Virus record (IMG/VR): IMGVR_UViG_3300029705_004726
Direction: 5' to 3' (one strand)
Length of the DNA: 64,000 nucleotides
Origin: an uncultured virus (IMG/VR IMGVR_UViG_3300029705_004726)
Lineage: Duplodnaviria > Heunggongvirae > Uroviricota > Caudoviricetes
The notes beneath the pieces are model-generated. The model was not told the DNA's origin. It did not search any database and saw only the letters and a program-made list of their open reading frames with translations. This document shows, in pieces, positions 1 to 64,000 of the stretch. Position numbers and translations under genes: made by a program. Position 1 is the stretch's first letter. Each line of letters starts with the position of its first letter.

Positions 1-1360
1 ATGTTTTAGTACCTGCTGTTCCTAGATTTGTTGTTGTACCATATATTCTATCTACACAGGTTACTGTTTTACTGTAGTTTGTTGTTACATTTGTTGTTGT
101 CGTAAAGTTTTTAGTAGCACCAGCCGCTGTACTCTTTCCATTTAATGTTAGTGTTATAGCACTATTACTATATGTACTACTATTATTAAAATTAGAAGTT
201 GCTGTTGCTGTTGATGTATGTCCATCCATATATGTAACAGTTACCTGTGAATTAAATCCACTAGGACTTGTTAAAGTCTGAGTCGGTTTAACAGCGGAAA
301 TACCCGTTATGATAGTGTTACAACTAGCAGAAACCACATTACCCGATGTATCGTAATAGCTATTTTCATTAAGACTACATTGCACAACAACATATTGTTT
401 TCCAGATGTACAAACGGCACAAGTAGCGATTATTCCATCTCCTTGACAATGAAGGCAAGAAGAACCCGTTTTTATGTGTTTTAGCATAGAATATGCAGAT
501 TCTTCTGTTACAGCGGAAGAATAAGATGTACTTTTATTTGCCATATCTATTATTGTCCAATTATTAATATAACCGCCAATACTTGAACCTGTTTGATATT
601 TTATTGTTAAATAAGAGTTACATTCATTACATGATATTTTTCTAACATATACAGTAGATGAATGATACTGACTGCTATCATTATAAGTATCTATTAATTC
701 ATATGTATAATTATTGGATGTACATTTAGAAGAATCTATATTTTTTACAACAGTCCCCGATGAACAGTAGGTACAATTTGCATTATTAGGACGTCCATTA
801 CAATTAGAACAAGTTCTTGAAATACGCCCCGCACCATTACAAGTAGAACAGATTTCATATGAATGTGTTGAACAAGGATGTCCTACTGAACTGTGTTTTA
901 CACCATTTCCCAAAGAATTATAATCTTGGGATGCGCCGCCACCGCCTCCACAAGCACACGCATACCCGCCATGAGACCCAATTTCTTCTTTGCAAAGACT
1001 GCATATATAATAATAACTCGTACCACTTGCATAGCCGCCACATGTGGCACAAGGGTAAGAAACTGTCACAGCTTTTGAGTAAGGACCACTCAATATTCCA
1101 TCACAAGTAGATTTTTGATAAATAAATCCGACGTTATTACACATAGAGCATATAGGCTCTTTACCAGTTCCTTTACAATTAGGACACTTTAAGCTGTTGG
1201 TAATGGGTCCCCATTTATCACATGAAGCAGTATGTGTATGTTTTGTTCCATTATAACAAGCATTAGTATGAGTATGTGTTGCTGCTTCTACTGATGTTGT
1301 TGGTATTATATTTAGGCACAAAAAAAACAGTGCAATAATATTTAGTATTTTCTTTTTCAT
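1..1360 (-). CDS. Secreted Cys-rich protein with repeated CxxCxGxG-like zinc-binding motifs followed by Thr-rich beta (Ig-like) sequence; 3' end runs off the window
   Basis: Hand-translated from ATG at 1360: MKKKILNIIALFFLCLNIIPTTSVEAATHTHTNACYNG... with signal peptide, CPNCKGTG and CSTCNGAG motifs; missing from the ORF track because it is truncated by the window edge. Confidence 0.8.
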   Translation of the reverse strand, partial: MKKKILNIIALFFLCLNIIPTTSVEAATHTHTNACYNGTKHTHTASCDKWGPITNSLKCPNCKGTGKEPICSMCNNVGFIYQKSTCDGILSGPYSKAVTVSYPCATCGGYASGTSYYYICSLCKEEIGSHGGYACACGGGGGASQDYNSLGNGVKHSSVGHPCSTHSYEICSTCNGAGRISRTCSNCNGRPNNANCTYCSSGTVVKNIDSSKCTSNNYTYELIDTYNDSSQYHSSTVYVRKISCNECNSYLTIKYQTGSSIGGYINNWTIIDMANKSTSYSSAVTEESAYSMLKHIKTGSSCLHCQGDGIIATCAVCTSGKQYVVVQCSLNENSYYDTSGNVVSASCNTIITGISAVKPTQTLTSPSGFNSQVTVTYMDGHTSTATATSNFNNSSTYSNSAITLTLNGKSTAAGATKNFTTTTNVTTNYSKTVTCVDRIYGTTTNLGTAGTKT

Positions 1361-1502
1361 AAGTGTTATTCCTTTCTTGAATTTATAAATAAATTATACT
1401 ATGAATAAGAAAATAAAGAAAAAAGGCTCGGATTTTCATCCAAACCTTTTCTCTTAGAGTACAACAGTAAATAAGGGAGGCACAAAATATAGGAAAAATG
1501 AG

Positions 1503-1865
1503 TGGACCTGACGGGAGTCGAACCCGTGTCCAGAATATCTCCATAAAACCTTCTACATGTTTATTTTGCTTTATCACCAACTGATGTCTAAGCAAACAAA
1601 CCCATCAGCATCGTGCAGTCAGATTTTATTCATATTTGGCTTTCTGAGCAAACTTTTACCAAATTGAACCCGCTATGTTTGAGCCATACCAGATACAGCG
1701 GGGATACTGTATATGACTTAGCTAGATTACTCTAGTGTGCTTAGGCAGCACAAGCCATTGGAGTTCTATTGAACTTTATTGTTTGACGGCGATGTTAAGG
1801 AGTTCACCGACGGCTCCTACATGCTTATTTTATTTATAATACCCTGTCGAGACCTTTTCAAGCCC
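1503..1865 (-). ncRNA. ssrA: tmRNA
   Basis: 5' GGGCTTG pairs with 3' CAGGTCC-A including G3.U70; T-arm ACGGG-TTCGACT-CCCGT; 363 nt; internal reading frame ending ...FNRTPMACAA-stop. Confidence 0.93.
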
Positions 1866-1944
1866 ATATAATTAATTAAAATACTGTAGTGCTTCCTGTT
1901 CCCATAATTACACCTCTTTTCTATTTTTAAGGCATTTGCCTTAG

Positions 1945-2018
1945 TCGGAATGACAGGATTCGAACCTGCGACTTCTTGAACCCAAATCAAGCGCTCTACC
2001 AAACTGAGCCACATCCCG
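1945..2018 (-). tRNA. tRNA-Pro(TGG)
   Basis: Full cloverleaf CGGGATG...CATTCCG-A; anticodon arm CTTGA-TTTGGGT-TCAAG; no encoded CCA. Confidence 0.96.
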
Positions 2019-2022
2019 ATAG

Positions 2023-2250
2023 TATGCAGGGAAGGATTCGAACCCGCCACTATCTATGTTACCTTACTAGTTATTTTTCATAATGCAAATTCGGCTTATC
2101 CAATATCACCTTCATCGCATTATTTCCTATAATTTTCAGAAATATATCATTATCCATGGTTTAGACATATATAACATATCACCACTGCCTGTTGATAAAT
2201 GCTGTTACTTTTTGGAATAAGACAACTATTTATCTCAAGCGGAACTGCAC
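2023..2250 (-). ncRNA. Candidate 228-nt tRNA-like structured RNA (acceptor stem and T-arm enclosing a large multi-helix insert)
   Basis: 5' GTGCAG pairs with 3' CTGCAT-A; T-loop GGG-TTCGAAT-CCT; internal helices GATAAAT/ATTTATC and ATAATGCGA/TTGCATTAT; first element after a consensus promoter. Confidence 0.6.
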
Positions 2251-2275
2251 ATATTTAATTGTTTATTGTAATGTT

Positions 2276-2304
2276 ATTATAATATTAAATATGATTTTTG
2301 TCAA
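2276..2304 (-). promoter_or_regulatory. Consensus sigma70/sigmaA promoter for the tRNA-like RNA, tRNA-Pro and tmRNA cluster
   Basis: TTGACA-17 bp-TATAAT on the minus strand. Confidence 0.9.
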
Positions 2305-2467
2305 CCCTATTTTTTTAAAAACCACCATTTTTTGAGGGACTTTTATTCTTTTCATTAATAGAAATATGCATAATAAATTCTTAATATTTTTAAAAAGGTA
2401 TTGCTTTTTTACATGATTTCTATTATAATGAAAGCATAAAGTGGAAAAATATTAAAAGGAGAGCTTT

Positions 2468-3643
2468 ATGGATATTTATAAAATTATAAGTGAAAATAGT
2501 GAAAAAGAAATAAATAAAGGTTGCTCAAAGAAATTTTTAATTGTTAGTTTGTTTTTGTTTATTATATATATACTAAATAAAATTGGAATCTTTCAAACAA
2601 GTCAAGAAAAGATAAACATATGTGTAATATTAAACGTAATATTTTTATCTATTCCTATGATTTTTATATATTTATTTCATAAAAATGGTACATATATGAA
2701 ATATGTTATTACAACAATGTCTGTTTTTGTTGTTTCAGTTTTATATTTGACGTTAAATTATCATGTTCTATTAATAATGACATTTCCATTTTTTATTGCT
2801 TGTTTGTATTTTGACAAGAAATTATTTATATATACATTTATTATTGATATTATATCTCTTATTTGTGTTCATATTTGTGAAATATTATTTGCAACTATAC
2901 CTACTGCTCCATTAAAAACACCTTACGAAATTCTTGTTTGGGGCTTGTTACCAAGGTTAATAGAATCGCTGTGTGTGTTTTATGTATGTTATAAAGTTAT
3001 TGATAGAAATAAAGAACTTTTAGGTTCTTCAAAAATTTTATTAAATAAAAACATTAATTTACAAAAAGATATAATTTATCAGTTTGCAACTGTATGTGAA
3101 AATAGTTCTGAACAAACGGGACATCATATTAGAAGAACTTCCGAATATATGAAAGTTTTGGTTTCTGCCGCTGGGTATGATGAGGAGACATCAGAAAAAG
3201 TTGCAATAGCGAGCATGATGCATGATATAGGAAAAATGAAAATTCCGATTGAAATATTAGAAAAGAAGTCAAAACTATCTGATAATGAATTCGAGGTCAT
3301 AAAGAAGCATGTATTACATGGTAATGATTTATTAAATAACACTGACAGTGAAATAATTAAATTAGCCAGAATAATTGCTCTACAACATCATGAAAGATGG
3401 GATGGGACAGGTTATCTTGGCTTAAAAGGTGAAGAAATAAATATCTTTGCAAGAATGATGTCAGTGGTCGATGTTTATGATGCTTTAGTTTCTAAGAGAT
3501 GTTACAAAGAAAAGTGGCATCATCAAGATGCTTTTAATGAAATTTTGAGATGTTCTGGAACGCAGTTTGACTCAGATATTGTGAATCTTTTTATTAGAAA
3601 TTATGATAAAATATTAAATATCTATCATAAATATTCGGAATAG
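2468..3643 (+). CDS. Membrane-anchored HD-GYP domain protein (putative cyclic-dinucleotide phosphodiesterase)
   Basis: N-terminal TM helices; TGHHIRR, MHDIGK, HHERWDGTGY-LGLKGEEI, VDVYDAL..R.YK, GTQFD motifs. Confidence 0.9.
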   Translation: MDIYKIISENSEKEINKGCSKKFLIVSLFLFIIYILNKIGIFQTSQEKINICVILNVIFLSIPMIFIYLFHKNGTYMKYVITTMSVFVVSVLYLTLNYHVLLIMTFPFFIACLYFDKKLFIYTFIIDIISLICVHICEILFATIPTAPLKTPYEILVWGLLPRLIESLCVFYVCYKVIDRNKELLGSSKILLNKNINLQKDIIYQFATVCENSSEQTGHHIRRTSEYMKVLVSAAGYDEETSEKVAIASMMHDIGKMKIPIEILEKKSKLSDNEFEVIKKHVLHGNDLLNNTDSEIIKLARIIALQHHERWDGTGYLGLKGEEINIFARMMSVVDVYDALVSKRCYKEKWHHQDAFNEILRCSGTQFDSDIVNLFIRNYDKILNIYHKYSE

Positions 3644-3691
3644 AAAAAATTGGCGATATAGCCGATGTCGTTAAGTTTGGCCTAGAAAAAT

Positions 3692-3738
3692 AAAAACCAC
3701 TCGGTATTAGATAATTTCCAAATATCGAGTGGTTTTTT
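3692..3738. terminator. Bidirectional intrinsic terminator between convergent HD-GYP and GGDEF genes
   Basis: AAAAACCACTCGGTATT...AATATCGAGTGGTTTTTT inverted repeat with A/T tails. Confidence 0.75.
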
Positions 3739-3788
3739 ATTATTTATTAGTCTATTAAGTTAATATCGGTTATATAACCTATTTTTCT

Positions 3789-4205
3789 TTATCTCTTTCT
3801 TTTTTCTTCTATTATAGCATTTTGTACTTTTGTAAATAATTCTGAATATCTTATATTTTCGGTTATTTGGATTATACCGCAATCTAATGAAACGGGATAT
3901 TGCCTACTATCATATTTTACTGTTTTTTCATTTTGAGCAATTACTTTTTCACGAAGTTTTACCACGTCTTCTATATTATATAAACCAGTAAATAAAATGA
4001 ATTCGTCTCCTCCTATGCGAACAGATAACATGTTGTCTGTAGTAACATCTTTTATTCTTCTTATTGCTTCTTTTAATGCAATGTCTCCTAACTCATTAGA
4101 CACCTCATTTAATTTGCTTAAACGAACCATATCAAAGCATAAAGCATATGTTCCTTTCTGAGAGAGAACATAATTATACGAGTCTTCAAATTTAACTTTT
4201 TTCAT
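3789..4205 (-). CDS. Stand-alone GGDEF domain protein (diguanylate cyclase-like)
   Basis: RIGGDEF motif, upstream D..N..GD helix; start placed at MKKVKF after an AGAAAGGA RBS. Confidence 0.85.
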   Translation of the reverse strand: MKKVKFEDSYNYVLSQKGTYALCFDMVRLSKLNEVSNELGDIALKEAIRRIKDVTTDNMLSVRIGGDEFILFTGLYNIEDVVKLREKVIAQNEKTVKYDSRQYPVSLDCGIIQITENIRYSELFTKVQNAIIEEKRKR

Positions 4206-4296
4206 ATCATATTCCTTTCTATAACTTTTAAAATTAGGGAATATCCTCATTATTATAATACCATTATTCAGACGATTTTTTCAATAGTTATAAAAA

Positions 4297-4443
4297 TTAT
4301 TTACAAATGTCAAAAATGTTAACATTTGTTGGTTGATATATTTTTTCTAATGATTTTTGATATTCTTCTGCTTCTTCTTTTGTAAATTCTCTTAAATCTT
4401 CGTCTTTTTTGTTTTGTTCTATTTTATTATTTTCTGAATTCAT
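4297..4443 (-). CDS. Small hypothetical protein (48 aa)
   Basis: Hand-translated MNSENNKIEQ...FDICK with GAGG RBS. Confidence 0.55.
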   Translation of the reverse strand: MNSENNKIEQNKKDEDLREFTKEEAEEYQKSLEKIYQPTNVNIFDICK

Positions 4444-4504
4444 GTTTAAAACCTCTCATAAAATAAATACCCTCTTATACTATGTTTTCAAGAGGGTATT
4501 AGTA

Positions 4505-5035
4505 TTACTTATTATATATTTTTTTAATTTGTTCTAAAGTTCTAGGTCTGAAACCGAGCATATCAGCGCCGATGTTATAACAATTCTTTTTTGCGTTCAT
4601 TTGGTTCGATGTTTCATATACATTGTTGTGAATATGTCCGTATAGATGAACAGAGGGGTTATCCCTTCTAAAATAACCATCCCATTCGCAAATAGGATAA
4701 TGAAAAATTATAACATCTGTTTCGCCATCTTTGATTTTCATATAATCTTCAATAGCTTCAAAATAACGCCATAATCGCTTATCTTTAAGATAAGTGTCAT
4801 GATTACCTTTTACCAAATGAAGATGTCCTGTTAATTGCTTTAAAAATTTTTCAGGATTTGCAGACCTGTATATTAAGTCCCCGCCAATAAATACATCATC
4901 ATTAGCGGTAGCTGTTTCTCGCCAATTTCCTATAATAGTATTATTCATTTCTTCTACCGTAGTAAATGGTCTTTTTGATAAACGAATAATATTTGCATGG
5001 TCAATGTGAGTATCTGCTATATATAAATTACTCAT
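4505..5035 (-). CDS. Calcineurin-like metallophosphoesterase
   Basis: DTH, GD, GNHD, H-YP, HLYGHIH motifs. Confidence 0.9.
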   Translation of the reverse strand: MSNLYIADTHIDHANIIRLSKRPFTTVEEMNNTIIGNWRETATANDDVFIGGDLIYRSANPEKFLKQLTGHLHLVKGNHDTYLKDKRLWRYFEAIEDYMKIKDGETDVIIFHYPICEWDGYFRRDNPSVHLYGHIHNNVYETSNQMNAKKNCYNIGADMLGFRPRTLEQIKKIYNK

Positions 5036-5046
5036 ATAAAATCTCC

Positions 5047-5538
5047 TTAATTTTGTTCAATATATTCTTTTTTTAATCTTTTTGCATTTGATACTGCATA
5101 TTTGATTAACATATCTTGTTCTTTGTGAATAAGTTCATATAATTCTTTTCTTAAATCTGTTATAATTTTGTCTGTTTCTACATTATGAGGAATTCTTGCA
5201 ATTTTTTCTTCTAATCTACAAATTCTGACCTTAAATTTCCATAATACACCTGCTTCTGATACGTTGAATGTGTAAAAAATACTTGCAACAAAAAATGTTA
5301 TTAGAATAATATTTAAGATAATATAAAACGTATTAGGATATTGTTTTTCAAAAGAAAACATAGTTATAATTCCTACTTCGAATACCGTGCATATTCCGCT
5401 TACAATCCACGTTATAGTAAATGCGTCAGATTCGACCAATTTAAGATGAAGTAGTTCAATTTTGTTACAAACAAATAAGAAAGTCATTATTAAAAATAAA
5501 AAATGAATGATTGATGTGATTAAAAATAATAAATTCAT
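5047..5538 (-). CDS. Hypothetical membrane protein
   Basis: Three hydrophobic segments plus coiled C-terminus; AGGAGG RBS. Confidence 0.7.
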   Translation of the reverse strand: MNLLFLITSIIHFLFLIMTFLFVCNKIELLHLKLVESDAFTITWIVSGICTVFEVGIITMFSFEKQYPNTFYIILNIILITFFVASIFYTFNVSEAGVLWKFKVRICRLEEKIARIPHNVETDKIITDLRKELYELIHKEQDMLIKYAVSNAKRLKKEYIEQN

Positions 5539-5635
5539 AGTATCCCTCCTTTTAAATATAAATTACTGCTGTATCTAGTATTTATTATAACACATTTTAT
5601 GGTTTTTGTCTATAAAAAAAGGGAATAGTTTTAGG

Positions 5636-6160
5636 CTATTCCCCAGAGCTTTTTTCGATTGTTTTTTCTGTCATTGGTATTCTCATTTTAATGAGGGCGA
5701 TAGATGAGCTGATGATGGTCAATGCGTCAAAGGTAAATGATACATAATTTTTAATGCACCAGTCGTAAACCAACCAGATAATCACTGTTCCAAAAACAAG
5801 TACCTTATTCTTTTTGTCATCATCAAAATCCATAAACAATGTAAAAATAGAAGTTGAAATTATCGGTAATAATCCCACTATGCCAAGGTTATTGAAATAT
5901 AAGCAGATTGCCGCATTAATGCCGACGATAATCCATCTTGCTTTAGTATCAAGTTTTCCTTTGCTACAAATAAGATTCCGAATAATACTTACTATGTTCA
6001 CAATAAATCCAGTCACTCCCCCAAGAAGCAGGTTTCCTATACCCATAAACAGGATTTGAGTAGACTGAATAATTAAAAATTTTTTGGTTTCTTTTATGTA
6101 CCCAGATATAACCATAAAAACAGAACCAATGAAAGATAAAATATTCGCAATAATAAACAT
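5636..6160 (-). CDS. YgjV-like inner membrane protein
   Basis: Multi-TM protein with LLGGxTG...iRN and W.vYD motifs. Confidence 0.7.
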   Translation of the reverse strand: MFIIANILSFIGSVFMVISGYIKETKKFLIIQSTQILFMGIGNLLLGGVTGFIVNIVSIIRNLICSKGKLDTKARWIIVGINAAICLYFNNLGIVGLLPIISTSIFTLFMDFDDDKKNKVLVFGTVIIWLVYDWCIKNYVSFTFDALTIISSSIALIKMRIPMTEKTIEKSSGE

Positions 6161-6272
6161 TCGTGTACCTCCTTTGTAATGAAACTTTGTGAATGCGAAC
6201 TTTCTTATATATTATAACATTATTTATTAATTACATGATAATTGCCCCACCTTGTTATGGCGGGGCAATTAT

Positions 6273-7247
6273 TTAAAGTCCTGTCTGTTTTGTTCTAAAA
6301 TTAATATTTCCCTTTCCTTTAACATAAATCCCATTACCGTTTCTTGTTTTTTTGAATTGGATTGTACCGTGAAAATCATTTATGATAGTTGCACAATCTG
6401 GATGCATTTCAAGAAAATTTAAAAATTCAGGGTTATAATTAAGAACCTCTTCGTAATCCATAACACATACCATTCCAGAGTCGGCTGCAAAGTGTCCTAT
6501 TGTCTTTTTTGTATCTGTATTATAAGTGGTGCAAGACCAATCGCCATAGTAAGTTCTCGATACAAGATATTCCTTTTCAAATCCCAATTTTTCCATATGC
6601 TCATATCCATTGCTTACATCCCTGTCATCAGGATTTTCCTTATCCCATTTCTCATAAGCTTCTTGATATTTTTTATTTTCTTTATCAAATAACGCAGATT
6701 TTTTTTCATTGTAATCAGGATAATCATATACAGATTTATATGACATGTATTCATCCCATGCTGGCTTGTTGGAGGTATCTCTATCTCTAACTAAGTAGCA
6801 CGGGTCTGTTATGATGATATTACCATCAAATCTTACAAGCCTCATTCTGTGTTCTTCTTCTTTTTCTTTTTTTTCTGTAAATTCTTTTATAAATTCGTTA
6901 TAAACGTCATCACTCAATTCAAAAATGTAATAATCATCATTGTCTTTTATAAACTCTTTAATTTCATCTAAATTAGATAAGATTTTCCAATGATTATTAT
7001 AAAATGTTTGTGTTAAAATATTTGTTTTAATTTTTGCACAAACTAGATACTGGGTTCCCTCTTGTAATTCATATAAACTCTTATTTTTACTTACATCAAA
7101 GATATGTTTTTCCCTCTTGATGGATTCTTTCATTTCTTTTACCAGAAACAATATATCAAACGATTCTTCGATGTCTTCCTTTTTTCTTTTTTCAAACCAT
7201 AACGTTATGATATCAGAAATTCTTTCACAATGAATATATTCTTTCAT
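6273..7247 (-). CDS. Hypothetical protein (ITDPCY / T.YGDW / FAADSG motif family)
   Basis: 324-aa ORF, translationally coupled to the upstream ORF. Confidence 0.75.
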   Translation of the reverse strand: MKEYIHCERISDIITLWFEKRKKEDIEESFDILFLVKEMKESIKREKHIFDVSKNKSLYELQEGTQYLVCAKIKTNILTQTFYNNHWKILSNLDEIKEFIKDNDDYYIFELSDDVYNEFIKEFTEKKEKEEEHRMRLVRFDGNIIITDPCYLVRDRDTSNKPAWDEYMSYKSVYDYPDYNEKKSALFDKENKKYQEAYEKWDKENPDDRDVSNGYEHMEKLGFEKEYLVSRTYYGDWSCTTYNTDTKKTIGHFAADSGMVCVMDYEEVLNYNPEFLNFLEMHPDCATIINDFHGTIQFKKTRNGNGIYVKGKGNINFRTKQTGL

Positions 7248-7441
7248 GTTCTCACCTCTCGTTCTTTTTTTATAATCATATCGATTTCTACTTTTGCCCC
7301 AGTAAATGAGCCACGATTAGTATTTGTAATTTTTTTTAGTATATTATTTCTTGAATCTTTAACAATTATAAATTCTTTATCCTTAGTTGTGTCAATTGTA
7401 TAGCCCCTGTATTTAACGGCGGGACCTTTATATTTTTTCAT
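7244..7441 (-). CDS. Hypothetical protein
   Basis: AGGAGG RBS and upstream promoter. Confidence 0.65.
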   Translation of the reverse strand: MKKYKGPAVKYRGYTIDTTKDKEFIIVKDSRNNILKKITNTNRGSFTGAKVEIDMIIKKEREVRT

Positions 7442-7590
7442 AACCTCGCCTCCTTTATTTTCATAAAATCATTATACCACAATTTATGTTATTTGACAAT
7501 AACTTTTTATGGTCTGCATTATAATATACCCATTGACCATTACTATAAAATGTGGTATAATTTATATATGATTATGAAGGAGGGTATTGT

Positions 7591-8016
7591 ATGGTAATTG
7601 AATTAAGATATGATGAAGAATATAATTTAGCTCTTCATGAGCTGGAAAAGCAAGGATATACATGTAAGGATGGTGAATTGCCCACTTCTGGTTTAATAGG
7701 AAAGTGTCTGATTAAAACAGAAGATGATGGAAGAAAGCCATTTTTATATTTAATAATTATTGGTAAAACCATCTTGCTTACGACACAAAAAATAAATATA
7801 GGAAAGGTATATTCATTTAAAGAAGCAATGGAACATTTAAATAGTGAATATGCTAATTTTTCATATAAGTACTTAAGAGATGTACTTATTTCTAAAAATG
7901 TTTCAGAAACCGATTTTATTGCTGGCTGTGCTCATTCATACTTGTGTAAACACGGCGGAAGCATTGAAAATGCAATTAATAAAGCAATTTGTTACTATGA
8001 AGATAATGTTATCTAG
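7591..8016 (+). CDS. Hypothetical protein
   Basis: GGAGG RBS, promoter TTGACC..TATAAT upstream. Confidence 0.7.
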   Translation: MVIELRYDEEYNLALHELEKQGYTCKDGELPTSGLIGKCLIKTEDDGRKPFLYLIIIGKTILLTTQKINIGKVYSFKEAMEHLNSEYANFSYKYLRDVLISKNVSETDFIAGCAHSYLCKHGGSIENAINKAICYYEDNVI

Positions 8017-8031
8017 GAAAGGAATATAGAT

Positions 8032-8358
8032 ATGGAAAAGATTGATAATATTGTAAATGGCAGCTATACAGTTATTGAAAAACAAAAAATGCTTGAGGAT
8101 TTAAAAGTAGAATTTTTAAGAAAAATTGATTATGCTAATAAAAAAATTGTAGAGGGATACAAAAAATGTCCTAACTGCAATCAGTATTACAGGAAAAATG
8201 CATGGGAGAACAAGTCCGTACATGAGAAAAGAAATGTTTGTACATTTCATTCTCCTTGTGAATTTGATGATGATAAATATGAAGAAAAGATGTGCAAAAT
8301 CTATTATTCTATTTGTCCTGTTGGACATATATTTGAAGATTTTGTAGATTGGGAATAA
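8032..8358 (+). CDS. Hypothetical Cys-containing protein
   Basis: CPNC...CPVGH; RBS. Confidence 0.7.
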   Translation: MEKIDNIVNGSYTVIEKQKMLEDLKVEFLRKIDYANKKIVEGYKKCPNCNQYYRKNAWENKSVHEKRNVCTFHSPCEFDDDKYEEKMCKIYYSICPVGHIFEDFVDWE

Positions 8359-8870
8359 AGGAGAGGATATATGTGGTAAAAATAAAAAGTTTTAATAATT
8401 TTGAAATACGTTATAGTTCATATAAAAGAGTTAATATGTTTGAAAGTTTGCCTTTTATGTGTACTTTATTGGGGGCGTCTTTTCTATCTTCACTAATTGT
8501 TGTGTGTTTTTGTGAGCTATACGATAAAGAATATAGTTTTCTTACATTATTTTTAATGTTTTTGATATGTTTTTTAGGGATTGGTTTTATACTATCCATA
8601 ATTCCAAGACATTCTATTTATCATGATTCTTTTATTAAAAAAGCAATCAAATTAAAAGAAAATGAAATTTCAATTGAAATAAAAGACGGAAAATATAAAG
8701 TTAAGTGGTTTAATCTTAACAAAAATAATTACGATTATGTTTCATTAGGCTATTTTGTTGGAGAAAAAGTTTTTATTAAGGAAGGATTTAATTTATGTAA
8801 AGATAAGCCATTATACATATTATTTGACTGTACAACTAAAAAATGCGTTGCAATGGTTTATAATAAATGA
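8349..8870 (+). CDS. Hypothetical membrane protein (true start probably the GTG a few codons downstream)
   Basis: Two TM segments; in operon. Confidence 0.65.
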   Translation: MGIKERIYVVKIKSFNNFEIRYSSYKRVNMFESLPFMCTLLGASFLSSLIVVCFCELYDKEYSFLTLFLMFLICFLGIGFILSIIPRHSIYHDSFIKKAIKLKENEISIEIKDGKYKVKWFNLNKNNYDYVSLGYFVGEKVFIKEGFNLCKDKPLYILFDCTTKKCVAMVYNK

Positions 8871-8892
8871 TATTAGAAAAGAGGTGTTTTTT

Positions 8893-9246
8893 ATGGCGGA
8901 GAATAAAAGAGAAGCTAAAAGAAAAGAAAAACAGCTACAGGAAGAGTTGCAAAAATATCGTCAAGGTAAGATGATTAAAGTTAATGATGGAGAAAACTGG
9001 TGCCCTTGTTTCCCAAAACATGAAGTATATATTCATATAGGAATAACATGGAATTCACGAGGAAACTATGGCGAAGCTATTATGTGTGTATTTGGTGCGG
9101 ACGATACGGGTGTTAAAAAAAGATTTTTGTCTAATGATTTAGATATACTTATTAGAGAATGGAATAAATTTAAGAAATTTTATGATGAGATTCCTCAAAC
9201 CACAAACATTCGATATTATTTGGATAGAGACTTTATTTATGCTTAA
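8893..9246 (+). CDS. Hypothetical protein, paralog of 49051..49356
   Basis: Start MAENKRE after GAGGTG; shared W.PCF...V.GADD.G motif. Confidence 0.7.
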   Translation: MAENKREAKRKEKQLQEELQKYRQGKMIKVNDGENWCPCFPKHEVYIHIGITWNSRGNYGEAIMCVFGADDTGVKKRFLSNDLDILIREWNKFKKFYDEIPQTTNIRYYLDRDFIYA

Positions 9247-9263
9247 ATGAATGGAGAATTATT

Positions 9264-9701
9264 ATGGAGACAGAAAGAGTTAAATATTTACGTGAAAAAC
9301 ACGGTATTGTTGATTCGAGAAACCAATATACTGAGGGGGAAATATTAGAGGCAATTAATTCGGAAGCATTATTTTTTTCTTATGTTATTGATGTTTTGAA
9401 AGGAAATATTCATTTTTATGACAGGAAATTTAATGCGTATAAATCAAAAGATGGTTGTGTATGGATAAAAGATTCATTATTTAGTGATGATAATACATAT
9501 GTTCAAGCAACTAATTGTTCTTATGAATATAAAAATGATGATGATATCATTGTTTATAATTGTTTCTTTTTTAATAAAGAATATGATGAGTGTTTTTCTA
9601 TTATTAAGGAAAAAGCAGTTCTTGATTTAAAGAAAGTAATAGCCAGACATCAAGATATTGTTATTAATTTGCAAGGTGAATTAGAGAAAATTTCTTCATA
9701 A
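9264..9701 (+). CDS. Hypothetical protein
   Basis: ORF with GGAG RBS. Confidence 0.65.
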   Translation: METERVKYLREKHGIVDSRNQYTEGEILEAINSEALFFSYVIDVLKGNIHFYDRKFNAYKSKDGCVWIKDSLFSDDNTYVQATNCSYEYKNDDDIIVYNCFFFNKEYDECFSIIKEKAVLDLKKVIARHQDIVINLQGELEKISS

Positions 9702-10036
9702 GTTATTAAGTATTTAAGATTATGATGAAATTAATACAAAAAATAAATTTTTGAGGACTTAAATCAATAATAATTAAAATAAAGCAGGTAAAATAATTGG
9801 AAAACATTGGAAAAATTAAAGAATTGGCAAAGAGGTGGATATTCACATCGCTAATTATTTTAATAATACTAATAATTGCCATCATTTTATTTTCTATGCT
9901 GTTATTGTTTGAATTGTAAATTAATTGTATGATTGGGTATTAGATATAAAACCTAATGTGGAATTATTGAGGCAATACAATAGTTACAGGAAAATACAGA
10001 AAACGAAAAAGGGACTGATTGACAGTCCCTTTTGGA

Positions 10037-12958
10037 TTATTTAGACCAGAATTTATTGGAATATGTTAATTTTAAATATGTTGCAGCCGTGGATGTATTT
10101 GAAAAATTACCTAGAGCTGTTGTTTTTTCGCCTGATTTACTTCCAATATACCATCCATTAGGGTCTTTAAATGTTACATTGGTTAGGTTTGTACAACCAC
10201 GGAACGCACTATCACCAATACTTGTTACTCCTTCGGGAATTACTATACTGGTTAGGCTTGCACAGTCATAGAATGTATAAGAGCCAATACTTGTTACTCC
10301 TTCTGGGATTGTTATACTGGTTAGGCTTGTACAGCCATAGAACGCACTACTACCAATACTTGTTACTCCTTCTGGGATTGTTATACTGGTTAGGCTTGTA
10401 CAACCTTGGAATGCACTCTTACCAATACCTGTTATACTTTCTGGGATTGTTATACTGGTTAGGCTTGTACAGCCATAGAACGCACTACTACCAATACTTG
10501 TTACTCCTTCTGGGATTGTTATACTGATTAGGCTTGTACAACCTTGGAATGCACTATTACCAATACTTGTTACTTTTTCGGGGATTGTTATACTGGTTAG
10601 GTTTTTACATCCACGGAATGCACTATCACCAATACTTGTTACACTTTCTGGGATTGTTATACTGGTTAGGCTTGTACAGTCATAGAATGCACAATAACCA
10701 ATATTTGTTACTCCTTCTGGGATTGTTATACTGGTTAGGCTTGCACAGCCATAGAACGCACTACTACCAATACTTGTTACACTCTCGGGGATTGTTATAC
10801 TGGTTAGGCTTTTACAGTTATAGAATGCACTATCACCAATACTTGTTACTCCTTCTGGGATTGTTATACTGGTTAGGTTTGTACAATATTTGAATGCACT
10901 ATCACCAATACTTGTTACTCCTTCTGGGATTGCTATACTGGTTAGGTTTGTACAGTCATAGAAGTAATAATTACCAATACTTGTTACTCCTTCTGGGATT
11001 GTTATACTGGTTAGGCTTTTACAACCACGGAATGCACCACTACCAATACTTGTTACTCCTTCTGGGATTGTTATACTGGTTAGGCTTTCACAGTTAAAGA
11101 ATGCATAATTACCAATACTTGTTACTTCTTCTGGAATTGTTATACTGGTTAGGCTTGTACAGCCACGGAATGCATAACCACTAATACTTGTTACTCCTTC
11201 TGGGATTGTTATACTGGTTAGGCTTTCACAGCCGTAGAATGTATAATCATTAATACTTGTTACTCCTTCTGGGATTGTTATACTGGTCAGGCTTGTACAA
11301 CCATAGAATGCATAATTACCAATACTTGTTACTCCTTCTGGGATTGTTATACTGGTTAGGCTTGTACAGCCATAGAATGTATAAGAGCCAATACGTGTTA
11401 CGCTTTCTGGGATTGTTATACTGGTTAGGCTTGTACAGCCATGGAATGTATAAGAGTCCATACTTGTTACTCTTTCTGGGATTGTTATACTGGTTAGGCT
11501 TGTACAATCACGGAATGCACTAAAACCAATATTTGTTACTCTTTCTGGGATTGTTATACTGGTTAGGTTTGTACAACCACGGAATGCATAAGGGCTAATA
11601 CGTGTTACTCTCTCTGGGATTGTTATACTGGTTAGGCTTTCACAGTTAAGGAATGCATAATCACCAATTTTTGTCACTTTTTCTGGAATTATAACTTTTG
11701 TTGCTGTTGGATAATAATTTGTAATAATATAATATGGTGAAGTTTCTAATGTTTTATATGTAGAAGATGTGTAATTTTGTGATACATCTATTCCACTGTC
11801 TTCATACGAACATAACATTATATCATTTTCGTCATATAATCCAGGGGAATATACTTTTTCTTCATTACATTTTGTACATATTCCGTTTTCATAGTCATGT
11901 CCTAATGCATCTATTACTTCTTTATAAACATAAAAACACTCAGAACACGTAAATGTTTTTAAGCCTGTTTTAGTACATGTAGGTTCTTGGTTAGACTCTT
12001 CAAAATCATGTAAATGAGTTTCTATATTACCATTACTGTCTACTTTTACAAAAGCAACAGGTGAATAACTTGTAAAGTTACCATTAACTTTACCGCTTTC
12101 ATCTACTGTCTCAGTACCTATATGTTCCCACATCTGTTTTTCTTCATCGAAGTGAAGGATTACAACAGTATCACCTGGATTTGCGATACTAGATACATCA
12201 AAGGTTGTATCAGCAATGCCTTCAAAGTCATCGGATTCAACTTCTATTAAGGCATCTACCTCTTCTGTATCTTCTATTAATCCAGATTCATTTAAGCTAT
12301 CTAATAGTTTCTTTGCTTCGCTTCCTACGATGGTAGACGCAGAAGCGTTTATATCTACTCCATCGCTGTTAGTAGCTGTTACCTTTATAGGTGTACGGGT
12401 TTCACTGGTTATAACATCATACTCTGAATGTTTATCTTGAGAAACATCGTCTCCTATTACACTTCCGTTTATATCAGCTTCATTAGAACCTATAGAGTCC
12501 TCTAAACTTAAATCTACTGAGCTGGTAACTGTAAAGTTAAATAAACCACTCCATTTACCTGCTGATATAGATTCCATCTCTATAACGCCATCTGAGATTA
12601 CTTCTGCTTCTGGTCTTACACCATCTGCATAGGTAAAGTTTGTTTTAGGCTGTGTTATAGTAGCCAATATATCCGATTTACCTTCTTGTTTCATATAGAA
12701 TTCGGCGTCTGGTGTAACGGTAATAATATCGGTTCCTGATATGTTGCCTTTTACAGCAACTCTATAAGCTCCAACGCCTTCGTTTCCACTTAAAACAAGT
12801 TGTTTTGGAATTCTGATAGTAAAATTACTACTCTGTGTTGCAAAAACATCAGCTCCTGAATTTGCGGCTGTGTCTGCATATACTGGCGTTGAACTAAACA
12901 TCATTGTTCCTGCTAACACAAAAGCCATAACTCTACCTATGAGTTTTTTAAACTTCAT
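10037..12958 (-). CDS. Secreted BspA/TpLRR-type leucine-rich repeat surface protein
   Basis: Signal peptide, PTCT..G...C..C linker, 22 x 23-aa repeats TSITIPEGVTSIGxxAFxxCxSL. Confidence 0.93.
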   Translation of the reverse strand: MKFKKLIGRVMAFVLAGTMMFSSTPVYADTAANSGADVFATQSSNFTIRIPKQLVLSGNEGVGAYRVAVKGNISGTDIITVTPDAEFYMKQEGKSDILATITQPKTNFTYADGVRPEAEVISDGVIEMESISAGKWSGLFNFTVTSSVDLSLEDSIGSNEADINGSVIGDDVSQDKHSEYDVITSETRTPIKVTATNSDGVDINASASTIVGSEAKKLLDSLNESGLIEDTEEVDALIEVESDDFEGIADTTFDVSSIANPGDTVVILHFDEEKQMWEHIGTETVDESGKVNGNFTSYSPVAFVKVDSNGNIETHLHDFEESNQEPTCTKTGLKTFTCSECFYVYKEVIDALGHDYENGICTKCNEEKVYSPGLYDENDIMLCSYEDSGIDVSQNYTSSTYKTLETSPYYIITNYYPTATKVIIPEKVTKIGDYAFLNCESLTSITIPERVTRISPYAFRGCTNLTSITIPERVTNIGFSAFRDCTSLTSITIPERVTSMDSYTFHGCTSLTSITIPESVTRIGSYTFYGCTSLTSITIPEGVTSIGNYAFYGCTSLTSITIPEGVTSINDYTFYGCESLTSITIPEGVTSISGYAFRGCTSLTSITIPEEVTSIGNYAFFNCESLTSITIPEGVTSIGSGAFRGCKSLTSITIPEGVTSIGNYYFYDCTNLTSIAIPEGVTSIGDSAFKYCTNLTSITIPEGVTSIGDSAFYNCKSLTSITIPESVTSIGSSAFYGCASLTSITIPEGVTNIGYCAFYDCTSLTSITIPESVTSIGDSAFRGCKNLTSITIPEKVTSIGNSAFQGCTSLISITIPEGVTSIGSSAFYGCTSLTSITIPESITGIGKSAFQGCTSLTSITIPEGVTSIGSSAFYGCTSLTSITIPEGVTSIGSYTFYDCASLTSIVIPEGVTSIGDSAFRGCTNLTNVTFKDPNGWYIGSKSGEKTTALGNFSNTSTAATYLKLTYSNKFWSK
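10180..11700. repeat. Tandem 69-bp coding repeats (about 22 copies) in the LRR gene
   Basis: Near-identical unit CCAATACTTGTTACTCCTTCTGGGATTGTTATACTGGTTAGGCTTGTACA... repeated. Confidence 0.92.
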
Positions 12959-13139
12959 TTTTATTTTTACCTCCTAATTAAATTAAAAATACTGTAAAAA
13001 TAAATATCTGACTACTTGTTATTTATATATAAATAAAAATAGATATCTATTTTTATGGGTTGTTCCTTTATTATACAAAATAAATTATTAAATTAAAAGA
13101 GAGGATTATTAATCCTCTCTTTTTGTTATTTTAAAGTTG

Positions 13140-14072
13140 TTATTCTATTATATCAATGTAATTCATAACGTCACCGTTAAGTTCAAAATCAAAGTCGATA
13201 TCTGCTGTCGTTCTAAAATTTGTATCATCAACAAATTGTTTACGTTTCAGCATATGCTTTTCAATCATTTCAGTTAGTGGTTTGTTTAATATTACAATAT
13301 TTTCTTTTACAAAAATATCATATTGTGTAACGAGCATTTTTTCAAAGTAGTAGAGATTATAATCTCCAGGGTCACTACCATAAAGGCTATAATTGTTCAT
13401 ATCTTTTTCCATACCCAAGAATACGCAATAATCATCACGAGATACATTCTTTATTGTAGACTCCATTCCCTCATAAAAGTTACACTTTTCAAGTAATTTA
13501 TTAATAGTAACATCCAATTTTGCCCTTTCATCATCATTAGGTTTTCTATTATTATTTAGGGCAATGTACATTTGTTCTACTACTAAATCATGGTATTCTG
13601 AACCCTTTTTAGGAATGTATAACTGAACTGTTTTCTTTTTATCAGAGTCAACACCAAGGTCTTTTAATGTAGTACCGTTAATTACTGCGTCAGTAATCTT
13701 GGAAAAGTTTACACAATTAGCGTCAGCATATTCAAAATATAAACTGTCTGGTACATCGAAGTCTCTATTAACAAGATAAATTACTGGTGAAAATATTGCT
13801 TTTTCATATTTTTTGAAACCGTTTATTGTTTCGTCACTGTGTTCTTGAATTATTACACTTGCTTCATCTTTTGTAGATACTTTAAATTCAAGTCTACCCG
13901 TGTCTGCACCAATTAAGGCATTTTTAACTGATGCATTAGCATCAATATACCATGTAGTAGCTCGGCTGTTTTTGTCAATAATCATATCTGATACAGAAAT
14001 GTTTTTTAATGATATAAAAGTCAAATAACATAATAGGATTACAATCCACACATAAATTCGTGATTTATACAT
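13140..14072 (-). CDS. Membrane-anchored extracellular protein, possibly solute-binding-like, in the telA operon
   Basis: N-terminal TM; FSPVIY motif; context downstream of telA/xpaC-like genes. Confidence 0.6.
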   Translation of the reverse strand: MYKSRIYVWIVILLCYLTFISLKNISVSDMIIDKNSRATTWYIDANASVKNALIGADTGRLEFKVSTKDEASVIIQEHSDETINGFKKYEKAIFSPVIYLVNRDFDVPDSLYFEYADANCVNFSKITDAVINGTTLKDLGVDSDKKKTVQLYIPKKGSEYHDLVVEQMYIALNNNRKPNDDERAKLDVTINKLLEKCNFYEGMESTIKNVSRDDYCVFLGMEKDMNNYSLYGSDPGDYNLYYFEKMLVTQYDIFVKENIVILNKPLTEMIEKHMLKRKQFVDDTNFRTTADIDFDFELNGDVMNYIDIIE

Positions 14073-14883
14073 TTTTAGTTTCCTCCTCGCTGAGTTTTTG
14101 TATTAAGAAATCAATATCAAAATCGATAGAGCTTTCTTTATATTCCGTGATTTTTGTTTCTTGTCTTTTTAAGTGATTTAAGAACGCATCAAACAGGTAT
14201 TCTAATCTATCACGATAAGTTAATTTCTGTTCGGTACTCATTTCTTCATAGCTACTTATAATTTTAAGTAATTCTTCTGAATAAATATTGTATGTATTAA
14301 TTACAATTGAAATAGAGTTTATGTCATCCTTAATTAATTCCAAAAGTTTTTTTGAAACAGTAACCAGTTCTTTCATTCTTTCTTCAATAAATTTAATTCC
14401 TTTGTATGAATCAAACTTGGCAATCATTTCTTCTACAAATACAAGTTCGTTTTGCTTTGCTTTTGGGGTTGTGATTGTTTCTAATGAACGATATTCCTCT
14501 ATTTTATCATTCAAAATTTTTAATTTTTCATCATAGAAAGATGTCATTATATCAAATTTTTCTTTAAATGACAGCATCTCATCATGTGACATGTTTGAAA
14601 TTCTCTTTTTATATCCAATCTTCTGAAATATCCATATGATTGAATTAAACGATTTAGAGAAAAACAAAACAATATTTTCTAAGATGATAAGAAAAATATC
14701 AAATGCAATAAAAGAAAAGAAAAATGTTGGAATATCAACTTTTATTATGAATAATAGCACGATAGGGGCTAATATATTTAATATTAGTCCTATCGCATTA
14801 TTAACTTCAAAGAAAGTTGAGCCGACTTTATCCAATATTGCCTGTTTTCTATCAAAGGCATCATTTGAATTAATTATTTTCAT
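14065..14883 (-). CDS. XpaC-like membrane/coiled-coil partner of TelA
   Basis: Two TM helices then helical domain (YNIYSEELLKIISSY...IDFDIDFL); adjacent to telA. Confidence 0.55.
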   Translation of the reverse strand: MKIINSNDAFDRKQAILDKVGSTFFEVNNAIGLILNILAPIVLLFIIKVDIPTFFFSFIAFDIFLIILENIVLFFSKSFNSIIWIFQKIGYKKRISNMSHDEMLSFKEKFDIMTSFYDEKLKILNDKIEEYRSLETITTPKAKQNELVFVEEMIAKFDSYKGIKFIEERMKELVTVSKKLLELIKDDINSISIVINTYNIYSEELLKIISSYEEMSTEQKLTYRDRLEYLFDAFLNHLKRQETKITEYKESSIDFDIDFLIQKLSEEETKNV

Positions 14884-14903
14884 GTTTTGCCCCTTTCTGA
14901 CTA

Positions 14904-15940
14904 CTACATTCTGTCATTAATGGAAGTTTCGATTAATCTGTGTTGTAAATCTACAAGCTCACCAACAACGCTTGCTCTATTTTTAATTCCATTTTGACGA
15001 ATGCTTCTAATCTCTTCAATTGTTGCAATGAGGTTGTTGTTCGTTTCCTTGAGAGTTTCTAAGTCAACGATATCTCTTTCTAACTCAATTGCAACAGAAG
15101 TTGTGCTTGTCTTTAATAATTCGGAATTTCTTCTTAATAATTCATTGTTAGTATCTGTAATGCTTTTAACCAACTTTGCACCATTTTGCTGTCTCATTGT
15201 TTGAATTGCAATAACCATCTGAGACTCCCATAAAGGAATAGAAGTATCAATGCTGGACTGAATTTTTTCTACCAAAACAGCGTCACCATCTCTAATTAAC
15301 ATTAGCTGAGGGATGTTCTGAATTGCAACCATTCTTTGTAATTCAAGATTATGAATTTTTCTTTCGAACATGTTAAGTTCACTTTCTTTAAGAGACAATT
15401 CCTGCCCTGCAAGAATATCGGATTTGTCTAATGTTATTTTTCTTGCTTCGTATTCATCACGGGCTTCCTTTAACTTCTGCTTACCTGCTTCAATATAAAC
15501 GTCTAATTCATTGATATATTGCTGATTCTGCTTAATGTATATATTACAGGTATTGATATCCTTGGATAAAGAATACTCTGCTTGTGCTAACTGCTTTGAT
15601 ACACCTGTAATAAATTGCTGAACAGTTTCATATTTCGTGATAAACGTCTTTAAATCCTGACCGCCAAAAAGCTTTCTGATAAAAGATTGCTTCTTTGGAA
15701 CAAGTGTGGTACAGTCAATAGAATTTAACTGACCGACAAGAGTTAAAAGTAATTCTTCTACTTCGGGAGAATCTTTTACTTGTACGCTTTTAAAATTTCT
15801 GATGAAAAATCAGACAATTTTTTGCTTACTTCGTTACCATAAGAAGAAATACTAGGATAATCTAATACAATAGAGTCCTTAACCCTTGTTACAATTTCTG
15901 CATTTTTTTCTTTTTTTTCAATAATATCTGTTACTATCAT
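14904..15940 (-). pseudogene. telA: Toxic anion resistance protein TelA family, split by a -1 frameshift near 15790
   Basis: Frame 1 MIVTDII...YGNEVSKKLSDFSSEILK then stop; the -1 frame continues SVQVKDSPEVEELL...ELDVYIEAG...ERKIHNLELQRMVAIQNIPQL...IPLWESQM open to 14904. Confidence 0.85.
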
Positions 15941-15956
15941 ACTCTAAGCCCTCCTT

Positions 15957-16583
15957 TTAATAATCCCAATCGCTGTGTCCACCTTTGTGTTTATTATTTA
16001 TTTTTATTTCTAACATAACCTTCATGTTCTGTAATTGCGTTAATCTTATTAACAGCGTTTCTTCTTGTTTCTTAAATACATATTCATTATTTTCTAATTC
16101 CGAAATAAGATTTTCAGATAATTGTTTCTTTTTATCTAATTTTGCATGCACTTCACTTAAGTCTTTTTTTAATCCAGAAAGTGCATTGTTTATTGATTTA
16201 GCCTCTTTTGTTATCTTTTTCAATTTTTTAATTTCACGAACACAATTTTTTTGAAAGAATATTTCTTTAATAAAAAGAATAATTAACAATGAAATAATGG
16301 CCATTGCTCTAAAAATATCGCTTTTTATGTATTCAATTCCTGCACCAAAAATATAAAAATCAAAAGAACACATTGCACCAATCATAAATGCAATCAAAAA
16401 TTCAACGGCTAAAAATACAAGAGAGTAACCTAGGGCAGAACCCAAATATTCATACATATATGAATTATAGTAGTTACCATAGTCATCAGAATATTCAACA
16501 AGCTTATATGAGAAAGTTGAAATAATTATTAATAATGCAATAACAAAAAATATTGTTAAAAAAATAAATTCTCCTAATGTCAT
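15957..16583 (-). CDS. Membrane protein with C-terminal coiled coil
   Basis: Three TM segments; first gene before telA. Confidence 0.7.
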   Translation of the reverse strand: MTLGEFIFLTIFFVIALLIIISTFSYKLVEYSDDYGNYYNSYMYEYLGSALGYSLVFLAVEFLIAFMIGAMCSFDFYIFGAGIEYIKSDIFRAMAIISLLIILFIKEIFFQKNCVREIKKLKKITKEAKSINNALSGLKKDLSEVHAKLDKKKQLSENLISELENNEYVFKKQEETLLIRLTQLQNMKVMLEIKINNKHKGGHSDWDY

Positions 16584-16596
16584 AAATATCGCTCCT

Positions 16597-17244
16597 TTAC
16601 TTTACTATTTTTATGAATCTATTTCTTTTTTTTCTTTTTATAACTTTATGTGTTCTTCCTGTTTGTTTATCATACATATAGTTTCCTTCTTTATTATAGG
16701 TAAAAGTCTTTATTTTACCATTAGGGTCGATAGTATCAAGGAAGCCTTCTAATAATCCTTGTTGTCCGTTAAATTTTAACAGTCTATCAACTATAAGATA
16801 TGTTTTAACAGAAAAGTTCATTAAATCGTTATTGAAATAATTCCACAAAAAATCATCGAACTCGTCTTTTATTAAGTTGTTTGTATTAATATTATTCAGG
16901 TATTCCATGGTTGAAAAATAATCTTTGCATTCATATTTTTTACCATTATATTCTTTTATAATAGGAAACATTTGTATCATATCATTAAATGTTACGCTTT
17001 TGATTAAACCAGATATGTCTAATGCTTCACAATGTAGTTTCAATAATTGCTGATAATCTAAATCGTCAATTCTAGCTCTTGAAATATATTTGACACCATA
17101 GTAAATAGCTTTTTTAATATCTATTTTATGGTCAAAGCCGTATTGATAATCTAGATATAAATCATAGTATTTTTGATTATATTTTTTTTGTTTTTCTTTT
17201 AGTTTTTTTTGGTTATCTTCTAACCCACCTTTTAATACTTTCAT
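16597..17244 (-). CDS. Hypothetical protein
   Basis: 215-aa ORF with RBS and promoter. Confidence 0.7.
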   Translation of the reverse strand: MKVLKGGLEDNQKKLKEKQKKYNQKYYDLYLDYQYGFDHKIDIKKAIYYGVKYISRARIDDLDYQQLLKLHCEALDISGLIKSVTFNDMIQMFPIIKEYNGKKYECKDYFSTMEYLNNINTNNLIKDEFDDFLWNYFNNDLMNFSVKTYLIVDRLLKFNGQQGLLEGFLDTIDPNGKIKTFTYNKEGNYMYDKQTGRTHKVIKRKKRNRFIKIVK

Positions 17245-17409
17245 TTAATACCCCCTTGTTATTTCATAGTCTAATTATATCACAATTTATGGTATCTGAC
17301 AATATGGTTTAGAAAAAATATATAATTTTGTCAGATGTAATCTTTGAAATTTAAGCAAAATAAGGTATAATTATTATACAAGTTAATTACATAAGAAAGA
17401 GGTGAGGAT

Positions 17410-17604
17410 ATGAAATACAAGTATTCAATTATTGCCGCTGTATGTTCTCTTGTTTTTTTGGCATACTCTGTTATTACCGAACTTTCGCAGATTGGAACGC
17501 TTAGAATCACAGGACTTATTGCTGTTGGTGGCGTTCTGGTTGTTCTTAGGTTTGTAAATGCAGAGAGATATTACCTTAGAAACAAGAAAAAGGGTGTTGC
17601 GTAA
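17410..17604 (+). CDS. Small two-TM membrane protein
   Basis: GAGGTGAGG RBS; two hydrophobic segments and basic tail. Confidence 0.65.
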   Translation: MKYKYSIIAAVCSLVFLAYSVITELSQIGTLRITGLIAVGGVLVVLRFVNAERYYLRNKKKGVA

Positions 17605-17629
17605 GCATCACCCTTTTTTCTATGTAACA

Positions 17630-17884
17630 TTATTCAACAATAAACTCTTCTAACTGCTTAAGAATGTTCTTGTCTTCGGAATAAATGTTAATTTCAATTG
17701 GCTTGGATAAATCAAGACTGAAAATTCCCATAATAGACTTTGCATCAATTACGTATCTTCCAGATACTAAATCCAGGTCGCAGTCCAAAGAACTTGTTAC
17801 ATTTACAAATTTCTTGAGAACATCAATCTGATTTAAGAATACCTTTGCACCAATAAATTTACTTTTGTTTGCCATACTTATCAT
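17630..17884 (-). CDS. HPr-family protein lacking His15 (regulatory Ser46 motif retained)
   Basis: IDAKSIMGIFSL motif; no N-terminal GLHAR motif. Confidence 0.85.
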   Translation of the reverse strand: MISMANKSKFIGAKVFLNQIDVLKKFVNVTSSLDCDLDLVSGRYVIDAKSIMGIFSLDLSKPIEINIYSEDKNILKQLEEFIVE

Positions 17885-18240
17885 CTCCTTACTGAAAACT
17901 TGTTTACTGTTTACATTTATATTTTAGTACATTTTACCATTTTTGTAAACATGTTATTTTATCGAACTTTTGTGTAAAAAAAGATATTTTTTATGCATAA
18001 CTTACAAAAACTATCAGTATATATATTTTTTAGCTCTTTAAAATTGTGAAAAATAAACAAATCATTTTATTTATTATGCTTGTATTTTTATCTTTTTTCT
18101 TAAAAATCAAAGTTATAATTTTTGTAATTTCTATGAAATTAATGTTAACTATTTACAAAAACATAAAATTATGTTAAGATTAACATAAACATAAAAAAAA
18201 TAACTAGTAAAATGTTTTTACAGAGAAAGGAAAAGATAAA

Positions 18241-18495
18241 ATGAAAGAAGCATTACTTACAACATTATTAACAGATATTGAATTGTCATTTCCATGTATA
18301 GTTGATACTAATATCAAAGAAGTAATTAGCATTAATATGTATAGTGAAAGATTGCTTCATGATTCAAGATTTAATTATATAATCGTTGACAATAAGGAAT
18401 ATCCTGTGTTTTTTAGAAACAAAATTGATAAAAATTGTAGAGAATATTATATATTAAGTGAAAATGTAGAGATAGCAAAAGAGACAGGTCTGTGA
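18241..18495 (+). CDS. Hypothetical protein
   Basis: ORF with AAAGGA RBS. Confidence 0.6.
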   Translation: MKEALLTTLLTDIELSFPCIVDTNIKEVISINMYSERLLHDSRFNYIIVDNKEYPVFFRNKIDKNCREYYILSENVEIAKETGL

Positions 18496-18543
18496 CCTGT
18501 CTCTCTCTATAAATAACACCCAATTTGTGCGAAGGCGGGTGAA

Positions 18544-18617
<74 letters not shown>

Positions 18618-18773
18618 CCGAAAATACTCGGCACTAATCTTAAGTTTGATAACTTTATATACTTATTATACAATATATTATTTAAAAGTCAAAATAAATA
18701 GAAGCAATATAATAATATTTTTTTATTTATTATATGATATAATATTAATATTATGATAGAAAGGAGAAAAAAT

Positions 18774-19700
18774 ATGAAAAAATATAGATTATTTACATTT
18801 TTATGTATTGTATGTTTATTATTGTGTGGATGTGGTTCTTCTGCAATGGATAATAAAGCAGAATCATCAATAACTGGTGGTTTTAGAGGCGATTATGATA
18901 TTTCTGATGGGATGACAGATACTATTCCAGAAAGTCCTACATTAGATAAGAATAATGGGGGCAATCAAGAAAGCGATGTTTTATTTGAAGAAAAACTTAT
19001 TTATTCATGTGATATGAATATACAAACACTTGAATATGAAAAGACAATTATTGAAATCAAGAAAAAGGTAGCTGAATTTAATGGGATAATCGAGTCTGAA
19101 AAAGAATATGACAATAATTATTCTTGGTATTATTCTGATGAGGATAGCGGGAAAATGTCTTCCTCAATAAAGATAAGAATTCCATCTGATAAATATTATG
19201 AATTTCTAAAGTCTATTGAGGGACAGGGGAAAGTAATAAGTAAGTCGTCAAATGTTGAAAATATAAGTAAACAATATTATGAGGTATCTAGCTTAATTGA
19301 ATCCTTGGAAATACAAGAAGATAGACTACTTGAAATGATGACTGATTGTAAAACTATTCCTGATATGATATCCGTTGAAGCAAGATTAACAGAAGTTCAA
19401 TCACAACTCAATAGCTATAAGACGCAATTAGCATTTATGGATAATAAAGTTACATATTCTACAATAACTTTAGTTATTGATGAAGTAATAAAATATTCAC
19501 CCAAAGTTGTTGAAGAAACTTTCTTTGATAGATTAAAGGAAACACTTGAAGAAACATGGGAATTTTTCTGGGACATGTTAGAGGGTGTATTGTTCTTTTT
19601 TATAAGAATCTTACCTGTTGTTTTGGTAATCTCTCCTATTGTCATTTTCATTATATTTAAGATTAGAAAAAGAAAAAAAATGAAAAAGAACGATGAATAA
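18774..19700 (+). CDS. DUF4349-family lipoprotein
   Basis: Lipobox LCGC; KLIY...RIPS...L.IQE.RL...V.YSTITL pattern; C-terminal TM. Confidence 0.82.
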   Translation: MKKYRLFTFLCIVCLLLCGCGSSAMDNKAESSITGGFRGDYDISDGMTDTIPESPTLDKNNGGNQESDVLFEEKLIYSCDMNIQTLEYEKTIIEIKKKVAEFNGIIESEKEYDNNYSWYYSDEDSGKMSSSIKIRIPSDKYYEFLKSIEGQGKVISKSSNVENISKQYYEVSSLIESLEIQEDRLLEMMTDCKTIPDMISVEARLTEVQSQLNSYKTQLAFMDNKVTYSTITLVIDEVIKYSPKVVEETFFDRLKETLEETWEFFWDMLEGVLFFFIRILPVVLVISPIVIFIIFKIRKRKKMKKNDE

Positions 19701-19790
19701 GATATGAAAGAGTGGTATAGCCACTCTTTTTTGTATTGATTTTTATTCACTTTTCGGCTAATATAATAATATAGATAAAGGAGAAAAAGA

Positions 19791-20483
19791 ATGACAAGTA
19801 ATGTATTAAAAATTATAGCGATGATATCAATGTTTATAGACCATGCGTTTAAAATGGGCGTTATTCCTGATTTGTTGTTATTTCAAGTAGTAGGAAGACT
19901 TGCTTTTCCTATTTTTGCGTTTTTAATAGCGGAAGGAATTTATTATACAAAGAATAAAAGTAAATATTTAATGTATATGTTTATTTTTGCAATAATTTCT
20001 GAGGTACCATTTAATTTATTGGTTTCTAATGCTGTTATAAGTTTGCTAGATAAAAACGTATTGTTTACATTTAGTGCAACGATTTCTACTATTGTTGTTT
20101 GTAATATAATAGATAAATTAAAGATAAAAGATGACTATTATAAAATAATGTTAAAAATATTTTCAATGATATTTACATTGATATTAGTAACTTTTCTCAA
20201 TACAGACTATTCGTTTTTAGGATATTTATTGGTGTTATCATTTTATTATATTAAGATAAAGAAATTTAATAAATATATTTTCTTATCAATTGCACTAGTT
20301 GTTTTTTGTGCATTTAATTATTTGCTTGAAAATTATATTCAAAGTTATTGTTTATTATGTGTTATTCCTTTATTTTTATATAATGGTAAAAGAGGCAAAA
20401 GTAATAAAATTATAAAGTTTGCATTTTACAGTTTTTATCCCATACATATTTTGATATTATATCTTATAAAATTTTTTATGTAA
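19791..20483 (+). CDS. TraX-family membrane protein (putative acyltransferase)
   Basis: LKIIAMISMFIDH, GRLAFPIFAF..AEG..YT, SEVPF, YNGKRG, FY.FYP.H motifs. Confidence 0.9.
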   Translation: MTSNVLKIIAMISMFIDHAFKMGVIPDLLLFQVVGRLAFPIFAFLIAEGIYYTKNKSKYLMYMFIFAIISEVPFNLLVSNAVISLLDKNVLFTFSATISTIVVCNIIDKLKIKDDYYKIMLKIFSMIFTLILVTFLNTDYSFLGYLLVLSFYYIKIKKFNKYIFLSIALVVFCAFNYLLENYIQSYCLLCVIPLFLYNGKRGKSNKIIKFAFYSFYPIHILILYLIKFFM

Positions 20484-20564
20484 GTATTTACATTTTTAAG
20501 GATATGAGTATAATATTAATATTGGTTCCCTAATTTTATAATTGAAAGAAAGGTAGGAAAATAA

Positions 20565-20681
20565 ATGGAAAGAATAATTGAAGCAATTGAACTCTATAAT
20601 AAAACATATACACAATATGAAAAAGAGTGTTTAAAAAACAATGTTCAACCTAAAACATTTTTTCAGTTGTTGTTTTGCTAA
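20565..20681 (+). CDS. Small hypothetical protein (38 aa)
   Basis: Hand-translated MERIIEAIELYNK...; AAAGGTAGG RBS and upstream promoter. Confidence 0.5.
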   Translation: MERIIEAIELYNKTYTQYEKECLKNNVQPKTFFQLLFC

Positions 20682-20711
20682 TTTTAAAAACAATTGGAAA
20701 TATTCTGAAAA

Positions 20712-20738
20712 TTAGCACTCCTATTGACAGAGTGCTAA
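20712..20738 (+). promoter_or_regulatory. CIRCE operator (HrcA box) overlapping the hsp20 promoter
   Basis: Perfect TTAGCACTC-N9-GAGTGCTAA; TTGACA lies inside the spacer, 17 bp before TG-extended TAATAT. Confidence 0.95.
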
Positions 20739-20847
20739 TTTTGTGGTAATATATAATAAAAGATGTGGATTAAACAGGGCATCTGATAAAATAAATTTAT
20801 TAAGGAAGGAGACATCCATTAGATTATTCTAACCCTGAAAAGAAACT

Positions 20848-21231
20848 ATGTTAAACGGATTATTAACTGATTTAGAAAGAGAATTTAATTCTGTAGGCAG
20901 ATTCATTACTGAAAACCCTGTTGACTTGAAAGAATATGAGGATAGGTATGTTATTGTATTAAATGCTGCTGGTTTTACCAAGGAGGACGTTGAGGTTAAG
21001 TATAATGATGGCGTTCTTGTTCTTGAAGGTAGCATGAGTAAAGAAGAAAATGATGAGGATGCTGGAAAATATCTTATCAGAGAAAGAAAAGTTGTTTCTA
21101 GATTTTCTAGAAAATTTAGTATTTCTAATGTTAAGGAAGATGAGATTTCTGCAAAGATGGAGAATAGTGTGTTAACTGTAACTCTTCCAAAAGTAGAAAA
21201 GAAAGAAGCAAAGAAAATTGCGATAGAATAA
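20848..21231 (+). CDS. Hsp20/alpha-crystallin small heat shock protein
   Basis: PVDLKE, GFTKEDV, RER...FSRKF, AKMENSVLTVTLPK. Confidence 0.92.
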   Translation: MLNGLLTDLEREFNSVGRFITENPVDLKEYEDRYVIVLNAAGFTKEDVEVKYNDGVLVLEGSMSKEENDEDAGKYLIRERKVVSRFSRKFSISNVKEDEISAKMENSVLTVTLPKVEKKEAKKIAIE

Positions 21232-21330
21232 AAACTATAGCCTCGGCACAATGTGCTGGGGCTATTATTTTTTTACTATATTATGAAAAAGGGGGAGATG
21301 GTTAATCTCCCCAAAAAACAACCTGAGTTG

Positions 21331-23073
21331 TTATTTTTTATTGATTTCGCTCTTAACATCGTAGTTCTGTGCAAAGTTTTTTTCACCCTTGACATTTACG
21401 TTTTTAGATGCCTTTGCAGCATCCTTAGCGTCCCAGAACTTGTTCATAGCATCGGCAAACAGCAATTCCTTGCCAGTCCAGCCGTACAGGATGTTGGTTC
21501 TGTAACCATACTCAGGAACAAGAACGTTGTTGTAACCAGCCGTCTGTACACAGAATACGTTAACCTTCGGATTAACAGTTCTTCTGTATTCAGCAATCAG
21601 CTTTGCAACATCAACGTAGTCGCCGTTGGCGCTAAAGCCTCTTTCACGGTATTCCTTCTTGCCCTCATATGTGCCATAAAGTCCGCCATGACCAGCCTGC
21701 ATATCGGAATATACAAAGATGTTGTCATAGTGAATCTTCTTGTCAATGGCATCTCTAAAGAACAACCAGATACCGTTTTCAGTTCCACCACCGACTTCTC
21801 TTTTACTCTTCTTGCTGATTTCCTCAGCCTGAGTGAGAATGCCCTGTCTCTTAGAAATCTTGTACTCGATAAGTCTATCACCGAATGCAAACACAGTGCC
21901 GACATCGGAATTAACTGCGCCAATGGTGGCACTTAAGTTGCCGATTTCTGCTACGGTGACTGAACCGTACTCGGAGTTAAAGCTACCCCATGCAGAGCCA
22001 GAGTTATCGGAAAGGAATGCATTATTACCTGCAAGTTTCGGCATGTTTTCACAAGCGATGTCGAGGCAATCGTTGAGTGCGTCGTCGATATCCATGACGC
22101 TCTTTGCAAGAGTATCATTTTTCTTCGCTTCTGCACGAACGGCATTTCTTGCAGACATGTATCTGAACGGGAACTGCTTACCCTTCTTTACACCGCCCTT
22201 GAGTGCATCCAGCATCTTCGTAAGAACTGCTCTGCTCTCGATTTCGCTGAAAATACCTCTAAGGTTACGAAGTAAAGCCATGTGATTCATGTTGATTGTT
22301 TCGAGAATTTCTTCCCAAGACTTACCGCAGGCGCGGAGAGTTTCCCAGGTAGTATTGTTCTCTTCAATATCGATGGTGCCTGTTCTCATCAACTCATTGA
22401 TGTCACCATTATTCGCATGGCAGATGCGAATGGTATCAATAAGGCCGATGCCATGGTTACGATACTTGTACAGCTCATAACGGGTTAAAGAAGCAACTTT
22501 CTTTGCCCAAGAACGCTTTAACACGCCAGGGATTGCTTTCTTATCGCCAGTGTTGAACAGGTAGTATGTAACCTGTGCGATAACGTCGTCAGCACGAGAC
22601 ATAACAGCCATGTTGATTTCCGCAAATTTGCCAGGATTTGCATCCGTATAAGCAGTTCTTGCGTCAGTCATCATTGCCGCTCTCACCATGATAACCTGCG
22701 GGTTAAGTCTCATGAGATACTCGGTTCTCAGCGTCTTTGCCCACAAAAGAGTTGCCTCATAGTTGTACTTTAAGGCGTCATCGATAACCTTCTCCATTAA
22801 CTCGGAGGTCTTCATGCCCTTATACTTATCAAGAGCGTCGATGGAATAATCCGCAAATAAGCGGTCAACCTTGTATAAACCGTCAGTGGCAGTTTTCTCT
22901 GCAAAAGCACCGTTACGGTAATACTGTGGCTCTCCGAAGATGGAAGAAGCAGTTACCATCTTAAGTGTGTCAAGCGGGTTAATTTCATAGGAGGTTCCTC
23001 CCATAAAGTTAACAACACCCTTGTTGTCCTTCATTGCCTTCTGTTCTTTAACAGCGGTAGTCATTTTACTCAT
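21331..23073 (-). CDS. rsr: Ro60/TROVE domain RNA-binding protein with C-terminal vWA (Rsr-like)
   Basis: NFMGG.SY, SIFGEPQYY, R.EY.MR, ALLRNLR, QFPFRY, vWA D.SGS, SDMQ motifs. Confidence 0.9.
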   Translation of the reverse strand: MSKMTTAVKEQKAMKDNKGVVNFMGGTSYEINPLDTLKMVTASSIFGEPQYYRNGAFAEKTATDGLYKVDRLFADYSIDALDKYKGMKTSELMEKVIDDALKYNYEATLLWAKTLRTEYLMRLNPQVIMVRAAMMTDARTAYTDANPGKFAEINMAVMSRADDVIAQVTYYLFNTGDKKAIPGVLKRSWAKKVASLTRYELYKYRNHGIGLIDTIRICHANNGDINELMRTGTIDIEENNTTWETLRACGKSWEEILETINMNHMALLRNLRGIFSEIESRAVLTKMLDALKGGVKKGKQFPFRYMSARNAVRAEAKKNDTLAKSVMDIDDALNDCLDIACENMPKLAGNNAFLSDNSGSAWGSFNSEYGSVTVAEIGNLSATIGAVNSDVGTVFAFGDRLIEYKISKRQGILTQAEEISKKSKREVGGGTENGIWLFFRDAIDKKIHYDNIFVYSDMQAGHGGLYGTYEGKKEYRERGFSANGDYVDVAKLIAEYRRTVNPKVNVFCVQTAGYNNVLVPEYGYRTNILYGWTGKELLFADAMNKFWDAKDAAKASKNVNVKGEKNFAQNYDVKSEINKK

Positions 23074-23206
23074 TGTACATCTCTCCTTTTCAAATAAGAT
23101 TGTGATTTTTGGTTTCCTTTGTATTGTTTTTGCAACTTACACAAAAACTTTAACATTTATATTATACCTCATGTTTCATTAAAAATAAAAATATATTTTA
23201 CAAAAT

Positions 23207-23255
23207 AAAAAAGCTGTTTTGTTATACGTTATAAATTAGTACTACAAAACAGCTT
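23207..23255 (-). terminator. Intrinsic terminator ending the tandem ncRNA transcript upstream of rsr
   Basis: AAGCTGTTTTGT/ACAAAACAGCTT 12-bp stem with T-tract on the minus strand. Confidence 0.7.
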
Positions 23256-23292
23256 ATGCGATGGAAAATATCTTCGGAGGGGAAGACATAAA

Positions 23293-23469
23293 AACCGTGA
23301 ATAATAATTGTGATATGATTGAAAAGTTTTCCGAGGAGAAAACATAAAAATTCCATTCATGATAAACACAAATAGTTGTTGTGCTCTGTTTAAAAGCACC
23401 TTTGTAATTTACAAATTTACATTATATAATACCTGTTATGTATGATGTAATCACAATTCTGCTACGGTT
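23293..23469 (-). ncRNA. Y-RNA-like family copy C (177 nt)
   Basis: AACCGT-AGCAGA-ATTGTGAT-TACATC...ATCACAAT-TATTATTC-ACGGTT. Confidence 0.75.
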
Positions 23470-23487
23470 AATTTATTTAATTTCAAT

Positions 23488-23605
23488 AAGCTGCGAATAT
23501 CTGTAATTATATTATTTTGACTGATATTCCTAAGAATAATCAGCACTGTAGTAAAAAATGTTTTAGAATTTTTCTTGAGATGTAATAATTACTCTGCTAC
23601 AACTT
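23488..23605 (-). ncRNA. Y-RNA-like family copy B (118 nt)
   Basis: AAGTTGT-AGCAGA-GTAATTAT-TACATC...ATAATTAC-AGATATTC-GCAGCTT. Confidence 0.75.
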
Positions 23606-23620
23606 TATTTTTTGTTTTTA

Positions 23621-23708
23621 AAACTGTGAATAATAGAAATGGTATTAATTATTTGTTTTGCGACAAATTCCTACCAACTAAGATGAAACCATTTCACTGC
23701 TACAGTTT
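23621..23708 (-). ncRNA. Y-RNA-like family copy A (88 nt)
   Basis: AAACTGT-AGCAGT-GAAATGGT-TTCATC...ACCATTTC-TATTATTC-ACAGTTT. Confidence 0.75.
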
Positions 23709-23716
23709 GTGTTATT

Positions 23717-23745
23717 ATAATATCACAAATAACGATATATGTCAA
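23717..23745 (-). promoter_or_regulatory. sigmaA-type promoter for ncRNA copies A-C
   Basis: TTGACA-17 bp-(TG)TATTAT. Confidence 0.8.
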
Positions 23746-24311
23746 TCCTGATTTTGATTATTTTGATATTTTTTTGTAATACTCTTATATAGCTTTTTTG
23801 TAAAAAGCGGGTTTAGTGCTTTGTTACCATACTTAGAGTAGTTTTTTAAAACTGTTTTTACAAATAATTGACTTTGGTTATGCATTAATGTTGTTTTTGT
23901 GAGTTTTTCAATCCAATAATCATAAGGCATATTTGGTTTAAAATTCTCTCCATTATAGGTTTTACTTGCCGCAATAATGTCAATGCACATTTCTACAATA
24001 TATTTGTATTCAATTTTTATAGGTTCTCCTCCCGCATATAGCTTATCAACCCACCACTCTGCATGATGCTTATTTCTGCCTTTGTGATGTTGCCAAGCAA
24101 TGGAATATCCTTTGTCTTCTTTACAAGCCATAATCGGACTTCTATTACCTTGAAAATATTTTGCGGATTCAATAAATTCCGATGGGCTAAATTTACTTAG
24201 GTCATGAATTAAACCTTGAAAAGGAATACCCGCAATAATACTTAATTTAAAAACTTCTTTTTTATGTAAGACTATCGTTTTTGCATGTTTTATACAATTA
24301 AGAACAAACAT
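23742..24311 (-). CDS. HD-superfamily protein (DUF5662-like)
   Basis: HK..V, HDLSKFSPSEF, AWQHHKGRNKHH.EWW, EM..D motifs. Confidence 0.8.
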   Translation of the reverse strand: MFVLNCIKHAKTIVLHKKEVFKLSIIAGIPFQGLIHDLSKFSPSEFIESAKYFQGNRSPIMACKEDKGYSIAWQHHKGRNKHHAEWWVDKLYAGGEPIKIEYKYIVEMCIDIIAASKTYNGENFKPNMPYDYWIEKLTKTTLMHNQSQLFVKTVLKNYSKYGNKALNPLFTKKLYKSITKKYQNNQNQD

Positions 24312-24323
24312 AAGTACCTCCTA

Positions 24324-24761
24324 TTATTTTGCGTAGAAGCATGTAAAAGGCTGAAAATAAACAATACCATAGAAAGGGTTTTTAATACCATTTTCTATAT
24401 CAGCGAACGATGTTTCAATTGCCCTCATAACAAATCCTTTACGATAAGAGCCATCATAACCGCCGTATTCGATTTTTTGTGCGTTCAAATGCTTTTGTAT
24501 AATCATTGATATAATATCTAAATCAAAGTCAAAAGGAAATTCAAGCCATCCATCTTTTATTTCTCCAAAAACATGGCCAATGCAATATTTACCGTCTGGC
24601 GTAATTTGATAAACACATCGGGCGGGACTTTCATTTCGTGTAAAACGTTCAATATCATCAGATGCTTTTAATGCAAATTCTAATGCGTTTTTCAGTTCAT
24701 TTTCATGTTCAATACAGCCACTAACTTCTAATAACTGATTACTTGAAAACATTTTTATCAC
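24324..24761 (-). CDS. Hypothetical protein
   Basis: ORF with RBS; DGS..KGF...P...FYAK C-terminus. Confidence 0.7.
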   Translation of the reverse strand: MIKMFSSNQLLEVSGCIEHENELKNALEFALKASDDIERFTRNESPARCVYQITPDGKYCIGHVFGEIKDGWLEFPFDFDLDIISMIIQKHLNAQKIEYGGYDGSYRKGFVMRAIETSFADIENGIKNPFYGIVYFQPFTCFYAK

Positions 24762-24877
24762 TCCTTCTTAATTACGGTCTTTTATTATATATAAAGTATA
24801 CCTCAAAATATGGTATATGTCAATATTGTTTTTATAAATAAAATTGCCCCCGCTCATATTGAACGAGGGCATAGATG

Positions 24878-25402
24878 CTATTCGGTAACGATTTTAATAT
24901 AACCGCTTTCGATTAAAGAAGCAAGGTCCGAAATGTAATAGTGTTCATAAGGCGAAGCCTCATCATCTTCCTTTTCAGGAACAAGGGTAAGCTTATAATT
25001 ATTTTTCACCTTATAATTACGGACATTTTCGTCAATCTTACAAACAACATCTTTTGTTTTGTCTCTTGAAACAAAGAAAAATCCGCATCTGGTCGGCATT
25101 GGTACTTCAAATCTTACATTCACAACACCGTCGGATAAGATAGCGTGAACAAGGTCGTCACTGAAAATCCTTTCCTTGTTATCGATACGTTCCTGTAATT
25201 CCTTCATGGAGGTACGAACCCAATCATTCAGATAGATTCGGTTCTTATTCCAAGTAAAGAACTTGCCACATTCGTCTTCTCGGATTGTTCTTTCATAGGT
25301 TTTTCTTTTTTCTCTGTCTTCGACAGATACCGCTGTATGAAAATCATCGTTCCATACAAAAACACGAATTTTTTCCTTACCACACATGTAATAATAATAC
25401 AT
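24878..25402 (-). CDS. Hypothetical protein
   Basis: AGGAGG RBS. Confidence 0.7.
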   Translation of the reverse strand: MYYYYMCGKEKIRVFVWNDDFHTAVSVEDREKRKTYERTIREDECGKFFTWNKNRIYLNDWVRTSMKELQERIDNKERIFSDDLVHAILSDGVVNVRFEVPMPTRCGFFFVSRDKTKDVVCKIDENVRNYKVKNNYKLTLVPEKEDDEASPYEHYYISDLASLIESGYIKIVTE

Positions 25403-25419
25403 AACTTATCCTCCTTTAG

Positions 25420-25992
25420 TTAATTGGTTTTTGGTATCCACTCTGTCTTTGTGTACGTTACAGGATATTCCCTTTTTTCAACCTCGTATGGTTGATTTGG
25501 AAACTCATTGCACTGTAATTCTGTAAGCCCCTGTTGCCAGTCAATGCAATAGTACTTATCTTCTAATAGAATAACGGAACGCACATTTCTATGCCATCTG
25601 TTTAATTCATTGGAATATTCAGTACTAATTGCATCATCTACTAATCTACTAATTTCTTCTGTAGAAAGGGGTTCTCTTTTTAAGAGCTTTTCAGAAATTA
25701 TAGAGTAAAAATTGTTTTCATAAAACGCTTTCGCCTCTAACTCTTTTTCTTTTTTTTGTTTCTCAAGCTCTTCTTTTTGACGTCGTTCTTCTTGTTGTTT
25801 CAACGTCTTTTCCTTAAGGCCAGGAAGCTGACTGATTTGGTAAATGGTTAGATTCGTCCAATTATGTTTTGCTTCTTGCAATAGCCTTACCGTGCGATTA
25901 ACGCTAGCTGCCTCATCAAAGAATTTCTGCATGTCTTCACGGGTGTATCCTGTTTCGTTAAGATATGCTTTAATTTCCTTTTGTGTAGCCAT
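25420..25992 (-). CDS. Hypothetical protein
   Basis: C-terminal W..GLTE.Q..EF..QPYEV motif. Confidence 0.7.
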   Translation of the reverse strand: MATQKEIKAYLNETGYTREDMQKFFDEAASVNRTVRLLQEAKHNWTNLTIYQISQLPGLKEKTLKQQEERRQKEELEKQKKEKELEAKAFYENNFYSIISEKLLKREPLSTEEISRLVDDAISTEYSNELNRWHRNVRSVILLEDKYYCIDWQQGLTELQCNEFPNQPYEVEKREYPVTYTKTEWIPKTN

Positions 25993-26176
25993 GTAACACT
26001 TCCTTCTAAAAAATGTTATAAATATAACTTCTAAGATTGATTATACCACAAAAAACATAAATTGATATTAAATATTTAACACAGTCTTTATATTTGTAAT
26101 ATATCTATTTAAATAAATATGATATAATTAATGTATAAGTTTGTTACATAAGACTAAAATAGAAAGGAGTGGTACT

Positions 26177-26422
26177 ATGGATACTGGTATGATTATCGGA
26201 ATTTCTCTTTGTATTTTAATGGTATTGTTTTTTACGTTTCTTTTTGTGTATTCATTTCTTCACGAAAGAAAAATGTATAACAATGGCAATTGTACATCAT
26301 GTGGAAAGAGAATGGAGCATTTTTCTACCGATTCTCAGGGGTGCAGAGGATATTGTTGTTCTAAGTGTAGGCACTATGTCTGGATAAGCTGGAAAACAGT
26401 TGATAAGAACTTTTATGAGTAA
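26177..26422 (+). CDS. Small membrane-anchored zinc-ribbon protein (paralog 1)
   Basis: TM plus ERK.YN.G.CT.CGK...RGYCC..C. Confidence 0.72.
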   Translation: MDTGMIIGISLCILMVLFFTFLFVYSFLHERKMYNNGNCTSCGKRMEHFSTDSQGCRGYCCSKCRHYVWISWKTVDKNFYE

Positions 26423-26517
26423 GAGGATGGGCGTTTAGTAAAAATCACACTAAACGCCTATTGCTTTTTTATGATTTTTATGACATAATATACACATAAT
26501 ATTGAAAGGAGAATATT

Positions 26518-26778
26518 ATGAGTAGTGATGTAATTTTTGGTTCTTGGCTTATTTTGATGGCATTGTTAGTTATGTTTATCATTACACTTCGCAAAATTTC
26601 TTTTGAAAGAAAACAATATAATAAAGGAATATGTACTAAGTGTGGAAAAAAATTAGAATTTTATATGTATAATAGAAAAACATGGGAAAGAGGTTATTGT
26701 TGCAGAAATTGTAATAGAATTATATGGGTTGGATTTAAGATAGTTGATAAGAATTTGATTGATAAATTTCTTGAATAG
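26518..26778 (+). CDS. Small membrane-anchored zinc-ribbon protein (paralog 2)
   Basis: Same motif as 26177..26422. Confidence 0.72.
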   Translation: MSSDVIFGSWLILMALLVMFIITLRKISFERKQYNKGICTKCGKKLEFYMYNRKTWERGYCCRNCNRIIWVGFKIVDKNLIDKFLE

Positions 26779-26824
26779 TAGCAAAAATTATTGTCATCGT
26801 AATGTGATGGCATTTTTTATAATT

Positions 26825-26962
26825 AAAAAAAGCCCCGTAAAAACGAGGCTTCAATACGAAGGAGGATACCACGAATAATCGAGTACCAAAAATCACTCAC
26901 AAAAAGGAGTATCGGCAGGACGAAGGAAAAACTCTTACGAGCGGAAGATTTCCTACCGACAA
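26825..26962 (-). ncRNA. Candidate sRNA with anti-Shine-Dalgarno motifs
   Basis: Own promoter TTGATT-17-(TG)TATTAT; stem TGTCGGTAGGA/TCCTGCCGATA; CTCCT motifs; terminator AAGCCTCGT/ACGGGGCTT-T7. Confidence 0.6.
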
Positions 26963-27028
26963 TTTAATAATATCATATTAATTTTTAATAATCAACTTTT
27001 TTAGCAATTTTTTTAAAAAAAATGTAAA

Positions 27029-27433
27029 TTATTTTTTCACATATTTTTTTAATAGCTCTATTGAGTTTAATAATTCTTTTCGATTTTGGTTAATATCTTC
27101 ATCTTCATCATTAGTCATAAAATATTGCCAGTTATCAATATCAGATTCGATATCATTTATAAGTTCTATTTCTAAATTAGTGATATCATCTATAGGATAA
27201 GTATGTACAATAGGTTCTTCTGCCCGTTCTTCAATGATATAAATTACATCAGGCTTTAATATAAATGTAAATTCACTTCCCTCCTCGTCAAACCATGCTA
27301 TCCCTGCTCCGTCCGTATGATAGTTTATAAATGCATTCAATAAATCTAAAGGAGCATTAGTTAGATAACTTGGTTTTCCCGCAAAATCATTAAATGTAAA
27401 CTTTGACCATCCACATCCTTGATTTTTAAGCAT
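27029..27433 (-). CDS. Hypothetical protein
   Basis: GWS...SYLT...FDEEG.EF motif; RBS. Confidence 0.7.
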   Translation of the reverse strand: MLKNQGCGWSKFTFNDFAGKPSYLTNAPLDLLNAFINYHTDGAGIAWFDEEGSEFTFILKPDVIYIIEERAEEPIVHTYPIDDITNLEIELINDIESDIDNWQYFMTNDEDEDINQNRKELLNSIELLKKYVKK

Positions 27434-27435
27434 AA

Positions 27436-27642
27436 TTAAACAACCTCCTCGTCAAGGCTAACCACATTTTCTATTGGTTTTTGCTCTATAGTATCTCTAA
27501 TTATTTTTGCCCCTAATTTATCACCTTTTTCTTCATATCCATCAGCAATAAAATTAGCGTATAATAAAAATTTTTCGTTGTCGTTTTTCATGTGGGCGTC
27601 TATTAATTTTGATATTACAACTGCCCCTATACTTCTTGCCAT
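27436..27642 (-). CDS. Hypothetical protein
   Basis: ORF in operon. Confidence 0.65.
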   Translation of the reverse strand: MARSIGAVVISKLIDAHMKNDNEKFLLYANFIADGYEEKGDKLGAKIIRDTIEQKPIENVVSLDEEVV

Positions 27643-27653
27643 ATTATTCCTTT

Positions 27654-28046
27654 CTAGAATCCTATATCCTGAATTCTTTTGACTATTTCTTTAAGCTGTG
27701 TTTCATTTGCTGTAAAAATTTCATTAAATCTTTGTGGTCCGACGTGGTTTAATAGATAGTTTGTTAAGCTACAGATTTCATCTATATTTAAGAAAGAATT
27801 ATATCTTTCAAATGATATGAGAACATAATTATCTACATCTTCTGGCATTACTTTTCTAATTTTTTCGATGTATTCTTGATAATATTCTTTCATATTACTT
27901 CTATCTGTGTCGCCGTATGAAATAACAGAACCACTTTCTTTATCAACAATAATAGACATATTATCAATCATAGTTCCTTCCATATTTCTGTTGATGATGC
28001 TACCATAATAAACTGTTAAATATCCTTTTTCATGCATAATAAACAC
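27654..28046 (-). CDS. Hypothetical protein
   Basis: ORF in operon. Confidence 0.65.
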   Translation of the reverse strand: MFIMHEKGYLTVYYGSIINRNMEGTMIDNMSIIVDKESGSVISYGDTDRSNMKEYYQEYIEKIRKVMPEDVDNYVLISFERYNSFLNIDEICSLTNYLLNHVGPQRFNEIFTANETQLKEIVKRIQDIGF

Positions 28047-28049
28047 CTC

Positions 28050-28331
28050 TTATTTTTTACTTGTTATTACCTTTGAATTTCCACTTGCTTTATTTAGATA
28101 ATTGGCAGTAATTTCACAACAAAATTCTTTGTCTTTTTCAGGAAAATGATTAATTCCCCAATATACGAAAATTGAATTTCTTTTAACATCCACTATTACA
28201 TCATTTACATATATTTTGACGAATGGTTTTAAAAACCATGGAAATTTTTCTTTTATTAATCTTGCCGCTCCTAATTGAGAAATTCTATATTTCCAGTATA
28301 AAATATTATTCTTGTCTAATTCTTTTTCCAT
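28050..28331 (-). CDS. Hypothetical protein
   Basis: AGGAG RBS and promoter. Confidence 0.65.
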   Translation of the reverse strand: MEKELDKNNILYWKYRISQLGAARLIKEKFPWFLKPFVKIYVNDVIVDVKRNSIFVYWGINHFPEKDKEFCCEITANYLNKASGNSKVITSKK

Positions 28332-28433
28332 AATATCGCTCCTTTATTTAATGATAAATAATATTATATCACATTTTATGGTTTTTTGCAATGTATAATA
28401 CTAAAAACACCGCCCTAAAAGAGCGGTGTTTTG

Positions 28434-28871
28434 TTATATAATAACTGATGATTCTTTTTCAATAACAAAAGTCCTATTGGGTGCTTCGCTTAATTCCAAC
28501 TTCAAAATTTCCCAGTTTTGATTATTCATTTTGTCTTCAAAAACTGTTTTGAAATATGTTGCCATATTTTCTGTTGTTGGGTTTAAATCATTAAAAGGAA
28601 TTATCTCATTTATATATTTATTCTGGTATTGACTTAACACTTTATTTATAATTGCTTCAATATCAGAAAACTTTATAAATTCACCCGTAGTGTTTCTAAG
28701 CTCAATTAAAAACTCCCAAGTATGAGGATGAGATTCTCCTTTTTTACCATTGATTAGCACAGAATGGTTTGCGTCGAGATAAAATTTATATCTATATGTT
28801 CTATTAAATTTATTTTTATTAAATGTGTCATCATTTATTACTATTCTTCCAAGGTTCAATATATTCTTCAT
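28434..28871 (-). CDS. 6-pyruvoyl-tetrahydropterin synthase/QueD-like protein, exosortase G-associated
   Basis: FYLDANHS...HPHTWE...NPTTEN...ELSE.P. Confidence 0.85.
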   Translation of the reverse strand: MKNILNLGRIVINDDTFNKNKFNRTYRYKFYLDANHSVLINGKKGESHPHTWEFLIELRNTTGEFIKFSDIEAIINKVLSQYQNKYINEIIPFNDLNPTTENMATYFKTVFEDKMNNQNWEILKLELSEAPNRTFVIEKESSVII

Positions 28872-30192
28872 AAGTATTTTCCTCCTTCTTCACTCCAATG
28901 TCTTTTAATATAATATCTTTAACCATAGACATTTCTTCTTTAAAAGAATATGTTTTCCATGATGAGCCTCTTACGGTACAATTAACAATTCCTATTAGTC
29001 TTAATATAAAAGTAAAAGCATTGTATAGTGGAAATATAAATAAATATAAAATTTTTCTTCTATAATATTTTTTATCTTCTTTAAATTTAGATAAAAACAT
29101 ATTTACATTTATATATGTCAGAAACCCGACAAGAACATACAAAAAATAAATAATTATTGATGCAATAAATATTGTCTTAAGTGAATAATTATATATTAAT
29201 AAAGCAATTAATGCAAAATACCATATTAATTTAGGAAACGAAAAAGTATGGTCAAAAATAAGTGTTCTTAATGCGGGGTCTTTAAATATTTTTAATATTG
29301 TTAATCGTTTTTTGTAAAACATATTAAAAACTTCTAATTCTCCAATTTGCCATCTTTGTCTTTGAGTATATAATTTCCCCATATTATCAATAGGAGAAAC
29401 GTAAAATATTGCATCCTCACATAACTCAATCTTTTTGTTATTTTTTCTCATTTGAAATGTCATATGAGCATCTTCACAAATAGTGTCTGTGTTATATAAA
29501 AATGATTGAAGTAATGCTGATTTTCTAAATGCGGAAAAAGCTCCCGAAATAGTAAACAAACTGTTCTTTTCTGAGTGGTAATTTCTTCCAGCAAGAAAAG
29601 CATTGCAGTATTCTATAAATTCGAGTTTTCTTATTTGTCTTAAAAAGAAATTTTTTGTTTCATCAATTTCTTGTGCTTCTGTTAATATAACTCCAGTTAA
29701 ACAATAGCTATCGATGTTTCTTTCAAATTTTTTTACAATATTTTCAATTGCAAATTTATTGAATCGGCCGTCGCTGTCTACATTTATTATATATTTACCA
29801 CGGCTATTAAATATTGCCTTGTTTAATGCTCTTGATTTACCCTGATTTGAAAGAATGTAATACATATTTAAATCAGTAAATTCTTTCTGGCATTCTTTGA
29901 ATATTTCAAAGCTTCTATCTTTACTACCATTATCAACTAATATAATTGTAATTAATTCGCTATTATAGGTTGAGTCATTAATTGATTTAATACACTTTTT
30001 TAGTGTGTCGGCAGAATTATATACGGGTATGATAATTGTTATTTCGGGGTAATAAGTTATTGTCTTTAAAAATTTTGTCTTTAAAAATTTTTTTGATAGC
30101 AGTAAAAAGTTTCCGATAGATGGGATTATTTCAACAATCAACGGAACAACTATCCATGCTATCCAAAATAGAAATTCGCTGTTAATTGTCAT
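28831..30192 (-). CDS. GT2 glycosyltransferase, exosortase G-associated
   Basis: IIPVYN, DNGS.D, GKSRALN, DSD, CED, QRQRW motifs; TM helices. Confidence 0.9.
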   Translation of the reverse strand: MTINSEFLFWIAWIVVPLIVEIIPSIGNFLLLSKKFLKTKFLKTITYYPEITIIIPVYNSADTLKKCIKSINDSTYNSELITIILVDNGSKDRSFEIFKECQKEFTDLNMYYILSNQGKSRALNKAIFNSRGKYIINVDSDGRFNKFAIENIVKKFERNIDSYCLTGVILTEAQEIDETKNFFLRQIRKLEFIEYCNAFLAGRNYHSEKNSLFTISGAFSAFRKSALLQSFLYNTDTICEDAHMTFQMRKNNKKIELCEDAIFYVSPIDNMGKLYTQRQRWQIGELEVFNMFYKKRLTILKIFKDPALRTLIFDHTFSFPKLIWYFALIALLIYNYSLKTIFIASIIIYFLYVLVGFLTYINVNMFLSKFKEDKKYYRRKILYLFIFPLYNAFTFILRLIGIVNCTVRGSSWKTYSFKEEMSMVKDIILKDIGVKKEENTYEEYIEPWKNSNK

Positions 30193-30772
30193 AATTAAAT
30201 TTACCTACTTTCTGTTTTTTTATCTGAGAACGTGTAAATATATTAAAGTATAAAATTATGGTTAACACATAAAATACTATACGTCCAACAAATGAATGTG
30301 CAAGAGGATATAAATTCATACCACAATATTTTAATGTCACTAATATTAAGAGAATTCTTGCAACATTAAATAAGTATATAAATAAACATCCTTTTAGTGC
30401 ATTTAAAAATCGTCCTGTTTTTGAGAAAAGAGGGAAAAATAAAATCAAGCTTGTAAAAACACTTAGTTCAATTATTCCCGAACACTCAAGGTCTAAATAT
30501 AAAGACATTGAACCCCGAGGGTGTGTTACAAAAAATATACCCGAGCTTGGAAAAGCATCAAATATATTTAATAATTTACCAATAGTTCCTATTACATATG
30601 TTGTCCCTTGTATATAAGGTTGCATTATAAGTTCTACATTTGTAATTATTAAAAGGAAAAGCCCAACGGCACCAAAAATAAAGTAAAAGAAACCTAATTT
30701 TCCTCTTTTTAGCACAGATAATAAATATAGCCAGACAATTATTAATATTATATAAATTATAGTTCTGTTCAT
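30182..30772 (-). CDS. xrtG: Exosortase family protein XrtG
   Basis: ECSGIIE (catalytic Cys), N..R, H triad; multi-TM; TRSQI..QKVG.F.Y C-terminus. Confidence 0.85.
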   Translation of the reverse strand: MNRTIIYIILIIVWLYLLSVLKRGKLGFFYFIFGAVGLFLLIITNVELIMQPYIQGTTYVIGTIGKLLNIFDAFPSSGIFFVTHPRGSMSLYLDLECSGIIELSVFTSLILFFPLFSKTGRFLNALKGCLFIYLFNVARILLILVTLKYCGMNLYPLAHSFVGRIVFYVLTIILYFNIFTRSQIKKQKVGKFNYDN

Positions 30773-30792
30773 AGGTCTCCTTTCTTCATAAT

Positions 30793-31116
30793 TCATTTTC
30801 CTTCGGATTTTGTAATAATGTATGTTTGTGTTGGTTTATCACTTAATTCTAATTGTAATAAACCCTTTATTATACTTTCTAAGTCTATATATATATATTC
30901 TGTAATATTTTCAATAGTGGGTGAATTTAAAAAATCGTTTAAGTTTTTATTCTTAAATTTTTCTAAGTAGTTTTTGATTTTTTTTTCTGTTTCGCTTACC
31001 ATTGATTCATCATGTCGTATTGTTGCTACAACATCAAATGTATGTCCGTGTTCATCAGTTTTATCTTTATTATAAGAATGTGTGGCATTAAATCTAAAAT
31101 TGTATTTGTATAGCAT
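30793..31116 (-). CDS. Second QueD/PTPS-like protein
   Basis: F.FNATH...HGHTF...PTIEN...ELSD.PT. Confidence 0.8.
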   Translation of the reverse strand: MLYKYNFRFNATHSYNKDKTDEHGHTFDVVATIRHDESMVSETEKKIKNYLEKFKNKNLNDFLNSPTIENITEYIYIDLESIIKGLLQLELSDKPTQTYIITKSEGK

Positions 31117-31870
31117 TTTTTCTTTTTAAGAACAGATATGTTGTTATTACAACAATTCCTGTACAAATAATCATTAAAATATATGGGCCAGATGATGTTC
31201 CTGCCACCGCAACATCTCTGTACATTAAATTGGGGTTATAAAAAGATACAACTGATATATTGTCTGAGTTTATTGAACTGTTTTGTTGTTCTAAGCTTTT
31301 TATTGGAATAGCTATTTCTATTTCATTATTAACATTATTATCATTTGTTTTTAAATATGCTTTAGCACCTTCTACAGATGTTGATGATAAAGATGAGTTT
31401 GCGTGTTTTACAGCAACCTCATGAACGCCTGGTTCTAAATTATCAAGATTATTGGTAACAGTACCTCCTTCAAGAAATTCTATCTGAAAGGATGCCGTAT
31501 TACCGTCTACGGATAATTGATAATCTTCTCCATTAAAACCAGCTTCATAGTCTCTTGAAAAAACAATATGTAGATATACATTTTCACCATCGGTGTGCAT
31601 TTGTACTTTATGTCTTACATCCGTGCTATATTTACCTTGTTCTGTTTTATAACAAACACCGTCAACCCACACACCTTGATTCCAACAATTATCGGAATTA
31701 TCCCAGTTATATTCATAAGATGATGGAACAGAATTCCAGTCATCAAAATTTCCGTTTACATTTATATTATTGTTAGCTAAATTAAAGGTATTTGATGTTG
31801 CTGCATGAGCAGTTGTGGTATTTGATGTTATTAAAAACAAACATATTAAAAATACCAAAATTTTTTTCAT
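31094..31870 (-). CDS. Firmicu-CTERM sorting-domain protein (XrtG substrate)
   Basis: Signal peptide, I.V.G.FDDW, NPNL...AGTSSGP then TM and basic tail. Confidence 0.82.
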   Translation of the reverse strand: MKKILVFLICLFLITSNTTTAHAATSNTFNLANNNINVNGNFDDWNSVPSSYEYNWDNSDNCWNQGVWVDGVCYKTEQGKYSTDVRHKVQMHTDGENVYLHIVFSRDYEAGFNGEDYQLSVDGNTASFQIEFLEGGTVTNNLDNLEPGVHEVAVKHANSSLSSTSVEGAKAYLKTNDNNVNNEIEIAIPIKSLEQQNSSINSDNISVVSFYNPNLMYRDVAVAGTSSGPYILMIICTGIVVITTYLFLKRKNAIQIQF

Positions 31871-32256
31871 TATTTATACCTATATTCCTTTCTTGTTATT
31901 TTTACTTATAATAAGGGAATTATTCTAATTTTAGTATAACTTAACATCACAAAAAACACAATACCTTTATTAAAATTTGTTAAAATTGCACAAAAAAAAT
32001 GCCATGATGTGCATACGCATCACGACATTTTCTTTTTGCTACACATATTATTATGCTTCACATTACTAACAACACATTTATATAATATAACTTTTTTTGC
32101 TAAAAGTCAATTTTTTTTATACAAAATTGAAATAAATTTTTAAAAAAAATTTTTACTCTTTTTTGGCTTTATAATTTTATATAATAAATGCTATATTATA
32201 TTGACTGTTTTACATGTTTCATGTTATAATATTATTATATAAAGGAGGCGATAGAA

Positions 32257-33507
32257 ATGTCGAAAGTTTTAGAATTAGTGAAAAAAATCAAAAAAGATTA
32301 TATTGAAAAATTTGGAGATATTCAGTATTATTATAAGGATATGTCGTGTATTGAATATTGGGCGAGTAAGTTAAATAATGAAGAGTATGACAGGATTTTA
32401 AGCATGCTTAATATTAGACAGTATGGTGACTATGTTATTTTTAAGTACATTAAGATTGAAGTATTGTTTTCTAGAGATGAGAGTATAACTTACTCAAAGT
32501 TCTGGAATCTTTATGATGGAATTTTTAGAGAATGCAGAGGAATTACTATTGATGTTGTTAATAATGAAGTGGTAGCTCTTCCATTTGATAAATTTTTCAA
32601 TATTAATGAGTGTGAAGAAAATAATGAAAAGAATATTCGTAATATGGTAAAGAATGCTAAATATGTAGAGTTTTCTAATAAATTAGATGGTTCTTTGATT
32701 ATATCTAGATATTATAGAGATGATATTTGGCTTTCATCTTCTAGTTATGCGGGAGATGGTTCTCCTATTATTCGATTTGCAAGAAAGTGTATGGATGATA
32801 ACTATAAAAAATTGTTAATGGATTATTCTGATTACACTTGTATGTTTGAAAGTATTTTTAGTGGAGACCCTCATATCGTTGTATATTCTCAAAGAGAATT
32901 CGGTCTATATTTAATTGGTATGAGAAATGTTAAAACTGGTGAGTTAAAGAGATATTCCGAGGTTATTGAAATTGCTCAAAGATATAATGTAAAATCTACT
33001 GAGCAGTATTTAGTATCCTTAGATTATATTCTTGATACAAAGTCTCACTATAAAGCGTCTCAAAAAGAGGGCTTTGTTATGAATATTGATGGATATCTCG
33101 TTAAAATTAAATGCGATGATTATATTTTATTTCATCGGATGGCTGAGTCTAATTGTAGTAAGAATACTATTATTAAGGCTCTCTATTATGATAGGATTGA
33201 TGATTTAAGGTCATCTATTCCCGAACCGTTTATTGAAAAATTTGATGAAGATATGGGGGTTATTCGTACCTATTGCAATTTGATGGATATTCATGTTAAT
33301 AAATATTTAGAAAATGCTCCAAAAGATAAAGTTGAATTTTTTAATTGGGTTAAATCTGTTCCTAAATTTCTCAGAAATTATGTTATTAATAAATATTTAG
33401 GAAAGAATTTTTCATATTTATCTTATAATGATGTTGTTGATAATGTTAAATTTGTAAAGTTTAAGGAAATGGAAGAATTTATTGAAAAATTAAAAGATTT
33501 GAAATAA
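32257..33507 (+). CDS. T4 Rnl1-like RNA ligase
   Basis: RECRG, PFDKFFNINE, KLDGS (motif I), FE, EGFV (motif IV), VKIK (motif V). Confidence 0.9.
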   Translation: MSKVLELVKKIKKDYIEKFGDIQYYYKDMSCIEYWASKLNNEEYDRILSMLNIRQYGDYVIFKYIKIEVLFSRDESITYSKFWNLYDGIFRECRGITIDVVNNEVVALPFDKFFNINECEENNEKNIRNMVKNAKYVEFSNKLDGSLIISRYYRDDIWLSSSSYAGDGSPIIRFARKCMDDNYKKLLMDYSDYTCMFESIFSGDPHIVVYSQREFGLYLIGMRNVKTGELKRYSEVIEIAQRYNVKSTEQYLVSLDYILDTKSHYKASQKEGFVMNIDGYLVKIKCDDYILFHRMAESNCSKNTIIKALYYDRIDDLRSSIPEPFIEKFDEDMGVIRTYCNLMDIHVNKYLENAPKDKVEFFNWVKSVPKFLRNYVINKYLGKNFSYLSYNDVVDNVKFVKFKEMEEFIEKLKDLK

Positions 33508-33518
33508 GGAGAAATCTT

Positions 33519-33929
33519 ATGCAAAAGATATTAATTGTTAGTCCTAAATATGGGATGAACTCAACAATGGCTGTATGCTTTTGGTGTGGTAACGATAAGG
33601 GACACTATCAATTAGGAAGACTTAATGACAATGATGATAAAGCGCCAAAACGCATGGTTGTTGATTATGAAATGTGTGATGATTGTAAAAAAGATGCAAA
33701 AGATAAAATACATGTAATTAAAGTCTGCTGCATTTCTCGTGATGACATGTTACCAATAATTAAGGATGTTAATGGAAACAATCTTTATCCAGACAGTTCT
33801 GTATTAGTAGATAGAGAATTGATAAAAGAATTAGTACATGATGAACGCCTTCTTGATGATATCTTGTCATCTGGCAGATATTATATTAATGAACATGATG
33901 AGGCATATTGTTTATTTAAAGAAAAATAA
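33519..33929 (+). CDS. Hypothetical zinc-binding protein
   Basis: SPKYG.N....CFWCG...C..C. Confidence 0.7.
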   Translation: MQKILIVSPKYGMNSTMAVCFWCGNDKGHYQLGRLNDNDDKAPKRMVVDYEMCDDCKKDAKDKIHVIKVCCISRDDMLPIIKDVNGNNLYPDSSVLVDRELIKELVHDERLLDDILSSGRYYINEHDEAYCLFKEK

Positions 33930-33974
33930 AAAATAACCCTCCCGCTCATATTGAGCGAGGGGGTCTTTTTGTTG

Positions 33975-34898
33975 TTAATCAGCAATCCAGTCAAATCGGA
34001 TTTGTCCATTAGGCAGAACAATACAGGCTCTTGTTAAGTGAGATTCATCAGAAAATCTTTCCTTATAATACTCAAGCTGTCGCATGGATGAAAAAGAAAA
34101 TCTAACCACTTTTTCGCCCTTATATAAATATTCTTCATACCAGTAATAATCCCCAATTTTTTGCTGAACAAATTTGAAATCATCGTCGGTTTCAATTGCT
34201 CTAAACAAATCTCTCCATTCAATAGAAGACGCTGTTGATGTTTCGGATGGAAATCGAACCGAAAATCTTTTTTGACTAAAAGAGTTAAGAAAATCTTTTA
34301 ACTCGGAAGCATCTGCTAGTTGAACAACAGACTGAATTGTTGCATGCTTAAGAGAATCATCATTCCAATAATCTTTTCGCAATAAACCAAAGATTTCATT
34401 ATTTTTTGCTCGGTTATTGCTATGAACTGATAAATTAACCCGCTCAAAAGTTTGAAATAATTCTCTACTTTCGGTATTAAGCACACCTGCGGTGTTAATA
34501 TTGCAGATAATCCCCATATCATCAAGCATGTTTTTAATATCGGCAACATAGTGACAGAACAGTGTCGGTTCCCCGCCCGTAATACTAACAGTTGGTTCAA
34601 TACCGTTTGAAACCAATTCTTCAAGGAGCTTTTTTAAGTTTTCCTTTTGAAGTATTTCATTTCTGTCCTCTTTTCCTACTGCATTAATTTTTTCAATACA
34701 GAACGGACAATCAAACGGACATTTTTTTGTTACCATAAGTTGAACATTTAATCTACGGTATAATGCACCGTATTGTTGCCCTTCCCAGCTAAATAAGCGA
34801 ACATTATTTTTTGAATAATAGTTGTATTCGTTCGCAAAAAAATAACTGATTGTTGAGAGGGTATGTTCTAGTCTTTCCTCTTTTTTGTAAATTCTCAT
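33975..34898 (-). CDS. Radical SAM protein
   Basis: CPFDCPFC, ITGGEPT, INT, NLSVH; ATGA overlap with the upstream ORF. Confidence 0.9.
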   Translation of the reverse strand: MRIYKKEERLEHTLSTISYFFANEYNYYSKNNVRLFSWEGQQYGALYRRLNVQLMVTKKCPFDCPFCIEKINAVGKEDRNEILQKENLKKLLEELVSNGIEPTVSITGGEPTLFCHYVADIKNMLDDMGIICNINTAGVLNTESRELFQTFERVNLSVHSNNRAKNNEIFGLLRKDYWNDDSLKHATIQSVVQLADASELKDFLNSFSQKRFSVRFPSETSTASSIEWRDLFRAIETDDDFKFVQQKIGDYYWYEEYLYKGEKVVRFSFSSMRQLEYYKERFSDESHLTRACIVLPNGQIRFDWIAD

Positions 34899-35197
34899 GC
34901 AGCACCTCCATTTGTGATTGCAGTTATTGCTTTTTTCAAAAATTCTTTTGTTAAAGATGTGCAACTGGACATATAAACAGCCACTTGGGGAGAAGGTATG
35001 TCGGTTAAAACAGGATTACCTACTTTCATATAGGAAATCTTGTAATTTTGATTATTAACCATATTTCTAAAAATATCTTCTGCGTGACTGCTAGAATCGG
35101 CAAGAACAGATATCCATACTTTGCCGCCCAGTTTTAAGCCCCCGTTATGCACAACATCTGCAACGCAATCGTAGTAACTTTGTCTCTTTTGTTTCAT
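34895..35197 (-). CDS. Hypothetical protein coupled to the radical SAM gene
   Basis: GGAGG RBS; stop overlaps the radical SAM start. Confidence 0.7.
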   Translation of the reverse strand: MKQKRQSYYDCVADVVHNGGLKLGGKVWISVLADSSSHAEDIFRNMVNNQNYKISYMKVGNPVLTDIPSPQVAVYMSSCTSLTKEFLKKAITAITNGGAA

Positions 35198-35411
35198 TGT
35201 ACAACCTCCTTCTAAAAATGTTATAAAAATAACTTCCTTAAACAAATTATATCATATTAAAAAAAAATGAGTGTCCTTTTAAAGACACTCATAGACATTT
35301 TTGTTGTTTCCTTATGGTTAAGTTAGATACTGTTGGCTCAACGTCTAAACCAACGTGAAGACCTCCACTTGCATTTGGTATCACTCACGCAAGATTCATC
35401 AGCCAATATGA

Positions 35412-35708
35412 TTAGGCTATTCGTTTATTACACATTAGAACGAATTTTACCATTAATCCGCTTATTGTTGGCATGCGATTTAGCATCTGAGAAACATCAT
35501 CAGCTCCCCAATATACTAAATACTTCACAAGAAAGTACATAATATTTGACTTCTTTATATACCTTTTTTTAAGTTGCATTTTTGAATTGGCAGATTCAAT
35601 TGGCATTTTTTCTAATGCCGTGTAAACATCTTCTCTGCCCCAATATGCCAAATTATTAAGTAAATAAGGCATAACATCATTCACTTTTACATACCCGTCG
35701 TTTTTCAT
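35412..35708 (-). CDS. Hypothetical protein with internal duplication
   Basis: Two copies of Y.L...L.YWG..DV...L..MP. Confidence 0.65.
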   Translation of the reverse strand: MKNDGYVKVNDVMPYLLNNLAYWGREDVYTALEKMPIESANSKMQLKKRYIKKSNIMYFLVKYLVYWGADDVSQMLNRMPTISGLMVKFVLMCNKRIA

Positions 35709-35818
35709 ATCCTCACCTCTTTCTTAAGTATTCAACTTGTATAATAATTATAACTTAATTTTAGAAGTAATGCAATACAGGCAAAAGCCCTTACTATGTC
35801 GAACATTATAAGGGCTTT

Positions 35819-37651
35819 TTACCAACGATACAAATTAAAAACCAAATTTTTTTCATCTGCCCACTCTTCAATAAAGTTCTCTTCATCACAGTTAATATCT
35901 CTGTTATATTTACCCCTAACCTGACAAATTCTGTTACCGACTACTTCAATTGTAACCAAAGGCAATGATTTGCTGGCTTGATTTCTTAAAAAGTATATCT
36001 TTGTATCCCCCTCGGAGACACGCTGAATATAGCTTCTTACGCAGTGATGAAGTTTTTTAGATTCTTCAACAAGGTCATCAGATTTTCTCGGAGCAAGTAT
36101 ACAATAAGTTTGTCCATTCGGAATATAAATATTTTCAGTATATTCCTTTTCTTCTACTCTTTCTTTGAAGTACTTGTTGTTTTTTGCCTCTTTCATTTGA
36201 TTAACAATATTAACCATAACATCATGTTCATACTTTAAATTTTTAGGGAATAAGCCTCCGCTATACCATTTTACATTAAAGCACATGTTTAAGTAGTCTC
36301 TATATAGATTAGTATCACCAATTTTAGATTTTCTTAAATAATTGATGTACTTCTTTATTGTTGATACACTTGTATTATTTTTAAGTCTGTCTTCAATAAA
36401 TCTAAATATTTCAACGTCAATATCATCAATTGAAAAGATGCTTTCATCGATATCAATCATATACTTAATTTTATTGATAACACTACTTAAAAAGTCATCA
36501 GTATTGAAATAAAGCTTACTGGTTAATGAATTGTATTGCATTCTTTCAAATTTTTTATAGTAAGAAAAGAAGCTGTCGCAAAAAGCATTAAACTTGTTCA
36601 GCTTAAACCCAAAAATTTCTTGAGCGTTTCTGCCAAATAAATTGATAGCATTATGCATGTGATTATAAATGTCTTCTTTAAGACGTGCAAAATAATACTG
36701 GTCTAAAAGTAAATCGGCAATTTTAGAGTAACCAGCCTTTGCAAGAATCTCAAATGCAGGAATGAAGGTCTTTGAAAAGAAATACTGGTAATAATAAGAG
36801 CCGTTGTAGTTGTTAAGCATAAGACCAGCTTTCATTTTTCTCATATTTGAATCAAAAATTAATCCAAAAGTGTTTGGCTTTACCAATACCTCTAAATCAC
36901 CATCATCAGGAGAATAAGCGTAATCTTCTGTAATAAAGAATCGATTTTTGTTTTCAATGTTCAATACCCCATCAGTTACAGTGCCACTTGCCACTGTAAT
37001 ATCAAAGAATGGTTCATTGTTAATGAAAATCTCTCTCTGATATGCAAAATTTATATACTGACCATTAAAGGCTTTTCCAATGTTTCTGTTAAATTTTACA
37101 AGGGGAATATCAAACAGACAGGTATTGTATTCTTTTTGGTTAACCTTTTTTAATTTCATATACTGCTTAAAAAACAAAAAGGCATTAGGCTGTAACTGAG
37201 TTGTAAAAATTCTTCTAACGTTTTTCATTGTAAAGTCATTAAGAGCAAACATATTTACATTGAACTCATTATATTTACTATTGCATAAATTTGTTGCAAA
37301 ATATTCGTGCCAAAAATCAATGTCACAGCTACCGTTTTCGATAATACCAACAACATTCTTTTTTATGGTTGCCCTGTATTCTTCTTTCCAATTGATTGCA
37401 TTTTCAGAAGTAGAGGAATAAACACACAAACATACAGTGTCCGCATCAGTAATAACATCAAACGCATAAAAAGTATGGTCGTATACAATGTAAGGAAATA
37501 GTGTGATATTGTATCTTTTATTAAATTTATCTCTTAAAGCTCTGAATTTTGAGCTAGAAATGTTTTCATATACTTCACTGATGATATCAACTTCTGCATT
37601 ATTGTACGTATTGTAATATTTTCCTTCCTTTTCATAAATATACTGATACAT
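35819..37651 (-). CDS. PcfJ-domain protein (paralog 1)
   Basis: C-terminal Y.DY..M...P..L...HD, ES..LHHCV.SY...IYFLR...TIEV...Q.RG.YN. Confidence 0.82.
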   Translation of the reverse strand: MYQYIYEKEGKYYNTYNNAEVDIISEVYENISSSKFRALRDKFNKRYNITLFPYIVYDHTFYAFDVITDADTVCLCVYSSTSENAINWKEEYRATIKKNVVGIIENGSCDIDFWHEYFATNLCNSKYNEFNVNMFALNDFTMKNVRRIFTTQLQPNAFLFFKQYMKLKKVNQKEYNTCLFDIPLVKFNRNIGKAFNGQYINFAYQREIFINNEPFFDITVASGTVTDGVLNIENKNRFFITEDYAYSPDDGDLEVLVKPNTFGLIFDSNMRKMKAGLMLNNYNGSYYYQYFFSKTFIPAFEILAKAGYSKIADLLLDQYYFARLKEDIYNHMHNAINLFGRNAQEIFGFKLNKFNAFCDSFFSYYKKFERMQYNSLTSKLYFNTDDFLSSVINKIKYMIDIDESIFSIDDIDVEIFRFIEDRLKNNTSVSTIKKYINYLRKSKIGDTNLYRDYLNMCFNVKWYSGGLFPKNLKYEHDVMVNIVNQMKEAKNNKYFKERVEEKEYTENIYIPNGQTYCILAPRKSDDLVEESKKLHHCVRSYIQRVSEGDTKIYFLRNQASKSLPLVTIEVVGNRICQVRGKYNRDINCDEENFIEEWADEKNLVFNLYRW

Positions 37652-37671
37652 TGTATCCCTCCTTTCTAAAA

Positions 37672-38058
37672 TTATTTTCCAATACTAATACTTTCTCCAT
37701 ATTTAACGCTGTTTGCGGGAATATATACATGTATTTTATCCGCATTAACGGTGTTTATATCTTTAATATATACATAAGGTTTTTCATTAGTATATGTAAT
37801 TTCTATATCTCCGTTAAGGGTTTGAACGCTATTATTAAAGTATAACGTAATTACTTCATAATTGTTAGATGGCGTTCTAGAATGTGTGGTGTGATATCGT
37901 GCGTATACCCCGTCTTCAATCGGTGCTAAATCATATATATTTTCTGTGTATTGATTTGCATAATAAATACCGAAGCAGATAATGCCTGTTAAAACAATTA
38001 CGGCTAACACATTTTTTACAATTGTTTTTACACTTAATTTTTCTTTTTTTTCTTTCAT
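37672..38058 (-). CDS. Hypothetical membrane-anchored protein
   Basis: N-terminal TM; GGAGG RBS. Confidence 0.68.
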   Translation of the reverse strand: MKEKKEKLSVKTIVKNVLAVIVLTGIICFGIYYANQYTENIYDLAPIEDGVYARYHTTHSRTPSNNYEVITLYFNNSVQTLNGDIEITYTNEKPYVYIKDINTVNADKIHVYIPANSVKYGESISIGK

Positions 38059-38082
38059 CGTGTGTCCTCCTCTAATATTTGT

Positions 38083-38283
38083 TTATCTTTCATTATGAAT
38101 GGTTGCGCCAAACCTATTCCCGCATACGCATCTAAGTTCTAATGTTATTCTTAAATTGCAATCCGTTGGTGTTTTATTTTCGTAATGGTGGGTAGGTACT
38201 AAACGTCCTTCTTTTCCACAGTTACAACAAACAATCTTAAATCCATTTTTATTTCCATATTCATCTGTCCCAAAACTTTTCAT
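38083..38283 (-). CDS. Small zinc-ribbon protein
   Basis: C.NCG...C.CGN; AGGAGG RBS. Confidence 0.65.
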   Translation of the reverse strand: MKSFGTDEYGNKNGFKIVCCNCGKEGRLVPTHHYENKTPTDCNLRITLELRCVCGNRFGATIHNER

Positions 38284-38458
38284 AGTGTGTACCTCCTTTA
38301 ATATTGTAGTTATATTGTACCACATTTTATGTTATTTGTCTATATGAAATTTGTGATAAAATTGGGTTTTTCTTAATTATTATAGTAGACAAAATTGATG
38401 ATTTGTGATAATATAAATATAGAATAAATTAACATTTTATTATAAGGAGTGAGGCAAT

Positions 38459-38617
38459 ATGACTTACAGAGAGGCAAAAAAATTACATAATGAAGATGAA
38501 GTTACTTTAAAGGAAACGGGTGAAGTAATGACGGTAGTTGAAACAACTATTACCGAAAAAACAGTATATGTAATGTGTAATGATGGTAATCAATATTTAC
38601 ACAAAGAAATTAAGTAG
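38459..38617 (+). CDS. Small hypothetical protein (52 aa)
   Basis: Hand-translated MTYREAKKLHNEDEV...; GAGG RBS. Confidence 0.6.
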   Translation: MTYREAKKLHNEDEVTLKETGEVMTVVETTITEKTVYVMCNDGNQYLHKEIK

Positions 38618-38649
38618 AATATCTATTAAATAAAAGGAGGAAAAAAATT

Positions 38650-39162
38650 ATGGGAAGAGGAATTTTAACAGAACAAATGAAAGAAATGTATGGTATTGAA
38701 AGTGTTAAGGAGTTGAGATTAATTCCCTATTTTCAGTATCTTTTAGTAAATCACATGAGCGTGGATGTTTCTAAGATAGATTCCGAAGAAAGAGAGATTT
38801 TGAAAAAGTGGAGAGATGAAGGTAAAATTACATTTTCTTGTAGCGAGCCTGTAACAGCTACCAAAAAATTTTGGGATTGGGCGAATGATATTCTTTGGGT
38901 TTCATATGTTCCACAATTGCATACGGAAAATGAGTGGCAAGAAAAGTATTGGGATAATGATGGACAGCCGTATAGAGATTTAAGCAGGGAAGATGATGGA
39001 ACACCTAGTAAAAATATTCGAAGATATGTAATTGTATTTGATGTAGAAAAAAGATATTACTGTTTTGTTGATGCAATTAATATGAATGAGGCACTAGGTA
39101 TTTTTTTCAAAAATCATGATACTGTTAGATACAGTAATATTTTTGTGCATCAGGAAATTTAA
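38650..39162 (+). CDS. Hypothetical protein
   Basis: RG.LT...ELRLIPY motif; AGGAGG RBS. Confidence 0.72.
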   Translation: MGRGILTEQMKEMYGIESVKELRLIPYFQYLLVNHMSVDVSKIDSEEREILKKWRDEGKITFSCSEPVTATKKFWDWANDILWVSYVPQLHTENEWQEKYWDNDGQPYRDLSREDDGTPSKNIRRYVIVFDVEKRYYCFVDAINMNEALGIFFKNHDTVRYSNIFVHQEI

Positions 39163-39235
39163 GCACTGGCGTTATTTAGTGAATTTATAAATTAGATTTG
39201 TGTTTGAATTTTATATATAAGGAGGATAAAAATAT

Positions 39236-39469
39236 ATGTCTGGATTTGCAATATTTTTAATAGCAATATATAGTATATTTAATATTATTGGAATAGCTAT
39301 GTTTGTTGTGAGTTATTCTGAATGCGAATATTATTGGGGATGTCCTAATTATAATTTTTACCATACAACAATGAATAGGTTCGGTTCAACAATGCTTTCT
39401 GTTGTTTGTTTTGTTTTTGTGCCACTGTATTTTATTTTATGGTTTATTTATTGGATATGCCATGTGTAA
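39236..39469 (+). CDS. Small membrane protein
   Basis: Two TM segments; AGGAGG RBS. Confidence 0.62.
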   Translation: MSGFAIFLIAIYSIFNIIGIAMFVVSYSECEYYWGCPNYNFYHTTMNRFGSTMLSVVCFVFVPLYFILWFIYWICHV

Positions 39470-39497
39470 AACAATAATTATAGATAAGGAGAAGGGC

Positions 39498-39980
39498 ATG
39501 ATAGTAAAGCAGATTCCTAATTATGAATTAGTAATAAAGACAAATAGTTATGTTGGAAATTTTGAAAGAGAGCTGGTAAGCTATTCTTTAGGAATTTTAG
39601 ATAAAGTGCAAATGGAAGGCGGAAGCGTTCATGGCGCTTATGAAATGGATTTATTTTGGAAAGAAGAATTTAATTCTGAAAGAATAGATTATTATGATGA
39701 TTATGAATTAAAAGATGAATATTTAATGGAAACTTATCAGGAAGTTGATGACTGGGAACAAATAACTTTTTATCATATAGTTGATAGTGATTCTTATTCT
39801 TTAGCTATTCAGTTAGTGAAACCTTTAACTGAGTATTGGGAAGAAATTATTGTTAGAAGAATTAAAAAGTTTTTTGAAATAAACCCATGTAAATATGATT
39901 TTGTATTTCCAGATGAAGGAAAACTGATAGATGTATATTTAATTGATTCAGATGGGAAAAGGATTAAAAACTATATGTAA
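39498..39980 (+). CDS. Hypothetical protein
   Basis: TNSY.GNFEREL motif; RBS. Confidence 0.7.
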   Translation: MIVKQIPNYELVIKTNSYVGNFERELVSYSLGILDKVQMEGGSVHGAYEMDLFWKEEFNSERIDYYDDYELKDEYLMETYQEVDDWEQITFYHIVDSDSYSLAIQLVKPLTEYWEEIIVRRIKKFFEINPCKYDFVFPDEGKLIDVYLIDSDGKRIKNYM

Positions 39981-40007
39981 TGTACCAAATCAATATTTTA
40001 TGAGGAG

Positions 40008-40868
40008 ATGGTTAAAATGATTTTATTTGATAAAGATGTTGATGTAAAAAAATATTGTTGTAGTCGTGATAATATAAATTATCCTGATACTATTCCTCAT
40101 ATTAATTTGTATGTGCAAACAACTGCTGCATGTAACGCAAAATGTTATTTTTGCGATACTAGATGTTCATCTGATGAATTTGATTTTGATAAATTAGGAG
40201 ATGTAATTAAAGAATTAGATGGAAAAGTTAAACTGGGCAAAATTGCACTAACAGGTGGAGAACCTCTTTTAAATGTTGATAGACTTCATAAGATTATAGA
40301 AGTTTGTGGAGAAAAGTACTTAACACTGAATACAAATGCTTTTAATATTTACAGACTTAAAGAGTTTTATCCTCTTGTAAGAGAAGTTCACATAAGCAAG
40401 CATCATTATAATAATCAAAAAAATGATGAGATAATGAAAATAAAAACGCCGACGCTTGCAGAGATTTATGATTACGGTCTTATTGATAAAGTTAAAGTAA
40501 ATTGTGTTTGGCAGCGGGGATACATGGAAAGTTTTGAAGACTTAGTAAAAATGTTAGAGTTTTTATCTTACTTTGGTTACAGGGAAATTAGAAATATTTC
40601 TTTGTTACCACTTACAAACAAAGGGATTGAACAGTATGTGGATTTAGTAAATCTAATGAAACAGTGTGAAGGATTTTTAAATGATGGATATATGTATGAT
40701 AAAGGTATGTGCCAATGTTTCGAATTTATGTACCTTGCGGGTAACGGAAGATTGGTAAAATCTTTAATAAGACAGACATTTAATGATGACTATTCATGTG
40801 TTAAACAATTAGTTTATGATGGTAAACATTTGTATGATGGCTTCAAAAAGAAAAATATTATATATTAG
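40008..40868 (+). CDS. Radical SAM protein
   Basis: CNAKCYFC, LTGGEPL, NTN, HISKHH. Confidence 0.9.
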   Translation: MVKMILFDKDVDVKKYCCSRDNINYPDTIPHINLYVQTTAACNAKCYFCDTRCSSDEFDFDKLGDVIKELDGKVKLGKIALTGGEPLLNVDRLHKIIEVCGEKYLTLNTNAFNIYRLKEFYPLVREVHISKHHYNNQKNDEIMKIKTPTLAEIYDYGLIDKVKVNCVWQRGYMESFEDLVKMLEFLSYFGYREIRNISLLPLTNKGIEQYVDLVNLMKQCEGFLNDGYMYDKGMCQCFEFMYLAGNGRLVKSLIRQTFNDDYSCVKQLVYDGKHLYDGFKKKNIIY

Positions 40869-40873
40869 AAAGG

Positions 40874-41152
40874 ATGTTGTATATGGATAAGTTAAGCATT
40901 TTAATTGAAGATTTAAAGAAAGCAGTAGAAATTGACTCATTTATTGAGCAGAAAGGCATTAAGACCACAAAGACAGAATCATCAGTGGAGAAACTCATCA
41001 AATATGGCATTGAGAATAAAATCATTAAAACCACTGATGATTTATTGAAAGTATGTAAGGAAGTGGGAAATAATATTTCAGAAGTTGCTCTTACATTCTT
41101 ATTTAGTAACTATTTATGGAAACGTCGTTTTGAAGAAGATGATAGATGTTAA
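40874..41152 (+). CDS. Hypothetical protein, paralog of 41357..41719
   Basis: Shared LI.DLKKA..I...S.V..L..Y......IK...DLLK.CK; ends in RC. Confidence 0.7.
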   Translation: MLYMDKLSILIEDLKKAVEIDSFIEQKGIKTTKTESSVEKLIKYGIENKIIKTTDDLLKVCKEVGNNISEVALTFLFSNYLWKRRFEEDDRC

Positions 41153-41165
41153 GGAGAGGATATTT

Positions 41166-41351
41166 ATGAGTAGAATTCATGATAATAAAGATGATTATAA
41201 AAAACTTCTTGAAATATTAAGAACGTATAGCAATGAAGATATTGCAAGAGTTATATGTTATGCAAAATCCAATGCAAGAGAAGATATTGTTGATATTATT
41301 CATGAAATGAATTTGAATCTTGCTGGGCTAAAGACTTATAATGAGGAGTGA
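41166..41351 (+). CDS. Small hypothetical protein
   Basis: GAGG RBS. Confidence 0.6.
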   Translation: MSRIHDNKDDYKKLLEILRTYSNEDIARVICYAKSNAREDIVDIIHEMNLNLAGLKTYNEE

Positions 41352-41356
41352 TTGTT

Positions 41357-41719
41357 ATGAAAAACATTGATACATTAATAAATGATTTGAAAAAAGCTAT
41401 ATCCATTGAGGAAAAATTATCCGAAATATCTTTAACAAAAATAAAGTCTCCCGTTGATGAGTTGCTTGAATATGCATTTTCTCATTCGGTTATTAAAAAT
41501 GCGTCCGATTTGTTAAAACTTTGTAAAACGTTTCCTATGCTTGAAAGTAAATTGACAGCGATGTATGATAATAAAACAAATAAGGGGGCTGGCAGTTCAG
41601 GTGTTACATATTATGAACGAATTCAGGACGTTCCTGGATATGGTGTAACATGGAATGAAAGATGTATTCCTGATGATGTTGTGATTAGAGGTTATGCTAC
41701 ATATCCATCAAGATGTTAG
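41357..41719 (+). CDS. Hypothetical protein, paralog of 40874..41152, with C-terminal extension
   Basis: Tail ...VTWNERCIPDDVVIRGYATYPSRC. Confidence 0.7.
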   Translation: MKNIDTLINDLKKAISIEEKLSEISLTKIKSPVDELLEYAFSHSVIKNASDLLKLCKTFPMLESKLTAMYDNKTNKGAGSSGVTYYERIQDVPGYGVTWNERCIPDDVVIRGYATYPSRC

Positions 41720-42039
41720 ATGAGCTATAAGTTAAAATAAGGGGTATTATTTTTACAATAACTCTTATTTTTAACCATTTAACATTGTAATTATAATAAT
41801 ATTGTAATATAATATTAGATAAACTAATGCTTATTAAACGTATATGGAGGTTAGAAAATGAAGGTAGTTTTAGCAGGAGTCTATATAATTGGATTAATAA
41901 TTGATATGGCTTTGTTGATTTTTTGTTTAATACCTAAAAAAGAAGAAGATGCAAAAAATTGATGATAAAACTTCTTTTGATAGAAGTATTGATTATATTA
42001 AAATAATCCATAAATAAAATAGTTTAAGAAGGGACATAT

Positions 42040-42327
42040 ATGAGAAATTCGTTTATTATGAACATAAAAGAAGCACTTGGTGATTGTGCGGAGAATGTTA
42101 AATCTATTTGTTATTGGAACTCTGTTGATAAAAAATTCAAAGAAATAGCGGATAGAAAAATGACAGAATTTGATATGGAGTTTGAACATTCATCTAAAAT
42201 TTTTGATGAATTTCAACCTGATGATGAAGAAAAAATTGAAGCCTATGCTTCTGGATACGGGTATATGATTGTTGATGAACAATTTTTACCATATAAAACA
42301 AAATATACTTTTAGAAAAATAAAATAA
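42040..42327 (+). CDS. Hypothetical protein
   Basis: ORF followed by a terminator. Confidence 0.62.
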   Translation: MRNSFIMNIKEALGDCAENVKSICYWNSVDKKFKEIADRKMTEFDMEFEHSSKIFDEFQPDDEEKIEAYASGYGYMIVDEQFLPYKTKYTFRKIK

Positions 42328-42377
42328 TATACATAACAAAACAGGTCTAAATCTAGACCTGTTTTTATTTATTGTTA

Positions 42378-43109
42378 TTAAATATTTTTTAATTCTTGAA
42401 GAACGCTTAGATAATAAGTACTTGCTGTTGAACTTCTGTTTAAAAATTTTTCTGTATCAGAGCAACACAGGCACTTGTCACCATTCATCATACTTTTGAT
42501 AAAAATTTTTTTACAATGAGTACATTCAACTAAATCATCAATTGGGATATTTAATTCTTCGTTGATAATTTTTATTTTTTCTTCTTTTTTTGAAAATATA
42601 TTTTTTATATATTCTTTTACTTTGTCATCATCATTTTTTTCATCTGAGCATGAATTACAAATAATATAATCATCGTCTTCTTTATGTTTTATATACAAAG
42701 AGCATAATTGTCCGCATTCATAACAACGCTCAATACATTCTGGTGAAATCTTTAAGCGTCTTGCAAGCACGTCATTAGAATATCCTAAAATAAGTTTTTT
42801 TTCAACAAGCATTTCGGCAAGTTCGCCGTCAAATATATCGCTATCATAATATTCTAGGTTCTTCCAATATTTAAGCAATTCTAATTTATTTGTGAGCAAA
42901 CATGCTTTTCCAAATGCAGCATACCACCCACTGGTGGAAGTATTCATAGGAATACCTTCATCAGCAAACAATTCGAGACTATAGTAGTCATGTATTCTAA
43001 ATAATTGATTTCTAAGTTCTAATAGAAAATCATCAGTAATTAATGTTTTTATGTTATGTGGAATAGCATATTCAACATAAACAGAATCTCCTTCTTTTAC
43101 AATTGGCAT
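42378..43109 (-). CDS. Hypothetical protein with repeated CxxC zinc motifs
   Basis: CYECG..CNSC, CTHC..CLCC. Confidence 0.7.
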   Translation of the reverse strand: MPIVKEGDSVYVEYAIPHNIKTLITDDFLLELRNQLFRIHDYYSLELFADEGIPMNTSTSGWYAAFGKACLLTNKLELLKYWKNLEYYDSDIFDGELAEMLVEKKLILGYSNDVLARRLKISPECIERCYECGQLCSLYIKHKEDDDYIICNSCSDEKNDDDKVKEYIKNIFSKKEEKIKIINEELNIPIDDLVECTHCKKIFIKSMMNGDKCLCCSDTEKFLNRSSTASTYYLSVLQELKNI

Positions 43110-43408
43110 AATATTACTCCTCTCTTGATTTTTCTTGCAGTTTTTCTTCTAATTCTTTTACCTTTTCTTTTAATTTCATCTTTTCTAATACAGTTTTTGC
43201 AAATTCACATTTTTCGTTACATTCTTTAGTATATTCTTTTCCATACTTTGCATAACAGTGTTCATAACAAGGATTAAACATTTTATCACTTCCTTTATAA
43301 ATAAATTTATATCATATACCGCAATTATTAATATAAGTATATCATATATTATATATTTTTGTCTATATATAACAGAAAAAAGATGGCCGTAAAGCCATCT
43401 TTTCTGTG

Positions 43409-44323
43409 TTACTCTTCATTAAAAAAGCTATTTGCTTCATCAGGGTCTCCTGCTTCCATGTAATAGTCATAGAGAAATTCTCTTTGACGCTTTGTAATAC
43501 GATTTCCAGCTTGAATAATAGCCCTTCCGAACGCTCCGCCCATTGGATTATGTAACAGAACATAACCCTTTTCTTTTACAAGATAATCTACGGAGTAATA
43601 TACAGAATTAGGGTTTTCTTTTCTTTTACTAAGATAATCAGGATACCAGCCGTTTTCATCAATAATTTCTGTGGCAGATTTTTCATGGGTTCCCCAATCG
43701 CTCTGGATAAACTTGCCATCAGGAGTGACAAATCCAAACTTTGTTGGTTCAAGTTTTTCCTGTTCATCTTCCTGCCCAATTATTTCATCAGCATGTTTTT
43801 CGTTGCCATCATCGGAAATGTCTTTTGTATGAACGGTTGCGCCCATTTGCACCAGTTCTTCTAACTCCAGTTTCTTTCCGTTTTTCGTAAAGATTATCCA
43901 GCTCCAGTCACCGTGGCCGTCAACCTCATATTCTATGCCAAATGTTTTGCAGAAGAAATCGACATCTTCTTTTGTGATGCGTCTTACATTGAGTGTCATT
44001 TTATCGATAAAGTTTTTACCGATAAGAGCAGCCCCTACTTTAGCAAGAGAATCTTTCTGTTCTTTTGTCATTTTAGGGTATCTGTACTCAATAGAGTTTT
44101 TGGCATTTTTTACCTCTTCCTTACTACTGTTAGCCTTTACCGCATTGTCCATAAACTTAGACAACTTCTTAATAGTATCTAAAATTGTGCGAGAATCAGT
44201 AAGTGCCTTTTCACCAAGGTCGCAATCAATCTTCTGATTGAAGTCCTCAAGTCTGACGATGATGTCTTTCATCTCCATCTCAAGTTTTTCAACAATCATA
44301 AGTTCACTTAAATATGGAATCAT
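43409..44323 (-). CDS. Hypothetical protein (C-terminal GF..PDG.F....GTHE domain)
   Basis: Start MIPYLS after AAAGGGGG RBS. Confidence 0.72.
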   Translation of the reverse strand: MIPYLSELMIVEKLEMEMKDIIVRLEDFNQKIDCDLGEKALTDSRTILDTIKKLSKFMDNAVKANSSKEEVKNAKNSIEYRYPKMTKEQKDSLAKVGAALIGKNFIDKMTLNVRRITKEDVDFFCKTFGIEYEVDGHGDWSWIIFTKNGKKLELEELVQMGATVHTKDISDDGNEKHADEIIGQEDEQEKLEPTKFGFVTPDGKFIQSDWGTHEKSATEIIDENGWYPDYLSKRKENPNSVYYSVDYLVKEKGYVLLHNPMGGAFGRAIIQAGNRITKRQREFLYDYYMEAGDPDEANSFFNEE

Positions 44324-44425
44324 CAATAATCCCCCTTTCGTATAAATAATAACTTTGTTGCGTATTTCTATATAACTTAGTATATTAATTATATCATATT
44401 TTACTATATTCGGCAATAACAAAGA

Positions 44426-44704
44426 TTATTTGTAATAAATCCATACGCCTTTTTTTTCAAAATTATCTGTATGGATAGAAATTATATTTATATCTAAGTA
44501 CTGGGATAAAGTTGTTATAATATTTTCTTTCCATGTATTTCCCGTTTTTTTTGATTCTATTGAATTTTTGAACCATATCCCATAGTTATCGATGCAGGCT
44601 TCTTTAAGATTGTTAGTAATACTACTTACTAGTTCTTGAAACTTATTCGCCTCAAGATAATAGCATTTTCTTTCTTCTAAATTATTAGTATTCATAATAA
44701 ACAT
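44426..44704 (-). CDS. Hypothetical protein
   Basis: AGGAG RBS. Confidence 0.6.
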   Translation of the reverse strand: MFIMNTNNLEERKCYYLEANKFQELVSSITNNLKEACIDNYGIWFKNSIESKKTGNTWKENIITTLSQYLDINIISIHTDNFEKKGVWIYYK

Positions 44705-44779
44705 CTCCTATATTTTAATTTTAAGTATTCTAGTAATATAATATAATTAAAATTTTAAAAAATAAAGGAGTTGAGAAAA

Positions 44780-45931
44780 ATGGCTGTAATATATTCAATA
44801 ATATTAATTATATTTTTTATTTTATTTTTTGTTAAAAAGAATGATAATTATTTTCTTATAACGCTTGGTATTGATTTTGGCGCGATATTATCAAATATTA
44901 TTTTAATGGCATATTTACTTTTGTATTTACAAAACGGTCATATTGCACCACTTGATGAATTTATATTACAATTGGCAATTATAATATTTACATCAATTTT
45001 TGATGTATTGATTTTTGTAATAGTAGCTATTATGTATTTTATTAAATTTAAGAATGAAGAAGGTATTAATATAAAAAAATATATAATTAAGCCTTTCTTG
45101 ATAGTTACATTTATTACTTTTTTATTAACTTTTGTAAATTTTGGTTGTTCTGTTATTATAAATAAAATAGAAAAAGCAAATAATGAAAAAATTAAGACAG
45201 AAGAAGTTAATAAAATGGCTGATTTTCTTAATAATAAATATGGTCTGTCTTTAGATGATGACAATTGTATATTGTTTAGGAAGAAAGATTATAATTTTCA
45301 CGGAGATGTATTTGGTAATGGTAGTTATTATAATATTCCTTATGTCTGTGTTTTTGATAACGATGGCGAAAAAATAACAGTCGTAGATAGAGATGGATAC
45401 ATATCCGATAATAGAGAAATACAAAACATTGGGTATTTAATGGCAAAATATTTTTCGAAAATTGCTGGAACGGAGATTGAATATGTCGAGGTTAGGAATT
45501 GTTCTAATGGCTATATTACAGATTATTTAATTAACGATGTTATTCAAAATAATTTTAATGAAAAATTTTCGGATAATAATATTTCAGATTTTATCAATAA
45601 ATTATTGTTAGTTGATAATTTAGAGATTAATTTTTATTTAAAAGACAGTGATGATATTCAAATTGAGGAACTTACATCAAAACTTGAATATTTAGGTGAA
45701 AATAAAAATATTAAAATATTAAAAATAATTATATTTGATGATAACTTCCTAGTTAATAAAATTGATAGTGATATTATGGATTTGTATGACTATCATAAAT
45801 TTAATTTTTATTATGTTGATAAGGATGTCTTGTTAATAAATAAAACTGCGTCATTGATTCTTGATAGAGGGTATAATGTAATATATGATGATAATGATAT
45901 AAAAATCGGCAATTGGATAGTTAAAGAATAA
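44780..45931 (+). CDS. Membrane protein with large extracellular domain
   Basis: Four N-terminal TM segments; very AT-rich. Confidence 0.7.
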   Translation: MAVIYSIILIIFFILFFVKKNDNYFLITLGIDFGAILSNIILMAYLLLYLQNGHIAPLDEFILQLAIIIFTSIFDVLIFVIVAIMYFIKFKNEEGINIKKYIIKPFLIVTFITFLLTFVNFGCSVIINKIEKANNEKIKTEEVNKMADFLNNKYGLSLDDDNCILFRKKDYNFHGDVFGNGSYYNIPYVCVFDNDGEKITVVDRDGYISDNREIQNIGYLMAKYFSKIAGTEIEYVEVRNCSNGYITDYLINDVIQNNFNEKFSDNNISDFINKLLLVDNLEINFYLKDSDDIQIEELTSKLEYLGENKNIKILKIIIFDDNFLVNKIDSDIMDLYDYHKFNFYYVDKDVLLINKTASLILDRGYNVIYDDNDIKIGNWIVKE

Positions 45932-45980
45932 TGAAGTAAAGGTAGGTAAAAACTTAATTTTTACCTACCTTTACTTAAAT

Positions 45981-46196
45981 TTATTTATGTATTATTCCGC
46001 TAGTTACATAAGGTGTTTTTAAATAAAAGCTTTTTCCAGATAGTTTATGATTTCGTTTTGACTCAGGGACAAATATTTTTAAGCCGCCAGAGAGAAAGTT
46101 CTTTCTTATTTTTACTCCATCTATAGAGCTGACTAGTTTTATTAAATTTTTATGTTCTGATACTTGTTTTTTTGATAAATTAATTATTTTTTTCAT
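45981..46196 (-). CDS. Small basic hypothetical protein
   Basis: ORF in operon. Confidence 0.55.
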   Translation of the reverse strand: MKKIINLSKKQVSEHKNLIKLVSSIDGVKIRKNFLSGGLKIFVPESKRNHKLSGKSFYLKTPYVTSGIIHK

Positions 46197-46209
46197 AGTT
46201 TTTCCTTAT

Positions 46210-47043
46210 CTATAATTCTAATATCGGTCCATAGTAGCACTCGTCGTTAGTTTCGCTTACTTTACTAATGGCGGCACTAATCATTTTTGCATAATTAATT
46301 GCATTAGTAGAATATGGTCCATAACAACAGCCAGAATTCGCTTCAATAAGAATTGTTTTATAGGTATATTCTTCTGATGCAACTATTTCAGAAGCACTGT
46401 CTTTTTTAACTCTAATTATTCCCCAGTCCAGGGTACAAGAACTAGGTCTGTCCTTCCACTTTATCCAGTCTTTCATTGCTTGTTTAATTATACTTGTATC
46501 AAGTTTGTTCATATATTCCCAATTGCCACGATAAGGCCGTAAATCAACTAGTTGGTCATAGTATACTGTGCCTCTTACCTCGTAGACAATATCAAGTGGT
46601 TCTGATACAAATACTTCATAATTTTCATAACAAGAGCCACAACCAATTAGGTCTCCTAGGTTTGAAATTATTTTTCCTGTAAACGCTTTTTCTTTCAATG
46701 GTTTTATAAAGTTGCCCGCAGACCATTTTTTTTCGTCATTAGCAATAGAGTTAGTGGTATCTTTCCATATTTTTCTTCCTAAATATTTTTCTAAACATTC
46801 AGGATATTCAATTTGAGGAAATTTAAAGCCAAATTTATTTAGGCAGTAATCAACCTGCTGTATACCATCTAAAACAATATCGCCCTTTTCATAGATATCG
46901 TAGATTTCATCAACCCTATCATAAAAATGTATTTCAAATCCCATTTCATGAAATCCCTCTATTGCAATAGCAATATTTCTATTGTAAGGAATTCGTCCCG
47001 CATGTTCATCATGTATTGTTCTGCATCTTGCATATACTTTCAT
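46210..47043 (-). CDS. ATP-grasp protein (DUF4343/R2K-like)
   Basis: YPE.L..YLGRKIW, FIKP...K.FTG, SE...I..E.R, LD.G, LIEAN. Confidence 0.8.
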   Translation of the reverse strand: MKVYARCRTIHDEHAGRIPYNRNIAIAIEGFHEMGFEIHFYDRVDEIYDIYEKGDIVLDGIQQVDYCLNKFGFKFPQIEYPECLEKYLGRKIWKDTTNSIANDEKKWSAGNFIKPLKEKAFTGKIISNLGDLIGCGSCYENYEVFVSEPLDIVYEVRGTVYYDQLVDLRPYRGNWEYMNKLDTSIIKQAMKDWIKWKDRPSSCTLDWGIIRVKKDSASEIVASEEYTYKTILIEANSGCCYGPYSTNAINYAKMISAAISKVSETNDECYYGPILEL

Positions 47044-47063
47044 TATATGTTATCTCCTATAGT

Positions 47064-47642
47064 TTAGCTTTTTATTGCTATAGTTTTGTTTTCGATTGAA
47101 TATTCAACCCAGTAATCATCTGAATATTCTGTATCAGAGCAAGCAATGCCATTATCTAAGTCTAATAATGAACGATTTCCACTAATTATATATGTATCTG
47201 TATTATAGAACTTTTCCAATTCTTCATTAGCTTGTTCTTTTGTTAAAAAAGGTCCATGAATACTAAAAATTCTTTGACCGTCAAGTTCAGCTTCTTCTTT
47301 AATTAAGAAGATAGTAATTTCTTGTTTTTCATTTTCAATTTCTTCTTCTTTTTTATAAACAATCTTTTTTAATTCTGCTATTGATTCTTCGCTTGCCTTA
47401 TGAAAACAATTAGCCATTCGAGGTCCTGTATAGTTTTTTACATAACCCAATTTAACTAATTTTTTCATTTCTTTTAAATGAGAACACTCATAAGAACGCA
47501 AACAATATTCTCCATAAGCAGAATCTTCTTCTGTCTCATCAATTTCTTGTAAACAGGTTGATAATTTATTTATTTCAAATTCAACGCCATTTATATTTAA
47601 ATAATGCTCAATAGCAAGTTTTTTCAATACTTCTACTTTCAT
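47064..47642 (-). CDS. Hypothetical protein, paralog of 47674..48240
   Basis: Shared ING..F.I.KL...G.Y.L...KLVKL..VK.Y. Confidence 0.72.
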   Translation of the reverse strand: MKVEVLKKLAIEHYLNINGVEFEINKLSTCLQEIDETEEDSAYGEYCLRSYECSHLKEMKKLVKLGYVKNYTGPRMANCFHKASEESIAELKKIVYKKEEEIENEKQEITIFLIKEEAELDGQRIFSIHGPFLTKEQANEELEKFYNTDTYIISGNRSLLDLDNGIACSDTEYSDDYWVEYSIENKTIAIKS

Positions 47643-47673
47643 AATACACTATTCCTCCTCTGTTTTTGCAATT

Positions 47674-48240
47674 TTATTTGTTTTCAGGTGTATTTATTCC
47701 AATTTCGTTAATTTGAAAGCGGGTCCAAGTATCTTCTTTTTCGCAAGGAAAAGAAAGAATATATTTTTCTCCAATTTTAGGTTCCGTACCGCACCAATCA
47801 TTACTAAACAAGCCAATCAAAGCACTTTTTGCTTCATTTTCTCCGATATAAATACCATGAACTTTAAATGCTATGTCATTACCTCTATGTGATTCTTCTA
47901 AAATTATGTAGAATTGTTCATCAGAAGCGTCCTTCATAATCATTAACAGTTCATTTTTTAAATCAACAATTTTGTTAGCGTCAATTTGACAGTAACAATT
48001 TGTTCCAATACTGTTCTGATATTTTTTTACAAAGTCAAGTTTGACAAGCTTTTCTAATGTATCTAAATCTTTTACAGAATCTTCATGTAAAGAATAATAA
48101 CCAAAACTTTCTTGGTCATCATTTTCTTTCGTAATTTGAATTTTAACGAGGCTATCTAATAATTTTTTTATTTGAAAAGATATTCCGTTAATCATAACAT
48201 ATTGTTCTAACACAGGTTTATAATAAGTTTTAATATTCAT
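47674..48240 (-). CDS. Hypothetical protein, paralog of 47064..47642
   Basis: Same motif as 47064..47642. Confidence 0.72.
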   Translation of the reverse strand: MNIKTYYKPVLEQYVMINGISFQIKKLLDSLVKIQITKENDDQESFGYYSLHEDSVKDLDTLEKLVKLDFVKKYQNSIGTNCYCQIDANKIVDLKNELLMIMKDASDEQFYIILEESHRGNDIAFKVHGIYIGENEAKSALIGLFSNDWCGTEPKIGEKYILSFPCEKEDTWTRFQINEIGINTPENK

Positions 48241-48256
48241 ACGCATTCCTCCATTA

Positions 48257-48574
48257 TCAGTGTTTGTTGATAAATTCGTCATAGTACATATCATTTATAA
48301 TTGCGTCATGCAATCTTGGATAACTGTATCTATTTTTTAATTTTACATCAATTTTTGTTCCAGAAATTTCATAACTTGTTTCTGTTCCAGATAATTCGTT
48401 AATATCTATTCCTGTTATAGATTTTATTTCGTCATATGCCCATTTCGGCACGGTTATTACAGTAAGCGAATAATCGTTACAAAGTATTAAATTGTTTTTA
48501 TATAATTCAAGCACCTGTTCAGTAGTAAAACCGCATCTTTCTGTATTTAATATTTTTCCTAACATTTTTTTCAT
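48257..48574 (-). CDS. Hypothetical protein
   Basis: AGGAGG RBS. Confidence 0.65.
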   Translation of the reverse strand: MKKMLGKILNTERCGFTTEQVLELYKNNLILCNDYSLTVITVPKWAYDEIKSITGIDINELSGTETSYEISGTKIDVKLKNRYSYPRLHDAIINDMYYDEFINKH

Positions 48575-48748
48575 ATTATGTCCTCCTTATTGTTCAATTT
48601 TTTCTATATCTGATATTCTAACAACAATTTCGTTATCCTCTGTTTCAATAATTGCCGTGTTTGTCGCCCATAGCATAGCTGTTAAAATTCCCTCTGCTCC
48701 TTTATAAAGGCCATTAATAACTCTTACTCTGTCCATAGTTAATTCTCC

Positions 48749-49033
48749 TTACTTAAACTTAAAAGTGATAGTTGACGGGCAAGAACCGTCTGATTTCCAA
48801 AAGTAACCGTCAGAAAATAAATCGCTGTTTTCTTTAACAATTTTTTTGATAAACTTATCAAAAATCTTTTTATCTGAACCCCATTGAAAAACAATATTTG
48901 TATCAGAAATTGTAATGGGGTGAACCATTGTCTGCCCTCCGCTTAACCACATTCTATTATAAAGATATTTTTGGGCTAATTTTTCTTTTCTGAAACTGTC
49001 TATGAATTTTTGTAGTCTTTCTTTATTTGTCAT
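48749..49033 (-). CDS. Hypothetical protein
   Basis: GGGAGG RBS. Confidence 0.65.
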   Translation of the reverse strand: MTNKERLQKFIDSFRKEKLAQKYLYNRMWLSGGQTMVHPITISDTNIVFQWGSDKKIFDKFIKKIVKENSDLFSDGYFWKSDGSCPSTITFKFK

Positions 49034-49050
49034 ATAAATTCCTCCCTTAT

Positions 49051-49356
49051 CTAGAATTCACTAAAACCTCTTTCATAAAACCAATCTTGATTGATACCAT
49101 CGACTGCTTTATCATAGATGTTTTCTTTCCACTCATTATATTTTGCAACTAAGTTGTCGTAATTTTCATTTTCATAATATAATTCTAATCCAAAGTCATC
49201 AGCTCCCCACACACTAATCTTTACGAAGTGATATTTTGAGTTATTAAAAAAAGTTATAAATATGCTTATTTTTATTTTATTACCCTCAAAACAAGGATAC
49301 CAATCATCTGTAACCACAACCATTTTTTCAAGTTCATTTAATCCGAATCCTTCCAT
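49051..49356 (-). CDS. Hypothetical protein, paralog of 8893..9246
   Basis: DDWYPCF...VWGADDFG. Confidence 0.7.
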   Translation of the reverse strand: MEGFGLNELEKMVVVTDDWYPCFEGNKIKISIFITFFNNSKYHFVKISVWGADDFGLELYYENENYDNLVAKYNEWKENIYDKAVDGINQDWFYERGFSEF

Positions 49357-49541
49357 AATATCTCCTCCTTTATATATATAATTATACCATATTATATGTA
49401 ATATGTCTACATAATAACAGGATTTCTTTTTATTAATTAAACAAAAACACCCTACTTCCAATAGAAAATAGGGTGTTCTTTATAATTTTATATTGATAAC
49501 ACATCGTTTTTATCAGTGTCATTAGGTAGCATTGTTTATAT

Positions 49542-50033
49542 TTATTTTTCTCCTTCAAACTTTGCTTTTAATCGTTCATATTCGGCATACTCTTTTTCTT
49601 CTGCCTTACGAACGGATTCTTTTTCGGTTTCCTCTTTATCTTTTTTATCCTGTTCTAGCTTGTTAAGATGTTTTTTTAGTGCAACCTTTCTCCAGTTATT
49701 ACCGAGAAGCTTGTATAACGGGATACTTTTTTCCTTTTCTTCATACCCCCCACGAGGCCAGCTATCATAAACACGAAAGAGAACGTAGTCTCCCTCATCT
49801 AAGGAATAGTCTTCGTCAAAAACAAAAGGAGAATAATGACCCGAACGGTAAAATTCAACACAATCTGTAGCGTCAAGCTTTAGCTTATATCCTATGTCGT
49901 GTTCTGCTTCAAGATTTTCCCTTTCCCATTTCCAAACCTCTAATGCTTTTTCGTACAAGAAAGAGGCAATGTTTTTAACTTTTTGTTGATAAGTCTGAAA
50001 CTCTAACAATAACTCTTTTGTGGCGTTATCCAT
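49542..50033 (-). CDS. Hypothetical protein (EYERLKAK.EG tail), paralog of 50036..50470
   Basis: Shared N- and C-terminal motifs. Confidence 0.72.
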   Translation of the reverse strand: MDNATKELLLEFQTYQQKVKNIASFLYEKALEVWKWERENLEAEHDIGYKLKLDATDCVEFYRSGHYSPFVFDEDYSLDEGDYVLFRVYDSWPRGGYEEKEKSIPLYKLLGNNWRKVALKKHLNKLEQDKKDKEETEKESVRKAEEKEYAEYERLKAKFEGEK

Positions 50034-50035
50034 AT

Positions 50036-50470
50036 CTATTCTCCTCCTTCATATTTTGCTTTTAAGCGTTCGTATTCAGCTCGTTCTCTTATCTCTGCTT
50101 CTTTTGCAAGAGCTTCTTCTTCGAGTCTTTTTTGATGTTGTTCTTTTTTTACTTCTTCGTTATATGCATCAAGAGCCGTAACTTTCCAATCATCTGAAAA
50201 TAATTTATATTTGTCGATATAAAAATTCCATGTGTCTCTTGAATCATCATAGATTCTATGGCACTCAAAACCTACTTCATCTTTGTTAGAAAGAATAATT
50301 CTTACTAATTCCCAATGGCTGCTTGGAATTAATTCGTGGTCTTTACCGATATTTTTGTTTTCCCAGTAAAATATATCTTTTGCTCGGTCAAATAATGCAA
50401 TCGAAATATCATGGATTCGGTTCTGACAATGTTCAAATTCATTTAATAATTCCTGAGTAATATTGTTCAT
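50036..50470 (-). CDS. Hypothetical protein (EYERLKAK.EG tail)
   Basis: Start MNNITQ after AGGAGG. Confidence 0.72.
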   Translation of the reverse strand: MNNITQELLNEFEHCQNRIHDISIALFDRAKDIFYWENKNIGKDHELIPSSHWELVRIILSNKDEVGFECHRIYDDSRDTWNFYIDKYKLFSDDWKVTALDAYNEEVKKEQHQKRLEEEALAKEAEIRERAEYERLKAKYEGGE

Positions 50471-50502
50471 GGTATTTGCCTCCTTATTAAATAAAACTTT
50501 AT

Positions 50503-50724
50503 TTAGTGACTGTTTGCCCAATCAATGGCTTCCCATATATCATCAAACCAATCAGGTGTTTCAATATCTTCGTTATTGCTCTTGAGATAATATCCTAATT
50601 CAATCTCATCATCGGGATGGTCTTTTTTACAATCTTCTACACAGTCATAAATATCTCCATACGTATCAGTTATTTTATCGTGATTTGCACACACTACTAC
50701 TAATTCATATCCATTTATCTTCAT
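50503..50724 (-). CDS. Small acidic hypothetical protein
   Basis: AAGGAG RBS. Confidence 0.62.
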   Translation of the reverse strand: MKINGYELVVVCANHDKITDTYGDIYDCVEDCKKDHPDDEIELGYYLKSNNEDIETPDWFDDIWEAIDWANSH

Positions 50725-50759
50725 AAACTTAATCTCCTTTCCTCTAAACATAAATTGGG

Positions 50760-51029
50760 TTACCGTCCATATTTGTGTGAGCTTATGATTTTTTGTTTCT
50801 GTTCCTCATTTGCTTCGCACACGACAACAATCAAACCGTCTTCATATTGTAAATTTAAAATTTCAAAATCCAGATAATTCTGATTGCTATTAATCAGAAC
50901 ATCAACAGAACCTGTTTGTCGACAAACTAAATCTGTGCATTTATCAATTTCTTTAATGGGTGTTTGATATACTTTCATATTTACATTATCAACCCATAAC
51001 GCCATAAATTTTCTTACTGTCATACGCAT
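50760..51029 (-). CDS. Hypothetical protein
   Basis: AAGGAG RBS. Confidence 0.62.
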   Translation of the reverse strand: MRMTVRKFMALWVDNVNMKVYQTPIKEIDKCTDLVCRQTGSVDVLINSNQNYLDFEILNLQYEDGLIVVVCEANEEQKQKIISSHKYGR

Positions 51030-51191
51030 TCTCCTTTTTTTATTATTGATTTTCTCTTTTAATATTATTTTCTATAGAACCTTCTTGTTATAATTATACC
51101 ACATTATATGTGATATGTCTATATGGTAACAAGATTTTCTATAAATAAAAACACCTTACTTCCAATAAGAAATGAGGTGTTTTTTATGACG

Positions 51192-53423
51192 TTATACTGC
51201 CAATACACTGTTTCCATTAGTGTATTTAATTTTTTTATTCTCACAGTATTTTTTTAAGAAATCATCAAGTCCTTCAACAGTATCAGTTTTACAATTAGCA
51301 AATCCATGACATTGTCGAACCGTATTATCTCTTATTTCTAAAGTAAAGAAAGGTTTATCTAATTGTTCATTTTTACGAATAAATAAAATGTTTGTCTTCC
51401 CCTCTACGACACTATCAATATAAGATTTAACACAGTGATGTAGTGTTATACCTTCATTAGCTATATCTAGGTAACACTCTGGATATATAATAGAATATGT
51501 ATCATCAGAATATACATATTTTTTCCAAGACGAAATTCGTTTTTTAAATTTTTCTGTATATTCTTCATTCTTTTTTTCGTTTGATTTTAAGTTGTAAATA
51601 GCTACAATGTAATCATGACTATTCTTAAAATCTTCTGCGGTATTAAATTTACAACGTATTTCTTCATTATTTTCAAGTATAATATCAGACATTGTAATAT
51701 AGTCTTTTAAATGATGTAAAAATAAATACTTCATATTTTGCGATACTTTCAAAAGGTCTTTTATACAATTAGATAAATTTTTATACCCATTATGTTTTAC
51801 TAAAATATAAAACATATTTTTTATGTCATCAATAAATCCCTCTACCGAGCAATGAGAAAAATGAAAGAATGCCCAATAATTAAAATTATTGAAATTCGAT
51901 AATAATTCAATAAATTGTTCTTTGTTCATTGACTCAAAATATTCTATATTGTCTTTATAAGTATATTTCATAATTTTAATTGTATATGCCGTTAAATGTT
52001 CTTGTGCTTTATTATCTGCTTCTAATAATATTTTGTCTAGTTCTTTCAACATAAACGTTGGAATACCTATAGCTTTTGTAATGCTTGTTTCTTTATCATT
52101 TATATCACCAAACAACTTTTTAAGCTTTGATTTTGGTGATAAGTTTGGGTCAAAATGCATAGCCAAGTTATTTAATCCCATTTTTATAAAGGATTCATAT
52201 AATGAAAAGGTTAGACTTGAATATAACTCAGCGGAAGATTTTACACATTCAGCTAATGACTGAGATGAAAATTCCGCCTTGTCTTCAATTTTTTTATATG
52301 AATTTAAGCAAGCCTCTATTTGATGTTTAAAATATTTTAATTTGCAATTAGTTATTGCGTCATCAGGTGCATCTAATAGTACAAAATCAAAATTTATTGC
52401 CCTTAATCCATTAGGACACAAATACCATTCTTTTGAAGCTTTTTTGTATATACTAAATGTGTCATTAGAACAATATATTCTAATAACTTCATCGATTATT
52501 AAATCGTCTTCTAATAATGGAATATTTCTTTTATTTATTCTTAATACATCAGGCGCTATATAAAAAATTCTTATAACACTTAGTTTATCAGAAAGTTTGT
52601 CTAAGAATGATATCTTGAATTTTTTTGTATCAATCATTCTTTGATAATAATGATAATAATTTTTAATGTAATTTACTTCATCAACACTAAAAGTTTGTAG
52701 AAATATATTATAAGCCTTTTTCTTGTTTTCAATAGAAATTTCTTGTAAATCACAATTTTTTTCTGTTTTGATATTTTTGTCTGCATTTTTTTTAATTTCA
52801 TTTATTTTTGAAATATCAGAAAGAACAGATAAATTATTCACAGGTAAAAAGTTTAATCCACCAGAACAAATGGTATCACCAAAAAAATCTCTTATAAGAG
52901 ATATTGAATAGTCTCTATTTTCAAAGATACTACTTGCTGATTTTGATGAGAAGGCGTCAATAAATTTTTCTGAATCTAATTTTCTTAACGAGTTTCTAAT
53001 AGCTGGTCTAAAAGGTATATAACAACTTCCATTTTTTTCGAATACAAAACATGATTCATAAATAGTGTTTGTTCTGTTTTCTGATTCTTTTATGGGTTCC
53101 CAATGTTGTATATCTTCTTTTTTTGTATTAGTGATACGTGCCAGTTTTACAACTAACACATCATGTTTTTTGTTGTGGTATATAAAATATCCATTAATAG
53201 TCGTTGATAATGAAAGAAATATATATTTTTTTCCTGTACGAATAACATTGTCCATGTGACGGTCTTTCTTGCCCGTCATGTAATTATGATAGACGTATTC
53301 TCTTAATTTAATGTCATAATTAAACATGATTATATCGCTTGCATTTTTTGCAATTTCTTTAATAGAATTTTCGCCTTTGCCCTCGTAAATATCACGATAT
53401 ATAAGTTCTGTATCAAGAATCAT
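51192..53423 (-). CDS. PcfJ-domain protein (paralog 2)
   Basis: EGITLHHCVKSY...GKTNILFIRK...DKPFFTLEI...QCHG. Confidence 0.82.
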   Translation of the reverse strand: MILDTELIYRDIYEGKGENSIKEIAKNASDIIMFNYDIKLREYVYHNYMTGKKDRHMDNVIRTGKKYIFLSLSTTINGYFIYHNKKHDVLVVKLARITNTKKEDIQHWEPIKESENRTNTIYESCFVFEKNGSCYIPFRPAIRNSLRKLDSEKFIDAFSSKSASSIFENRDYSISLIRDFFGDTICSGGLNFLPVNNLSVLSDISKINEIKKNADKNIKTEKNCDLQEISIENKKKAYNIFLQTFSVDEVNYIKNYYHYYQRMIDTKKFKISFLDKLSDKLSVIRIFYIAPDVLRINKRNIPLLEDDLIIDEVIRIYCSNDTFSIYKKASKEWYLCPNGLRAINFDFVLLDAPDDAITNCKLKYFKHQIEACLNSYKKIEDKAEFSSQSLAECVKSSAELYSSLTFSLYESFIKMGLNNLAMHFDPNLSPKSKLKKLFGDINDKETSITKAIGIPTFMLKELDKILLEADNKAQEHLTAYTIKIMKYTYKDNIEYFESMNKEQFIELLSNFNNFNYWAFFHFSHCSVEGFIDDIKNMFYILVKHNGYKNLSNCIKDLLKVSQNMKYLFLHHLKDYITMSDIILENNEEIRCKFNTAEDFKNSHDYIVAIYNLKSNEKKNEEYTEKFKKRISSWKKYVYSDDTYSIIYPECYLDIANEGITLHHCVKSYIDSVVEGKTNILFIRKNEQLDKPFFTLEIRDNTVRQCHGFANCKTDTVEGLDDFLKKYCENKKIKYTNGNSVLAV

Positions 53424-53548
53424 TCTATCCCTTCTTTCATTATATTTTATTATGTACTCTTGTTATATTATACCACAAAATATTGCTTTTGTATATAGTT
53501 ATTGTAAAAAAATAACACATTCCTTGTAAAGAAGAAACGTGTTATTTT

Positions 53549-53923
53549 TCATTTTCTTAATCTATATTTTAGCATGGTTATACTTTTTGATAAACTATCC
53601 ATTGAAAACGGTTTTACAACAAAATCAATTGCACCGTCTTTGATTGTATTAAGGATTATTGGTTCCTGTCCCATTGACGATACCATTATGATTTTTGCTC
53701 CTTTGTCATATTGCATTATTTCTTTTAATACTTCCTCGCCGTTTTTGTTATCCATTACGACATCTAAAGTTACAAAATCGGGTTTTAATTCTTTATATTT
53801 TTTTATGGATTCTTCTCCATTAGAAGCTTCTCCTATAATTTCTATATTTTCGTCTATTTTTTTTAAGTTATTTTTGATGATTGTTCTCATGAACTTAGAA
53901 TCATCGCAAATAAGAACTTTCAT
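53549..53923 (-). CDS. Single-domain response regulator, CheY-like
   Basis: DDSKFMR, phosphoacceptor LDVVM, MVSSMGQ, FVVKPF. Confidence 0.9.
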   Translation of the reverse strand: MKVLICDDSKFMRTIIKNNLKKIDENIEIIGEASNGEESIKKYKELKPDFVTLDVVMDNKNGEEVLKEIMQYDKGAKIIMVSSMGQEPIILNTIKDGAIDFVVKPFSMDSLSKSITMLKYRLRK

Positions 53924-54058
53924 TTAAATGACCTCCATTTCGTTTGTGAGAGTTTTCTATATTTTAACTATAACACTAATTGATTTTTTTTGCAATACTT
54001 TTTAATAAAATTAGTCAAAAATAAAAAGGTGCCGCATAATGCGAACACCTTTCCTCTG

Positions 54059-54646
54059 TTATTTGCATAATGTTTTTGCCTCGTCTGATGTCATAGTCAG
54101 AAGTTCGATGATGTTTCCTAAATCAAATTTACCCACGAAATCTGCCTTTGCATTGTTTGATAAAAATAATACAATAGTGTCGTCCTTATCAGGGTATGCT
54201 ACTGTAATGTCATCTTCACCACTTGTTTCGTCAAAAATATAACACCTTAAGTGTTCCTCGACGAATTCGTTGTCCTTCATATAACAGGTATACAAATATC
54301 CTGTTTTTTGGTCATTTGTTAACAACCGAACATTATTATTTGACATCTTTAACATTCTTGATAACTTTAAGATGTCAGACGGAATCGGCTTTTCGCATCT
54401 TTTGCAGAAAAACACAAATGGTACGATTACACATGACAATAAGATGAACATAGTTAATACGGCAACAATCTTTTCCTTATTAAAGGAAGTAAAATAATTG
54501 ATGACAATACACGCAATGATGCTAATTAATGCAAGTGTCATACAGGTGATGCAGATTTTTTGAAATGTTGCAAGAGTTTTTTTGTATAATGCTTTTTTCT
54601 CTTTGTAACTTTCAATTTCCTTTTTGAGTCCTTCAATTCTAATCAT
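54059..54646 (-). CDS. Hypothetical membrane protein
   Basis: Two TM segments; AGGAGG RBS. Confidence 0.68.
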   Translation of the reverse strand: MIRIEGLKKEIESYKEKKALYKKTLATFQKICITCMTLALISIIACIVINYFTSFNKEKIVAVLTMFILLSCVIVPFVFFCKRCEKPIPSDILKLSRMLKMSNNNVRLLTNDQKTGYLYTCYMKDNEFVEEHLRCYIFDETSGEDDITVAYPDKDDTIVLFLSNNAKADFVGKFDLGNIIELLTMTSDEAKTLCK

Positions 54647-54818
54647 AGTTAGAACCTCCTTCGTAAAATGGCCTATACTGTTACAAAAAACTTTGTATTT
54701 ATATTATATCACAATACTCATTTAATTGATTAATTTTTATTTTATTTCTTAATCTATATTGACGCATACCATAAAAAGTGGTATAATAAATATATGAATT
54801 AAAGAGAGAGGGTGAAAC

Positions 54819-55160
54819 ATGAATAACTGTTCTTTAAAGGTAATTAGAAGTATTGAAGATATGACTGATTATTATATTGTGTTTGATGGTGTTAATGTTG
54901 GGAATTTGGATGTTACTGAAAAAGAAGACGAAGTCTTTATTAAACATATTGGCATTGCTAATGAATATAGAAGATGTGGTTATGCTAGAAAAGTGCTTGA
55001 ATATATGTTTTACCTTTTTAAGAAAGATATTTCTTTTTGTATTGCAACCCGTAGTGAATCCGCTGTTAAGTTTTGGAACAAGATTATTGAAGAAAAGAAT
55101 GGTATTCATATTAGAGGGAATATATATAAGTTGCCATACAAAAAAAATGCAAAAATTTAA
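54819..55160 (+). CDS. GNAT-family acetyltransferase
   Basis: I.I..EYRRCGYA acetyl-CoA loop; A..FW. Confidence 0.8.
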   Translation: MNNCSLKVIRSIEDMTDYYIVFDGVNVGNLDVTEKEDEVFIKHIGIANEYRRCGYARKVLEYMFYLFKKDISFCIATRSESAVKFWNKIIEEKNGIHIRGNIYKLPYKKNAKI

Positions 55161-55168
55161 AAAAGGTA

Positions 55169-55197
55169 TTGACATATACCATATATCGTGGTATACT
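55169..55197 (+). promoter_or_regulatory. sigmaA-type promoter of the ncRNA/tRNA operon
   Basis: TTGACA-17 bp-(TG)TATACT. Confidence 0.85.
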
Positions 55198-55207
55198 AAG
55201 TACATAA

Positions 55208-55279
55208 GGTTGTAGCAGAGAAACGATTACATCTACAAATCTCATACGTTTGAAAACATCGTTTCTATTATTCACAACT
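55208..55279 (+). ncRNA. Y-RNA-like family copy D, with CAT anticodon-arm mimic
   Basis: GGTTGT-AGCAGA-GAAACGAT-TACATC..CAAAT-CTCATAC-GTTTG..ATCGTTTC-TATTATTC-ACAACT. Confidence 0.75.
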
Positions 55280-55298
55280 ACATAATAAAAAATAATAA

Positions 55299-55388
55299 AT
55301 AACTGTAGCAGAAAGATTATTACATCTTAATCGAACAATTGACTGTAAATCAATGATAAACAAAATAATCTTTAATATACGCAGTTAT
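55299..55388 (+). ncRNA. Y-RNA-like family copy E, with GTA (Tyr) anticodon-arm mimic
   Basis: AACTGT-AGCAG-AAAGATTAT-TACATC..ATTGA-CTGTAAA-TCAAT..ATAATCTTT-AATATAC-GCAGTT. Confidence 0.75.
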
Positions 55389-55394
55389 AAATTT

Positions 55395-55467
55395 GGCTCG
55401 GTAGCTCAGATGGTAGAGCGATAGCCTGAACAGCTATGCGTCGGTGTTTCGAAAGCACCCTGAGCCA
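55395..55467 (+). tRNA. tRNA-Phe(GAA), atypical (C37, non-canonical T-arm)
   Basis: GGCTCGG/CTGAGCC; ATAGC-CTGAACA-GCTAT; GGTGT-TTCGAAA-GCACC. Confidence 0.8.
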
Positions 55468-55469
55468 CT

Positions 55470-55555
55470 AGGGAAGTCGGCGGCAACAGTTCGATACTGC
55501 TACTTTGGAAGACCGTTTGTTGGGAGAGTCGTAGGTTCGAGTCCTACCTTCCCTT
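55470..55555 (+). ncRNA. tRNA-like element (intact acceptor and T-arm, non-tRNA middle)
   Basis: AGGGAAG/CTTCCCT; GTAGG-TTCGAGT-CCTAC. Confidence 0.65.
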
Positions 55556-55611
55556 TATGGGGTATTAGCTCAGATGAATATAGAATGATAAATTTAATAA
55601 AGGAGATTTTT

Positions 55612-55833
55612 ATGAAAAAAAGATACATACAAGTTCATACAGAGGACGGCACTCTAATATCCGAAAAACTGATTGAAGGAAGTCTGAAAAAATTGTCGGA
55701 CAAAGGTATTTTGAAAATTTTGCTTCGGGAGAGTGACCCGCTGTCCAATCCTTGTCTCGAAAAAACAGAGAACGGTGTTGTTCTTCATAGAAACTGGCCA
55801 CTCAAAACGGTTATTTCCATTTGCAAAAAGTAG
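55612..55833 (+). CDS. Hypothetical protein between the direct repeats
   Basis: MKKRYIQVHTEDG...; AAGGAG RBS. Confidence 0.65.
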   Translation: MKKRYIQVHTEDGTLISEKLIEGSLKKLSDKGILKILLRESDPLSNPCLEKTENGVVLHRNWPLKTVISICKK

Positions 55834-55860
55834 GTTGGACAGAAAGACAGGCAAATGAAG

Positions 55861-55925
55861 TGGAGAGAGACTTTAACAAAATCTCTGCAATAGAGGAGTT
55901 GTAGGTTCGAGTCTTACCTTTCCAT
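55861..55925 (+). ncRNA. Short tRNA-like element (acceptor and T-arm)
   Basis: TGGAGAG/CTTTCCA; GTAGG-TTCGAGT-CTTAC; small hairpin CTCT/AGAG. Confidence 0.55.
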
Positions 55926-55928
55926 TAT

Positions 55929-56001
55929 GGGGTATTAGCTCAGATGGTAGAGCACTTGACTTTTAATCAAGGAGTCACGGGTTCAAGTCCCGTATGCCTC
56001 A
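55929..56001 (+). tRNA. tRNA-Lys(TTT)
   Basis: Cloverleaf; CTTGA-CTTTTAA-TCAAG. Confidence 0.95.
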
Positions 56002-56044
56002 TTATCTATTTTATAAAGTAGATGAAAAACAGGAGGTGGGTATA

Positions 56045-56353
56045 ATGTGGTCTTTATTTTGTGAATTACCACCAGAACTTTTAAAACAGGAAGCAAAAAC
56101 GTGTGTGAGAACGCATTATGATGAAAATGAGTATAAAAAATTACACACAAAACAGTTGCTTAAGGAATTAGATGGACTAAGAAAAAGTAATCCCGCTAAT
56201 TGTTGTTTTTGTTGTTCTAATTGGAGAAAATGTGATAAGATAAATGAAGAAAACATGAACATGATTAGAAAAATTCTTGCAACAAGAGAACACGTATTAA
56301 ATAAAAAAGAATCTAAACAGCTTCGCAAAGAAAGAATAAAACGAGGTGTTTAG
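56045..56353 (+). CDS. Hypothetical protein
   Basis: AGGAGG RBS; IL.TREH..NK.E.K..R motif. Confidence 0.7.
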   Translation: MWSLFCELPPELLKQEAKTCVRTHYDENEYKKLHTKQLLKELDGLRKSNPANCCFCCSNWRKCDKINEENMNMIRKILATREHVLNKKESKQLRKERIKRGV

Positions 56354-56361
56354 CATATATT

Positions 56362-56447
56362 GGTCAGGTGTCCGAGTGGTTTATGGAGCTGGTCTTGAAA
56401 ACCAGTGATGCGGAAACGCACCGTGGGTTCGAATCCCACCCTGACCG
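56362..56447 (+). tRNA. tRNA-Ser(TGA)
   Basis: Long variable arm, G73; CTGGT-CTTGAAA-ACCAG. Confidence 0.95.
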
Positions 56448-56599
56448 TTGACGCCGTGTACGTCAATTAAAAACCCCCACAGTCTCGTGCAATATCTCGT
56501 TTGTATGGGAAAGGATATATGGAAGACGGGATTGAAGTATATCTAAAGTGGTAGAAACCATAGTGGCAAGTTTGTGTGGGGTATCTTGCTTATTTAAAT

Positions 56600-56673
56600 G
56601 GACCGTTAGCTCAATTGGTCAGAGCATTCGGCTCATAACCGAACGGTTCTGGGTTCAAGTCCCAGGCGGTCCA
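56600..56673 (+). tRNA. tRNA(CAT), probably Ile2 (lysidine) rather than Met
   Basis: TTCGG-CTCATAA-CCGAA; GGACC acceptor resembles Firmicute tRNA-Ile2. Confidence 0.9.
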
Positions 56674-56779
56674 TTTTTCAATTTTAAGGAAATTTTGAGC
56701 AAAAATGAAAATCGCATAAAAAGGGATAATATTTTTTTATCATCTTTTTTTTTAGCTTATAAAAGGAGAGTGCGATACT

Positions 56780-57121
56780 ATGAAAATAAAAATTTTAAGA
56801 TTTTTAAAGCTTGCTAAAGATAAAATTAAGAGCAACTTTACTTTTATTTTAATTGTAGTTGTTTTTTTTATATCAATATTTGTTTATCATATTAATACTG
56901 AAATGATTGTAATAGAGGGTAGGTTTGAAGAGATGTGTCAAGATGCCGACACGGAAGAACTCCTTTATATTGTTGTTAAGACGGATAATCAAGATAGGGT
57001 GAAAATATTGAGTAAAGTATTTGAGGATGGCAAACCTCATTCTTCTCTTGGAAGAAGAGTTACTTATACTGTAAAAAAATATTCTAATCAGTACGAAATT
57101 ATTCAAAGGGGGGATAAATGA
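56780..57121 (+). CDS. Hypothetical membrane-anchored protein
   Basis: One TM; AAGGAG RBS. Confidence 0.65.
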   Translation: MKIKILRFLKLAKDKIKSNFTFILIVVVFFISIFVYHINTEMIVIEGRFEEMCQDADTEELLYIVVKTDNQDRVKILSKVFEDGKPHSSLGRRVTYTVKKYSNQYEIIQRGDK

Positions 57122-57144
57122 TATCATAAAAAAATAAAAAACTC

Positions 57145-57173
57145 TTGACGCATACCATATATTATGGTATAAT
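57145..57173 (+). promoter_or_regulatory. sigmaA-type promoter with palindromic spacer
   Basis: TTGACG-17 bp-TATAAT containing ATACCATA-N3-TATGGTAT. Confidence 0.85.
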
Positions 57174-57182
57174 AAATACATA

Positions 57183-57257
57183 AGGTTATAGCAGAGATAG
57201 CGATTACATCGAAAATTTTATCAGAAAAATAAAAATCGTTTCTAATATTCGTAACCT
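57183..57257 (+). ncRNA. Y-RNA-like family copy F
   Basis: AGGTTAT-AGCAGA-GATAGCGAT-TACATC..TTTTAT-CAGAAAA-ATAAAA..ATCGTTTC-TAATATTC-GTAACCT. Confidence 0.75.
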
Positions 57258-57264
57258 ATATAAC

Positions 57265-57348
57265 GGACGGTAGTTCAATTGGTTAGAGCGTTCAGTTTTT
57301 ATATCTTTTGTAACTGAAAGGTTTGAGGTTCGATTCCTTGACAGTCTA
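57265..57348 (+). ncRNA. Aberrant tRNA-like gene with expanded anticodon loop
   Basis: D-arm GTTC-AATTGGTTA-GAGC, stem TTCAGTT/AACTGAA with 14-nt loop, T-arm GAGG-TTCGATT-CCTT, imperfect acceptor. Confidence 0.65.
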
Positions 57349-57349
57349 T

Positions 57350-57826
57350 TAGCCTTATGGCGAGCATTGTCCGTGATGTGTCAAAACACGGAATATTGCC
57401 GAAGAATATCGGACGAGGTTAAAGAGCGTAAGTGACTTGCTGTAGTGTCGTGAGATGGGGTGTTTTGCGAGGCTCCTATAAAAACTCACATAAGCGATGA
57501 AAGCACAGTTGGGTTTGAAATGAGAGGTGATGCCAGGGACTCACCAACGAAAAACCTAAAAGAGACCCTCTGGGGTAAGCATTTCAGGGCTGTAACCTTC
57601 TTGACAGGAAAATAACTAAATTAGCTTGTAGGTACGTAAAAGAAACCTTCTGAGGCGATAATTCGTAGGGCAACGGCTGTCTGCGCGTGGACAGGGCATA
57701 AAGAGTATCCGTTGGAGAGTTGTGGTACGGCTCAAATAAATAAACTCTTCCCTTATAGGGAACAAATACTCATTCTTTCTTTCTAGAAGGGAAAAAATTA
57801 GCCTTATTTCGGTTGGAATAGGGCTA
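57350..57826 (+). ncRNA. Large structured ncRNA (~480 nt), ROOL-like
   Basis: GC-enriched, no credible ORF, many helices, follows a tRNA-like gene, ends at a terminator; AATATCGGACG and TGGGGTAAGCAT resemble motifs recalled from ROOL RNAs. Confidence 0.65.
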
Positions 57827-57834
57827 TATTTTTT
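57799..57834 (+). terminator. Intrinsic terminator
   Basis: TAGCCTTATTTC/GGAATAGGGCTA plus T-tract. Confidence 0.7.
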
Positions 57835-57929
57835 GTAAAAAATATATATGGCAGTAGACAAATACTTTATTTTGTGGTATAATTAAGATATGATAAAGAA
57901 AACTATATATCACGAAGGAGGTTTTAATT

Positions 57930-58520
57930 ATGAGTGAAAAAGATAATATGACGGTTGTTGTAATTAGTTATAGTTTTGATGCAGAGGTGGTTGCTGTTAT
58001 TTGTGATGATTATCCGTCTGCCTGTAAATTTATAAAAGAAGATTTTGAAAGAGAAAGAAAAATTGATGAAGAAGAAAACGGGTATGAAATTGATGAAACT
58101 GTTACAAAGTTAGATGCGGAAAACGGGTACGCTGTTCTTGGAACGATTTATCGTTCTAGTCCTGAGACAGAGACAACCACATGGAAGATTGCAAGAAATA
58201 TAGATATTCGTGGACAAAAAGAAAAAGAGAAGCCTATTTCCACTTCTGATGATGGCAAGGATATAGAAAGTCTTAGAGAAAGATTTAGCGAGGAAATGGA
58301 TTTGGCTGTTCAATCAGAACTTGGGTATGATAGTGATAATCTTACATCTGATGGTTGGGACTTTCTCGAATATGAAGCGTCTGAATTAATTTTGAAATGT
58401 CTTGCTAAATTAGATGATACTGAATTAGATGATATTACTCAGGAAGATATAAATGAAATATTAAGTAAGATAATTTCTGAGTATGAACAGACACACTCAA
58501 ATATTCGTTATTATGAATAA
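57930..58520 (+). CDS. Acidic hypothetical protein
   Basis: AAGGAGG RBS; promoter and terminator. Confidence 0.72.
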   Translation: MSEKDNMTVVVISYSFDAEVVAVICDDYPSACKFIKEDFERERKIDEEENGYEIDETVTKLDAENGYAVLGTIYRSSPETETTTWKIARNIDIRGQKEKEKPISTSDDGKDIESLRERFSEEMDLAVQSELGYDSDNLTSDGWDFLEYEASELILKCLAKLDDTELDDITQEDINEILSKIISEYEQTHSNIRYYE

Positions 58521-58565
58521 TAGAAATCCCCTAAGCACGGTATTGTGCCTAGGGGATTATTTTGT

Positions 58566-58820
58566 TTACCATGCAGGTTTTTTAAGAAGAGAATCGAACG
58601 GAATTTTGTTAGTACGTTCATCGTAGATTAACGTATAACCATTAATTCCTTCTGCATATTTCTCTCTTTGCTCAATATTTGTCCAGGTAATTGTAACACT
58701 TCCTCCATGAGCGAATACAAGCACAGCCTGTGGCAAACTACTTCCTTCTTCTGTGATGCGAATTGCAGTTATCGGTCCCTGCTTGTTTACATCATACTCT
58801 CTTTTCTTTCCTTCTGGCAT
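58566..58820 (-). CDS. Hypothetical protein
   Basis: AAGGAAGG RBS. Confidence 0.62.
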   Translation of the reverse strand: MPEGKKREYDVNKQGPITAIRITEEGSSLPQAVLVFAHGGSVTITWTNIEQREKYAEGINGYTLIYDERTNKIPFDSLLKKPAW

Positions 58821-58992
58821 AATGTACCTTCCTTTCTTGACTTTTGTTATTTACTTCATATTTTAATTATATAATTAAATTTAAAAAATAAAAAAATAAT
58901 GATATAATTTATATATTAAGTTTAGACGTACACAGTATATTAGACGTAAGTAACCATAGATAATGCAAGAGAGAAAAAAGGAGGATGCGATT

Positions 58993-59472
58993 ATGATGAG
59001 TATCGCTAAAATCAATGAGCTGTGGCTCGAATTTGTAGCAAAGATGGCTATTTACACCAATGTGTTTTCTGCTGTTGTAATTGATGATATTGATATCAAT
59101 GAAGACTATGCAGAAATGTGTCTGAAAGATTATTTGGATGTGCGTGACAGGTTAGTCGATGCATTAGCAGATATTTTTCTTTTAGATGCATGGGCTCAGT
59201 ATGAGTATCTGGGCGAAAATTACGTTAATGACGGGTATCAGGAGTTTAGCAACAGAGAAGAAGCAAAAAAATATTTGGAATTATTATTTGCTGAGACAGA
59301 ACATGACCCAGCAGAAATTAACACAGACGTAATTAGTATTGGTGATTACCTGTTGGTTTTGCAGGTTGTTAGACAGTCTATTATTGATTGTGGTAGACGT
59401 CGTTATCTTGTTACATTTAGAGAAGTTCTTCGCAAAAAGAGAGAAGACATCGACCGTGTTGATGAGGATTAA
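58993..59472 (+). CDS. Hypothetical protein
   Basis: AAGGAGG RBS. Confidence 0.68.
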   Translation: MMSIAKINELWLEFVAKMAIYTNVFSAVVIDDIDINEDYAEMCLKDYLDVRDRLVDALADIFLLDAWAQYEYLGENYVNDGYQEFSNREEAKKYLELLFAETEHDPAEINTDVISIGDYLLVLQVVRQSIIDCGRRRYLVTFREVLRKKREDIDRVDED

Positions 59473-59515
59473 CAAAAAGAACCTTGTGGTTATTACACCA
59501 CAAGGTTCTTGCCTT

Positions 59516-61690
59516 TTATACTGCTAATAATTCATTACAACAGTTATATTTAATATTTTTTTCATCACAGAATTTTTTTAAGAAAGCATCAAGGCCTTCT
59601 ACTGTATCCACATTACAATTATTGTATCCATGACATTGTCTAATCTTTTTATCACGAATTTCTAATGTAAAAAATGGTTTATCTAATTCTTCATTTTTAC
59701 GAATAAATAAAATATTCGTTTTTCCTTTTATGATAGCTTCGGCGTATGACCTTACACAATGGTTAAGAAGTATTCCCTCGTTTACAATATCTAGATATTC
59801 TTTTGGATATGTTATTGTAAATTTATCATCATTGAATGAAAAATACTTAAAATGTTTTTCTTTTTCTTTCAATTTTTTATTATACAGACTGATGTCACAA
59901 TTAGTATGTTTGATATTATATAATGCAGTTAAATTATCGTGATATCTTCTTAGTTCTTCTGCATTTTTAAATCTATATCTAATTGAATTTTTATCCATAT
60001 TTTCATATACGGCATACAACATATACATACAGTCTTCCCAAAAATGGTGATAAACATTATTCCATTCTTCCTGAGTGCATTTCAAACTTTCATACAAGTC
60101 ACAATAAGCGTCTAAATATCCAATTAGATTTTTGTGTCCGCATACTTTTATCAACAATTCAAAAGGTCCTATTTCCACCACAGGGAGTTTACGTATATTG
60201 TAATATTCAATCAAGTATTTAATCAGCGTATCTAATTGGTCATTATTCATTGATAAGAAATAGTTTGTATGGTCTTTATATAATTTTTTTAAACTTTTGA
60301 CGATATTTTTAACAAATACACTGTAAAAATAATTTTGAGAGCAGTCATAATCTATATTATCAATTATACTATTTACTTTTTTTACAAGATAAAACGGTGC
60401 TTTTACAGCTTTTGAAAAATCATTCTCATACTTGTTTATGCCACCAAACATATAAGACAATTGTTCATACGCTGAAAAGTTTTCTGGTGCGTCTTTAATA
60501 AAATTATTAAGACCTGATTTAATAAATTTCTCGTATAAAACATTTGTTATGCTTGCAAGAAGGTGCATGGATTTTGTCTTGTCTTCTATTCCATTTTTTT
60601 CGACTTCTTTTATCTCATCAGAAAAATATTTAAGTTTGCAATTATTAATTGCATCTTCTTCTATACAAAAGAAAGTTGTGTAAAAGGTATTTACTGGTAG
60701 CTCGTCGTTTAATACATTCCATCTATTAAAGAATTTTTGGCATACAAAAGTAGTGGTATCAGTTATGTATATTCTATATCCTTCATATTCACAAATATCG
60801 CCATTTTCAGGTTTTTCATTATCCATAACGTTTAATGTAAGAGCATCGTACATAGTGCAAAATATTCTTATTACACTTGTCGTTTCATTAATTTTTTCAA
60901 TTTTACTTTGTTTTATTAGAACATTTCTTGGAAATTGCCATAATTCTTTGTAATAATCACAAATATCTTTTCTATTGTCATTATTAGAAAAAAACTTCAT
61001 AAAATTATTAAAAGTTTCTCTCATCTTTTGATGTTCTTTTTTTGAAATAGGCTTTAAAGGAATATTAATTATATCATTATATTTTTTCTCATTTTTAGAT
61101 ATTTCTTTATTTTGAGGAGAAGTAAATAAATGTACAATATTCCGAATATCGTCAAACGGTAAGTATTGTGTAAAATGGTCATAAAACATATTACCAAAGA
61201 AGCCTCTTAATGTTGCAATTAAATGATGATGGCTATGATTAGACGCACTTAAATAGTCTCCATAACAATCGAGGGTAGAAAAATCAACAAAACAGGATAA
61301 CGCTATTATATTATTTCGATAGTAGTTTCCATGTTTATCTACTATGCAACAGGCGATTTCATCATTTTTCGAGACAAATTCCCACTTTCTTTTTTCATTC
61401 TTTTTTGGATTTGTTAAAGTATCAATTTTAACAAACTTAAATACTATAACATCTTCTTCCTTGTTGTGATAGCAAAAATAGCCTATTGTTGTTTTTTGAT
61501 ATCTATTAAACACAACAATGGACGTTTTATTTCTTTTAATTTCATCAAGAGAACCACTTTTGCCTGTTGTAAGGTTATGATATTCTTCATTTTCTAATTT
61601 TATTATTACATCACTTGCATCTTTTAATAACTCATCAATTGATACGTCTAGTCCCTTAAATATGTTTATATATTTGCTTTGTGTTTCCAT
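59516..61690 (-). CDS. PcfJ-domain protein (paralog 3)
   Basis: EGILLNHCVRSY...GKTNILFIRK...DKPFFTLEI...QCHG; full-length similarity to 51192..53423. Confidence 0.82.
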   Translation of the reverse strand: METQSKYINIFKGLDVSIDELLKDASDVIIKLENEEYHNLTTGKSGSLDEIKRNKTSIVVFNRYQKTTIGYFCYHNKEEDVIVFKFVKIDTLTNPKKNEKRKWEFVSKNDEIACCIVDKHGNYYRNNIIALSCFVDFSTLDCYGDYLSASNHSHHHLIATLRGFFGNMFYDHFTQYLPFDDIRNIVHLFTSPQNKEISKNEKKYNDIINIPLKPISKKEHQKMRETFNNFMKFFSNNDNRKDICDYYKELWQFPRNVLIKQSKIEKINETTSVIRIFCTMYDALTLNVMDNEKPENGDICEYEGYRIYITDTTTFVCQKFFNRWNVLNDELPVNTFYTTFFCIEEDAINNCKLKYFSDEIKEVEKNGIEDKTKSMHLLASITNVLYEKFIKSGLNNFIKDAPENFSAYEQLSYMFGGINKYENDFSKAVKAPFYLVKKVNSIIDNIDYDCSQNYFYSVFVKNIVKSLKKLYKDHTNYFLSMNNDQLDTLIKYLIEYYNIRKLPVVEIGPFELLIKVCGHKNLIGYLDAYCDLYESLKCTQEEWNNVYHHFWEDCMYMLYAVYENMDKNSIRYRFKNAEELRRYHDNLTALYNIKHTNCDISLYNKKLKEKEKHFKYFSFNDDKFTITYPKEYLDIVNEGILLNHCVRSYAEAIIKGKTNILFIRKNEELDKPFFTLEIRDKKIRQCHGYNNCNVDTVEGLDAFLKKFCDEKNIKYNCCNELLAV

Positions 61691-61756
61691 ATTGCCTCCT
61701 GTTTTTATTTATAAAGCCAGAATAAAATAATATTCTGGCTTTTAATAGTCTAAATT

Positions 61757-62074
61757 TTATTTACAAAATTCTTTCCATGTATAGTCATTATTGAAAACTG
61801 GATTATTATTCCAGATTTCAATTAATTTACTGCATATTTCTTTTTCTTCTTGCTCATTAGGATATAACAGTAAATCATCAACATTGTGCCAATCAACTTC
61901 ATCAAGAGGTTGAGAGTACGTCCAACTATCACATTCAATAACTTCAATCTTTTCTACTCTATTATTAACAGAAATGTTAGAGTAGACAATTTTTCCGTCA
62001 TCTAATTCAATCTCTGCTTCTAATGATAAAAACGGATAAATATGTGCAATTGTTCTTGTTCTCAAAATTTTCAT
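61757..62074 (-). CDS. Hypothetical protein
   Basis: AAGGAG RBS. Confidence 0.65.
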   Translation of the reverse strand: MKILRTRTIAHIYPFLSLEAEIELDDGKIVYSNISVNNRVEKIEVIECDSWTYSQPLDEVDWHNVDDLLLYPNEQEEKEICSKLIEIWNNNPVFNNDYTWKEFCK

Positions 62075-62239
62075 ATAGCATCACTCCTTTAATAAATTCA
62101 AATTTTTATTACATTATTATTATACCACATTTTATGATAAAAGTCTATACAAAAAGATGAAATTAAGAATTCTTTTTTCTTGTGTTTTTCCGTGTTTTGT
62201 GGTATAATGTATATATAATTATAAGGAGGTGTTTGTCAA

Positions 62240-62479
62240 ATGGAACGATATTTAGTAGTCATTATATGTAAAGAAGTTGAGCAGATTTGTTATGATATTT
62301 TAACTGAAAAAGAATATAAAACGTTATTAGATAAAAAAAGCCAAAAGGAAAAAGAAGATTATATTTTAGAATTAGAAGAAGAGAAAAAAATAACATATTA
62401 TCAACTTGGATTGTTATTTGAAGCTATAAATTTAAAAGAAATAAAGATTGTTGACACATATATATTTTATTGGGAATAA
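62240..62479 (+). CDS. Small hypothetical protein (paralog pair, first)
   Basis: Shared YLV...L..KEY...L.K....K.DY...LF.AI......I.DTY.F. Confidence 0.68.
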   Translation: MERYLVVIICKEVEQICYDILTEKEYKTLLDKKSQKEKEDYILELEEEKKITYYQLGLLFEAINLKEIKIVDTYIFYWE

Positions 62480-62491
62480 GGAGGCGTATAA

Positions 62492-62725
62492 ATGTATTTG
62501 GTTTCGGATGTAAATGTAAATGAAGATAAATATGTCTTTTATGTATTAAATAATAAGGAGTATATTGAATTCTTAAAAAAAGAAGGAGAAGTTAAAAAAA
62601 GAGATTATTTGAAGTATTCTTTTGCAATTAGTCCTAGTGCTAAAATATATTATAGCTTTAAGGATTTGTTTAAAGCGATAGATAGTGAAAATTTGACAAT
62701 TTTAGATACTTATGAATTTGTGTAA
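62492..62725 (+). CDS. Small hypothetical protein (paralog pair, second)
   Basis: Same motif as 62240..62479. Confidence 0.68.
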   Translation: MYLVSDVNVNEDKYVFYVLNNKEYIEFLKKEGEVKKRDYLKYSFAISPSAKIYYSFKDLFKAIDSENLTILDTYEFV

Positions 62726-62756
62726 AAAATTATTTTAAGTTAAATTAAAAAACGTA

Positions 62757-62785
62757 TTGACATATATCATAACTTATGGTATGAT
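62757..62785 (+). promoter_or_regulatory. sigmaA-type promoter
   Basis: TTGACA-17 bp-(TG)TATGAT. Confidence 0.82.
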
Positions 62786-62794
62786 ATATTCATA

Positions 62795-62879
62795 AGGTTA
62801 TAGCGGAAGAGACGATTACATCTAACACTTATTTGGAAAGTATTGCAGAAAAAAAAATCGTTTCTATTATTCATAGCCT
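62795..62879 (+). ncRNA. Y-RNA-like family copy G, with TTG (Gln)-like loop
   Basis: AGGTTAT-AGCGGA-AGAGACGAT-TACATC..ACTT-ATTTGGA-AAGT..ATCGTTTCT-ATTATTC-ATAGCCT. Confidence 0.75.
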
Positions 62880-62881
62880 AT

Positions 62882-63123
62882 ATAATTGATTATGAAAATC
62901 CTCTATGATGGTTGTATAAGTCCAGATATACACCACCATGGTATGTAATACTGGAACAAGCATATCAAAATAAAATTCAGAAGTTTGGAGGTCTTTTGGA
63001 TACTTGGTAGATAATAGTCGGAGCCGCGAGCTGTGTGAAAAGGTATGTGTACAAATACCGAATCTAGCCGAGAAAATCAGTCCGAGATGATTTTCTTTTG
63101 ACCGACCGCCATTTATAGTTATT
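62882..63123 (+). ncRNA. Candidate ~240-nt structured ncRNA with two potential pseudoknots
   Basis: Several hairpins; loop complements TCCAG/CTGGA and TCGGA/TCCGA; no ORF; between promoter and terminator. Confidence 0.6.
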
Positions 63124-63129
63124 ATTTAA

Positions 63130-63170
63130 ACCCCGCCGCGGATTGCAACCGTGACGGGGTATTTTCTTTT
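63130..63170. terminator. Intrinsic terminator between the ncRNA and the convergent SPFH gene
   Basis: ACCCCGCCGCGG/CCGTGACGGGGT stem followed by a T-rich tract. Confidence 0.75.
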
Positions 63171-63175
63171 GTTAA

Positions 63176-64000
63176 TTAAATTAAATCTTCATCATTAAAT
63201 ATATCACCACATTCAGGACAAAATCTAGGTGGTTTTGTATTATCTTCTGGTTGCCATCCGCATTTATCACATTTGTATTTTTTTATAATAGGCTTTGGAT
63301 TTCCACAATCTTTACAAAATTTTGTTGAATTAATAGAACCACAAGAACACTGCCAATTATTATTTGCTGGTGTTGGTTGTTCTCCATTTATTGGTTTTTT
63401 AGCCCCACAATTTACACAAAACTTAGTTGTATTATTAGTATTACATGAGCATTTCCACATATCTGTAGATGTTGTTGTTTGTTGCATAGGAGTAGTTTGG
63501 TTATAAAATCCTCCCATCGGTTGCATATTAGGAATTTGTTGATTATTGCTAAAGATATTACCATGTGTGTTTGTATTTCCCATAGTAAGTCCCATTCCAT
63601 ATAATCCAGAGATACCACCATTTTCACCAGCAGCTTTATATGCTTCCATTCTGTCTTTTTCAATTTCAAATTGCATTAAATTTGCATTTGCTGACATTGC
63701 GGCTTTTTCTGCTAATTGTTGTATCTTTTCTATGTACTCGTCTTCTGGAACAGGTGCCCCGTTAAATACAATAACAACCAGATTAATTCCATATAATCTT
63801 TCCCAGTTTGAGCCATTTTTTTCTTTGATTATTCTTCCAATATCTTCTGTATGTATAGCAAGCTCATCATACATCAAAGGTTGTTCTGTTCCTAATTTTG
63901 AGAAACTAGCAGCAACTGCTTGATTAATAGATGGTTTAATTAAAGCAAATGGTCCACCATCTTCAAAGGCTTCTTCTACTGTATATAAACCATCATTATC
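63176..64000 (-). CDS. SPFH/band-7-like protein with C-terminal zinc ribbons; 5' end outside the window
   Basis: Frame open to the window end; W...YGI.L, A.GEN.GG..G.GMG, repeated W.C.C...N..KFC..CG and FCPECG. Confidence 0.78.
   Translation of the reverse strand, partial: DNDGLYTVEEAFEDGGPFALIKPSINQAVAASFSKLGTEQPLMYDELAIHTEDIGRIIKEKNGSNWERLYGINLVVIVFNGAPVPEDEYIEKIQQLAEKAAMSANANLMQFEIEKDRMEAYKAAGENGGISGLYGMGLTMGNTNTHGNIFSNNQQIPNMQPMGGFYNQTTPMQQTTTSTDMWKCSCNTNNTTKFCVNCGAKKPINGEQPTPANNNWQCSCGSINSTKFCKDCGNPKPIIKKYKCDKCGWQPEDNTKPPRFCPECGDIFNDEDLI

Follow-up and report, generated by a model that had tools for sequence, protein, structure and literature searches.

A phage-borne family of putative Y RNAs linked to rsr carries modular, largely tRNA-derived cargo

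The stretch of DNA analysed here, called the window, comprises 64,000 nucleotides from an uncultured virus of the Caudoviricetes (IMG/VR IMGVR_UViG_3300029705_004726). Its rsr gene (positions 21331-23073, minus strand) encodes a Ro60 homologue of 580 amino acids, which combines a TROVE/HEAT ring with a vWA domain and matches Pfam TROVE above the cut-off (E 6.9e-7). A Foldseek search with an AF2 model of this protein (mean pLDDT 78.6) returned Ro60 structures at ranks 1-13, over 512-614 aligned columns, and vWA domains from rank 14 on. The single Rsr protein found no match in the PDB, and a family profile was required to reach the Ro60 of Thermus phage phiLo (9KOP, E 7.6e-12). This protein is the nearest solved relative, with 18% identity over the structural alignment.

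Seven copies of an RNA with a common terminal structure, here called the clamp, are present in the window. Three of these form an array immediately upstream of rsr on the minus strand, in which copy A is unit 1 (23615-23708; 83.9 bits with covariance model R1 and 62.7 bits with R2), followed by copy B (23482-23605; 66.1 and 45.5 bits) and copy C (23286-23470; 51.7 and 46.1 bits), the last with a cargo of about 125 nt. The other four are on the plus strand, opposite to rsr: copy D (55207-55286; 79.9 and 61.3 bits), copy E (55300-55393; 75.8 and 56.5 bits), copy F (57183-57263; 79.9 and 61.1 bits), which has an A/U-rich cargo, and copy G (62795-62885; 72.3 and 58.4 bits). A first-pass annotation had placed these four at 31-39 kb from rsr. 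Both their positions and all the sequence strings quoted for them are correct, and the distance holds roughly, the measured range being 32.1-39.7 kb. A candidate eighth copy at 20766-20842 was rejected: it scores 24.6 bits with R1, has no R2 match at E ≤0.1 and is the leader of an HSP20 gene. Given their distance and strand, D-G qualify as Y-like RNAs of rsr only through the clamp that they have in common with A-C. They are probably additional members of a Y RNA family carried by phages, in which the clamp would dock Rsr and the cargo is exchangeable.

Structurally, the clamp consists of two helices that are constant in all seven copies. The outer part has a terminal helix of 6 bp, followed by a bulged A and a conserved G-C pair, and is separated by an asymmetric internal loop from a second helix of 9 bp, which is followed by UAC(U/A)UC. 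In the family at large the internal loop reads GC(A/G)G on the 5ˊ side and AUAUUC on the 3ˊ side, and in the window copies it reads AGCAG and AUUAUUC, respectively. The family consensus YCGAAGCGG includes the CGAA motif, which the available text of one report gives as a hallmark of Y RNAs (PMC12135203), while the corresponding sequence of the window copies is YGUAGCRG, in which the bulged A and the G-C pair are unchanged. The strand of the clamp is fixed by G-U pairs. Among the seven copies, 96.2% of clamp pair cells are paired compared to 79.5% in shuffles, and 12 of the 15 pairs have changes on both sides, a number reached in none of 500 shuffles. In an alignment of 113 distinct relatives, which was fitted to the covariance model, 94.8% of the cells are paired, all 15 pairs have changed on both sides and the clamp score is 0.887 versus 0.213.

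Copies A, D, F and G directly follow promoters, each an 11/12 sigma-70 match with TG. These are TTGACA-17-TATTAT for the A-B-C array (23717-23745, minus strand) and, on the plus strand, TTGACA-17-TATACT for the unit of D, E and a tRNA (55169-55197), TTGACG-17-TATAAT for the F unit (57145-57173) and TTGACA-17-TATGAT for the G unit (62757-62785). Copies D, F and G begin about 10 nt past their promoters, which are three of the four best matches in 54800-63300. The proposal that three of the four distant copies are the first element behind a strong promoter therefore stands, and it extends to copy A. Copy E ends 1 nt before a tRNA-Phe (55395-55468) that begins just past it, and F likewise stops 1 nt short of an unusual tRNA-like element (57265-57348; 33.9 bits with the Rfam tRNA model). 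A terminator-like hairpin closes the F unit (57799-57826), and the RNAs downstream of F and G have no sequence relatives in any of the loci. The RNAs are probably transcribed first from the strong promoters of non-coding operons, and their 3ˊ ends are probably set through RNase P cleavage at the next tRNA. In four metatranscriptome runs from one study, D, E and F (55150-57850) are in no contig, as expected there for RNAs so short. Contigs that cover the tRNA stretches continue into unlike sequence and are probably those of other organisms.

Searches for relatives show where this family resides. Of 80 phage loci with an Rsr homologue, 79 have the clamp beside it according to the covariance model; these hold 1-10 copies, and the median per locus is 3. 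Among the 290 matches, 225 are within 1 kb of rsr and 145 are within 300 nt, and every match among those listed is on the rsr strand. Of 88 further clamp matches, located beside Rsr in 79 loci of bacterial assemblies, 80 share the strand of rsr. Across five complete genomes of relatives, with 150 candidates scored per genome, all matches fall within 20 kb around rsr, so that the distant position of D-G has no parallel among them and speaks against their link to rsr. The earlier claim that the elements form a single RNA family, tied to Rsr and combining a constant clamp with interchangeable cargo, is supported. Other searches were less productive: the single Rsr protein found no close relatives in viral contigs, GenBank phages matched the window solely via tRNAs, and a 14-base clamp pattern returned mostly chance hits from viral contigs, with five weak model matches (best 24 bits) among the 80 of 114 stretches examined. 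No conserved protein neighbour of rsr emerged, the biggest cluster being present at 16 of 149 loci. RNA-repair ligases are not regular companions of rsr, with an Rnl1-like RNA ligase (tblastn) at 1 of 159 loci, RtcB in one of the five complete genomes and PF09511 in none of the five, although control genomes were silent for this last profile as well.

Because rsr sits within tRNA islands, with 736 tRNA calls in the window and the 80 loci together, proximity to rsr alone could mislead. The clamp might then have nothing to do with Ro60 and act in the phage's non-coding operons as a stem for processing or as a leader close to the promoter, for example as an RNase III site or an antitermination element. 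Such a role would suit the copies that follow promoters and those that abut tRNAs; in 168 of the 290 matches the next element within 25 nt is either a further copy (124) or a tRNA (44, with a median gap of 8 nt). Nevertheless, we regard it as very unlikely. Copies B, C and E and most relatives are in tandem arrays and not behind promoters, the genuine tRNAs of the window have no enclosing clamps, and some cargos are bare A-rich linkers that leave nothing to release. In addition, the bulge and the conservation of unpaired bases suggest a sequence-specific protein site, and half of all matches are within the 300 nt nearest to rsr. Binding of the clamp by Ro60/Rsr is the reading suggested by linkage to rsr, by the bulged helix of CGAA type and by the YrlA-like tRNA domains of sibling RNAs.

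The cargo of the distant copies had been described as a hairpin with a 7-nt loop, resembling a tRNA anticodon arm. This holds for D and E, whose hairpins CAAAU-CUCAUAC-GUUUG (55236-55252) and AUUGA-CUGUAAA-UCAAU (55338-55354) are both retained in the minimum free energy (MFE) fold and have a 5-bp stem, a 7-nt loop, a pyrimidine at position 32, U33 and a purine at position 37. The triplets are CAU in D and GUA in E, both hairpins being lone, canonical anticodon arms. D has no other cargo, and its MFE fold retains the clamp as well as this hairpin. The description does not fit the other copies as well. The F hairpin UUUAU-CAGAAAA-AUAAA has an all A-U stem, is not in the MFE fold and lacks U33 in its loop. 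The hairpin proposed for G has 4 bp and A32 and is missing from both the MFE and centroid folds; another weak hairpin with a 7-nt loop is in the MFE of G and is again missing from the centroid. Copy A folds with a loop of 6 nt. Among D-G, a convincing anticodon arm is therefore found only in D and E, and the F and G hairpins are weak, their cargo being degenerate. Neither ARAGORN nor Rfam calls a tRNA over any of A-G. Two anticodon-like matches in seven copies correspond to p ~0.008 at the shuffle rate of ~2% per RNA (4.6/232), and the strong support for anticodon-arm cargo comes from the relatives and not from the window copies.

Across these relatives the cargo is modular and largely tRNA-derived. 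One kind is an entire D-anticodon-T cloverleaf that uses the clamp as its acceptor stem, and ARAGORN calls tRNAs of this form in 17 of 232 siblings. A second kind is a permuted, YrlA-like module of T arm, acceptor and D arm, found by motif in 24 of the 232. In a third, represented by 21 RNAs, D and T arms have been lost and a lone anticodon arm is left. Others are plain A-rich linkers or larger RNAs, and one array may mix several kinds. Because 146 of the 232 have neither a T arm nor an anticodon-like hairpin, the anticodon arm is one of several cargos.

The first-pass annotation had proposed looking among covariance-model homologues for an enrichment of Y-U-NNN-R-N loops with varied anticodons, and a strong enrichment is indeed present in two sets. 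Such loops of 7 nt on at least 5 bp are found in 39 of the 232 distinct RNAs of the main set compared to 4.6 +/- 2.1 in shuffles, and in 11 of 88 RNAs of a second set compared to 1.75 +/- 1.36, although the distinct sequences are still mutually related and shuffle statistics therefore overstate their independence. The enrichment is steeper for the strict C-U-NNN-A-A form (25 of 232 versus 0.55 +/- 0.75; second set, 7 of 88 versus 0.24), and 20 of the 25 strict stems in the main set are exactly 5 bp. Regardless of sequence, 7-nt loops on at least 5 bp occur in 113 of 232 RNAs (50.8 +/- 6.0 in shuffles), with no comparable excess at loop sizes 3, 6, 8, 9, 11 and 12 and a smaller one at 4, 5 and 10. 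T loops are present in 59 of 232 (0.19 in shuffles). The triplets are of 18 kinds in 38 anticodon-like hairpins, among which UUU accounts for 7, compared to 3.7% of 568 free tRNAs, a post hoc comparison of small, related samples. As a reference, 51% of 455 free phage tRNA arms have the C-U-NNN-A-A form. Between cargo stems and the stems of resident phage tRNAs that share the anticodon there is only a slight resemblance (3.28 versus 3.78 mismatches of 10, p 0.02).

The Y-U-N-R frame is also that of the recognition loops of antisense RNAs. Accordingly, the hairpins might be U-turn loops for fast RNA-RNA pairing that bring Rsr to a loop or codon-like stretch of complementary sequence, a use of base pairing instead of protein mimicry with which the freely varying triplets agree. 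We consider this highly improbable, given that the hairpins occur together with D and T arms, arranged as in a tRNA (an anticodon arm followed by a T arm in 16 RNAs), that A37 and A38 are conserved to the same degree as in the phages' own tRNAs and that 3-7 pairing bases would confer little specificity.

Another possibility is that the cargo is a remnant of tRNA genes caught between the two strands of the clamp and only stabilises the RNA, the loop itself having no role. Protection from nucleases has been raised as a role for a tRNA-like fold (Chen et al., in the available part of PMC4201824), and both the many members without a T arm or anticodon-like module and the decayed appearance of F and G point in this direction. 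However, a mere relic would not be expected to retain the anticodon arm alone after loss of the D and T arms, or to hold its strict stems so often at exactly 5 bp. Moreover, in related RNAs the loop frame is kept while the stem or triplet is altered. The loop CUUGAAA, for example, is carried by three stems of different sequence, in L119:11712, L129:11717 and L126:11666. Likewise, L119:11840, L129:11847 and L126:11790 have a common two-hairpin layout; the first hairpin has the triplets UUU, UUU and UCU, and the second has UAA, UAA and UCC. We judge a relic improbable. It is quite likely that these RNAs form a Y RNA family that is linked to Rsr and carries anticodon arms as selected cargo.

If the clamp is the docking site for the phage's own Ro60/Rsr, then an Rsr-bound RNA would project its anticodon arm from the distal end of the clamp and could present it to a factor that reads anticodon loops. 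What this factor might be can be suggested only tentatively. One candidate is a host anticodon nuclease, for which the RNA would be a putative decoy or sentinel. Equally guarded is the possibility that the anticodon arm, like the other tRNA-derived modules, tethers Rsr to another protein that binds or handles tRNA, with PNPase, tRNA-guanine transglycosylase or another modification enzyme, a synthetase and the ribosome as candidates and each Y RNA serving a different partner. Loops of the form CUGUNA(A/C) are enriched in both sets (20 of 232 versus 5.7 +/- 2.2; 9 of 88 versus 2.3 +/- 1.4), and the U33-G34-U35 that they carry is the signature of the transglycosylase, a link that depends on this recognition rule. 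The window also codes for two PTPS/QueD-like and two radical-SAM proteins. GUN loops are targets of colicin E5-type nucleases too, so that the motif cannot separate an adaptor from a nuclease target. The presence of several cargo kinds inside one array is consistent with tethering, while the lack of a conserved partner gene beside rsr speaks against it. A precedent is provided by Y RNAs that tether Ro60 to PNPase, as described in the available portions of PMC4201824 and PMC12135203.

A more elaborate version of the nuclease reading, which we consider doubtful, is that large gut phages carry a small library of Ro60-bound RNAs that each display a different anticodon arm (for Lys, Asn, Tyr, Ser, Met and other tRNAs), as a putative counter-defence against host anticodon nucleases. 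The arms might soak up the nuclease, or arms that have been cut might free Ro60, together with PNPase of the host, so that damaged tRNA is cleared or signalled. If true, such a library would amount to a programmable array of RNA decoys and would give the tRNA mimicry of Y RNAs its first assigned function. Some natural variants of this family have the anticodon arm as their sole cargo and a triplet that differs from copy to copy, and the purpose of tRNA imitation by bacterial Y RNAs is therefore directly testable. The Y RNA world would also grow by several hundred members beyond the Rfam model, with arrays that reach ten Y-like RNAs per phage, and the Ro60 clamp would appear as a general holder of structured RNAs.

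Several parts of this arrangement are already in print, including tRNA-mimicking Y RNAs and phage Ro60 with Y-like RNAs (PMC4201824, PMC12135203, PMC7790460; the first two as far as their available text goes). Phage YrlA hits are listed in supplementary tables of PMC4201824. Inhibition of an anticodon nuclease by YrlA has been put forward as a suggestion only (PMC7790460), and the reason for bacterial Y RNA tRNA imitation is left open (PMC7790460 and the accessible part of PMC4201824). The first-pass annotation had considered the arrangement undescribed. We found no description of the whole in the literature searched, although two reviews (PMC10870794, PMC6047535) may treat anticodon-like modules, but the mimicry, the phage Ro60 with its RNAs and the nuclease inhibition idea were not new.

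Among known Y RNAs, Deinococcus radiodurans Yrn1 is similar in many respects. As presented in the available text of PMC4201824, its Ro60-binding stem is built from the 5ˊ and 3ˊ ends, it has a D-like arm, an 'anticodon arm' with a 5-bp stem and a T arm in tRNA-like order, and it is co-transcribed with a tRNA. The single version described there has an 'anticodon loop' of 6 nt, whereas the phage family has C-U-NNN-A-A 7-mers with many triplets. Unlike Yrn1, many phage members retain the anticodon arm alone, and a locus can hold up to 10 of them. Metazoan Y RNAs are likewise 80-130 nt with a terminal stem that contains a bulged, conserved Ro60-binding helix, but a tRNA-like module is not apparent in them in the same portion of that source.

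In Thermus phage phiLo (9KOP, 9L5Y), Yrl1 and Yrl2 lie just upstream of the phage Ro60 gene and have a stem-bulge-stem with the CGAA motif. Their binding to Ro60 and host PNPase has been demonstrated, compared to the predicted binding here, and the available text describes two RNAs and gives no tRNA-like or anticodon-like cargo for them (PMC12135203).

YrlA RNAs (Rfam RF02553; Salmonella, Mycobacterium and mycobacteriophages) also lie beside rsr and carry a tRNA-like domain, whose permuted T arm, acceptor-like stem and D arm recur in the siblings noted above. YrlA lacks an anticodon loop because the Ro60 stem occupies the place of the anticodon arm. D-G differ from YrlA in having neither a T arm nor a D arm, nor the permuted domain with its acceptor-like stem-loop. 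The Rfam YrlA model gives no match in the window at its gathering threshold; A-C and D-F have none even at E ≤10, and for G the statement applies at gathering. The loci of eight relatives likewise have none at gathering. The best sibling (L124:4845-4999) aligns to all 114 YrlA positions with 37.1 bits (E 1.8e-6 for a search of 665 bases), below the gathering threshold of 69 bits. The phage family would be a variant of known Y RNAs that lies outside the reach of the Rfam YrlA model.

Four Y-like RNAs lie on the plus strand of the window, namely copy D (55207-55286), copy E (55300-55393), copy F (57183-57263) and copy G (62795-62885). The first-pass annotation had placed them correctly, quoting their hairpin strings exactly, and had read them as Ro60-bound scaffolds that carry interchangeable anticodon-arm mimics. 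When the 5' half of D-G was used as a search pattern, five matches were obtained versus 0.79 expected, and three further copies (A-C) were located at 23286-23708 on the minus strand. They sit immediately upstream of an ORF of 580 aa (21331-23073) that matches Pfam TROVE. Structurally, the seven aligned copies have two helices in common, which form a clamp around an enclosed cargo segment. Standard pairs make up 96.2% of the pair cells in this alignment, versus 79.5% for shuffled sequences and 35-59% with the partner slid. Double-sided changes occur in 12 of the 15 clamp pairs, and the covariation score was reached by none of 500 shuffles. U-G pairs are confined to the given orientation, which makes plus the RNA strand of D-G. 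Three of the best four promoter matches in 54800-63300 lie ahead of D, F and G, each with its end 10 nt from the RNA (11/12, with an extended −10), and a match of equal quality precedes copy A, such that strong promoters stand before A, D, F and G. The clamp and promoters noticed at first reading are thus fully upheld, and D-G are a real feature. The anticodon-like hairpin assigned to each of these four copies stands for D and E, whose MFE folds keep both it and the clamp, but is only nominal for F, which folds into the clamp alone, and for G, which forms another, weak hairpin that is gone in the centroid.

The product of the ORF is a Ro60/Rsr homologue. It has more than 4000 metagenome homologues, some named 'TROVE domain-containing protein', of which 30 were combined into a profile that matches the Ro60 protein of Thermus phage phiLo (9KOP, 9L5Y) with an E value of about 7.5e-12. 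With an AlphaFold2 model (mean pLDDT 78.6) as the Foldseek query, the top 13 matches are all Ro60 proteins (phage, frog, human and Deinococcus) with 512-614 aligned columns.

A covariance model of the seven window copies (R1), run over 80 phage loci with Rsr homologues of 40-61% identity, found 118 matches, every one of them on the same strand as rsr. A second model (R2), built from these locus matches, gave 305 matches (E up to 0.1) in the window and the 80 loci. Among the matches listed, every locus match is on the rsr strand, and 79 of the 80 loci carry at least one, with a median of three and a maximum of 10 per locus. All but the three weakest of the 293 listed locus matches were kept, and these 290 plus the seven window copies represent 232 distinct sequences. 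The distance to rsr is at most 300 nt for 145/290 matches and at most 1 kb for 225/290. An alignment of 113 distinct relatives, fitted to the model, has 94.8% of its cells paired and double-sided changes in every one of the 15 pairs. The consensus order is stem 1, GA(A/U)GC(G/A)G, stem 2, UACUUC, cargo, stem 2', AUAUUCUC and stem 1'; the window copies carry the clamp variant YGUAGCRG, with a bulged A and a G-C pair as in the family. With the last stem-1 bases, the family consensus reads YCGAAGCGG and includes the CGAA motif by which Y-like RNAs are recognised in the phiLo paper (PMC12135203). In bacterial assemblies, mainly rumen and gut MAGs along with Bacillus sp. Brlt_9 and Acetatifactor muris, the clamp also adjoins Rsr at 79 loci, where 80 of 88 matches (E up to 0.01) are on the rsr strand. 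The clamp is conserved, covarying and tightly linked to the Ro60 gene in both collections, and is the putative Rsr binding site; the rival reading of this linkage, in which the clamp is no Ro60 site at all, we consider improbable. In five complete relatives, all matches fall inside a 20-kb stretch around rsr (150 first-look candidates scored per genome), and thus the 32-40 kb spread of the window copies may be unusual.

Hairpins of at least 5 bp with a loop of exactly 7 nt are present in 113 of the 232 RNAs versus 50.8 ± 6.0 when shuffled. Loop sizes of 3, 6, 8, 9, 11 and 12 are within about two SD of the shuffles, and smaller excesses of about three SD are seen for 4, 5 and 10. The 148 distinct 7-nt-loop hairpins include 47 T loops (UUCRANN), 25 strict anticodon loops (C-U-NNN-A-A), 13 other loops of the loose form Y-U-NNN-R-N and 63 others. 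In per-RNA counts with 300 dinucleotide-preserving shuffles as the control, the loose loop occurs in 39/232 (shuffled 4.6 ± 2.1, maximum 11), the strict loop in 25/232 (0.55 ± 0.75, maximum 5) and T loops in 59/232 (0.19). The 101 non-T loops have C32 in 52%, U33 in 53%, A37 in 54% and A38 in 50% of cases, against a background of 18% C and 34% A, and a stem of exactly 5 bp is seen for 20 of the 25 strict loops. For reference, 51% of 455 arms from the free tRNAs of these phages have the strict loop and 91% the loose one. The bacterial-assembly set, compared with mononucleotide shuffles, yields 11/88 loose loops (1.75 ± 1.36), 7/88 strict loops (0.24 ± 0.49) and 31/88 T loops (0.03). The cargo is therefore strongly enriched for canonical anticodon arms and T arms, and the predicted excess of Y-U-NNN-R-N loops with varied triplets is found in both RNA sets, which upholds the structural idea of the first-pass annotation at the family level. 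The triplets are UUU (7), GUU (4), UGA (4), GUA (3), GCU (3), CAU (3) and twelve others. A role of the arm in RNA pairing appears very improbable. Independently of stem detection, there is also an excess of CUGUNA(A/C) loops, the anticodon loops of Tyr, Asn, Asp and His type (20/232 versus 5.7 ± 2.2; bacterial-assembly set, 9/88 versus 2.3 ± 1.4).

The arms are arranged in several ways. An anticodon-like arm is followed by a T arm, as in tRNA, in 16 of the 232 RNAs; it stands alone in 21, including D and E, and follows a T arm in two. Another 47 have a T arm without an anticodon-like arm, 24 of these with a D-loop motif after the T arm as in the permuted YrlA layout, and 146 have neither, carrying bare A-rich linkers or a roughly 170-nt cargo that is conserved. 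ARAGORN calls tRNAs in 17/232, with the second clamp helix as acceptor stem. Three phage RNAs (L119:11840, L129:11847 and L126:11790) are alike in having two hairpins, with the triplets UUU, UUU and UCU in the first and UAA, UAA and UCC in the second, and the same loci present a CUUGAAA loop on three unlike stems (L119:11712, L129:11717 and L126:11666). A loop frame kept while other parts vary is how interchangeable cargo would be expected to look in sequence, here in a few groups only. Cargo that is simply a relic or a stabiliser is an unlikely reading of these arrangements. These RNAs probably constitute an Rsr-linked Y RNA family whose cargo is selected, tRNA-derived and modular, including the lone anticodon arms of D and E. 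The cargo of about 170 nt (L169:9071-9301, L193:6921-7151, L186:5255-5484 and about 20 similar) belongs to one phage subgroup, has common blocks near its 3' end, and sits inside the same clamp with two short Y-like RNAs and rsr immediately downstream; the L169 example matches no Rfam family at the gathering threshold.

The Rsr loci sit in tRNA islands, with 736 ARAGORN calls outside Y-like RNAs in the 80 loci and the window, and 566 of the 568 distinct calls are on the rsr strand. For 168 of the 290 copies, the next element within 25 nt downstream is another copy in 124 cases and a tRNA in 44, the tRNA lying at a median gap of 8 nt. In the window, a tRNA-Phe begins 1 nt beyond the end of E and a tRNA-like element 1 nt beyond that of F, so RNase P could make these 3' ends. 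Such processing would agree with the Yrn2-tRNA-Yrn1 precursor, a polycistronic transcript described in PMC4201824. Presumably, the RNA ends are set by transcription start and RNase P, and the anticodon arm would be displayed to a partner. Tentatively, this partner might be an anticodon nuclease, with the RNA as a candidate decoy or sentinel; competitive inhibition was floated for YrlA by Hughes et al. (PMC7790460). Another tRNA-binding protein, to which the RNA would serve as a tether, is a similarly tentative candidate.

No regular protein neighbour of rsr emerged (best 16/149 loci), and RNA ligases were not found as regular rsr companions in other loci or genomes. The window itself encodes a T4 Rnl1-type RNA ligase (32257-33507, plus strand), together with two PTPS/QueD-like and two radical-SAM proteins (28434-28871, 30793-31116 and 33975-34964, minus strand; 40008-40868, plus strand), a set suggestive of both tRNA repair and 7-deazaguanine chemistry in this phage. 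A tmRNA gene (1500-1865, minus strand, 126 bits) adjoins tRNA-Pro, and the element thus has its own ribosome-rescue RNA. Three large paralogous minus-strand ORFs (35819-37651, 51192-53423 and 59516-61690) each have a PcfJ-like domain at the C-terminus. Two related phages have ROOL RNAs within their tRNA islands, on the upstream side of rsr (L119:7872-8515, 284 bits; L129:6326-6967, 277 bits).

Additional RNA features follow E, F and G on the plus strand. Downstream of E, a 50-nt duplicate (55527-55576 and 55897-55946, 92% identity) comprises a T-arm-like hairpin and the first 18 nt of tRNA-Lys. The duplicates flank a 73-aa ORF (55612-55833) without a Pfam match, which looks like an insertion into a tRNA array; sub-threshold Rfam tRNA matches occur at 55470-55555 and 55861-55925. 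The tRNA-like element after F (57265-57348; Rfam tRNA, 33.9 bits) has an 18-nt loop at the anticodon-loop place and no ARAGORN call. It is followed by a stretch of about 450 nt (57349-57798), relatively rich in G+C, that reaches a terminator-like hairpin (57799-57826) and lacks a plus-strand ORF of at least 70 aa, with one 81-aa frame on the opposite strand. This region has no Rfam match (E up to 10), a folding z-score of −0.18 and no relative in the fetched loci. Metatranscriptome contigs of 262-398 nt from four runs of a single study lie wholly within 57362-57779, with 1-6 differing letters and in one case also two gaps, and the same runs have zero depth in the flanking bins 57061-57151 and 57789-57850. 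These contigs fit a putative stable RNA of about 400 nt, though transcription is not proven thereby. Likewise, about 280 nt after G (62886-63170) end in a G+C-rich hairpin and T run, with no listed plus-strand ORF of at least 70 aa and no relative in the fetched loci; G and this stretch together make up the second all-RNA unit that has a Y-like RNA at its head.

At Rfam thresholds, neither YrlA nor Y_RNA is detected in the window or in the loci of eight relatives, and our full-text literature search did not find an anticodon-arm cargo in a Y RNA clamp described. A permuted sibling (L124:4845-4999) aligns with all 114 positions of Rfam YrlA, scoring 37.1 bits versus a threshold of 69. In kinship, YrlA and the phiLo Yrl RNAs are closest to the clamp family, and the closest layout is that of Deinococcus Yrn1, which has a D-like part, an 'anticodon arm' with a 6-nt loop and a T arm. 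Compared to these known Y RNAs, the new features are anticodon loops of canonical 7-nt form whose triplet takes many values, cargo that consists solely of a lone anticodon arm, arrays with as many as ten members, promoter-proximal copies at outlying sites, and a clamp variant beyond the reach of Rfam.
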